Part shown: positions 1 through 33,212 of the stretch, one piece after another
Layout: each line of letters opens with the position of its first letter
Numbering within the stretch: the first letter of the stretch is position 1
The notes under the pieces: generated by a model
Database searches by the model: none
The model's input: only the letters and a program-made list of their open reading frames with translations
What the model was told of the DNA's origin: nothing
Program-made: the position numbers and the translations under genes
Assembly (NCBI GenBank): GCA_964370105.1
Contig: CAYJHB010000001.1
Location: forward strand, 1-33,212
Reading direction: 5' to 3'
Length of the DNA stretch: 33,212 nt
From: an uncultured Muribaculaceae bacterium
GTDB taxonomy: Bacteria; Bacillota_I; Bacilli_A; RF39; UBA660

Positions 1-2
1 CA

Positions 3-110
3 GTACCAGATACTGCAAGTGCAGGAACAATTTTGTTCACGATTTTAGGGCTTGCAATTATTGCTGGAGGAATAGGATTTACTATTTACAATGCAAAAAA
101 AACAGCGTAG
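3..110 (+). CDS. 3' end of a cell-wall-anchored surface protein (partial; the start lies upstream of the window) with a sortase sorting-signal-like tail
   Basis: Frame 3 is open from the window edge to TAG 108-110. It reads VPDTASAGTILFTILGLAIIAGGIGFTIYNAKKTA: a Pro-x-Thr-Ala motif, a ~20-residue hydrophobic span and a basic KK tail. It overlaps the start of the sortase gene by 20 nt. It is not in the supplied ORF track because no start lies in the window. Confidence 0.55.
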   Translation, partial: VPDTASAGTILFTILGLAIIAGGIGFTIYNAKKTA

Positions 111-735
111 ACTTTTGTGGTTGCAAACAGTCATTGTCACAATCGGAATATTATTTTTAACCATTAACATAGTTGGAGCCAAAAGGACTCTGGCTTTTGA
201 TTATATGAATAGAAAGTATTTTGCTGAAGGAACAGATATTACACAAGACAAAGAAATTGATATCACAACAGATGTTGTTGATGAATCAATTCCTAAGGAA
301 GATTTAATTCCTGATGACAGTGATGCTTATTATATTGGATATTTAGAAATACCTAAAATCGGATTGCAAAGGGGATTCGTTGATGTAAATTCACCTGATA
401 ATACAGTTGAAAAAAATGTCCAAATAATAGAATCATCTTATATGCCTAATGTAGAAAGAGGTAATTTCATATTAGCAGCTCATTCAGGACCGGCTAATAT
501 ATCATATTTTAATGACTTATATCTTTTACAAGTAGGAGATGAAGCAACTGTTAGTTATAACAGAATAAAATATGTATACCAAATTACCAAAATATATACT
601 CAACCTAAAGTAGGACAAGTTGCGATATATCGTGATGAAACAAAAACAACATTAACATTAGTTACTTGCACTAATCATGATAGTACGACACAAACAATTT
701 ACATTGCAGAATTAACACAAAAAATAATAGAATAA
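91..735 (+). CDS. Sortase-family transpeptidase (N-terminal membrane anchor)
   Basis: N-terminal TM segment LLWLQTVIVTIGILFLTINIV. Contains the IPKIGL strand motif, the His motif NFILAAHSG and the TLxTC-type motif LTLVTCT (Cys codon 667-669). It sits adjacent to a sorting-signal-bearing ORF. No good SD precedes ATG 91, so the start is uncertain. Confidence 0.85.
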   Translation: MQKKQRRLLWLQTVIVTIGILFLTINIVGAKRTLAFDYMNRKYFAEGTDITQDKEIDITTDVVDESIPKEDLIPDDSDAYYIGYLEIPKIGLQRGFVDVNSPDNTVEKNVQIIESSYMPNVERGNFILAAHSGPANISYFNDLYLLQVGDEATVSYNRIKYVYQITKIYTQPKVGQVAIYRDETKTTLTLVTCTNHDSTTQTIYIAELTQKIIE

Positions 736-764
736 AAAGAATAAATAAATAGGGATGGAGGCAC

Positions 765-1610
765 GTGATGGTTCAAGTAACATTTGATCGTATGATGGAA
801 ACTTTTTTCAAGTTTCTTGGATACTCTTGGATAACAATAGTTATTCTAGTGGTAGTTATTGGAATTGCCTTTGTTTTCTATACGACAAATAACATTAATA
901 AACAACAAAGTAAAAATTTATATATAATAATGTACTTAGTTATAATAATAGCTGTCATTATAATGAACTTTGAGAATCTTCATAAATTTGGTGATTATCT
1001 TTTAGATCATTTCTTTGTAGCATTATATTTTCCAAATGTTGTAATATATGGTTTTGTCATATTAACAGCAAATATAATTACTTTAAGAAGTGTCTTTAAT
1101 CAACATATTGATAAAGGCTTGAGATTACTAAATGTAATAGCCTTTTCAATAATACATTATCTATTAATATTAGCACTAATTGCGATAGCAGATAATGGAA
1201 TAGATATTTTTAATGAAGTTGCAGTTTATGAAAATGTAGATTTATTATCACTAGTACAATTAAGTATGTATGTTTTTGCAACTTGGATGCTGTTATTGAT
1301 GACATATTATGGATTGAGAAAAATTAATTATGTTAGTCGTAAAAAACCAAATTTAATCGACTCACCATCATTAATTGTTAATCAATTAGAACAAACACCA
1401 AATATCAAATTTAGTGATACACAACCGCAAACATGGCGTGGAGTAATTCCACCCAATGCAGTGTTGAAAACTGAAAGTAATAATGTGAATAACATCTTAG
1501 AACAAAAATTAGAAAGTAAGTTAAATCAACAAACACTTATAAATGATAATTTTACTAAAGATGAGTATCGAATTATGTTAGAAATTTTAAAAAAAGAAAA
1601 TATAAAGTAA
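765..1610 (+). CDS. Polytopic membrane protein of unknown function
   Basis: 281-aa ORF. GGAGG at 756-760 lies upstream of GTG 765 / ATG 768. There are several hydrophobic spans in the first ~190 aa and a hydrophilic C-terminal tail. I recognise no family motif. Confidence 0.6.
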   Translation: MMVQVTFDRMMETFFKFLGYSWITIVILVVVIGIAFVFYTTNNINKQQSKNLYIIMYLVIIIAVIIMNFENLHKFGDYLLDHFFVALYFPNVVIYGFVILTANIITLRSVFNQHIDKGLRLLNVIAFSIIHYLLILALIAIADNGIDIFNEVAVYENVDLLSLVQLSMYVFATWMLLLMTYYGLRKINYVSRKKPNLIDSPSLIVNQLEQTPNIKFSDTQPQTWRGVIPPNAVLKTESNNVNNILEQKLESKLNQQTLINDNFTKDEYRIMLEILKKENIK

Positions 1611-1634
1611 TGCAAAAAAAGCATTATTTTTTTT
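1608..1634 (+). terminator. Rho-independent terminator after the sortase/membrane-protein unit
   Basis: TAATGC (1608-1613), loop of 7 A, GCATTA (1621-1626), then a T-run at 1627-1634. It overlaps the TAA stop. Confidence 0.7.
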
Positions 1635-1640
1635 AATTTC

Positions 1641-1669
1641 TTTAATAATGCTAGAAACTATTGTATAAT
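1641..1669 (+). promoter_or_regulatory. Possible sigma-A promoter for pcrA
   Basis: Perfect -10 TATAAT at 1664-1669. A weak -35-like TTTAAT at 1641-1646 sits at 17-nt spacing. The element is 22 nt upstream of the pcrA ATG region with SD GGGAG. Confidence 0.35.
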
Positions 1670-1690
1670 GAATATAGGGAGTAAGGTATT

Positions 1691-3778
1691 ATGAAATTAG
1701 ATAACTTAAATAAAGAACAACAAGAAGCCGTAATATATAATGAAGGACCACTATTAATACTAGCAGGAGCTGGATCAGGAAAGACAAGGGTTCTAACAAC
1801 AAAAATTGCCTATTTAATTGAACAAGGAATAAGCCCATATAATATCCTGGCTATTACATTTACTAACAAAGCTGCTAAAGAAATGAAAGAGAGAGTTAAT
1901 CAACTAGTAGGAGACGACTCAAGATACATTCAAGTATCAACATTTCACAGTTTTGGGTTGAAAATAGTAAAAGAAAATTATCAAAGATTAAGTTACGAAA
2001 AAAACTTTGTAATAATGGACAGTGATGATTCTTTAACTATTATCAAAAAAATATTAAAAGAAAAAAATCTAGATCCTAAAATATATAATCCTAAAGCTAT
2101 AAAAAATAAAATAAGTAGTTGTAAAAATGAATTGATGAGTCCCAATGATTATGCTAAATATGCTTCGAGTGATTATGAGAAAACTATAGTAGAAGTATTT
2201 GAAAAGTATGAAAAAAAATTAAGAAACAACAATTCTCTAGATTTTGATGATTTATTATTATTACCAATAAAGCTGTTTAAAGAAAATAAAGATGTCTTAG
2301 AAGCTTATCAAGATAGATATAAGTATATTTTAATTGATGAATATCAAGATACTAACGAGGCTCAATATATAATGTCAAAAATGATCGCAGCCCAGTATCG
2401 AAACATTGTTTGTGTAGGAGATATAGACCAAGCAATTTATTCTTGGCGAGGTGCTAATTATAGAAACATTTTAAATTTTGAAAAAGATTACAGAGAAGCA
2501 AAAACAATTCTCCTAGAAGATAATTATCGATCAACTAAAATGATTTTAGATGCTGCTAATGATGTAATAAAAAATAATAAAAATAGAAAAGACAAAGTAC
2601 TAAGATCTAATAAAAGTGATGGTAATAAAATAGAATACTACCGCGCATATGATGAAAAAGACGAAGCAAAATATGTCGTTGAAGAAGTAAAAAAATTAAA
2701 ACAAAATAATATAGAATATAACAATATAGCTGTATTATATCGAACTAATGCTCAGTCAAGAACTTTAGAAGAAGCTATGTTAAAAGAAAATATTCCTTAT
2801 AAAGTAATCGGAAGTGTTTATTTCTATAACCGAAAAGAAATTAAAGACTTACTTGCTTATTTAAAACTAATTCATAATCAAAGAGATAATGTAAGTTTAG
2901 TTAGAACTATTAATACTCCAAAAAGAGGTATAGGGCTAAAAACAATAGAAAATTTAACTACTAAAGCTGATGAGCAAGATATAAGTATATTTGAAGCTAT
3001 AACCAGTGGAAAAGAATTAGGTTTTAAAGAAATAATAAATAAATTAATTATTGAAAAAGAAAAGTGTACATTAACTGAATTAATTGATAAAGTATTAGAG
3101 TTATCAGGGATTAAAGAAGAGTATGAAAAAGAAGAAACGCTAGAAAGTGAAATTAGATTAGAAAATTTAGAAGAATTCAAGTCTATTACTAAAGCATTTG
3201 AAGAAAGAGAAGGATTAATATCATTAGAAGATTTTTTATATGAAGTAAGTTTAGTAAGTGATGTTGCTGAATACAAAGAAGATAATAATAGAGTTAGTCT
3301 AATGACAACACATGCTGTAAAAGGATTAGAGTTTGATAATGTATTTGTAGTTGGATTAGAAGAAAGTATTTTTCCACATATTAATTCCCTTATGGAATCA
3401 AGCGAAGTAGAAGAAGAAAGACGGCTATGTTATGTGGCGATTACTAGAGCAAGAGAAAAATTATATTTAGTTAATGCAAGAAGAAGAATCTTATTTGGAA
3501 ATGATCAAATAAATCCACCTAGTAGATTCATAAGTGAAATAAATAAAGAATTAATCGAAATAAAACATAAGGAAATAAAAGAAGAAAAAATAATAAAAAA
3601 AGAAGATGTTTATTACGAAGAACCAGTTGATTATAATAATGGAGATTATGTTTACCATGAAAATTTTGGTACTGGTAAAATAATAGAAGTAACAAATACA
3701 TTAGTAACTGTCGCATTTAAACATCCAATAGGTATTAGAAAGCTGTTGAAAAACCACAAAAGTTTATCTAAAGTATAA
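1691..3778 (+). CDS. pcrA: ATP-dependent DNA helicase PcrA (UvrD/Rep superfamily 1)
   Basis: Walker A AGAGSGKT, motif II LIDEYQDTN, TFH, YRS and VTRA-type (AITRAREKLYL) helicase motifs. 695 aa. Shows the conserved pcrA-ligA neighbourhood. Confidence 0.95.
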   Translation: MKLDNLNKEQQEAVIYNEGPLLILAGAGSGKTRVLTTKIAYLIEQGISPYNILAITFTNKAAKEMKERVNQLVGDDSRYIQVSTFHSFGLKIVKENYQRLSYEKNFVIMDSDDSLTIIKKILKEKNLDPKIYNPKAIKNKISSCKNELMSPNDYAKYASSDYEKTIVEVFEKYEKKLRNNNSLDFDDLLLLPIKLFKENKDVLEAYQDRYKYILIDEYQDTNEAQYIMSKMIAAQYRNIVCVGDIDQAIYSWRGANYRNILNFEKDYREAKTILLEDNYRSTKMILDAANDVIKNNKNRKDKVLRSNKSDGNKIEYYRAYDEKDEAKYVVEEVKKLKQNNIEYNNIAVLYRTNAQSRTLEEAMLKENIPYKVIGSVYFYNRKEIKDLLAYLKLIHNQRDNVSLVRTINTPKRGIGLKTIENLTTKADEQDISIFEAITSGKELGFKEIINKLIIEKEKCTLTELIDKVLELSGIKEEYEKEETLESEIRLENLEEFKSITKAFEEREGLISLEDFLYEVSLVSDVAEYKEDNNRVSLMTTHAVKGLEFDNVFVVGLEESIFPHINSLMESSEVEEERRLCYVAITRAREKLYLVNARRRILFGNDQINPPSRFISEINKELIEIKHKEIKEEKIIKKEDVYYEEPVDYNNGDYVYHENFGTGKIIEVTNTLVTVAFKHPIGIRKLLKNHKSLSKV

Positions 3779-3787
3779 GGAGAAAAA

Positions 3788-4699
3788 ATGAGTAAATTAA
3801 CATTAGTAGTAATGGCGGCTGGTATGGGAAGTCGCTTTGGAGGTTTAAAACAAATAGAACCAGTAGGACCTTCAGGAGAAATAATTATAGATTATAATAT
3901 TTATGATGCTATAGAGAGTGGCTTTGAAAAAGTAGTGTTCATCATCAAAGAAGAATTACTAGATATTTTCAAAACCATCATTGGTGATAAAATTAGTGAA
4001 AAAGTAGAAGTAGATTATGTTTTTCAAAATAATAATAATGTCCCTGAACATTATCACTTTCCGCAAAGTAGAACAAAACCACTAGGTACAGGACACGCAA
4101 TACTATGTGCTAAAGATAAAGTTGATGGTAATTTCGCCGTTATCAATGCTGATGATTACTATGGTAAGGACGCAATAAAAAAAGTGGCTGACTATTTAAA
4201 AAAATTAAATAATGAAGAGAAAGAATGTAAAGATTATGCTCTAGTAGGATATAGAATTTTAAATACATTAACAGAACATGGGGAAGTAAGAAGAGGAGTA
4301 TGTGAAATAGAAAATAAGTACTTACTATCTTTAACCGAAAGTTCAGTTAAACAAGAAAACAATAAAATAATTGTAGACCCAGTAGATACATTAGAGCAAT
4401 ATGAAGTAAATGGAAACACATTAGTATCAATGAATCTATTTGGTTTTTCAAAAGATTTTATGTATTCGCTAGAAAATCATTTTCATGCATTTTTAGATGA
4501 AAATAGAGAAAACTTTTTAACTTGTGAGTACCAATTACCAACTGTAGTTAAACAAGAAATGGATTTAAACAAAGCAAAAGTAGAAGTAATTGAAACAATT
4601 TCACGTTGGTATGGCGTAACATATCATGCAGATAAAGATTCAATTGTAAAAGCAATTGATAAAATGGTTGAAGAGGGGTTATATCCATCAAAAATATAA
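3788..4699 (+). CDS. Sugar-phosphate nucleotidyltransferase family protein (specificity unknown)
   Basis: N-terminal signature VVMAAGMGSRFGGLKQ (G-x-G-x-R ... KQ, as in IspD/TarI/GlmU-N type NTP transferases), plus a GTGHA motif and an INADDYYG acidic motif. SD AAGGAG lies 5-6 nt upstream of the ATG. Confidence 0.75.
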   Translation: MSKLTLVVMAAGMGSRFGGLKQIEPVGPSGEIIIDYNIYDAIESGFEKVVFIIKEELLDIFKTIIGDKISEKVEVDYVFQNNNNVPEHYHFPQSRTKPLGTGHAILCAKDKVDGNFAVINADDYYGKDAIKKVADYLKKLNNEEKECKDYALVGYRILNTLTEHGEVRRGVCEIENKYLLSLTESSVKQENNKIIVDPVDTLEQYEVNGNTLVSMNLFGFSKDFMYSLENHFHAFLDENRENFLTCEYQLPTVVKQEMDLNKAKVEVIETISRWYGVTYHADKDSIVKAIDKMVEEGLYPSKI

Positions 4700-6688
<1,989 letters not shown>

Positions 6689-6707
6689 AAGAAAATACCA
6701 ATAAATT

Positions 6708-6729
6708 AATGCCTTTTTGGCATTTTTTT
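6708..6729 (+). terminator. Rho-independent terminator after ligA
   Basis: AATGCC (6708-6713), TTTTT loop, GGCATT (6719-6724), then a T-run to 6729. Confidence 0.75.
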
Positions 6730-6737
6730 GTTATAAT
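6729..6737 (+). promoter_or_regulatory. Extended -10 promoter element for gatCAB
   Basis: TGtTATAAT at 6729-6737, about 25 nt upstream of the gatC start. No convincing -35 is present. Confidence 0.4.
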
Positions 6738-6762
6738 ATATAATATAAAAAGGAGATATTAT

Positions 6763-7059
6763 ATGAATAAAATATTAACTGATAAAGAAGTATTACATAT
6801 TGCTCATCTTGCTAGAATTAAAGTGAGTGAAAGTGATATTGAGAAGTATAAAGTACAATTAGGTGTTTTAATAGAGGAAGTAGATAAAATCAAAGAAGTA
6901 ATAAATAATGATGATGAGATATTAATAAGTCCAGTTAATCATGAAAGTATACTACGTGAAGATAAAGAAAAACCTAGTTTAAGCGAAATGGAAATAATGA
7001 AAAACGTCCCTTCTAAAGAAGGTAATTTTATAAAGGTACCGGTGATGATAAATGAGTAA
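6763..7059 (+). CDS. gatC: Asp/Glu-tRNA(Asn/Gln) amidotransferase subunit C
   Basis: MNKILTDKEVLHIAHLARIKVSESDIEKY is a typical GatC N-terminus. SD AGGAGA lies 7 nt upstream of ATG 6763. The track start at 6709 lies inside the ligA terminator hairpin and is rejected. Confidence 0.9.
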   Translation: MNKILTDKEVLHIAHLARIKVSESDIEKYKVQLGVLIEEVDKIKEVINNDDEILISPVNHESILREDKEKPSLSEMEIMKNVPSKEGNFIKVPVMINE

Positions 7060-8506
7060 GTATATAGATTTAACAATAGAAAAAATACATGAATTATTAG
7101 GTAATGGTACCATTAAACCAGTTGATTTAGTAAATGAATGTTTTGAAAGAATAGAGGCAAATAAAGATTTAAATGCCTTCATTACATTAGCAAAAGAGCA
7201 AGCTACAAAAGAAGCAATTGATTTGGAAAAAATTGATTTTGAAGAAGAAAATCTTTTCTTTGGAATACCAATTGCTATTAAAGATAATATAGTTACTAAG
7301 GATTTGCTAACAACTTGTGGATCAAAAATACTTAGTAATTTTATCCCTATATATGACGCAACAGTTATTGAGAAAATAAAGTCTAAACATATGATTGTAA
7401 TTGGTAAAACAAATATGGATGAGTTTGCAATGGGGTCAACTAGTGAAACTAGTTACTTTGGAGCACCACTTAATCCACATAATAAAGAGTTAGTAACAGG
7501 AGGATCCTCTGGAGGAAGTGCATCTTGCATTGCGGCTAATTTAGTGCCATTATCTTTAGGAAGTGATACAGGAGGATCTATTAGACAACCTGCCAGTTAC
7601 TGTGGACTAGTTGGGATGAAACCAACATATGGAAGAGTATCTAGATATGGAGTAGTAGCATTTGGATCAAGTCTTGATCAATTAGGACCAATGACTAGAA
7701 ATGTTAAAGAAAATGCATATTTACTTAATGTTATTTCAGGTCATGATGAAAAGGATTTAACATCTAGCGACACTTTAGTAGATGATTATACTAAGTTATT
7801 AGGTGAAGATATTAAGGGTATGAAAATTGGTGTTGTTAATTATTTCATGAGTGATATAGTTAACGAAGAAATTCGCACTAAAGTTAACGAAACTATTAAG
7901 TTACTAGAAGCGAAGGGAGCTCTTATAGATTATGTAGATATTGACTACATAGAAAATGCTGTGAATCTATATCAAATAATTGCAATGGGTGAAGCTAGTA
8001 GTAATCTTGCACGTTTTGATGGAATACGTTATGGATATCATACTGAAAACTATGAAAATTTAGAAGATATGTATAAAAAAACTCGTGCTGAAGGTTTTGG
8101 CGATGAAGTTAAAAGACGTATTATGGTTGGTTCATATATTCTAAGTGGTGAAAACGCTAAAATATATTATGATAAAGCTATGCGAATTCGCGATGATATA
8201 AAGAAAAATTTTGAAGAAAAGTTTACTACATATGACTTGTTGATAGGGCCAACAACTACAACAACAGCACCTAAATTAGGTGAAGGACTTAATGATCCAA
8301 TGAAAAGCTTCTTAGATGATATCCTAGTAATACCAGTTAACATGGCAGGTCTTCCAGCTTTATCTCTACCGATTGGTTTCTCAAAAGAAAACATGCCAAT
8401 TGGATTACACATCATAGGAAAAGCATATGATGAAAAAACAATTTATAAATTAGCTTATTTCTTAGAACAAGATTTAAAAATAGAGGGAGTGAATATTAAT
8501 GAGTAA
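7052..8506 (+). CDS. gatA: Glu-tRNA(Gln) amidotransferase subunit A
   Basis: Amidase signature GGSSGGSA and SDTGGSIRQPAS. 484 aa. Overlaps gatC by 8 nt. Confidence 0.97.
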   Translation: MSKYIDLTIEKIHELLGNGTIKPVDLVNECFERIEANKDLNAFITLAKEQATKEAIDLEKIDFEEENLFFGIPIAIKDNIVTKDLLTTCGSKILSNFIPIYDATVIEKIKSKHMIVIGKTNMDEFAMGSTSETSYFGAPLNPHNKELVTGGSSGGSASCIAANLVPLSLGSDTGGSIRQPASYCGLVGMKPTYGRVSRYGVVAFGSSLDQLGPMTRNVKENAYLLNVISGHDEKDLTSSDTLVDDYTKLLGEDIKGMKIGVVNYFMSDIVNEEIRTKVNETIKLLEAKGALIDYVDIDYIENAVNLYQIIAMGEASSNLARFDGIRYGYHTENYENLEDMYKKTRAEGFGDEVKRRIMVGSYILSGENAKIYYDKAMRIRDDIKKNFEEKFTTYDLLIGPTTTTTAPKLGEGLNDPMKSFLDDILVIPVNMAGLPALSLPIGFSKENMPIGLHIIGKAYDEKTIYKLAYFLEQDLKIEGVNINE

Positions 8507-9908
8507 TTACAAAGTAACAATCGGAATAGAAGTCCATGTTGAATTACACACTAAAACAAAAATATTTTCTCCAAGCTTAAACCAAGTTAATAATTTTGCT
8601 AATAGTAATGTAAATGTAATTGATTTAGGGTATCCAGGGACATTACCACTTATTAATAAAGAAGTAATTAATCAAGCAATTAAAGCCGCTAGTGTATTTA
8701 ATTGTAATATTACTAAGAGAATGCACTTCGATCGTAAAAATTACTTCTATCCAGATAATGCTAAAAATTATCAAATAACGCAGAATAGAACACCAATAGG
8801 TACTAATGGATATATAGATATTGGTGATAAATTAATATATTTAGAAGAAATGCATATTGAAGAAGATACAGCAAAGAGTATGCATCAAGATAAAAATAGT
8901 TTATTAGATTTTAATCGCTCTGGTGTACCTTTAATTGAGATAGTTACAAAGCCATGCATTACCTCTGGTGAGGAAGCAGTGAAGTACTTAGAAAAGCTAA
9001 GAGAAACACTTTTTTATGCAGGAGTAAGTGATTGTAAAATAGAAGAAGGAAGTATGCGTTGTGATGCTAATGTTTCTATAAGTAAAACAGAAGAGTTAGG
9101 TACTAAAATAGAAATAAAAAATATTGGTTCAATTAGTAATGTTAAACTAGCGATAGATAGTGAAATTAAAAGACAAGAAACTTTATTAGAACAAGGAGAA
9201 GTCCTTCGTGAAGAAACTCGTCGTTTAGATGAAAAAAATGGTACTACTATTCTTATGCGAGTAAAAGAAGTTGGAAATGATTATCGTTACTTTCCTGAAC
9301 CTGATATTCCATACATAGTACTTACTGATGAACAAATAAATAAAGCTGTAGAAACAATTCCAATGATGCCAAAAAAACGTCGAGAAATATATTTAGAAAA
9401 AGGAATTAATCCAGTTAATATTGAAAAAATAATTTCAAATATTACAATTAGTGATTATTTAAATACATATTTAGATACTGATATTGATTTAGTAATTGCA
9501 AGTAATTTATTGCTTGGTGATATTGCTTCATACTTAAACAAAACAAATTTAAAATTAGAGAATACTAAACTAACACAAGAAAAGCTGATTGCTCTAGTAA
9601 ATAAAATCTCTTCTAAAGAACTTACTAGTAAAAATGTTAAAGATATTTTAGAAGATTTATTGAGTACAGATACTAGTCTAGAAGAAATAATTAAATCAAA
9701 AAATATTACTAATATAAGTGATAGTAATATTTTATTAGAAATAGTAACTGAAGTAATAAAAAATAATCCTGAAAGTGTAACTGATTATAAAGAAGGAAAA
9801 GACCGAGCTATTAAATATTTAATGGGTCAAATAATGAAAGAGACTAAAGGATCAGCTAATCCTAGCCTAGTTACTAGCTTATTAGTAGAAGAGTTAAAAA
9901 AACAATAA
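8499..9908 (+). CDS. gatB: Asp/Glu-tRNA(Asn/Gln) amidotransferase subunit B
   Basis: N-terminus IGIEVHVEL, with the YFYPD and RCDANVS motifs and a C-terminal YqeY-like tail (GQIMKETKGSANP). Overlaps gatA by 8 nt. Confidence 0.97.
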   Translation: MSNYKVTIGIEVHVELHTKTKIFSPSLNQVNNFANSNVNVIDLGYPGTLPLINKEVINQAIKAASVFNCNITKRMHFDRKNYFYPDNAKNYQITQNRTPIGTNGYIDIGDKLIYLEEMHIEEDTAKSMHQDKNSLLDFNRSGVPLIEIVTKPCITSGEEAVKYLEKLRETLFYAGVSDCKIEEGSMRCDANVSISKTEELGTKIEIKNIGSISNVKLAIDSEIKRQETLLEQGEVLREETRRLDEKNGTTILMRVKEVGNDYRYFPEPDIPYIVLTDEQINKAVETIPMMPKKRREIYLEKGINPVNIEKIISNITISDYLNTYLDTDIDLVIASNLLLGDIASYLNKTNLKLENTKLTQEKLIALVNKISSKELTSKNVKDILEDLLSTDTSLEEIIKSKNITNISDSNILLEIVTEVIKNNPESVTDYKEGKDRAIKYLMGQIMKETKGSANPSLVTSLLVEELKKQ

Positions 9909-9909
9909 A

Positions 9910-9938
9910 TTGCACTTATAAAAAACATAGTGTATAAT
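9910..9938 (+). promoter_or_regulatory. Sigma-A-type promoter for the 9962-16268 gene string
   Basis: -35 TTGCAC at 9910-9915, 17-nt spacer, -10 TATAAT at 9933-9938. It lies in the 53-nt gap after gatB. Confidence 0.6.
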
Positions 9939-9961
9939 ATATAATACGAGGATGTGAAAAA

Positions 9962-10411
9962 ATGAATTTGATGAAAACTATGCGTAAAAACAAATCAACC
10001 GTAGTAGTGATTTTAATATTTATTATCTTAATATTTGCTGCACTAGCAGTACAAGACTGGTTTTTTCCTGATGAGAGAAAAGCAATCTATGGAGATATAG
10101 AAGGTTTAGAAGAACATCAATTTACTGAAGATTTACAGGAAGCATTAACTACTAAGTTCAAAGAAAATGCAGCGGTTAAAGAAGTTAGTTATATTGTTAA
10201 AGAAGCTAAATTAATTACAGTTGTACTAACCTTAACTGACGAAACAACAATTGATAGTGCAAAAACAGTTCCTAATCTTATTTTAGAGAATGTCGAAGAA
10301 AAGTATTTAACGTTTTATGATTGGCAAGTTATGATAACAAAGGATATTGAACAAGAAGGATTCCCTCTTATTGGATATAAACATCATACACTTCCAACAT
10401 TTACATATTAA
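9962..10411 (+). CDS. Small N-terminally membrane-anchored protein of unknown function
   Basis: 149-aa ORF with SD GAGGA upstream. It has one TM segment (VVVILIFIILIFAALAV) followed by an acidic soluble domain. No family recognised. Confidence 0.6.
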   Translation: MNLMKTMRKNKSTVVVILIFIILIFAALAVQDWFFPDERKAIYGDIEGLEEHQFTEDLQEALTTKFKENAAVKEVSYIVKEAKLITVVLTLTDETTIDSAKTVPNLILENVEEKYLTFYDWQVMITKDIEQEGFPLIGYKHHTLPTFTY

Positions 10412-10421
10412 GGAGTAACAA

Positions 10422-12461
10422 ATGAAAAAGAAATTATTTATAATTATACCAATATTAATTGCCATAATTGTTTTTTTAGTAGTTTACTCTTACTATAATA
10501 CAAGCGATGCAGAAACATCTCTTTCTATCAGTGACAAACAATGGATTGAAGATAACGCACTAAGTGTAGTGGACTTTGAAGTTGTTAATGATTACCCATT
10601 ATATGGGATGAATGGAACTGGTGTTTTATTTTCTTTTTTATCTGATTTCAGTACAGATACAACAATTGAAATAAATAAGATTCCGTATTTAAAAACAGAA
10701 GAACCAAATTCAAATGCATACAGTTTCCAAGTGTTAAACAGTGATGAAAAGCTAACTGAAAATGACTTACTAATAATTGAAGATAGTTATGTTCTAATTT
10801 CTAAAGAAAATAAAAAAATTAATAATCTAGAAGATGTAATTGATCAAAAAATAGGGGTTATTAGTAGTGAAGTAGCAGAGTTATCTTATTATTTTAAGTC
10901 AACTGAAAATACAACAATTACGGGATATGATACAATTGATGAATTATATGAAGCATTAGATTCAGGAGATGTTACAATGATCTCTATTCCTAATATCATG
11001 CACATGGATAAAACAATTGTAACTGATGATTACCATATTAATTACTATTTAACTGAAATAAGCAAAAAACTAGTGTTAAGATTAAGTGAAAATGATGATA
11101 GATTAAATGAAATAGTAAAGAAATATTTTAATAACTGGATGTTGAATTATTATTCAGAAGAGTACAATAAAACTTATTTTGACTATTATATTGAATCAAA
11201 AGAAATTACTTCGAAAGAAGAAGCAGATTTAATATCTAAAAACTACATCTATGGATATGTAGAGAACTATCCATATGAAATGACAATAGATAATAAAGCA
11301 GAGGGTATTGCAAGTGAATATATTAACCGTTTAGCTAGATTAACAGGTATTGATATAGAATATCAAAAATATTCAACTGTAGAAGATTTACAAGAAGCAA
11401 TTAATAATAATCAAGTAGATATAGCATTTAATAACCAAAACTATAATGCTGATAACTATAATAAAAGTAAGTCACCATTTTATGAGAGCTATGTTATTTT
11501 AGGTAAAACAACTGAAGAATATATTATTAATAGTTTTGAAGCTATCAAAAACGAAGAAGTAGTAATGCTTCAAAAAGATTATTTATATGAATATGTAACT
11601 TTGAATACATCTGTTAATATAACTAATTATAATAATATTAATGAACTAATAGACAATGTGGAGTCAGAGTTAGTTATCATTGATAAAGAAATTTATGAAT
11701 ATTATAAAAATACATTATTTATTGATTATGATTTCTTATATACTGATTATATGACTAATGATTATTCGTTTTTAGTCATTAATACAGATTTAGTCTTCAA
11801 AGATTTATTTGATTATGTTATTATGTCTAACTCATACTATAAATATCGCCAAACAGGATTAAGTAATTTAAGAATGTCATTATTTGAAAGATCTACTTTC
11901 CAAACAGTATATTTTATTGTACTAGGTGCGGTATTAATACCGATTGTTATAGCTATCGTAACTTATTTGATTTTAAAGAAAAGAAAAGTAGTTAAAACAG
12001 TGCGTAAAGATGAAAGACGAAAGTATACTGATTTACTAACATCACTTAAAAATAGAAATTACTTAAATTTGAAAAAAGAAGAGTGGGAAAATAATACTAT
12101 TTATCCACAGTCAGTTGTTGTAATAGATTTAAATAATGTAAAATATGTTAATGATAACTATGGACATGAAGCAGGGGATAATTTAATTGTAAAAGCTGCT
12201 GCTATGTTAGTAAATACACAATTAGAAAATAGCGAAATTATTAGAACTGATGGTAATGAATTTTTAATTTACTTAGTTGGATATAGTGAACAACAAATGT
12301 CTACATATGCAAAAAAATTAACTAAAGAAATGCAAAACCTACCACATGAGTTCGGTGCTGCAATAGGATTCAGTATGATTCTAGATGATATAAAACTAAT
12401 TGATGATGCTATTAATGAAGCAACAATAGCAATGCGAAAAACTAAAGAAATGGATAAGTAA
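10422..12461 (+). CDS. Membrane protein with a large extracytoplasmic (solute-binding-like) region and a C-terminal GGDEF-type domain carrying a degenerate DGNEF motif
   Basis: N-terminal TM, a ~470-aa extracellular part, and a second TM (YFIVLGAVLIPIVIAIVTYLIL). These are followed by VVVIDLNNVKYVNDNYGHEAGDNLI ... RTDGNEFLIYL, which fits the GGDEF-domain pattern D-x-D-x-F-K-x-x-N-D-x-x-G-H-x-x-G-D ... R-x-GGDEF. SD AAGGAG is present. Confidence 0.8.
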   Translation: MKKKLFIIIPILIAIIVFLVVYSYYNTSDAETSLSISDKQWIEDNALSVVDFEVVNDYPLYGMNGTGVLFSFLSDFSTDTTIEINKIPYLKTEEPNSNAYSFQVLNSDEKLTENDLLIIEDSYVLISKENKKINNLEDVIDQKIGVISSEVAELSYYFKSTENTTITGYDTIDELYEALDSGDVTMISIPNIMHMDKTIVTDDYHINYYLTEISKKLVLRLSENDDRLNEIVKKYFNNWMLNYYSEEYNKTYFDYYIESKEITSKEEADLISKNYIYGYVENYPYEMTIDNKAEGIASEYINRLARLTGIDIEYQKYSTVEDLQEAINNNQVDIAFNNQNYNADNYNKSKSPFYESYVILGKTTEEYIINSFEAIKNEEVVMLQKDYLYEYVTLNTSVNITNYNNINELIDNVESELVIIDKEIYEYYKNTLFIDYDFLYTDYMTNDYSFLVINTDLVFKDLFDYVIMSNSYYKYRQTGLSNLRMSLFERSTFQTVYFIVLGAVLIPIVIAIVTYLILKKRKVVKTVRKDERRKYTDLLTSLKNRNYLNLKKEEWENNTIYPQSVVVIDLNNVKYVNDNYGHEAGDNLIVKAAAMLVNTQLENSEIIRTDGNEFLIYLVGYSEQQMSTYAKKLTKEMQNLPHEFGAAIGFSMILDDIKLIDDAINEATIAMRKTKEMDK

Positions 12462-12463
12462 TT

Positions 12464-13297
12464 ATGAAAATAATAAGCAAGTTTATTAACCAAGTATATT
12501 TAATTGTAAGAAAACCGCAAATGAGTGTACTACCAGGTCAACTTGCTTTTTTTCTTGTCTTATCAATTATACCTTTAATAGCATTAACAGGAACAATAGT
12601 AGCGATACTATCTGTATCAAACGCAGAATTTATGAATCTAATTGAATCTATTTTCCCGGCCGATATAGCTAGTTTTATCATGCCAATTTTTGAAAGTAAT
12701 ACTAATGTTAGAAGTTTAATAGTTTTCTTTGTATCAGCTTTTATTCTAGCTTCTAATGGACTATATTCAATGAATATAGTAGCTAATAATATATATAATG
12801 TTCATACTAAATCATATTTAGGAAGAAGAATGAAATCAGTAGGTTTAACATTTATATTAATATTAATTATTATATTTTTGTTGGTAATACCTGCATTTGG
12901 AGATTCTATTTTTAATATGATTACATCACTAATAGGACAAAATAGAATTGTTGATAGTGCCTATTTAGTATTTCAAATAATTAAATATCCATTTTCTTTA
13001 TTATTTGTATATATTAATTTAAGAATAATATATATAATGGCACCAGATAAAAAAATAAGCCGTAAGTCAACTAGAGTTGGGGCATTATTCACAACCGTTT
13101 GTTGGATAGTTATAACATATGGCTACTCAATATGGATTAACAATTTCAGTAATTATACAGAACTGTATGGTTATGTTGCTAATATGATAGTTTTAATGCT
13201 ATGGATATATATACTAGCCTATGTTTTCACAATTGGACTAGCACTTAATGCAAAAGTTGATAAAGACCATAAGGAGGAAGAAAATGAAAATAATTGA
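12464..13297 (+). CDS. YihY/BrkB (formerly 'RNase BN') family integral membrane protein
   Basis: LPGQLAFFLVLSIIPL signature near the N-terminus, about 6 TM segments, 277 aa. Confidence 0.8.
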   Translation: MKIISKFINQVYLIVRKPQMSVLPGQLAFFLVLSIIPLIALTGTIVAILSVSNAEFMNLIESIFPADIASFIMPIFESNTNVRSLIVFFVSAFILASNGLYSMNIVANNIYNVHTKSYLGRRMKSVGLTFILILIIIFLLVIPAFGDSIFNMITSLIGQNRIVDSAYLVFQIIKYPFSLLFVYINLRIIYIMAPDKKISRKSTRVGALFTTVCWIVITYGYSIWINNFSNYTELYGYVANMIVLMLWIYILAYVFTIGLALNAKVDKDHKEEENENN

Positions 13298-13892
13298 TGA
13301 AAAAACAACGTACATTGATGAAGAAGTAGTTATTGAAGATAATGTAATTATCTATCCTAATGTTACTTTAAGAGGTAAAACTATCATCAAGAGTAATACA
13401 GTTATTGAATCAAATAGTATTATTATTAATAGTATTATAGGTGAAAATAATTATATTAAAGCTTCATATATTGAAAACAGTGAAATTGGTAGTAGTAATA
13501 AAATCGGTCCTTTTGCCCACTTAGATAAAGCAATATTGGAAGATAATAATATCATAGGAAATTACGTAGAAATTAAAAGAAGTGAACTAGGAAATGATAA
13601 TAAAGCCAAACATTTAAGTTATTTAGGAGATTCTAAATTAGAAAATAATATTAACATAGGAGCATCTACTATTATCGCTAATTACAATAGTAAAAGAAAA
13701 TTAAAAAGTAAATCAACAGTTAAGAGTAATGTTTCAACAGGGGCACATGTAACTTTAATTTCTCCAATAACTGTGGAAAAACACACACAAATAGCTGCTG
13801 GATCAACTATAACTGTAGATATTCCAAAAAATTCCTTAGTGATAGCAAGAAGTAAAGAAGTTATAAAAAAAGATTACTATAAGGAGAACTAA
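13284..13892 (+). CDS. Stand-alone left-handed beta-helix acetyltransferase resembling the C-terminal domain of GlmU
   Basis: Hexapeptide repeats throughout. The block GNYVEIKRSELGNDNKAKHLSYLGDSKLENNINIGASTIIANYN...AAGSTITVDIPKNSLVIARS resembles the GlmU acetyltransferase core (VEiK...HLsYlGD...NiGaGtIt.NYDG...AAGs.vT.dVP...L.i.R). SD AAGGAGG at 13271-13277 precedes ATG 13284, so the track start at 13248 is rejected. The gene overlaps the yihY-like gene by 14 nt. Confidence 0.8.
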   Translation: MKIIDEKTTYIDEEVVIEDNVIIYPNVTLRGKTIIKSNTVIESNSIIINSIIGENNYIKASYIENSEIGSSNKIGPFAHLDKAILEDNNIIGNYVEIKRSELGNDNKAKHLSYLGDSKLENNINIGASTIIANYNSKRKLKSKSTVKSNVSTGAHVTLISPITVEKHTQIAAGSTITVDIPKNSLVIARSKEVIKKDYYKEN

Positions 13893-15112
13893 TGCAAGAT
13901 ATAATAATCAAAAAACAACAAGGTTTAGAACTGACTAAAGAAGAGCTAAGTAATATCTTCAATGGATATATAGAAAACACCGTTACTGACGAAGTAATGA
14001 CGCTGTTGTTAAAGGCAATATGTTCTAAAGGAATGACAGATCAAGAAATATATGATTTGACTGATATTTTTATTAAGAGTGGAGATATTATAGATCTTAG
14101 TCAAATAGAAGGAATAAAAGTAGACAAACATTCAACTGGTGGTGTAGGTGATAAGACAACTTTAATTATCGGACCAATTGTCGCGGCTTGTAATGTAAAA
14201 TTTGCCAAGATGAGTGGTCGAGGATTAGGACACACAGGTGGTACAATTGATAAACTAGAAAGTGTTGCTGGTTTTAAAACTACTCTAACAGAAGAAGAAT
14301 TTATTAATCAAGTTAAAGAATTAAATATATCCCTAGTATCCCAAACAGCTAACTTAGTGCCTATGGATAAAAAAGTCTATGCTTTAAGAGATGTTACTAA
14401 CACAGTAGCATCAATCCCGCTAATAGCAGTTAGTATTATGAGTAAAAAAATAGCAAGTGGAGCAGATAAAATACTTATTGATATCAAACTAGGTAAAGGA
14501 GCATTCTTAAAAACAAAAGAAGAAGCTGAAAAACTATCAAACTTAATGATAGCTATAGGGAAAGATTTTAACCGTGAAGTAAGAACAATTATAACAGATA
14601 TGGATAATCCTCTAGGTAAAGCAATTGGTAATAGCTTGGAAGTAATGGAAGCTATCCAGGTATTGAAAAATGAGACAACTGATTATTTAAGAGATTTATG
14701 TATAGAACTTTCTACTAATTTGGTAAGCATGGGAAAAAACATAGACTACAGTAGTGCAAAGGAAGAAGTTATTCAAAGCCTTCTAACAGGAAAAGCTTAT
14801 AATAAATTTTTAGAATTTATTAATGCTCAAGGAGGAAATATTAATAGTTTAGAAATAAGTCCAAATTATGTTGAAATTATTGCCGAAAAAGAAGGGATAG
14901 TTAAAAGTATTGATGCCCTAAAACTAGGTTTACTAGCAGTCGAATTAGGTGCAGGAAGAAAAGAAAAAAACCAACCAATAAATCATCAAGTAGGAATAGT
15001 ACTTGAAAAACAAGTAGATGATATAGTGACAATAGGTGACTCATTATTAAAAATATATTATGATAAAAAACCACCAGTTATTAACAGTAATGACTATATT
15101 ATAATTGAGTAG
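13892..15112 (+). CDS. pdp: Pyrimidine-nucleoside (thymidine) phosphorylase
   Basis: KHSTGGVGDKTTL, SGRGLGHTGGTIDKLES and ALRDVT motifs. 406 aa. The ATG overlaps the preceding TAA. Confidence 0.95.
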   Translation: MQDIIIKKQQGLELTKEELSNIFNGYIENTVTDEVMTLLLKAICSKGMTDQEIYDLTDIFIKSGDIIDLSQIEGIKVDKHSTGGVGDKTTLIIGPIVAACNVKFAKMSGRGLGHTGGTIDKLESVAGFKTTLTEEEFINQVKELNISLVSQTANLVPMDKKVYALRDVTNTVASIPLIAVSIMSKKIASGADKILIDIKLGKGAFLKTKEEAEKLSNLMIAIGKDFNREVRTIITDMDNPLGKAIGNSLEVMEAIQVLKNETTDYLRDLCIELSTNLVSMGKNIDYSSAKEEVIQSLLTGKAYNKFLEFINAQGGNINSLEISPNYVEIIAEKEGIVKSIDALKLGLLAVELGAGRKEKNQPINHQVGIVLEKQVDDIVTIGDSLLKIYYDKKPPVINSNDYIIIE

Positions 15113-15122
15113 AGGTATTAAA

Positions 15123-16268
15123 ATGAAAAAACTGTGGAGTTTAATAGCCATATTATTATTAACAGGTTGTGGTGAAGAACAACTAAAAGTAAAAGAGGAA
15201 GAACAAGTTAAGCCACCAGAACCAGTAATCGAAGAAACTACAATATCTTTGGCAATGGTAGGAGATGTTTTGATTCACAGTGCTTTATATGCTGATGCTA
15301 AAACCACAACAGGATATGATTTTAACAATATGGTTATAGAAACAAAAGAACTTATTAGTCAACATGATTTAGCTTTTTATAATCAAGAAACAATATTAGG
15401 GGGAAGTGAATTAGGATTAAGCAGTTATCCTAGATTTAATTCACCATATGAAGTAGGAGATGCATTCGTCGATTTAGGATTTAATCTAGTTGCGCTTGCT
15501 AATAATCATAGTTATGATCGTGGTGAAACAGCAATAATAAATTCTCTAAATTATTGGGATTCAAAAGAAGGAATTATTACAGCTGGAACATATCGATCAG
15601 AGTCAGAAAGAGTAGAAGAAAAAATAGGCGAAGAACAGGGGATAACCTATGCTCTACTATCTTATACTACTTTAAATAATGGATTAGCAACGCCTCAAGG
15701 AAAAGAATATTTAGTTAATATGTATAACTATGACATAGTAAAACAAGATGTTGAAAGATTAAGTGATAAAGTAGATGTTTTAATGGTATCAATGCATTGG
15801 GGAGTAGAATATGTTCATACACCAAATGAAGAACAAATTAAAATAGCAAATGAATTAGCAGCTCTAGGAGTTGACATAGTAATAGGTCATCACCCACATG
15901 TTATACAACCAATAACTTATATTGATGACACCCTTGTTATTTACTCCCTAGGTAATTATCTTTCAGGCCAAGTAGGAGAATCTAAAACAATTGGAGCTTT
16001 AGTGAGCTTAGATATAACAAAGAAAACAGTAGATAAAAAAGTAGAATCAATTACCTATAGTAATTTAGGAACAGAATTAATTTTTACTGATTCTTATACA
16101 TATTATTCAGAAAATTACAGTAGTTGGATAGGTAGTAATTATAAACTATATCCATTCAGTAAACTAAATGACTCAATATTACCAAACTATTTATCACTAA
16201 AAGATAAATATGATAACATATTAACTAATATGTACCAAGGTATAAATGTAAATAAATATACAAATTAA
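15123..16268 (+). CDS. CapA/PgsA-family metallophosphoesterase-like lipoprotein
   Basis: MKKLWSLIAILLLTGCG contains the lipobox LTGC. Also has MVGDVLIH, ANNHSYD, MHWGVEY, GHHPHVIQP and SLGNY motifs. ATG 15123 is preferred to the track start at 15105. Confidence 0.85.
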   Translation: MKKLWSLIAILLLTGCGEEQLKVKEEEQVKPPEPVIEETTISLAMVGDVLIHSALYADAKTTTGYDFNNMVIETKELISQHDLAFYNQETILGGSELGLSSYPRFNSPYEVGDAFVDLGFNLVALANNHSYDRGETAIINSLNYWDSKEGIITAGTYRSESERVEEKIGEEQGITYALLSYTTLNNGLATPQGKEYLVNMYNYDIVKQDVERLSDKVDVLMVSMHWGVEYVHTPNEEQIKIANELAALGVDIVIGHHPHVIQPITYIDDTLVIYSLGNYLSGQVGESKTIGALVSLDITKKTVDKKVESITYSNLGTELIFTDSYTYYSENYSSWIGSNYKLYPFSKLNDSILPNYLSLKDKYDNILTNMYQGINVNKYTN

Positions 16269-16290
16269 AACACTTTTTAAGTGTTTTTTT
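16267..16290. terminator. Bidirectional rho-independent terminator between convergent genes
   Basis: AAAACACTT (16267-16275), TTT loop, AAGTGTTTT (16279-16287). It is flanked by an A-run and a T-run. It lies between the capA-like stop and the stop of the - strand gene. Confidence 0.8.
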
Positions 16291-17122
16291 AATTAATATA
16301 ACGTACATAATACTCATCATATGTCAAATTGCTATTTTTAACAGCAGTTGCTATCTCAACACCAACATATCTATAATGCCAAGCCTCATATTGATATCCA
16401 GTAATATCTTCAAAACCTAAAGGATATCTAAGAATAAATCCATACTTATAAGCATTATCACTCATCCAATTAAATTCCTTTGTATTACCAAAAGAACTAA
16501 AAGAACTACTTATATTATCAACATCTACTACTAATCCAGTTTGATGTTCAGAATGTCCCGCTCTAGCAGAATAAGTATCGGCTTTATCAACACCATCAAG
16601 ATTTACATAATTATTATATAAGGTGTTTTGATAAGAATAACTTCTGTAACTAGAGACAGCTCTAATAGAATAACCACTATCTCTAGCATTTCTACATAAA
16701 TCTTCAAAAGCAGACTTAGCCGCACCAACTAAATAAATACCTCCAATAGAACAGTCATTACTAATTAATTCTAGATTATCAGGAATAAAATCCTTTGGCA
16801 AATAATTATATTTATTAACTAAAACATTGTATTCATTGAGATTATTTACCTCTATCACATTTGTATAAAACTCGTTATCTAACCCAATATTAACTCTAGT
16901 TACAATATCTTCATAACTCAAGTCTGGATTATTAATTTCATAATTATTATATCTCTCTTCAAAATCTTCTATATAATAATCTAATTGAAGTTCTTCAGTT
17001 CTATCAATATTGTTATTACCACTATCACCAATTTGACTATTGTTAGTCATAAAAAAAATCACTCCTCCTATAGATATAAAAATAATAAGAAATAAACAAG
17101 TCAATATTTTATTCATAATCAC
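16289..17122 (-). CDS. M15B-family peptidoglycan carboxypeptidase (VanY / LdcB-like)
   Basis: N-terminal TM, then SSYRSYSYQ, AGHSEHQTGLVVD and EAWHYRYVG, the Zn-ligand/catalytic motifs of VanY/LdcB enzymes. SD AGGAGT is present. ATG 17122 or 17116 could be the start. Confidence 0.9.
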   Translation of the reverse strand: MIMNKILTCLFLIIFISIGGVIFFMTNNSQIGDSGNNNIDRTEELQLDYYIEDFEERYNNYEINNPDLSYEDIVTRVNIGLDNEFYTNVIEVNNLNEYNVLVNKYNYLPKDFIPDNLELISNDCSIGGIYLVGAAKSAFEDLCRNARDSGYSIRAVSSYRSYSYQNTLYNNYVNLDGVDKADTYSARAGHSEHQTGLVVDVDNISSSFSSFGNTKEFNWMSDNAYKYGFILRYPLGFEDITGYQYEAWHYRYVGVEIATAVKNSNLTYDEYYVRYIN

Positions 17123-17163
17123 TCCTTATAAATTATATGAAACGAAAGAAATCTTATACCACC

Positions 17164-17192
17164 ACTATAACATAAACTAGACAATATGCCTA
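17164..17192 (-). promoter_or_regulatory. Possible promoter of the M15B carboxypeptidase gene (- strand)
   Basis: Read on the - strand: -35 TAGGCA (17192-17187), 17-nt spacer, extended -10 TGtTATAGT (17172-17164). It overlaps the -35 of the divergent cgs promoter. Confidence 0.35.
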
Positions 17193-17206
17193 CTATTTGC
17201 TACAAT
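17178..17206 (+). promoter_or_regulatory. Sigma-A-type promoter of the giant glucan-synthase gene
   Basis: -35 TAGACA at 17178-17183, 17-nt spacer, extended -10 TGcTACAAT at 17198-17206. SD AGGAG lies ~8 nt before ATG 17238. Confidence 0.6.
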
Positions 17207-17237
17207 TAAAGTAATATCAAATTAATAGGAGTAGTAT

Positions 17238-20200
17238 ATGACAAAATTAATCAGCAATTATAAAACTAACAAGAAATATCTAGCAAAGTATTACAAAAAA
17301 CTAGTCTCCTTAACAAAGAAAAAAAACTATGTCGGAGCTAACAATGAATGGTTAATTGATAATTATCATGTTCTATTATTAAATGACGCCGAAGTCAAAA
17401 AAACTATAAAAATAAGTGATAATGTTTATCAACTTAATAATTACAATCAAGATTTACTAAAAACAATAGAAGAAGTCTTAGAAGATAGCAATTATAAAGT
17501 AAATATTAATAGCTTCATCAATAAATTGAAAACTAAAGGATATGAGTATACATATAAAGAATTAAATATGTTAACTACTATTATCTTATTTATTCTTGTT
17601 AATAAAGTTAGTGATATCTATCATGAAGAATCATCTAATATTAGTGATTTACTAGAAGCAAAAAAAATAAGAAAAAAACTTTTACAAGAACAATTAAATT
17701 CTTTTAAAAATTACAAAAAGTACACAAGAGGAATTGAAAAAAGACCAGTATTTTTAGAAAATATTGTTTACTTGATTCAAGAGATGGACTCATCATCACA
17801 ACATCTACTAGCAGAGTTAAATGATTACTTAGAAACAAAAGGAACAACTATAAAAGAAATGCTAAATAACATTCATCAACAACAAGCTGATAATAATATA
17901 ATAATTATTAATATATGGACTAGTTTAAATGAATTGTTGAAAGCTCAAATAACAACTGTGTATAATAAACTTAGTAATACAGAACAATTATTAAAACAAG
18001 ATAAAATGTATAAACAAATGGATGATAGATCAAAAGAAATCTATCGTCAAAAAATAATAAAATTAGCTAAAAGACTGAAAATAGAAGAAGAAGAGTTTGT
18101 AGAAAAACTAATAAAAAAATCTAAAGATGATGAAAAACATATTGGATTTTATTTATTTAAAACACCAAATATAAAGTTACGTACAACAACTTATATGGGA
18201 GCTATGTTATCGTTTACTGTTCTATTAACATTAGCACTTACTGTTATTTTTATACCACAAAAGATTTTGGGATTTTTCCTATTATTATTACCCTGTAATG
18301 AATTAGTATTTCAAATATTAAATAATTTTTTACTACGACACAGTAATCCAGATGAAATAGTTAAATTAGATTATGATAAAGGAATACCTAACAGTTCAGC
18401 AGTAATGATTGTAATGCCAACTATTGTTAAAAATAAAGAGAAAGTAATTTCATTATTTAAAACTTTAGAGACATATTACTTATCAAATATTGGTAAAAAC
18501 GTTCATTTTACATTACTTGCTGATGGTAAAGAAAACAAAGAAGAACACTATGAATTTGATGATGAAATTAATCAAGCTGGATTAGATGAGTGTTTAAGAT
18601 TAAATAAAAAATATGGAAGAGATATCTTTTTCTTTATTCATCGTAGAAGATTTTATAATAAAAATGAAGGATCATGGTTAGGAATAGAACGTAAAAGGGG
18701 AGCTCTTAATCATTTCAATTTAACATTGTTAAATAAATTAACAAAGGAAGAAAAGCAAAAATACTTCCAAGTTCAAAATTTAGATACCTTAAAAAGTAAA
18801 ATAAAGTATGTCATAACTTTGGATACCGATACACAATTAGTAGTTAATACAGTATCAAAACTAGTAGGAGCAATGGATCATCCGCTTAATACACCGGTTC
18901 TAAATAAAACTAAAACCAAAGTAGTTAGTGGTTATGGTATTATGCAACCTAAAATTAGTCTAGATATAGAATCAACAAATAGAAGTATTTATTCCCAATT
19001 ATTTGTAGGTATTGGTGGTTTTGATATTTATAACAGAACAACACCTAATCTTTATCAAGATATCTTTAAAGAAGGATCGTTTGTTGGAAAAGGAATTTAT
19101 AATTTAGAAACATATGATCAAGTACTAACTAATGCATTCCCAGATAATTTAATTTTAAGTCATGATTTAGTAGAGGGTAATTATTTAAGATGCGCTTACT
19201 TATCTGACATTGAACTATATGATGATTTTCCATCTAAATATCTAACTGATGCTATGCGTAAACATCGTTGGGCAAGAGGAGATACACAAATAAGTGGATG
19301 GATGTTCAAAAAAGTAAGAAACGCTAGAAATAGAAAAGTAAATAATCCATTTAACTTTATAGAAAAGTGGAAAATCTTTGATAACTTACGTCGTAGTTTC
19401 TTAGATTTTAGTTACTTATTAATTATAATAGCAGCATGTTTCTTAAATGCTAAAACTCCAGTTATCTTTCCTATTTTAGTTTTAATCATTATCTTACTAC
19501 CAATTCTTTATTATTTTTTAACAAAAATAAATTATAGAGCTTTTTTTGGTATCAAAAGAAAGAGATACCGTCGTTATTTTTATGGTAGTATCGCAGTCTT
19601 TTTAAGATGTTTAACAACGTTCGCTCTAATTCCATATAATGCTTTCTTATATTTAGATGCTACTATTAGATCTTTATATAGAATGCTAATTAGTAAGAAA
19701 AAACTACTTAATTGGATTACTGCAGAAGAAGCAGAAAAAATGGTTAAAAATAACCTTTCTGCATACTTTAAAAGATTCTTAATCAATTATATAGTCGGAA
19801 TTATCTTTATTGTTCTTGGCTTAGTAGATGATAGTTATACTATTATTATCTTTGGATTATTATTTATGGGAGCTCCATTACTACTATATTGGATTAGTAA
19901 AGAGTTCAATGAAAATAAAAATATTGAAAAGAAAAAGGAAGAAGTATTAACAAAACTAGCTTATGATACATGGAAATATTTTGATGATTTATTAACTGAT
20001 GAAAATAATTACTTAATACCAGATAATTATCAATTAAATAGAGAAGAAAAAGTAGGTGTACAAACATCGCCTACTAACATAGGAATGTCTATTTTAAGTA
20101 TCATATCAGCTTATGAGTTCAAATTTATTACATTAGAAAAAGCTTTATCATTACTAAATAGTATTATTAGTACTGTCGAAGAGCTAGATAAATGGAATGG

Positions 20201-23200
20201 ACATTTATATAATTGGTACTTAGTAGACACAAAAGAAAAACTATATCCATTTTATATTTCATCAGTAGATAGTGCTAACTTTGTAGCATCACTATACACT
20301 CTAAAATCTTTTGCAGAACAACATCAAGATAAAAGACTAAGAGATGTAACACATGAGTTGATTAAAAATACGAACTTCAGTTTATTATATACAGAAGAAG
20401 ATGTTTTTAGTATAGGATATAATACATTAGAAGAAAAATTATCACCATTCAATTATAATAAATTTGCAAGTGAAAGTAGAATTTTAAGCTATATTGGTAT
20501 TGCATCTTTAGAAGCGCCAGTTAAGCATTGGTTCTGTCTAGATAAAACGATAACTAGTTATAAAAGAGAAAAAGGTTTAACATCATGGGCTGGAACATCA
20601 TTTGAATATTTTATGCCTCTTATTTTCATGCGTAACTATAAAAATACTTTATTAGATGAAAGCTATAACTTTGCCGTTAAATGTCAAAAAGATTATATCA
20701 ATAGCATCAACACTGATCTACCTTGGGGAATATCAGAGTCAGCTTATGCTGAATATGAAGATAATTCAAACTACAAATACAAGACTTTTGGAACTCCTCA
20801 TTTAAAGTTACAGAACAAGGATCCAGAAAGAATTGTAATTTCTCCTTATGCATCATTAATAGCTGTTGATTATGCTAAAGACATAGTTGAAAATATTGAA
20901 AAATATCAAAAAATTGATATGTATAACCAATATGGATTATTAGAAGCATATGATTATACAAAAAAAACACCAGTAAAAGCTTATTTTGCACATCATCAAG
21001 GAATGATTTTAGCAAGTTTAGCTAATCACTTAAAAAATGATGCAATTCAAAACTATTTCCATGAAAATGTTGAAATAAATACTTTTGAAATATTATTAAA
21101 GGAAAAAGCACAAATTAAGTGCCATATTGATAAAAAGATTAATAAATACAAAAGTTATGATTATGAAAAAGAAGATATCCAAAACGATATCAGACAAATT
21201 AAATCATTATCAGCAAGACCAGAAATATCAGTTATTTCTAATGGAAAATATGCCTTATTAATAAACGAAAGAGGTAATGGTTTCTCAAGGTATCGTACAA
21301 CACAATTAAATCGTTATCGTAAAATAACAGAACAAGCCTATGGAATGTTGTTATATTTTAAAGATTTAAACAATAACAAAGTGTGGTCTAATACATATGC
21401 ACCTATGAATGTAAAACCAGATGATTATGAAGCTATCTTTGCTACTGATAAAATCAAATTTATAAATAAGACAAATGAAATAACAACAACAACAGAAATT
21501 GTCGTGGGAACAAAACATAATTCTGAAATACGTAAATATACATTTTATAATAATTCAGATGAAATTAAAAAATTACAATTAACAACTTACAATGAACCTA
21601 CGATTGGACCAAATAGCGATGACATTGCTCATCGTACATACCAAAACTTATTTGTGAAAACAGAATATAATGACCAAGAAAAATTCTTAGTATCATCAAG
21701 AGAAAAAGAAAATAAGATAAAATATGTTGTTAATAAGTTATATAGTAAAAAACAAGATTTAGTTATTGAATATGAAACAACAAGAGAAAAATTTATCGGT
21801 AGAAATAGAAATACAGATAATCCAGTGGCATTAGAAAACGATAATTTAACTAATACTTACGGTGACGGAATTGATCCAGTCATGAGTTTGAGAACAACAA
21901 TTGAACTTAAACCACAAGAAAAACAAGTAATTTATTTTGTGAATGGGTACTCAAGAAGTATGGACCAAGTAAAAGATTTAGTTCGCTATTATAACAAAGG
22001 AACAAATCTTGAAAAAGCATTTGAACTGGCTAACATCAAAAATAATATGAATACTAAGCTACTAAATTTACATGGTGCAGAAATGAGACTATATAACATT
22101 ATGCTTAATTATTTATACCAAACAAGTAGATTGAATGTACCAAAAGCAAGAACAGACATCATGAAAAACAATACACTATCACAAGAATCATTGTGGAAGT
22201 TTGGTATTAGTGGAGATAGACCTTTAATTTTAGTGAATGTTAATGAAATAAAAGATATTGGTTTAATCAAAGAATTATTAAAAGCTTATGAGTATTTTAA
22301 ATCAAGATCACTATTTATTGATTTAGTAATAGTTAATAACAATATATTAGAATGTAGTCATATTTTAGAAGTGATTACTAATGAAACAAAGTATAAAATA
22401 GAAAATATTTATAATATTGATAATAATTTAGGTAACATTAATATCATTGAAAAAGACCAATTAACTGAAGAAGAAGTAATTCTCTTACAAGAAGTAGCAA
22501 GACTAAATATCAATAGTGAAGAATATCTATCTCTGTATGAATACATTGCAAATCTACAAGGTATGAATGTTTTAATTCCATATAGAAGACATAATCACGA
22601 AAAAACTATTAAGTATGAAGTTGATAATTTAGAATATTACAATGGCTATGGTGGTTTTGCTAATGAAGGTAAAGAGTATATTATTAATAATCCAAATACC
22701 CCAACACCATGGAGTAATGTCCTAGCTAATAAAACATTTGGTAGTATTGTTACTAATAATGCAAATGGATATACTTACTATGGAAATTCAAGAGAGTTTA
22801 AAATATCATCATGGACTAACGATATTGTAGTGGATGATAAAAGTGAAGGGATTAAAGTTAATGGAAAACACTTTAACCCATCTCTGACAACACATGGTTT
22901 TGGATATTCAACATTTACAAGTCAAGGAAATGATTACGAAGGTAATTTAACTGAATTTGTACATTATGTAGATAATATAAAATATTACTTATTCAAATTA
23001 AAAAATATAAGTAAAGAAACTAAGAAATATACACTTAACTTTTGGATGAATCCAGTACTAGGTGTAACAGAAGAAAAAACAGCTAGACATATATATTCTG
23101 AAATGCTTGAAAATGAGAACGCTTTATTACTGAGAAATGTATATAATAAGATTTTTGGAAATGTTAATATCTTAATGACATCAAGCGAAAAAATTACTGA

Positions 23201-24890
23201 TTATTCTTATAGTAAAGTACTGATTAGAAGTATTAATATTGAAGTAGAACTAGAACCAGGAAAAGAAAAAGAAATTTCTTTCATGATTAAAGCTACAACA
23301 GATAATATAACTTTTGATAAGAGTATAAAAGCTGTTAAGAAAGAATTACTTAATACTAAGAAATATTGGCATGATACATTATCTACTATTCAAGTTAAAA
23401 CACCAGATTCTAGCCTTGACTATATGCTTAATGGATGGTACTTATATCAAGCACTAGCGTGTAGAATATATGCTAAATCAGGATTTTATCAAGTAGGTGG
23501 AGCATATGGATATCGTGATCAATTACAAGATGCATCAAATCTTACTAATATAAATCCCGAAACATCAAAAAAACAAATTTTAAATAATGCTACTCATCAG
23601 TTTAAAGAAGGAGATGTTCTTCACTGGTGGCATAAAGAATTAAGTTTTGGGTTACGTTCAAGATATAAAGATGATTACTTATGGTTAGTATATGCAACAC
23701 TTTCATATATTGAAAAAACAGAAGATTTATCTATTTTAGATGAGCAAGTACCATTTGTAGAAGGTGAAGAATTACAAGAATTCGAATCAGAAAAAGGTAT
23801 GCCATTTACTTATTCAAATTACCAAGAAAGCTTGAAATATCATATGTTCTTAGCACTGGAAAAGTCTATGAATTCATTAGGAAAGCATGGAATACCACTT
23901 ATGGGTGGAGGAGACTGGAACGATGGTATGAATAAAGTTGGTATAGAAGGTAAAGGAGAAAGTGTTTGGTTAGGTTTCTTCCTACACTTAATTATTGATA
24001 AATTAGTTAATGTTTTTGATAAATTTGAAATAGAATATGACAAAAACAAGTATGTTGATTTTAATTTTGAACTAAAAAAAGATATATTGAATAATTGCTA
24101 TGATAAAGAGTATTATCTAAGAGCATTCTTTGATAATGGTGATAAGTTAGGATCAATAGAAAATGATGAATGTAAAATAGACTTATTATCACAAAGTTTT
24201 GCTATTTTATCAGAAGTAGCAACTAAAGAACAAGTTAAATCAATCTTAAAAAATACTGAAAGTACATTAGTCGATAAAGAGACAAAAATAATCAAACTAT
24301 TAACACCAGCATTTAAAAATTCAAAAAACAATCCTGGATATATTAAACACTACCCAGTAGGAATCAGAGAAAATGGTGGGCAATATACTCACTCAGTAGC
24401 TTGGTATATCATGGCTCTATGTCAAGCAAAAGAACATGACAAAGCCTATGAATATTATCAAATGATTAATCCAGTTAATAGAACTACTAATCAACAAGAT
24501 ACTGATACTTATGCCTTAGAACCATATGTTATCGCAGCAGATATTTATACTAATGAAAGATATAAAGGCCGTGGTGGATGGAACTGGTATACAGGAAGTG
24601 CAGCTTGGTTTTACAGAGTAGGTATTGAAATAATATTAGGATTTAATAAAAAAGGTAATAAATTAACAATTACACCACATATTCCTAAACATTTTAATCA
24701 ATATGAAATAACTTATAAATATCAAGATACAACATATCATATTACTGTTAATAATAAGAAAGAGACATCTACTGAATACATTGTAGATGGTAAAAAAACA
24801 GATTTTATAGCATTAATAAATGATAAAAAACAACACGAAGTAGTTGTTAATTTAGCAAAGGAGATTAACTATGATCAAATTGGATTTTAA
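17238..24890 (+). CDS. Cyclic beta-1,2-glucan synthase-like multidomain protein (Cgs/ChvB/NdvB family: N-terminal region, GT84-type glycosyltransferase, 6 TM segments, central glucan-binding/cyclisation region, C-terminal GH94 phosphorylase domain)
   Basis: 2550-aa uninterrupted ORF. It has NEWLIDNYHVL near the N-terminus, glycosyltransferase motifs ITLDTDTQL (DxD at 18822-18830) and HRWARGD (19264-19281), and paired hydrophobic segments flanking the GT region. The C-terminal part carries GH94 hallmarks: YRDQLQD, GGGDWNDGMN (23910-23924) and ENGGQYTH. Confidence 0.88.
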   Translation: MTKLISNYKTNKKYLAKYYKKLVSLTKKKNYVGANNEWLIDNYHVLLLNDAEVKKTIKISDNVYQLNNYNQDLLKTIEEVLEDSNYKVNINSFINKLKTKGYEYTYKELNMLTTIILFILVNKVSDIYHEESSNISDLLEAKKIRKKLLQEQLNSFKNYKKYTRGIEKRPVFLENIVYLIQEMDSSSQHLLAELNDYLETKGTTIKEMLNNIHQQQADNNIIIINIWTSLNELLKAQITTVYNKLSNTEQLLKQDKMYKQMDDRSKEIYRQKIIKLAKRLKIEEEEFVEKLIKKSKDDEKHIGFYLFKTPNIKLRTTTYMGAMLSFTVLLTLALTVIFIPQKILGFFLLLLPCNELVFQILNNFLLRHSNPDEIVKLDYDKGIPNSSAVMIVMPTIVKNKEKVISLFKTLETYYLSNIGKNVHFTLLADGKENKEEHYEFDDEINQAGLDECLRLNKKYGRDIFFFIHRRRFYNKNEGSWLGIERKRGALNHFNLTLLNKLTKEEKQKYFQVQNLDTLKSKIKYVITLDTDTQLVVNTVSKLVGAMDHPLNTPVLNKTKTKVVSGYGIMQPKISLDIESTNRSIYSQLFVGIGGFDIYNRTTPNLYQDIFKEGSFVGKGIYNLETYDQVLTNAFPDNLILSHDLVEGNYLRCAYLSDIELYDDFPSKYLTDAMRKHRWARGDTQISGWMFKKVRNARNRKVNNPFNFIEKWKIFDNLRRSFLDFSYLLIIIAACFLNAKTPVIFPILVLIIILLPILYYFLTKINYRAFFGIKRKRYRRYFYGSIAVFLRCLTTFALIPYNAFLYLDATIRSLYRMLISKKKLLNWITAEEAEKMVKNNLSAYFKRFLINYIVGIIFIVLGLVDDSYTIIIFGLLFMGAPLLLYWISKEFNENKNIEKKKEEVLTKLAYDTWKYFDDLLTDENNYLIPDNYQLNREEKVGVQTSPTNIGMSILSIISAYEFKFITLEKALSLLNSIISTVEELDKWNGHLYNWYLVDTKEKLYPFYISSVDSANFVASLYTLKSFAEQHQDKRLRDVTHELIKNTNFSLLYTEEDVFSIGYNTLEEKLSPFNYNKFASESRILSYIGIASLEAPVKHWFCLDKTITSYKREKGLTSWAGTSFEYFMPLIFMRNYKNTLLDESYNFAVKCQKDYINSINTDLPWGISESAYAEYEDNSNYKYKTFGTPHLKLQNKDPERIVISPYASLIAVDYAKDIVENIEKYQKIDMYNQYGLLEAYDYTKKTPVKAYFAHHQGMILASLANHLKNDAIQNYFHENVEINTFEILLKEKAQIKCHIDKKINKYKSYDYEKEDIQNDIRQIKSLSARPEISVISNGKYALLINERGNGFSRYRTTQLNRYRKITEQAYGMLLYFKDLNNNKVWSNTYAPMNVKPDDYEAIFATDKIKFINKTNEITTTTEIVVGTKHNSEIRKYTFYNNSDEIKKLQLTTYNEPTIGPNSDDIAHRTYQNLFVKTEYNDQEKFLVSSREKENKIKYVVNKLYSKKQDLVIEYETTREKFIGRNRNTDNPVALENDNLTNTYGDGIDPVMSLRTTIELKPQEKQVIYFVNGYSRSMDQVKDLVRYYNKGTNLEKAFELANIKNNMNTKLLNLHGAEMRLYNIMLNYLYQTSRLNVPKARTDIMKNNTLSQESLWKFGISGDRPLILVNVNEIKDIGLIKELLKAYEYFKSRSLFIDLVIVNNNILECSHILEVITNETKYKIENIYNIDNNLGNINIIEKDQLTEEEVILLQEVARLNINSEEYLSLYEYIANLQGMNVLIPYRRHNHEKTIKYEVDNLEYYNGYGGFANEGKEYIINNPNTPTPWSNVLANKTFGSIVTNNANGYTYYGNSREFKISSWTNDIVVDDKSEGIKVNGKHFNPSLTTHGFGYSTFTSQGNDYEGNLTEFVHYVDNIKYYLFKLKNISKETKKYTLNFWMNPVLGVTEEKTARHIYSEMLENENALLLRNVYNKIFGNVNILMTSSEKITDYSYSKVLIRSINIEVELEPGKEKEISFMIKATTDNITFDKSIKAVKKELLNTKKYWHDTLSTIQVKTPDSSLDYMLNGWYLYQALACRIYAKSGFYQVGGAYGYRDQLQDASNLTNINPETSKKQILNNATHQFKEGDVLHWWHKELSFGLRSRYKDDYLWLVYATLSYIEKTEDLSILDEQVPFVEGEELQEFESEKGMPFTYSNYQESLKYHMFLALEKSMNSLGKHGIPLMGGGDWNDGMNKVGIEGKGESVWLGFFLHLIIDKLVNVFDKFEIEYDKNKYVDFNFELKKDILNNCYDKEYYLRAFFDNGDKLGSIENDECKIDLLSQSFAILSEVATKEQVKSILKNTESTLVDKETKIIKLLTPAFKNSKNNPGYIKHYPVGIRENGGQYTHSVAWYIMALCQAKEHDKAYEYYQMINPVNRTTNQQDTDTYALEPYVIAADIYTNERYKGRGGWNWYTGSAAWFYRVGIEIILGFNKKGNKLTITPHIPKHFNQYEITYKYQDTTYHITVNNKKETSTEYIVDGKKTDFIALINDKKQHEVVVNLAKEINYDQIGF

Positions 24891-26031
24891 GTATGTAAAA
24901 ACACCAAGAGAAAACAATTTTTCAATAGATATAATTAAAGAAAAATTATTTTCTTCACCTATGACTGGTTGGTTAGATTATAAATTAGATACAACTAAAG
25001 TAAAAGAAATAGCTAATCGAGTAAAAGAAAAAGCAGAAGTATTTATTGTTATTGGAATAGGTGGATCATATCTAGGTAGTAAGGCTATTATCGATAGTCT
25101 TACACCATACTTTAAAAAGAGTAAAACAGAAGTAATATATGCTGGCACGAATTTATCTAGTGAGTATATGAATGATTTACTAACCTTTATTTCTTCTAAG
25201 GAAGTTATGATTAATCTAATATCAAAATCAGGTTCAACACTAGAGCCTAATATTGCTTTTGATTTAATCAAAAAAGAACTAGAAAAAAAATACTCTAAAG
25301 AAGAATTAGCTAGTAGAATTATTATTACTACTGAAACGGATAATAATTTAGATAAAAAAGCCAATGACTTAGGTTATCAAACATTAGAAATACCAAAAGA
25401 TATAGGTGGAAGATTTTCTTGCTTAACACCAGTTGGATTACTTCCGATTGCAGTCGCAGGGTATGATATTGATGAATTACTAAGAGGGAGTGAAGCCGGT
25501 AAAAACTACTATAAAGAAGCTTATGATTATGCTCTGCTTAGACATGCAAACTATCAAAATAATAAATATATAGAAGCATTCACTATCTATGAAGAAAAAT
25601 TATATATGTTCACAGAGTGGTTTAAACAATTATTCGCAGAGTCACAAGGAAAAGATTATAAAGGTATATTACCAATTTCTGTAGTTAATACAAGAGATTT
25701 ACATTCCTTAGGACAATTCATCCAAGAAGGTAACAAAGTACTATTTGAAACCGTTTTAAAAGTTAATGAATCAAAAGACATAGAATTATCGGCTATGAGT
25801 TTAAATACACTAAACCATATAGCATTAGATAAAGTATGCGAAGCTCACTTACAAGACAATTCAGAAAGCTTAATTATTGAAATAGATAAAATAGACGAGT
25901 ATCATCTAGGACAGTTAATCTATTTCTTTTACCTAAGTGTATCAATAGGTGGACTTATGTTAGAAGTAAATCCATTTGATCAACCCGGTGTAAGTAAATA
26001 TAAAAAACTATTAGAAGAAGCTATTAATTAG
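24871..26031 (+). CDS. pgi: Glucose-6-phosphate isomerase (compact Firmicutes type)
   Basis: VIGIGGSYLGSKA, ISKSGSTLEPN, DIGGRFS, AESQGKD, DLHSLGQFIQEG and NPFDQPGV motifs. SD AAGGAG lies inside the end of the upstream gene, and the two genes overlap by 20 nt. Confidence 0.93.
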   Translation: MIKLDFKYVKTPRENNFSIDIIKEKLFSSPMTGWLDYKLDTTKVKEIANRVKEKAEVFIVIGIGGSYLGSKAIIDSLTPYFKKSKTEVIYAGTNLSSEYMNDLLTFISSKEVMINLISKSGSTLEPNIAFDLIKKELEKKYSKEELASRIIITTETDNNLDKKANDLGYQTLEIPKDIGGRFSCLTPVGLLPIAVAGYDIDELLRGSEAGKNYYKEAYDYALLRHANYQNNKYIEAFTIYEEKLYMFTEWFKQLFAESQGKDYKGILPISVVNTRDLHSLGQFIQEGNKVLFETVLKVNESKDIELSAMSLNTLNHIALDKVCEAHLQDNSESLIIEIDKIDEYHLGQLIYFFYLSVSIGGLMLEVNPFDQPGVSKYKKLLEEAIN

Positions 26032-26040
26032 CTTCTTTTT
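26013..26040 (+). terminator. Rho-independent terminator after pgi
   Basis: AGAAGAAGCTA (26013-26023), TTAAT loop, TAGCTTCTT (26029-26037), then T's to 26040. It includes the TAG stop. Confidence 0.75.
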
Positions 26041-26044
26041 CAGT

Positions 26045-26073
26045 TTGATTAAAGCAAGAACATATGATACAAT
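26045..26073 (+). promoter_or_regulatory. Sigma-A-type promoter (distal of two tandem promoters)
   Basis: -35 TTGATT at 26045-26050, 17-nt spacer, extended -10 TGaTACAAT at 26065-26073. Confidence 0.55.
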
Positions 26074-26113
26074 CAAGATAGGGTAATATAATAAAATTAT
26101 CTAAAACTTATAA

Positions 26114-26142
26114 TTGAAAAATAATAATAAATGTGATATAAT
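26114..26142 (+). promoter_or_regulatory. Sigma-A-type promoter (proximal) for the adenylate-forming enzyme / hybrid kinase pair
   Basis: -35 TTGAAA at 26114-26119, 17-nt spacer, extended -10 TGaTATAAT at 26134-26142. Confidence 0.65.
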
Positions 26143-26194
26143 ATGCCCATCTTTTAGCAATAAAGGAAATAAGTGAATTCAGGGGAAGAAAGAA

Positions 26195-28039
26195 GTGAAA
26201 AACATGCAAGATAAATACTCAAGTAAACAAACGCATAGAAACTATTATCCAGAAGGAAGCGTTGAAGAAATAATTAATAATTCAAAGATGAAAGCATATG
26301 ACTATATGCAAGAAAAAAACAAAAATAATTTAGATTTAATAGCAACTCGTTATTATGGTGATAAAAAAGATTATAACCATTTATTACAAAAGATCGAAGA
26401 TTATGCTAAAACATTTAAAAGTTATGGTATAGGTAAAGGTGATGTTGTAAGTATAGCTTTGCCAACAATGCCAGAAATGATGTATGCAAAATACGCTTTA
26501 AATAGAATAGGAGCAGCATCATATTTGATAGATCCTAGATCTAATCCTGATAAGATATTAGAATATTTTAATAAATCAAATTCAGTGTCAATAATAGCAG
26601 CACAAGAAGTAGTGCCGACTAAAATTATGCCTATTGCTGATAAACTTAGATGTGATAATATAATAACAACATCAGCATCTGACTCTATGAATTTTTGGAA
26701 ACTAGAACCAAGAGTACAAATGTTATATGCAATGATGATTGCTAATAATAATTTCAGTAAAATAAAAAGCAAAATCAAAGGTGATAAATTCATCACTATC
26801 CAAGACTTAGAAAATAAATATAAAAATAAATTTAGTGGTATTCTAGATACACCGTATGAAGAAAACGAACCATTTGCAATCTATAACACAAGTGGTACTA
26901 TTGATCCTACAGGAACTTTAAAAGGATGTATTGCATCTAACGAAGCTTATAATGCAACAGTAGAGCAAATGAGAATAGCAGGAAAAGACTTTAAAAAAGG
27001 AGAAACATCACTATCTATTATTCCGATGTTCTCATCATTTGGATCACTGGTAAATATGCATAATTCATTATCAAACTCTTGGGAATTAATACTAATGCCA
27101 AAATTTGATCCGCTAAAATTTGATTTATACTTAAAAGAACACAAGCCTAATAGTGTAATTGCGGTACCTAGTATGTGGGAAACACTGATTAAATATGATA
27201 GAGTAAATGATGTTGACTTTTCTTTTTTAACTAGACCAGTTACTGGTTCTGCTAAAATGAATATTACTAAGATAGATGAAGTGAATAAGTTTTTTAAAGA
27301 GCATAATGCTCCAGATACAGTATTAAAAGTAGCTTATGGGGCTAGTGAGTTTGGAGGATGTATTTCTGCAACCTTAGAAGATCATGGGTTCTATAGACCA
27401 GAAACAGAAGGAATTTTATTAATGGGATGTAGTGCAATGGTAATAGACCCTGATACAAAAGAAGAATTAGATATTGGAGTAGCTGGAGAACTATGCGTTA
27501 ATACACCAACAATGATGAACGAATATATTGATAATGATGAAGCTACTGAAGATATTACTATTTATAAAGACGGTATGAAGTATTATAGAACAGGGGATAA
27601 GGTGTACTTGGATGAAACAGGACATGTGCATATAATTGACCGCTATAAAACATTTATCAAAAAACCAGATGGACACAGTATTCCAGCACAACCGATAGAA
27701 AACGCAGTACTACTACATCCGTCAATTAGTAATTGTGTGGCTGTAGGACTTGCTTATGACGAGTTATCAGGAACAATACCAACAGTTTTTGTTGAAAGAA
27801 ATGATAAGTCTAAATCTTTTGACGAAATAGTTAGTATATTAGATGATTTATGTAAAGTGAATTTACCATCACCTGATTTACCAATGGCATTTGTAGAAGT
27901 AGAAGAGTTAGCACTTACTCCTATGTTAAAACCAAATCGCAAACACTATGAAGGATTTAAGTTTGAAGATATTAATCCAGTGGTAGTTGACGATCATTTC
28001 TTAGATAATAAAAAACACCAATTTAAAAAGAATAAATAA
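26195..28039 (+). CDS. Adenylate-forming (AMP-binding, acyl-CoA synthetase-like) enzyme; substrate unknown
   Basis: YNTSGTIDPTGTLKGC (variant of the T-S-G-T-T-G-x-P-K-G motif), a YGASEFGG-type motif, YRTGDKVYLDETGHVHIIDRYK, and the C-terminal TPMLKPNRK. The start is GTG 26195 (SD GGGGAAG) or ATG 26204. Confidence 0.85.
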   Translation: MKNMQDKYSSKQTHRNYYPEGSVEEIINNSKMKAYDYMQEKNKNNLDLIATRYYGDKKDYNHLLQKIEDYAKTFKSYGIGKGDVVSIALPTMPEMMYAKYALNRIGAASYLIDPRSNPDKILEYFNKSNSVSIIAAQEVVPTKIMPIADKLRCDNIITTSASDSMNFWKLEPRVQMLYAMMIANNNFSKIKSKIKGDKFITIQDLENKYKNKFSGILDTPYEENEPFAIYNTSGTIDPTGTLKGCIASNEAYNATVEQMRIAGKDFKKGETSLSIIPMFSSFGSLVNMHNSLSNSWELILMPKFDPLKFDLYLKEHKPNSVIAVPSMWETLIKYDRVNDVDFSFLTRPVTGSAKMNITKIDEVNKFFKEHNAPDTVLKVAYGASEFGGCISATLEDHGFYRPETEGILLMGCSAMVIDPDTKEELDIGVAGELCVNTPTMMNEYIDNDEATEDITIYKDGMKYYRTGDKVYLDETGHVHIIDRYKTFIKKPDGHSIPAQPIENAVLLHPSISNCVAVGLAYDELSGTIPTVFVERNDKSKSFDEIVSILDDLCKVNLPSPDLPMAFVEVEELALTPMLKPNRKHYEGFKFEDINPVVVDDHFLDNKKHQFKKNK

Positions 28040-28065
28040 TTATTGTGAAAAGAGGGGCCTAATTT

Positions 28066-29880
28066 ATGAATAGTTCAAATATAGGAGCTATATATGCATT
28101 CCTATTTAATTTAATTGTACTAATCGCATACTTTTCTAAAAAAAGAGTTAACACAAAAGAGACAACACTTTATAAGTGGCTTTTGATTACTTCATTATCT
28201 GGAACTATTTTAAGCATAAGTTCATATTATGTTCTAACATCAGTGACAACTATAACTGATATAGTAACACTTGCGCCAAAAATATATTTATTTAATTTGT
28301 TAATATGGGGAACCTTATTTACAATGTATATGACAAGTGTAGCTATTCCAAATAATAAACAAACATCTTTAAAATTATATAATACTTTTTTTGTGATAAT
28401 AGGAGCAGTAGCAGCAGTGTTATTATTTGTTTTGCCGCTTGACATTGTCAGCAATGGTAGTAGAGTATACACAACAGGATGGAGTCAAAATGTATTATAT
28501 GTACTAGTTATTATTAATGCCATAATTGTGTTGATATTGATAGTGATTAATTTCAAAAAAATACCATTAAAAAAAATATTGCCAATTTTAACTTTTGTTG
28601 TAATAAGTTTGCTAGTATTCTTTGTTCAATATCAAAATCCAAGTTTGTTTTTAATAACTATTAGTATTACATTAAATACAACATTAATGTATCACACCAT
28701 TGAAAACCCTGATGTCAAAATGATTAATAAATTAGAAGTTGCTAAAGCACAAGCAGAAAAAGCTAATAATGCTAAAAGTGATTTCTTATCGAGTATGTCA
28801 CATGAGATAAGAACTCCTCTAAATGCAATTGTAGGGTTAAGTGAATATGTAAATAGTAAAGAGACTGTGCCAGAAGAAATAAAAGGTGATTTACAAGACA
28901 TTGTTAATGCATCTAGTACACTACTAGAAATAGTAGGTAATATCTTAGATATTAATAAAATTGAAAGTGAAAAAATGGAAATCACTAATGTTACTTATAA
29001 CTTTAAAGAAGAACTAAGAAAAATTGCTAAGATGAATAAAACAAGAGTTTCTGATAAAGGCTTGGTATTAAATATCACAATAGCAAAAGATATTCCGTAT
29101 GAGTTAATAGGTGATAAAGTTCATGTTAAGTCTATTATTAACAACTTATTATCTAATGCTATTAAATATACTGAAAAAGGTGAAATAACGATTAATGTTA
29201 ACTGTATTAATCAAAATAACATATGTACTCTAATAATATCAGTAAGAGATACAGGGCGTGGTATAAAAGCAGATTCTATTAATAAGCTATTCGAAAAATT
29301 TGAACGACTAGACATAGAAAAAAACAGTACTACAGAAGGAACAGGATTAGGCCTAGCAATAACTAAAAAAATAGTGGAATTAATGGGTGGTAAGATAAAT
29401 GCCCAAAGCCAATATGGACAAGGAAGTATATTTGTGGTTCATTTGCCACAAACAATTTCCAAATTAGAAAGTGATAATATTGAGGAAATATCAAATGAAA
29501 CACCAATTCTAAATAACCAAGGAAAGAAAATCTTAATAGTAGATGATAATAATTTAAATATTAAAGTTGCTAAAAAACTATTGGAAGGGACTAACTGTAT
29601 AATAGAAGAGTGCACAACTGGAGAAGAATGTTTAACAAAAACAAAAGACAATAGTTATGATCTGATTCTTCTAGATATAATGATGCCTAAGATGAGTGGA
29701 GAAGAAGTATTAAAAAAATTAAAAGAAAATAATGATTTTAATACACCAGTAGTAGCATTAACCGCCGATGCTGTCTTAGGAGCTAAAAACAAATATATAG
29801 AAGAAGGATTTACTAACTATTTAGCAAAACCATTCAATAAAGAACAAATTACCAATCTTGTTAATACTATTTTAAAATAG
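28066..29880 (+). CDS. Hybrid sensor histidine kinase: polytopic membrane sensor, HisKA, HATPase_c and a C-terminal receiver domain
   Basis: About 6-7 TM segments in the first 210 aa. H-box SHEIRTPLNAI (His codon 28801-28803), N-box NLLSNAIKYT, G1 DTGRGI, G2 GTGLGLAI. The receiver has ILIVDDN, LILLDIMMP (Asp codon 29674-29676), ALTADA and AKP. Confidence 0.92.
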   Translation: MNSSNIGAIYAFLFNLIVLIAYFSKKRVNTKETTLYKWLLITSLSGTILSISSYYVLTSVTTITDIVTLAPKIYLFNLLIWGTLFTMYMTSVAIPNNKQTSLKLYNTFFVIIGAVAAVLLFVLPLDIVSNGSRVYTTGWSQNVLYVLVIINAIIVLILIVINFKKIPLKKILPILTFVVISLLVFFVQYQNPSLFLITISITLNTTLMYHTIENPDVKMINKLEVAKAQAEKANNAKSDFLSSMSHEIRTPLNAIVGLSEYVNSKETVPEEIKGDLQDIVNASSTLLEIVGNILDINKIESEKMEITNVTYNFKEELRKIAKMNKTRVSDKGLVLNITIAKDIPYELIGDKVHVKSIINNLLSNAIKYTEKGEITINVNCINQNNICTLIISVRDTGRGIKADSINKLFEKFERLDIEKNSTTEGTGLGLAITKKIVELMGGKINAQSQYGQGSIFVVHLPQTISKLESDNIEEISNETPILNNQGKKILIVDDNNLNIKVAKKLLEGTNCIIEECTTGEECLTKTKDNSYDLILLDIMMPKMSGEEVLKKLKENNDFNTPVVALTADAVLGAKNKYIEEGFTNYLAKPFNKEQITNLVNTILK

Positions 29881-29898
29881 AGATTAAATCTCTTTTTT
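29879..29898 (+). terminator. Rho-independent terminator after the hybrid kinase
   Basis: AGAGAT (29879-29884), TAA loop, ATCTCT (29888-29893), then TTTTT. The stem is short but is followed by a clean T-run. Confidence 0.6.
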
Positions 29899-29948
29899 AT
29901 TTGTATAAAATAAACTCTTATTACATATTTTTTTATAGGAGTGATTAA

Positions 29949-31106
29949 ATGAAATATTTAAAGCTATTACTAATAGGATTGCTATTACCAATTAATATTA
30001 ATGCTGAGGAAGTAGAGACACCCACTGATTACTTAGAAAATGCTAATACAGGTGTTTTGATAGAAGCAACTACAAAAGAAGTATTATTTGATAAAAATAT
30101 GCATGAACAAGTATCAGTAGCATCCCTAACTAAAATGGTTGGATTGATAATTATTATGGAACAACTAGAAGAAGGTAAAATAAGTCTTACAGATGAAGTG
30201 ACAATTAGTAGTAATGCATCAGGTATGGGCGGAACACAAATATTCTTATCAACCGGTGAAATAATGAGTTTAGAAGATTTAATTAAAGGAATTGTTATGG
30301 CTAGTGCAAATGACGCTATTGTCGCAGCTGGAGAATATATCGCAGGTACTGAAGAAGAATTTGTTAAGTTAATGAATGAAAAAGTAAACGAACTAGGATT
30401 AGAAAATACTAATTTTAAAAATAGCACAGGATTTGATGAAGAAGGACATTACTCAAGCGCATATGATATGGCAATTATTGCTAGTGAATTAGTAAAACAT
30501 GAAGATATACTCAAATATTCATCTATATATGAAGATTATTTAAGAGAAGATACTGAAAATAAATTTTGGCTTGTAAACACCAATAAACTAGTAAGATTTT
30601 ATGATGGTGCAGACGGACTAAAAACAGGGTATACAGATGATGCCTTATCTACTATGGCAGCAACTGCTAAAAAAGATGATATGAGGCTAATAGCTATTAC
30701 ATTAGGATATGAAAACTCAACAACTAGAAATGAAGAAACAATAGATCTTTTAGATTATGGTTTTAATAATTATAAAGTAACAACTATAAAAAAACAAACA
30801 GATATTGTAGATAAAGTTAATCTAACTAAAAGTAATCAATTAATTGAAGTTGTTCCTATCTATGATGTACAAGTTTTAACTAAAAAAAATGAAACTGAGA
30901 AAAACTATGAAACAAAAGTTAAAATATATGAGTTACAACTTCCCATAAAACCAAATGATATCATTGGTAAAATGACTATTTATGATGAAGGAAATATCGT
31001 CAATGAAGTCGATTTAACAGTAACTAAAGAAATAAAAAAAGTAGGTTACTTTGAACTGTTATTTAATACCATCAAAGATATAATAAGTGGAACTATTAAA
31101 TTATAG
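29949..31106 (+). CDS. dacF: D-alanyl-D-alanine carboxypeptidase (S11, PBP5 type), at the dacF position upstream of spoIIAA
   Basis: Signal peptide, then SVASLTKM (SxxK), ASAND (SxN) and KTGYT (KTG), plus a C-terminal beta-sandwich domain. SD AGGAG is present. The symbol rests on synteny with B. subtilis dacF-spoIIA, so dacA/dacB-type paralogy cannot be excluded. Confidence 0.85.
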   Translation: MKYLKLLLIGLLLPININAEEVETPTDYLENANTGVLIEATTKEVLFDKNMHEQVSVASLTKMVGLIIIMEQLEEGKISLTDEVTISSNASGMGGTQIFLSTGEIMSLEDLIKGIVMASANDAIVAAGEYIAGTEEEFVKLMNEKVNELGLENTNFKNSTGFDEEGHYSSAYDMAIIASELVKHEDILKYSSIYEDYLREDTENKFWLVNTNKLVRFYDGADGLKTGYTDDALSTMAATAKKDDMRLIAITLGYENSTTRNEETIDLLDYGFNNYKVTTIKKQTDIVDKVNLTKSNQLIEVVPIYDVQVLTKKNETEKNYETKVKIYELQLPIKPNDIIGKMTIYDEGNIVNEVDLTVTKEIKKVGYFELLFNTIKDIISGTIKL

Positions 31107-31114
31107 TTCCTTTT
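31089..31114 (+). terminator. Rho-independent terminator after dacF
   Basis: GGAACTAT (31089-31096), 6-nt loop, ATAGTTCC (31103-31110), then TTTT. It includes the TAG stop. Confidence 0.75.
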
Positions 31115-31115
31115 A

Positions 31116-31134
31116 TTCGACATACTTCGACATA
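31116..31134 (-). promoter_or_regulatory. Two tandem Spo0A boxes (TGTCGAA read on the - strand), 10-bp phased
   Basis: TTCGACAta-c-TTCGACAta: TTCGACA at 31116-31122 and 31126-31132, which is the reverse complement of the 0A-box consensus TGNCGAA. The boxes are separated by a 3-bp spacer. Confidence 0.6.
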
Positions 31135-31192
31135 AACAAAAGATATACTTTACACATACTTAGTTAAATAAAAGAAAAAGAAAATAAACATT

Positions 31193-31199
31193 TGTCGAA
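31193..31199 (+). promoter_or_regulatory. Third Spo0A box (TGTCGAA, + orientation) upstream of spoIIAA
   Basis: Perfect TGTCGAA at 31193-31199, 53 nt upstream of the spoIIAA ATG. Confidence 0.55.
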
Positions 31200-31251
31200 T
31201 AAGTATAAAAAGTAAACTTATTTAACTAAAATTTTATGTGAGGTGAAAAGT

Positions 31252-31596
31252 ATGTTAACAATTAATATGGAATTTAGAAAAGGAATTTTATTTCTTCGTT
31301 TAAATGGAAGTTTAAACAAAAAGAATGCTAAGTCCTTAAAAAACAAAGTTGATGAATTAGTCAAAGAGAAAGGAGTTAAATTTTTTGTTTATAATCTGTC
31401 TCATTTAGAAGAAATAGATGATTTAGGTATTAATACAATCAAAGATAATTATCAACAAATAAGTTGTGCTAAAGGAGAAATGGTCTTATGCGATATAAGT
31501 TCTTCTATTAAATTATGTATTAATGGAGACCATGTTTTAAAACATACAAACCAAATAGACGATGAGTTATCAGCTTTTCACAAAATAAAAATATAA
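31252..31596 (+). CDS. spoIIAA: STAS-domain anti-anti-sigma factor, SpoIIAA-like
   Basis: Aligns without gaps by eye to B. subtilis SpoIIAA: (V)xNLxxLxxxDxxGxxxI ... GEMVLCDIS versus IVLNLEDLSFMDSSGLGVIL ... GEMVVCAIS. SD GAGGTG lies 6 nt before ATG 31252, so the track start GTG 31243 is rejected. It lies directly upstream of a SigF-like gene. Confidence 0.85.
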   Translation: MLTINMEFRKGILFLRLNGSLNKKNAKSLKNKVDELVKEKGVKFFVYNLSHLEEIDDLGINTIKDNYQQISCAKGEMVLCDISSSIKLCINGDHVLKHTNQIDDELSAFHKIKI

Positions 31597-31607
31597 GGAA
31601 TGATAAA

Positions 31608-32273
31608 TTGACAAATGAACAAGTAGATTTAATAGTAGAACATGAAAAACTAATATATTCCATTATTTCAAAGTATAAAGGTTATTTTGATAAAGATGAT
31701 TTATATCAAGTAGGAGTAATAGGACTGTTAAATGCTAAAGAAAATTACAATAGTGGGTATAACACTAAATTCTCCACTTATGCCTATACTTATATCTTAG
31801 GAGAAATATCTAAGTATGTAAGAGAAGATAGAAGTATTAAAGTAAGCAAAGATATTCTAAAAAGAAGCAAATTAGTAGAAAGAACTAAAGAATTAATGAC
31901 ACAAAAGTTGATGAGAGAACCAACTATTTTAGAATTATCATTATATTTAGATTTAGATGAAATTAAAATAGAGGAGGCTATAAGTGCTAAAGAATATATT
32001 AAAAGCCTAGATAAAGAGACTAACGAAGAAGGTAAAGGAGTTAATTTATATGATTATGTCCAAGATAAGGAACAAGCATACAAACCAGAAGTAATGGACT
32101 TAAATACTATATTAAGTAGTTTAACTGAAGAAGAAAAAAACTTAATTAATATGCGCTACTATCAAGGATATACTCAACAAGAAACATCGCAAGAACTAGG
32201 AACATCACAAGTACAAATATCACGTAAAGAAAGTAAAATACTAAATAAAATAAAAGATAAAATGATTGCTTAA
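31608..32273 (+). CDS. sigF: Sporulation-type group-3 sigma-70 factor, SigF-like
   Basis: DLYQVGVIGLL (region 2), FSTYAYTYILGEISKYVREDRSIKVS (compare FSTYAVPMIIGEIQRFIRDDGTVKVS in B. subtilis SigF), and region 4 LGTSQVQISRKESKILNKIK (compare LGISQVQVSRLEKKILKQIK). The start is TTG with AAGGA upstream. In-frame ATG alternatives are absent. Confidence 0.85.
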   Translation: MTNEQVDLIVEHEKLIYSIISKYKGYFDKDDLYQVGVIGLLNAKENYNSGYNTKFSTYAYTYILGEISKYVREDRSIKVSKDILKRSKLVERTKELMTQKLMREPTILELSLYLDLDEIKIEEAISAKEYIKSLDKETNEEGKGVNLYDYVQDKEQAYKPEVMDLNTILSSLTEEEKNLINMRYYQGYTQQETSQELGTSQVQISRKESKILNKIKDKMIA

Positions 32274-32399
32274 ATTCCGTTGATAATCTAACAATGTCAA
32301 ATGTTTGTATTATAAAAATGACAACTACAAAACTAAAGAAAAAAAGAAAATGTAAATACAAATACTAGATTAATCAAATAAAACTTATAAATTAAAAAA

Positions 32400-32425
32400 A
32401 GATAAATAAATATATTTGTCTTTTT
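32400..32425. terminator. Possible weak, AT-rich bidirectional terminator between sigF and pflB
   Basis: AGATAAATA (32400-32408), 4-nt loop, TATTTGTCT (32413-32421) with one G-U pair. It is preceded by an A-run and followed by TTTT. There is only one G-C pair, so the call is weak. Confidence 0.3.
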
Positions 32426-32456
32426 GCATGTAACCATATTTTAAATATGAAAAGAG

Positions 32457-32465
32457 TGTTATAAT
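32457..32465 (+). promoter_or_regulatory. Extended -10 element upstream of pflB
   Basis: TGtTATAAT at 32457-32465, 19 nt upstream of ATG 32484 and its SD GAAGGTGAT. The -35 (TATTTT) is poor and the leader would be very short. Confidence 0.3.
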
Positions 32466-32483
32466 GAAATAGAAGGTGATAGT

Positions 32484-33212
32484 ATGAAAGGCTGGAAAAA
32501 TTTTGAAGAAGGTAGTTGGATAAGTAGCATTGATGTTAATGGATTTATCATTGCTAATTACCATGAATATGAAGGAGATCATAATTTTTTAAGTGCTCCG
32601 ACAAAAAAAACAAAAAAAATATGGGATACTTGTAAGAAACTCTTAAAAGAAGAATTAAAAAAAGGTGTCTTAGATGTTGAAACAAAACAAGTATCAGGCG
32701 TTAATAATTTTAAACCAGGATATATTGATAAGGAAAATGAAGTTATTTTCGGATTACAAACAGATGCTCCGTTAAAAAGAATAGTTAATCCTTATGGTGG
32801 AATAAGAATGGTTTATAATTCTCTAGATGCCTATGGTTATAAATTAGATAAAGATATAGAAGAACATTTCAATAAATATCGTAAGACACATAACCAAGGT
32901 GTATTTGATGCTTATACTCCAGAAATATTACAGGCAAGAAAAGTAGGTCTTTTAACAGGTCTTCCAGATGCCTATGGAAGAGGAAGAGTGATAGGTGATT
33001 ATCGTAGAATAGCTCTATATGGAATAGATTTTTTAGTAGAAAAGAAAAAAGAAGATTTAGAAGAAATAAAAGATATTAATGATAGATCAATTGAATTAAG
33101 AGAAAATATCTCAGAACAGATAAGAGCACTAATCGAAATAAAAGAAATGGCCTCTAGTTATGGCTTTGATATTAGTGAGGGAGCTACTAATGCTAAAGAA
33201 GCAGTACAGTGG
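32484..33212 (+). CDS. pflB: Pyruvate formate-lyase (formate C-acetyltransferase), 5' part; continues beyond the window
   Basis: My own translation reads [36 protein letters not shown]...[53 protein letters not shown]...NAKEAVQW. It is nearly colinear with E. coli PflB ([53 protein letters not shown]). The frame is open to the last base (243 codons). It is absent from the ORF track because no stop lies in the window. Confidence 0.93.

Follow-up and report, generated by a model that had tools for sequence, protein, structure and literature searches.

In the window, the stretch of 33,212 nucleotides analysed here, a gene for a STAS-domain protein of apparent SpoIIAA descent is followed directly by a gene for a SigF-like sigma factor (Table 1). 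The usual gene order of this sporulation operon is spoIIAA-spoIIAB-sigF. A preliminary description of the same DNA had placed spoIIAA immediately upstream of sigF with an 11-nt gap, and our coordinates for the stop codon and the TTG start agree with it. The start codon of the STAS gene is preceded by GAGGTG, and the sigma gene is provided with an AAGGA ribosome-binding site (31595-31599), which overlaps the STAS stop codon and lies 8 nt upstream of the TTG. An ORF scan found no ORF of at least 20 amino acids and an Rfam search found no RNA in or beside the intergenic spacer.

Table 1. Features of the STAS-sigma locus and its upstream region in the window.
Feature	Position	Strand	Remarks
Candidate forespore (sigma-F/G-like) promoter GTATA-N16-CATATT	29903-29929	+	20 nt 5' of dacF-like start; consensus match only
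DacF-like D-alanyl-D-alanine carboxypeptidase (Peptidase_S11 + PBP5_C)	29949-31106	+	PF00768, 227 bits
Candidate terminator hairpin followed by T-run	31089-31110	+	8-bp stem, 3' of dacF-like gene
Two perfect Spo0A boxes TGTCGAA	31116-31122, 31126-31132	-	motif match; both also in L006
Perfect 0A box within conserved motif TTTGTCGAAT	31193-31199	+	59 nt 5' of STAS start codon
STAS gene (SpoIIAA-derived)	31252-31596	+	114 aa; ATG 31252; TAA 31594-31596
STAS/sigma spacer	31597-31607	+	11 nt; too short for any gene
Sigma gene (SigF-like)	31608-32273	+	221 aa; TTG start 31608

Gene neighbourhood and leader of the STAS-sigma pair

In Bacillus subtilis, dacF lies upstream of spoIIA. A dacF-like gene occupies the corresponding place in the window, and homologues of it were found upstream of the STAS-sigma pair in six loci of the clade to which the window belongs. 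The gene order common to the relatives is dacF-like, STAS, sigma, spoVAC-D-E, and scpA/B; in the window itself, a pyruvate formate-lyase gene, not spoVA, lies downstream of sigF. In one relative (L027), a bona fide intact sigK, scoring 304 bits, adjoins the pair. Taken together, the 0A boxes, the dacF-like gene, spoVAC-D-E, and sigK support a putative role of the pair in sporulation.

The 145-nt leader of the STAS gene carries three perfect TGTCGAA boxes within 84 nt, compared with an expectation of 1.1 for the entire window. A TGNCGAA box is located 52-63 nt upstream of the start codon in 14 of 18 clade loci, in 13 of these at 57-63 nt, and this conserved box is often one of just one or two per locus. 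The boxes probably mark a Spo0A-dependent promoter region, as in spoIIA. A sigma-H-type promoter around TTTGTCGAAT was considered and rejected on account of unsuitable -35/-10 spacing, and no outstanding sigma-A-type promoter was detected. In the region scanned for terminators there were two matches, the second being the same hairpin on the minus strand, versus 0.4 expected in shuffled sequences. The forespore-type pattern GTATAN{16,18}CAYAWT has its single match in the 33-kb window 5' of the dacF-like gene, and a similar motif was found 5' of spoVAC in 4 of 13 relatives, as the sole plus-strand match in each of these loci.

SpoIIAB in the window and in related loci

The absence of an ORF for a HATPase anti-sigma factor near sigF, pointed out in the preliminary description, was borne out by phmmer and profile searches of the window. 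Using B. subtilis SpoIIAB as phmmer query, no match was obtained among all six-frame ORFs of the whole window, and the sole match of an unfiltered SpoIIAB profile, built from 49 canonical SpoIIAB sequences, was the HATPase domain of a hybrid histidine kinase (28066-29880) at 16 bits. Both methods were also applied to approximately 294 kb of clade DNA in six frames, the sequence covered being 33 kb of the source genome and approximately 10 kb around each relative. In the 26 clade loci, those with the most similar sigma factors, and in 10 independent assemblies of one relative (P0012), no SpoIIAB was detected at a distance of up to approximately 5 kb from the sigma gene, and the profile search of the window and the clade loci revealed no HATPase anti-sigma factor of RsbW fold near the operon. 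Among approximately 50 lower-scoring loci with enough upstream sequence, the order STAS-SpoIIAB-sigma was present in all but L052, possibly a SigG locus. The reference sequences of SpoIIAA, SpoIIAB, and SigF from B. subtilis gave matches of 170-248 bits to Bacillus-like loci; the SpoIIAA reference is consistent with the alignment to 1AUZ, and the SigF reference lacks one of the 255 amino acids of the protein, so that sigma-F numbering may be off by one.

Sigma factors of the short type (203-222 amino acids) form one clade in 40 of 40 neighbor-joining bootstraps. The junction seen in the window is also present in L006, whose sigma factor is 91% identical, and the distance separating the STAS gene from the sigma gene varies between an overlap of 4 nt and a gap of 11 nt (-4 to +11 nt) in over 25 loci that stem from different studies and assemblers (ENA, NCBI, JGI, and Logan). 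In this comparison with close relatives, which had been proposed earlier, the two-gene locus lacking SpoIIAB thus recurs in many independent assemblies, which makes it neither chance nor misassembly. Judging by these loci, the layout appears to be maintained over a deep and diverse clade of uncultured AT-rich, low-GC gut Bacilli.

The STAS and sigma proteins

The STAS protein matches the Pfam STAS domain with 54.7 bits, and its best relatives in the PDB by sequence are SpoIIAA structures (E = 1e-12, ungapped alignment). Its AlphaFold2 model (pLDDT, 89.8) gave SpoIIAA 1THN_B as the top Foldseek match with a TM score of 0.91, and the UsfX-RsfB structure 8IH8 was also among the fold matches. With TIGR02886 the protein reached 53.6 bits versus an equivalog cut-off of 114.75. 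The dN/dS of the gene was 0.066 against L006 and 0.07-0.18 over the range of comparisons. Considering these values and the SpoIIAA-like model, the STAS gene appears to be under purifying selection and not decaying. Since the STAS protein as query of a word-indexed search for homologues returned three proteins only, locus harvesting and an exhaustive search of representatives were used instead.

At the position of the phosphorylated Ser58 of B. subtilis SpoIIAA, the window protein has an aspartate (Asp57 in window numbering), within E-I-D-D-L-G-I-N in place of the canonical F-M-D-S-S-G-[LI]-G. It is therefore predicted that this protein cannot be phosphorylated at the SpoIIAA phospho-site position. 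Ser58 is kept in 48 of 48 canonical SpoIIAA proteins but in only 1 of 20 clade STAS proteins and in 17 of the 145 nearest representatives. An always acidic, phosphomimetic residue had been suggested by Asp or Glu in the first five sequences; this idea was dropped because position 58 proved hypervariable in larger samples, among them the 145 representatives, in which the neighboring D57 (134/145) and G60 (133/145) are largely kept.

The changes extend to the surface contacting SpoIIAB. E21, D23, H24, H25, F55, M56, S59, G62, G66, and R67 are each present in at least 90% of canonical proteins and in 0-10% of the clade; E21 is kept in 10% of clade STAS proteins and D23, H24, and H25 in none, compared with 90-96% in canonical SpoIIAA. 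In RsbV, a homolog of SpoIIAA, Asp23 and Ser56 touch the kinase RsbW, and Glu21 of SpoIIAA is the point of clash with Asp148 of sigma-F (PMC7340262). The loop around Glu21 has changed from the canonical GELDHH, with a net charge of -2.2, to G-x-L-N-K-x-T in the clade, with +0.2 to +0.6. The acidic pair of sigma-F matching the Glu21 clash, acidic in at least 90% of canonical sigma factors, is lost in the clade, and the acidic patch of sigma-F facing the Glu21 loop is retained.

Pfam detected sigma-70 regions 2, 3, and 4 in the 221-amino-acid sigma protein. The specific NCBIfam models ranked SigF (166 bits) above SigG (130 bits) and SigB (109 bits), all under their cut-offs: the SigF score is about half of the equivalog cut-off of 321 bits, and the SigB score compares with a cut-off of 315. 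The model of the SigB/F/G subfamily gave 169.9 bits versus a cut-off of 234.35. In the PDB, sigma-F 1L0O matched with 121 bits and chain H of 8X6G, a second group-3 sigma factor which we take to be sigma-B, with 91 bits. The ranking SigF over SigG over SigB was the same in six clade sigma factors. The N terminus is approximately 30 residues shorter than that of canonical sigma-F and lacks the "LI..A..GD..AR" segment. With dN/dS values of 0.035-0.14, the sigma gene appears intact and under purifying selection, and the gene order and the model ranking support its assignment as a probable divergent, N-terminally short sigma-F ortholog. The earlier impression that the rest of the locus is canonical thus holds for the dacF-like S11 gene, the three perfect 0A boxes, and the intact sigma gene, but not for the products of the pair: SpoIIAA has Asp at the phospho-site and stays far below its equivalog cut-off, and the sigma protein reaches half of its own and is short at the N terminus.

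Possible routes to sigma-F control

The switch formed by SpoIIAA, SpoIIAB, and SpoIIE is the textbook mechanism of cell fate determination at the start of endospore formation. The locus described here resembles spoIIA of Bacillus and Clostridia in its dacF-like gene upstream, spoVA downstream in the relatives, a leader with Spo0A boxes, a STAS protein predicted to have the SpoIIAA fold, and a sigma factor nearest to SigF, but it differs in the lack of a SpoIIAB gene, of Ser58 and the SpoIIAB-contact signature in the STAS protein, and of some 30 N-terminal residues in a sigma factor far below the SigF equivalog score. With rsbV-rsbW-sigB it shares a STAS antagonist gene 5' of a group-3 sigma gene of the SigB/F/G family; however, no RsbW and no equivalent of Ser56 are present, the SigB score is below that of SigF, and the context is one of sporulation genes rather than stress genes. 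In Mycobacterium tuberculosis, the STAS antagonist RsfA is reportedly phosphorylation independent and the anti-sigma factor UsfX is said to lack kinase activity, as Beaucher et al. described in 2002. The STAS protein of the window is similar to RsfA in having no phospho-site, but in the RsfA/RsfB-UsfX-SigF system an anti-sigma factor of SpoIIAB/RsbW fold adjoins the sigma gene, and none was found near the operon here.

A gene count reported spoIIAB and spoIIE as reduced or absent in the order RF39 (Field, Bowerman and Hugenholtz 2024, PMC10868615). RF39 and related orders have small genomes with a reduced sporulation gene set, and for such uncultured reduced-genome Bacilli, sporulation under "markedly different regulation" was predicted (PMC10868615). 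We infer a link of our clade to RF39, and the gene-count report and the two-gene operon are probably the same phenomenon. That report is based on KEGG presence/absence and is silent on an operon of two genes, on the missing phospho-serine and contact surface, and on selection acting on the STAS gene; in the part of its supplement that was accessible, neither spoIIAB nor its KEGG number gave a match. In the literature, no statement of spoIIAB being absent or missing was found beyond the gene-count remark, and comparative surveys take the gene to occur in all spore formers (Galperin et al. 2022; SpoMAG 2025, PMC12536801). We regard the two-gene operon with loss of the phospho-serine and contact surface as new, anticipated only by this remark.

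We consider it probable that the operon is an ortholog of spoIIA in a deep clade of Bacilli, from which SpoIIAB was lost and in which the STAS protein was retained as a phosphorylation-independent partner. A single loss of the gene for this anti-sigma factor and serine kinase in the ancestor of the clade would have left the closely spaced STAS and sigma-F genes downstream of a leader in which Spo0A boxes are conserved. Without SpoIIAB, the phospho-serine, and the contact surface, the partner switch of kinase and phosphatase would be unable to operate, and with both the kinase and its target serine lost, the first forespore sigma factor would have to be controlled in another way. Beyond the loci scanned, a very divergent or non-HATPase anti-sigma factor may be encoded, and replacement of SpoIIAB by another factor, the third reading of the preliminary description, is conceivable.

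Several other explanations have to be weighed against this one. Since only 33 kb of the genome and approximately 10 kb per relative were covered and gene order is changeable, a normal spoIIAB might reside elsewhere in the genome and switch partners as usual. However, a kinase encoded at an unlinked site would have no substrate, given the replacement of Ser58 in 19 of 20 clade STAS proteins and 128 of 145 representatives and the loss of contact residues E21, D23, H24, H25, G62, G66, and R67. Simple relocation, one of the readings offered by the preliminary description, is therefore quite unlikely, the more so as the 294 kb of clade DNA yielded no SpoIIAB and as gene counts show spoIIAB and spoIIE to be mostly missing from RF39, provided that this order is part of the clade. 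Loss of spoIIAB through a deletion or chimera at 31597-31607 might be suspected because the window is a contig of a metagenome-assembled genome and a closely related contig bears the implausible label "Muribaculaceae." Such an assembly or binning artefact, of negligible probability, is already refuted by the recurrence of the junction in L006 and of similarly short spacers across studies and assemblers, so that the original observation stands.

A decaying operon, likewise considered before, or one reused for another regulon after loss of sporulation would fit the small genomes and reduced sporulation gene set of these orders (PMC10868615), the sporulation probability of 0% that SpoMAG machine learning assigned to RF39 and related orders (PMC12536801), the pyruvate formate-lyase gene in the place of spoVA in the window, and the loss of the STAS gene as well in some clade members. 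It is at odds with purifying selection on both genes, the maintenance of the two-gene layout and of the order with spoVAC-D-E over a very deep clade, the conserved 0A boxes, the forespore-type promoter motifs 5' of the dacF-like gene and spoVAC, and the intact SigK in L027, and we regard it as improbable, though less so than relocation. That the pair is not a sigma-F system at all but a module of the RsbV/sigma-B or sigma-G kind that has no relation to spoIIA could be argued from the scores of both proteins far under the NCBIfam equivalog cut-offs. This is very unlikely, considering that SigF outranks SigG and SigB in six clade sigma factors and in the PDB, that the nearest solved relatives of the STAS protein in sequence and fold are SpoIIAA rather than RsbV, and that the dacF-like gene, the spoVA order, and the 0A boxes fit spoIIA.

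If SpoIIAB was lost from a spoIIA ortholog, activation of Spo0A would lead to production of sigma-F and the STAS protein in roughly equal amounts, with the latter acting as a binding partner independent of phosphorylation. Because the Glu21 loop has turned from acidic to neutral or basic and sigma-F retains the acidic patch opposite this loop, we tentatively prefer a STAS protein that binds sigma-F directly, either holding it or serving as its new anti-sigma factor; we know of no precedent for such binding. Three clade sigma-F loci (L014, L015, and L026) are devoid of any STAS gene, implying that some members can do without it and making an obligatory anti-sigma role of the STAS protein less likely. 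Control of sigma-F by transcription alone, with an accessory role for the STAS protein, is a possible but less favored alternative, and antagonism of an unlinked, non-SpoIIAB-like anti-sigma factor by the STAS protein seems doubtful. It is conceivable, if well short of probable, that a lineage of presumptive endospore formers activates sigma-F without a switch of anti-sigma kinase and phosphatase, either through a STAS protein turned into a direct sigma-F-binding regulator or with no protein antagonist at all.

In the loci examined, a large and ancient gut clade has retained sigF, a gene derived from spoIIAA, spoVA, and sigK, and lacks the kinase and the phospho-site. Predictors of sporulation based on gene content will misjudge the organisms of this clade. 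The clade represents a natural experiment on ways of restricting sigma-F to the forespore in the absence of partner switching, and on the change of partner by a STAS domain that has lost its kinase. In a lineage that activates sigma-F without a switch of anti-sigma kinase and phosphatase, forespore specificity would be achieved via a mechanism not yet described.

The two-gene operon and its surroundings

The preliminary description held that a spoIIAA-like gene (here the STAS gene) runs directly into sigF without spoIIAB between them, and this is correct as written: the two genes lie 11 nt apart, and no SpoIIAB-like ORF was found in any frame of the window, whose sole HATPase signal is the upstream histidine kinase. 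Neither a small ORF nor an Rfam family was found in the spacer. The window is AT-rich (G+C of ~27%).

Features of the window, with strand where assigned
Feature	Position	Strand	Remarks
pcrA-(nucleotidyltransferase)-ligA-gatC-gatA-gatB block	1691-9908		
GGDEF protein	10422-12461		679 aa
Giant protein	17238-24890		2550 aa; glucoamylase-like, GH94 supersandwich and GH94 catalytic domains
Phosphoglucose-isomerase-like short ORF	24871-26031		start overlaps end of the giant-protein gene by 20 nt
AMP-binding enzyme	26195-28039		
Hybrid histidine kinase	28066-29880	+	membrane protein with receiver domain
DacF-like carboxypeptidase	29949-31106	+	Peptidase_S11
Terminator-like hairpin	31089-31110	+	
Leader		+	145 nt, 5' of STAS gene
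STAS gene	31252 (ATG)-31596 (TAA)	+	114 aa
STAS-sigma spacer			11 nt; AAGGA overlaps STAS stop, 8 nt 5' of sigma start
Sigma gene	31608 (TTG)-32273	+	221 aa
Pyruvate formate-lyase gene	from 32484	+	

Five perfect TGTCGAA boxes occur in the 33-kb window, where 1.1 would be expected, and three of them fall within 84 nt of the leader. A 0A box near -59, inside the motif TTTGTCGAAT, is present in 14 of 18 relatives, many of which have no more than one or two boxes in the entire locus. Gene order is conserved as dacF-like, STAS, sigma, spoVAC, spoVAD, spoVAE, (RNHCP), scpA, scpB and resembles the established dacF-spoIIA-spoVA region of B. subtilis. The forespore-type promoter pattern GTATA-N16-18-CAYAWT has a single match in the window, 20 nt 5' of the dacF-like gene, and is also found 5' of spoVAC in 4 of 13 relatives. 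In the related locus L027, a well-conserved sigK with pro-sequence (3864-4559) precedes the STAS-sigF pair by ~70 nt, so that the genes for the first and the last sigma factor of sporulation are, unusually, neighbors.

Further upstream in the window, the giant protein resembles a cyclic beta-1,2-glucan synthase or phosphorylase, and its gene pair with the phosphoglucose-isomerase-like ORF also precedes the STAS-sigma operon in L088. The AMP-binding enzyme and the hybrid kinase are kept beside the sporulation locus both here and in L001 (1-3121); the hybrid kinase might act as an orphan kinase that feeds Spo0A. Blocks of the pcrA-ligA-gatCAB type are typical of Firmicutes, and the GGDEF protein following this block suggests cyclic-di-GMP signaling in a reduced genome.

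Distribution of the arrangement among relatives

The sigma factor has more than 1,500 relatives, and the best 120 clusters are all 211 to 222 aa long and derive from 'Bacilli bacterium' metagenome-assembled genomes. In three relatives' neighborhoods, an ORF of 100 to 110 aa is followed 7 to 10 nt on by the sigma gene and then by spoVAC-spoVAD-spoVAE, and the kinase is absent. A metagenome scan provided 80 further loci, and all loci were searched with B. subtilis SpoIIAB and SpoIIAA. The 26 loci with a sigma factor scoring at least 143 bits against that of the window all lack SpoIIAB within ~5 kb, except for L025 (145 bits), which has the canonical arrangement. Lower-scoring loci, with sigma factors of 236 to 257 aa, show STAS-SpoIIAB-sigma wherever upstream sequence suffices; L052, with neither STAS nor SpoIIAB upstream, may be a SigG locus. 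In a single relative (P0012), the two-gene layout recurs in 10 independent assemblies, among them L088, which has the GH94-PGI gene order of the window. An unfiltered search of 294 kb of DNA from the short-sigma lineage (the clade) with the SpoIIAB profile in six frames returned ordinary histidine-kinase domains only. Comparison across relatives thus identifies the layout as a lineage trait and not an assembly artifact.

The short sigma factors are monophyletic in a neighbor-joining tree (40/40 bootstraps), with a mean Kimura distance of 0.93 versus 0.75 among canonical sigma factors from diverse metagenomes. This monophyly and great diversity point to one loss of SpoIIAB, long ago in the ancestry of the clade. 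Three loci carry a short sigma-F gene and spoVAC-D-E without a STAS gene (L014, 4431-5615; L015, 3-1162; L026, 2937-4139), with a dUTPase gene upstream instead in L014 and L015 and an unassigned 158-aa ORF in L026, which suggests that the operon shrank in steps, first from three genes to two and then to a single gene.

Two loci call for comment on their records. The closest relative of the window, L006 (contig CAYJBD010000022.1; sigma 91% identical, same 0A boxes), was deposited as 'uncultured Muribaculaceae bacterium', a Bacteroidota label incompatible with a sporulation operon and probably a binning or labeling error. In L033, a human-gut locus that is canonical in other respects, two overlapping frames share SpoIIAB (1868-2345; 29 and 26 bits), probably through a frameshift error in a contig at 2.3x coverage and not through decay.

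Divergence of the STAS protein and the sigma factor

The STAS protein matches Pfam STAS (54.7 bits) and reaches 53.6 bits with the SpoIIAA equivalog model, versus a cutoff of 114.75. Its AlphaFold2 model (pLDDT, 89.8) superimposes on SpoIIAA 1THN_B with a TM score of 0.91 and 1.7 Å. An ungapped alignment with SpoIIAA structures places Asp at the position of the phospho-acceptor Ser58 (B. subtilis numbering), and in the model this substituted residue lies at the N terminus of helix 2.

Conservation around the F-M-D-S-S-G-[LI]-G motif containing Ser58
Residue	Canonical	Clade	Nearest 50%-identity representatives
D57	48/48	18/20	134/145
Ser58	48/48	1/20	17/145
G60	47/48	13/20	133/145
G62	43/48	1/20	3/145

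Residue 58 is hypervariable in the representatives (E, I, S, L, N, K, D, and others). The near-identical loci L004 and L005 (both 5658-5990) have identical sigma genes without synonymous differences, and the only contrast between their STAS proteins is a run of three residues in this former phospho-site loop (T-D-E-N-I-F versus T-D-D-T-T-F), which could reflect local diversification or micro-recombination. E21, D23, H24, H25, F55, M56, S59, G66, R67, and G95, which are all the remaining residues with a conservation of at least 90% in canonical SpoIIAA, persist in 0 to 10% of clade proteins. In the SpoIIAA homolog RsbV, Asp23 and Ser56 contact the kinase RsbW, and SpoIIAA Glu21 clashes with sigma-F Asp148, expelling sigma-F (PMC7340262). 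The matching pair of sigma-F residues, which at least 90% of canonical sigma factors keep acidic, is not retained in the clade (sigma-F numbering possibly off by one). Two very long proteins, P0312 (1442 aa) and P0332 (2748 aa), match the middle of the window's STAS protein in 6 and 10 separate stretches; they could be repeat proteins with several STAS domains, or the matches could be an artifact of composition.

The sigma factor comprises regions 2, 3, and 4 and scores highest as SigF (166 bits, ahead of SigG at 130 and SigB at 109, all below cutoff); its best match in the PDB is sigma-F of 1L0O (121 bits), followed by a group-3 sigma, 8X6G chain H (91 bits), probably sigma-B. Clade sigma factors lack the canonical N-terminal 'LI..A..GD..AR' segment and nevertheless match the SigB/F/G core model over its full length. 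With the SigF model they reach 120 to 170 of the 321 bits required, versus 296 for the nearest canonical one (L025). In the same analysis, sigK of L027 scored 304 bits (PRK05803; cutoff, 252), and this one comparison suggests a faster evolution of sigma-F than of sigK. In the alignment of the window sigma with canonical sigma-F, four positions that are conserved within each of the two groups differ between the groups: W45Y, F62Y, V89Y, and D102E (B. subtilis numbering), three of them changes to Tyr. The R-D-D-G motif that canonical sigma-F has after region 2.4 is likewise lost.

Possible control of sigma-F in the clade

The preliminary description considered relocation, replacement, or decay of the partner-switching core. 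Decay is contradicted by the low dN/dS of the STAS gene (0.07 to 0.18, similar to 0.035 to 0.14 for the sigma gene), the SpoIIAA-like model, and newly conserved residues of clade STAS proteins (G12, F15, R17, G20, L22, N49, C81, and E106); the STAS gene is not decaying. An ordinary spoIIAB elsewhere in the genome is unlikely, since Ser58 and the SpoIIAB-contact surface are gone from clade STAS proteins and a kinase encoded at a distance would find neither substrate nor docking surface. Replacement or rewiring may apply instead, and an unlinked anti-sigma factor that is not SpoIIAB-like is one candidate; among the clade loci, no conserved neighbor that could stand in for SpoIIAB was found.

With a tightly spaced two-gene operon behind conserved 0A boxes, no kinase gene nearby, no phospho-acceptor, and a STAS gene under selection, the phosphorylation switch would be gone and with it, probably, the need for the SpoIIE phosphatase; the STAS protein would then act by binding independent of phosphorylation. 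We tentatively favor direct binding to sigma-F, a possibility that falls short of probable and is a lead rather than evidence, because the two genes remain neighbors despite deep divergence and because the loop with which canonical SpoIIAA repels sigma-F now reads G-x-L-N-K-x-T (net charge, +0.2 to +0.6) in place of G-E-L-D-H-H (-2.2). Lys24 is present in the clade-type loop in 78 of 145 representatives, and the sigma-F patch facing the loop stays acidic. Alternatively, sigma-F might be controlled mainly by transcription, as supported by the three clade loci without any STAS gene, which imply that STAS is dispensable in some members.

Among known systems, Turicibacter has the canonical spoIIAA-spoIIAB-sigF trio. 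In SpoMAG, spoIIAB is one of nine genes shared by all 63 predicted spore formers, and RF39 and related orders receive a sporulation probability of 0% (PMC12536801). The only hint encountered is a single sentence of Field et al. 2024 (PMC10868615), which describes RF39 as having spoIIAB and spoIIE reduced or absent, with sporulation predicted and regulation different; the link of the window to RF39 is an inference. Our literature search found no published description of the two-gene operon or of the phospho-site loss. The module is a variant of spoIIA that does not qualify as a spoIIA partner switch, with no kinase gene near the operon and neither the serine nor the contact loop, and it would act to some degree like a sigma/partner pair. 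The finding concerns a whole lineage and goes beyond a simple missing gene.

What the first reader, a model, noticed from the sequence alone, without database searches (positions are those of the whole stretch)
31417..31428. The SpoIIAA phospho-acceptor serine is replaced by aspartate (D-D-L-G instead of D-S-S-G)
An ungapped by-eye alignment puts this protein's I55-D56-D57-L58-G59 (codons 31414-31428) opposite B. subtilis M56-D57-S58-S59-G60. The alignment is anchored on N-L-x-x-L, the Asp, the Gly and the GEMV-x-C-x-IS block. B. subtilis Ser58 is the residue phosphorylated by SpoIIAB. Here it is Asp (GAT 31420-31422) and the next Ser is Leu. Established genetics treats SpoIIAA S58D as a phosphomimetic, inactive form. 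A naturally locked STAS protein fits the absence of the kinase gene. It suggests either a non-switching role or a relic.
Basis: partly seen in the sequence, partly recalled or inferred. Interest (0 to 1): 0.68.

Follow-up and report, generated by a model that had tools for sequence, protein, structure and literature searches.

The report
Kinase-less SpoIIAA that lost its phospho-serine
This small protein is the sporulation regulator SpoIIAA of an uncultured small-genome gut bacterium whose lineage has deleted the partner kinase gene from this operon, so the aspartate at the old phosphorylation site is one of many residues tolerated there, not a built-in 'off' switch, while the protein itself is still kept by selection.

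Summary
ORF 31252-31596 is a 114-aa STAS protein. Sequence, profile and structure alignments all put its D57 (GAT 31420-31422) at the position of B. subtilis SpoIIAA Ser58, the first residue of helix alpha2.

The gene is the spoIIAA orthologue by synteny (pdp...dacF-spoIIAA-sigF). It belongs to a large family in uncultured Bacilli ('Tenericutes'/RF39-like MAGs, genomes of 1.26-1.49 Mb). In 35 of 38 family loci the sigma-F-like gene sits on the same strand downstream (within about 40 nt in 32), and there is no spoIIAB anywhere in about 536 kb of flanks.

Across 254 family members the Ser58 column is the third most variable of 114 positions (K, L, E, I, D, M, N...; D 9%, S+T 9%). The flanking I55, D56 and G59 stay conserved. 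So the Asp is not a selected phosphomimetic.

The gene is not a relic either. Its dN/dS is 0.07-0.17, like its neighbours. A perfect Spo0A box (TGTCGAA) sits 56-63 nt upstream of the start codon in 33 of 39 loci. Relatives also carry spoVA, spoIIGA-sigE, sigG and sigK.

Best reading: a phosphorylation-independent SpoIIAA in a reduced sigma-F module. Its partner (sigma F itself, an unknown anti-sigma, or Spo0A feedback) is inferred, not shown.

The parts
31252..31596 (+). spoIIAA orthologue: 114-aa single-domain STAS protein of the 'ML.INMEFRKGILFVRL' family
   Evidence: Pfam STAS 9.6e-15. The best NCBIfam match is TIGR02886 spore_II_AA, 53.6 bits, below the 114.75 cut-off. AF2 pLDDT 91.5. Foldseek TM 0.92 to SpoIIAA 1THN_B. 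dN/dS 0.066-0.17.
31417..31428 (+). Loop and helix-alpha2 N-terminus D56-D57-L58-G59. D57 (31420-31422) occupies the former phospho-acceptor position
   Evidence: Ungapped alignment to B. subtilis D57-S58-S59-G60. Helix 57-72 in the model. In the family, D56 is 93% and G59 94% conserved, while positions 57 and 58 have entropy 3.65 and 3.30 bits.
31608..32273 (+). sigF orthologue (221 aa, TTG start 9 nt after an AAGGA ribosome-binding site), starting 11 nt after the STAS stop codon with no spoIIAB between
   Evidence: Sigma70 r2/r3/r4. TIGR02885 SigF 166 bits against a 321 cut-off, ahead of SigG at 119-130 bits. Best PDB match is sigma F 1L0O_C, 6e-34. The same STAS-then-sigma order holds at 35 of 38 family loci.
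31193..31199 (+). Perfect Spo0A-box heptamer TGTCGAA, 59 nt upstream of the STAS start codon
   Evidence: The window holds 5 matches against 1.1 expected. A perfect copy lies at -56 to -63 in 33 of 39 loci: 4.2 per kb upstream against 0.048 per kb elsewhere. The context aGTTTTGTCGAAnnnGTaTAAAA is conserved and is followed about 18 nt later by a -10-like TAAATT or TATATT.
31116..31132 (-). Two further perfect TGTCGAA heptamers in inverted orientation (31116-31122 and 31126-31132)
   Evidence: They are shared with the 94%-identical locus L003 only.
31089..31110 (+). Terminator-like hairpin across the end of dacF, separating dacF from the STAS-sigF promoter region
   Evidence: 8-bp stem followed by a T-run, with 0.2 expected in shuffles.
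29949..31106 (+). dacF-like D-Ala-D-Ala carboxypeptidase, the synteny anchor upstream of spoIIA
   Evidence: Peptidase_S11 2.7e-67 plus PBP5_C. The order dacF-spoIIAA is the same in the canonical Anoxybacillus locus L041 and in L039.
13892..15112 (+). pdp (pyrimidine-nucleoside phosphorylase), a distal synteny anchor
   Evidence: Glycos_transf_3 with PYNP_C. pdp lies upstream of dacF-spoIIA in L041 and L039.

Best explanation
The ORF is the true spoIIAA orthologue of an uncultured, small-genome gut Bacilli lineage (probably GTDB order RF39 or a neighbour).

In this lineage the anti-sigma/kinase gene spoIIAB has been removed cleanly from the spoIIA operon. According to the literature on RF39, the phosphatase gene spoIIE is also gone. 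With no kinase or phosphatase, the acceptor serine lost its constraint and drifted. Asp in this genome is one neutral state among about 18 residues seen at that column, not a selected phosphomimetic.

The protein is nevertheless maintained by purifying selection. It keeps the STAS fold and the loop residues I55, D56 and G59. It shows family-specific conservation on the beta1-beta2 hairpin (E7-F-R-K-G11). It is transcribed with sigF from a promoter carrying a conserved Spo0A box.

It therefore most likely still works in the onset of sporulation as a phosphorylation-independent, dosage-controlled regulator. I favour an action on sigma F: either binding sigma F directly as a minimal anti-sigma or chaperone, or antagonising an unrecognised anti-sigma.

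Shown: orthology, loss of the serine, absence of spoIIAB from the operon, purifying selection, and the conserved Spo0A box. Inferred: absence of a kinase genome-wide in this organism, and the identity of the binding partner.
For: Orthology and fold. Synteny pdp-dacF-AA-(AB)-sigF-spoVA matches between the canonical L041 and the clade loci L039 and L002 and the window.

No spoIIAB. The STAS stop codon is followed by the sigma start within about 40 nt in 32 of 38 loci (11 nt in the window); in two more metK is inserted between them. A SpoIIAB HMM finds nothing in 39 sources totalling 536 kb, apart from the HATPase domain of a hybrid histidine kinase. The same HMM scores 8.7e-93 on the control locus. 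Called genes within +/-10 kb of L039, L040 and L001 have no HATPase_c_2 hit.

Unconstrained acceptor column. Canonical control: 120 of 120 carry MDSSGLG.

Functional gene. dN/dS is 0.066 and 0.173 for STAS, against 0.035 and 0.158 for sigma and 0.051 and 0.154 for dacF. The Spo0A box is at a fixed distance in 33 of 39 loci. The family has at least 201 clusters (50% identity) at E<=1e-10.

Sporulation context in relatives: spoVAC/D/EB, spoIIGA-sigE, sigG, ylmC and sigK.

Sigma F is much more diverged from the canonical models (131-166 bits against a 321 cut-off) than sigE, sigG and sigK of the same clade (313/339, 327/372, 312/252). This fits altered constraints on sigma F.
Against: - Genome-wide absence of a SpoIIAB-type kinase could not be tested for this organism. 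The contig is only 33 kb, and only 10-20 kb windows of related genomes were readable.
- Assignment of the clade to RF39 rests on record titles ('uncultured Bacilli/Tenericutes/Mollicutes/Acholeplasmataceae') and on agreement with the RF39 gene-loss list, not on a phylogeny.
- STAS-sigma adjacency follows automatically from deleting the middle gene, so it is not independent evidence for a direct interaction.
- The rate-covariation test did not single out the STAS-sigma pair.
- The canonical docking face (L2, T25, I55, D56, G59, C80-G81) is still conserved, which would also fit a surviving SpoIIAB-like partner.
- In the window's own subclade sigF is followed by pflB, not spoVA, so sporulation competence of this organism is unproven. 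SpoMAG gave RF39 MAGs 0% sporulation probability (PMC12536801).
Confidence: 0.7

Rival explanations
1. One reading: Asp57 is a selected, constitutive phosphomimetic that locks the STAS protein in the 'SpoIIAA-P-like' inactive conformation.
For: Asp is at the acceptor position in the window, in L003 and L004, and in several other branches (L005, L012-L015, L022, L033). D+E make up 20% of the column. In B. subtilis, S58D behaves as SpoIIAA-P (established genetics, from memory).
Against: 80% of family members have non-acidic residues there, including Lys/Arg (18%) and bulky hydrophobics (38%). The closest outgroups have Tyr and Leu. The column is the third most variable in the protein. A locked-off antagonist with no anti-sigma to antagonise would have no reason to stay under dN/dS of about 0.07.
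Confidence: 0.07
2. Relic: a decaying leftover of the partner-switching module with no function.
For: The kinase gene is missing from the operon. The score is below the SpoIIAA equivalog cut-off. These are reduced genomes.
Against: The ORF is intact at all 38 family loci where it was read (cut by the contig end in L022) across roughly 30-95% identity. dN/dS equals that of the neighbouring genes. Eleven or more nearly invariant residues remain. The promoter element is conserved. The AF2 model is confident.
Confidence: 0.03
3. Classical partner switching survives. A divergent SpoIIAB-like anti-sigma (possibly kinase-dead, like mycobacterial UsfX) is encoded elsewhere in the genome, and the STAS protein antagonises it without phosphorylation, controlled by dosage or another signal.
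For: The canonical docking face is still conserved: L2, T25, I55, D56, G59, C80-G81. Non-phosphorylated STAS antagonists exist, such as RsfA in M. tuberculosis (review PMC8256260). Sporulation normally requires sigma F to be held inactive before septation (established).
Against: No HATPase_c_2 protein was found in 536 kb around 39 loci. KEGG-based absence or reduced presence of spoIIAB in RF39 is reported. Bulky or charged residues sit at the position that enters the SpoIIAB ATP site.
Confidence: 0.2
4. The retained function is SpoIIAA's second role, known from B. subtilis: negative feedback on Spo0A activation, independent of sigma F.
For: The review states that SpoIIAA is also a negative regulator of Spo0A activation (Arabolaza 2003, via PMC8256260). 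The operon carries a conserved Spo0A box, which would close a feedback loop. In the window's subclade a hybrid histidine kinase lies just upstream.
Against: From memory, in B. subtilis the active inhibitor is the unphosphorylated form, and S58A works while S58D does not; this has not been tested in this clade. These organisms may lack a phosphorelay. There is no evidence here for any contact with Spo0A-pathway proteins.
Confidence: 0.15

Closest known systems
SpoIIAA of Bacillus subtilis / Geobacillus stearothermophilus (anti-sigma-F antagonist; PDB 1AUZ, 1TH8, 1TIL)
   Same: It has the same STAS fold (TM 0.92) and about 28-31% identity. It holds the same operon position between dacF and sigF. 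The D-x-x-G loop, N48, R16, G19, C80 and E105 are shared. Transcription is probably Spo0A-dependent.
   Different: There is no phospho-acceptor Ser: the column is hypervariable and is Asp here. There is no spoIIAB in the operon, and spoIIE is reported missing in RF39. The score is below the TIGR02886 cut-off. The beta1-beta2 hairpin E-F-R-K-G is family-specific.
RsfA (Rv1365c) of Mycobacterium tuberculosis, a non-phosphorylated anti-anti-sigma-F
   Same: Both are single-domain STAS regulators of a sigma-F-type factor that are not controlled by serine phosphorylation.
   Different: RsfA acts on a SpoIIAB-family anti-sigma (UsfX) that is present in the genome and is redox-controlled through a Cys pair. 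Here no anti-sigma is found nearby, and only one Cys (C80) is conserved.
Non-canonical STAS-only proteins (SypA of Vibrio fischeri, RbaV, BtrV; review PMC8256260)
   Same: These STAS proteins have outputs that are not simple release of a sigma factor from a kinase-type anti-sigma. Their unknown partners are suggested to 'include sigma factors'.
   Different: All of them keep the conserved serine and a cognate kinase or phosphatase. The present family has lost the serine; its operon and the flanks read hold no kinase gene, and the phosphatase spoIIE is reported missing for RF39.
RF39 sporulation gene set described by Field, Bowerman and Hugenholtz 2024 (PMC10868615)
   Same: The pattern matches: spoIIAB and spoIIE are reduced or absent, while sigma factors, spoIIGA and other stage genes are kept.
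   Different: That paper does not mention spoIIAA, the loss of its phospho-site, or the conserved Spo0A box. Membership of this window in RF39 has not been verified.

Membership tests
STAS domain (Pfam PF01740) | Profile match above the gathering score, and a four- or five-stranded beta-sheet with four helices | tested here: met
   54.7 bits against a 22.6 cut-off. The AF2 model has strands 3-9, 12-21, 44-55, 76-80 and 100-102 and helices 26-39, 57-72, 84-91 and 105-111. Its top 50 Foldseek hits are nearly all STAS proteins or STAS domains.
SpoIIAA (NCBIfam TIGR02886, anti-sigma F factor antagonist, equivalog) | Score above the curated equivalog cut-off | tested here: not met
   53.6 bits against a cut-off of 114.75, although it is the best-scoring family.
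SpoIIAA (functional definition) | Orthologous position: first gene of the spoIIA operon, downstream of dacF and upstream of sigF and spoVA | tested here: met
   The window has dacF-STAS-sigF. L039 and L002 have dacF...STAS-sigF-spoVAC/D/EB. The canonical control L041 has pdp-dacF-AA-AB-sigF-spoVA.
SpoIIAA (functional definition) | Phosphorylatable Ser at the N-terminus of helix alpha2 (B. subtilis Ser58, motif D-S-S-G) | tested here: not met
   The residue is Asp57 here. Ser makes up 6% of the family column, against 120 of 120 in canonical Bacillaceae.
SpoIIAA (functional definition) | Cognate anti-sigma/kinase SpoIIAB encoded next to it | tested here: not met
   The gap between the STAS stop and the sigF start is 11 nt. 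No SpoIIAB HMM hit was found in 39 sources totalling 536 kb, and the positive control scored 8.7e-93.
SpoIIAA-SpoIIAB-SpoIIE partner-switching module | SpoIIAB kinase and SpoIIE (PP2C) phosphatase present anywhere in the genome | not testable with these tools
   Only 33 kb of this genome and 20-kb windows or shorter of related genomes could be read. The literature reports both genes reduced or absent in RF39 (PMC10868615).
SigF (NCBIfam TIGR02885), for the downstream gene | Score above the equivalog cut-off, and best match among the sporulation sigma factors | tested here: inconclusive
   166 bits against a 321 cut-off, so the cut-off is not met. SigF still scores above SigG (119-130), SigB (109) and the others, and the best PDB hit is sigma F 1L0O_C. 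A separate near-canonical sigG exists in relative L029.
Redox-controlled non-phosphorylated STAS antagonists (RsfA type) | A conserved cysteine pair able to form a regulatory disulfide | tested here: not met
   Only C80 is conserved (93%). C72 and C89 of the window protein are not.

The most novel reading that the evidence does not exclude
In a large, uncultured lineage of small-genome gut Bacilli, the forespore sigma factor is controlled without the SpoIIAB kinase/anti-sigma or the SpoIIE phosphatase. Both are counted among the universal core of endospore formers. Under this reading the SpoIIAA STAS protein has been converted into a phosphorylation-independent direct partner of sigma F, possibly the anti-sigma itself. 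It would be made under Spo0A control and released by dilution, proteolysis or transient genetic asymmetry. The result would be a two-protein minimal version of the cell-fate switch.
Probability: 0.3. Interest if true: 0.8.

Novelty: new variant of a known kind. Interest (0 to 1): 0.6.

Why it matters

This clade keeps sigF, sigE/spoIIGA, sigG, sigK, spoVA and a selected spoIIAA. It has dropped the kinase gene from the operon, the phospho-site and, according to the RF39 literature, the phosphatase. That makes it a natural experiment on two questions: how much of the partner-switching machinery is needed to set up forespore-specific transcription, and what a STAS domain can do without phosphorylation.

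It also warns against two shortcuts. One is reading single-residue 'phosphomimetics' from a pairwise alignment. The other is scoring sporulation potential of MAGs from a fixed marker list.

Tried and rejected
1. Word-indexed protein search with the single protein found only 3 relatives. The family appeared only with the genome-contig scan and the exhaustive HMM search.
2. Rate covariation (mirror-tree) between STAS and sigma in 21 loci gave partial r of 0.46 and rank-based 0.38. Sigma-SpoVAC gave 0.44, so the test does not single out a STAS-sigma interaction and I treat it as inconclusive.
4. I searched the supplement of PMC10868615 for per-genome spoIIAA/AB/IIE calls and found nothing in the stored text.
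5. I tried to place the MAGs in a GTDB order from isolate names (UMGS1271, UMGS2016, OZ006994, OW818670) in papers and from cluster names. Only 'Bacilli bacterium' came back.
6. I considered that the conserved TGTCGAA is really a sigma-H -10 element (RNNGAAT). I rejected this because the base after the heptamer is not conserved (T 13, A 9, G 3, C 2 of 27).
7. I considered the secreted coiled-coil protein that lies upstream of STAS in 15 loci as a candidate partner. It has a signal peptide and a C-terminal membrane anchor, is absent from the window, and has no Pfam match, so I did not pursue it.
8. I checked the Kurthia 'cryptosporulation' and Turicibacter papers for precedents of spoIIAB loss. 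Both organisms have spoIIAB.

Full report
OBSERVATION

The region holds a 114-codon ORF at 31252-31596 on the + strand. It starts at an ATG 5 nt after a GAGGTG ribosome-binding site.

The protein is a STAS domain (Pfam PF01740, 9.6e-15). Its best NCBIfam family is spore_II_AA (TIGR02886), but at 53.6 bits it falls well below the equivalog cut-off of 114.75.

phmmer against all PDB sequences gives ungapped alignments to B. subtilis SpoIIAA (1AUZ) and G. stearothermophilus SpoIIAA (1TH8, 1TID). These put D56-D57-L58-G59 opposite D57-S58-S59-G60, and MAFFT agrees.

An AlphaFold2 model built on 83 family members has mean pLDDT 91.5. It places strand beta3 at 44-55 and helix alpha2 at 57-72. It superposes on SpoIIAA taken from the SpoIIAB complexes with TM 0.92 and rmsd 1.3-1.6 A. 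D57 is therefore the first residue of alpha2, the structural position of the phosphoserine.

WHAT THE GENE IS

The flanks identify it as the spoIIAA orthologue. Upstream is a dacF-like PBP5 (29949-31106). Downstream, 11 nt after the stop codon, is a 221-aa sigma factor (31608-32273). Its best matches are SigF (TIGR02885, 166 bits, ahead of SigG and SigB) and the sigma F chain of 1L0O (6e-34).

A canonical control locus from Anoxybacillus reads pdp-dacF-spoIIAA-spoIIAB(146 aa, HATPase_c_2)-sigF-spoVAA/AB/AC/AD/AE. A relative on a 913-kb metagenomic contig reads pdp-vanY-dacF-nudix-x-STAS-sigma-spoVAC-spoVAD-spoVAEB. The window itself has pdp (13892-15112), vanY (16289-17122) and dacF in the same order. 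The only difference in the operon core is that spoIIAB is missing.

THE FAMILY

A scan of one genome per species found 36 loci. All come from uncultured MAGs titled Bacilli, Tenericutes, Mollicutes or Acholeplasmataceae, apart from a few obviously mis-binned titles. Two are complete chromosomes of 1.26 and 1.49 Mb.

An exhaustive HMM search of 1.84 billion cluster representatives found 629 relatives, 201 of them at E<=1e-10. Nearly all are 103-120 aa and start ML.I.MEFRKGILFVRL.G.L. Public names are 'STAS domain-containing protein [Bacilli bacterium]', or in JGI 'stage II sporulation protein AA'.

In 35 of 38 family loci with enough sequence, the sigma gene sits on the same strand downstream. 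It starts within about 40 nt of the STAS stop codon in 32 of them. In two (L018, L020) metK has been inserted between the two genes. In most loci spoVAC, spoVAD and spoVAEB come next.

An HMM built from B. subtilis and G. stearothermophilus SpoIIAB found nothing in the six-frame translation of all 39 sources (536 kb). The only weak hits were to the ATPase domain of a hybrid histidine kinase. The same HMM scores 8.7e-93 on the control locus.

THE PHOSPHO-SITE COLUMN

In 254 distinct family sequences, the column aligned to Ser58 reads K 41, L 31, E 27, I 26, D 23, M 22, N 22, S 15, Q 10, T 8 and others. Its entropy is 3.65 bits, the third highest of the 114 positions.

The neighbouring residues remain conserved: I55 (85%), D56 (93%) and G59 (94%). 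The nearest relatives of the window protein outside its own small group carry Tyr (56% identity, ITYEG) and Leu (52% identity, ISLEG). Loci whose protein happens to have Ser (L031, L036) also lack spoIIAB. By contrast, all 120 canonical Bacillaceae SpoIIAA retrieved carry MDSSGLG.

Where spoIIAB is present, Ser is invariant. Where spoIIAB is absent from the operon, the column is unconstrained. Asp is simply one of the states, not a conserved phosphomimetic.

NOT A RELIC

Nei-Gojobori dN/dS for the STAS gene is 0.066 against the 94%-identical orthologue (dS 0.59) and 0.17 against the 73%-identical one. The values for sigF are 0.035 and 0.16, and for dacF 0.051 and 0.15.

Several residues are nearly invariant across the family: M1, L2, E7, G11, I12, L13, F14, R16, L17, G19, L21, N48, D56, G59, G75, C80 and E105. 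The block E7-F-R-K-G11 on the beta1-beta2 hairpin is specific to this family; B. subtilis has N-V-K-E-S there.

The upstream region carries a perfect Spo0A-box heptamer TGTCGAA. The window has five copies against 1.1 expected. Three of them lie in the 145-nt spacer before the STAS gene, at 31116, 31126 and 31193.

Across 39 loci, a perfect copy lies 56-63 nt before the start codon in 33. The other six have one-mismatch versions at the same place. That is 4.2 per kb upstream against 0.048 per kb elsewhere. The wider conserved context is aGTTTTGTCGAAnnnGTaTAAAA, followed about 18 nt later by a -10-like TAAATT or TATATT. This geometry resembles Spo0A-activated promoters; that comparison is an inference.

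Relatives also encode spoIIGA-sigE, sigG, ylmC and sigK close by. These score near the canonical models: sigE 313 bits against a 339 cut-off, sigG 327 against 372, and sigK 312 against 252. The clade's sigF scores only 131-166 bits against a 321 cut-off. Sigma F has thus diverged far more than the other sporulation sigma factors. That is what one would expect if its constraints changed when SpoIIAB was lost (inference).

LITERATURE

Field et al. [quoted passage not shown] They do not discuss spoIIAA.

[quoted passage not shown] SpoMAG finds spoIIAB in every predicted spore-former and gives RF39 MAGs 0% probability (PMC12536801).

I found no paper describing loss of the SpoIIAA phospho-site. 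It was not tested.

HOW IT MOST LIKELY WORKS

Shown:
- The gene is a spoIIAA orthologue.
- Its acceptor site is unconstrained.
- No kinase gene lies in the operon or in the flanks read (up to 10 kb on each side of the STAS gene at each locus).
- It is under purifying selection.
- It is co-oriented and usually tightly coupled with sigF, behind a conserved Spo0A box.

Inferred: the protein works without phosphorylation, and its level is set by Spo0A-dependent transcription.

Three targets are possible.
(a) Sigma F itself. A STAS protein acting as a minimal anti-sigma or chaperone would explain how spoIIAB could be lost without deregulating sigma F, and why sigma F evolves fast.
(b) An unrecognised anti-sigma encoded elsewhere. 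The canonical docking face (L2, T25, I55, D56, G59, C80-G81) is still conserved.
(c) The Spo0A pathway. B. subtilis SpoIIAA is also a negative regulator of Spo0A activation (Arabolaza 2003, cited in PMC8256260).

I favour an action on sigma F, that is (a) or (b), at about 55% together. Direct binding gets about 30% and Spo0A feedback about 15-20%. None of these could be tested here.

COMPARISON AND VERDICT

The protein works like, and descends from, SpoIIAA. It fails three defining features of the functional family: the phosphorylatable Ser, an adjacent SpoIIAB, and the equivalog score.

The closest functional analogues are non-phosphorylated STAS antagonists such as mycobacterial RsfA. Those still have their anti-sigma.

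The finding is a new variant of a known kind. The 'phosphomimetic lock' and 'relic' readings do not. The broader phenomenon is of real interest to sporulation biology: a widespread sigma-F module without a kinase gene in its operon, and without the phosphatase according to the RF39 literature, that still keeps SpoIIAA.

Noticed in passing
window 31116-31199; loci L002-L039, 56-63 nt upstream of the STAS start: A perfect Spo0A-box heptamer TGTCGAA sits at a fixed distance upstream of the STAS-sigF operon in 33 of 39 loci. The context aGTTTTGTCGAAnnnGTaTAAAA is conserved, with a downstream -10-like TAAATT or TATATT. The window and L003 have two extra inverted copies.
   Followed up: yes
L029 10001-16535; L010 7306-8061: In relative L029 one stretch carries STAS-sigF-spoVAC/D/EB-spoIIGA-sigE-(389-aa unknown)-sigG-ylmC. 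L010 has a sigK-like gene upstream. sigE, sigG and sigK score near the canonical cut-offs, while the clade's sigF scores less than half of its cut-off.
   Followed up: partly
L018 10557-11723; L020: The housekeeping gene metK (SAM synthetase) is inserted between the STAS gene and sigF in two loci. In L012-L015, L022 and L024 metK lies directly upstream of STAS.
   Followed up: partly
L005 8619-9914 and the equivalent gene in 14 other loci (for example L019 7779-9929): A fast-evolving 370-715-aa protein lies directly upstream of the STAS gene in 15 loci but not in the window. It has a signal peptide, a conserved N-terminal domain, a long coiled coil and a C-terminal membrane anchor, and no Pfam match.
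   Followed up: partly
window 32274-33212; L001 3628-6569: In the window's own subclade sigF is followed by pflB and pflA (pyruvate formate-lyase and its activase) instead of the spoVA operon found after sigF in most relatives. Sporulation competence of this particular organism is therefore open.
   Followed up: partly
window 28066-29880: A membrane-bound hybrid histidine kinase (HisKA + HATPase + receiver) lies upstream of dacF. It is conserved in L003 and L004 and present in L026. It gave the only weak hits to the SpoIIAB HMM.
   Followed up: partly
window 17238-24890: This is a 2550-aa ORF with GH94 catalytic, supersandwich and glucoamylase-like domains, resembling a cyclic beta-1,2-glucan synthase or phosphorylase. 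That is unusually large for a genome of this apparent size class. A PGI-like gene follows it.
   Followed up: no
P0004 (2748 aa) and P0067 (1442 aa): Two very long proteins match the STAS family profile in 16 and 6 separate stretches, so they appear to be tandem arrays of STAS-like domains.
   Followed up: no
L003, L004, L011, L027, L028, L031, L036, L038 (record titles): Several contigs that carry this Bacilli-type sporulation locus belong to MAGs titled Muribaculaceae, Phocaeicola vulgatus or Oribacterium. This probably reflects mis-binning or mislabelled records.
   Followed up: no
window 31608-32273 and clade sigma genes: The sigF orthologues are 212-223 aa, about 25-30 residues shorter at the N-terminus than canonical sigma F (249-255 aa). 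The window gene uses a TTG start.
   Followed up: partly
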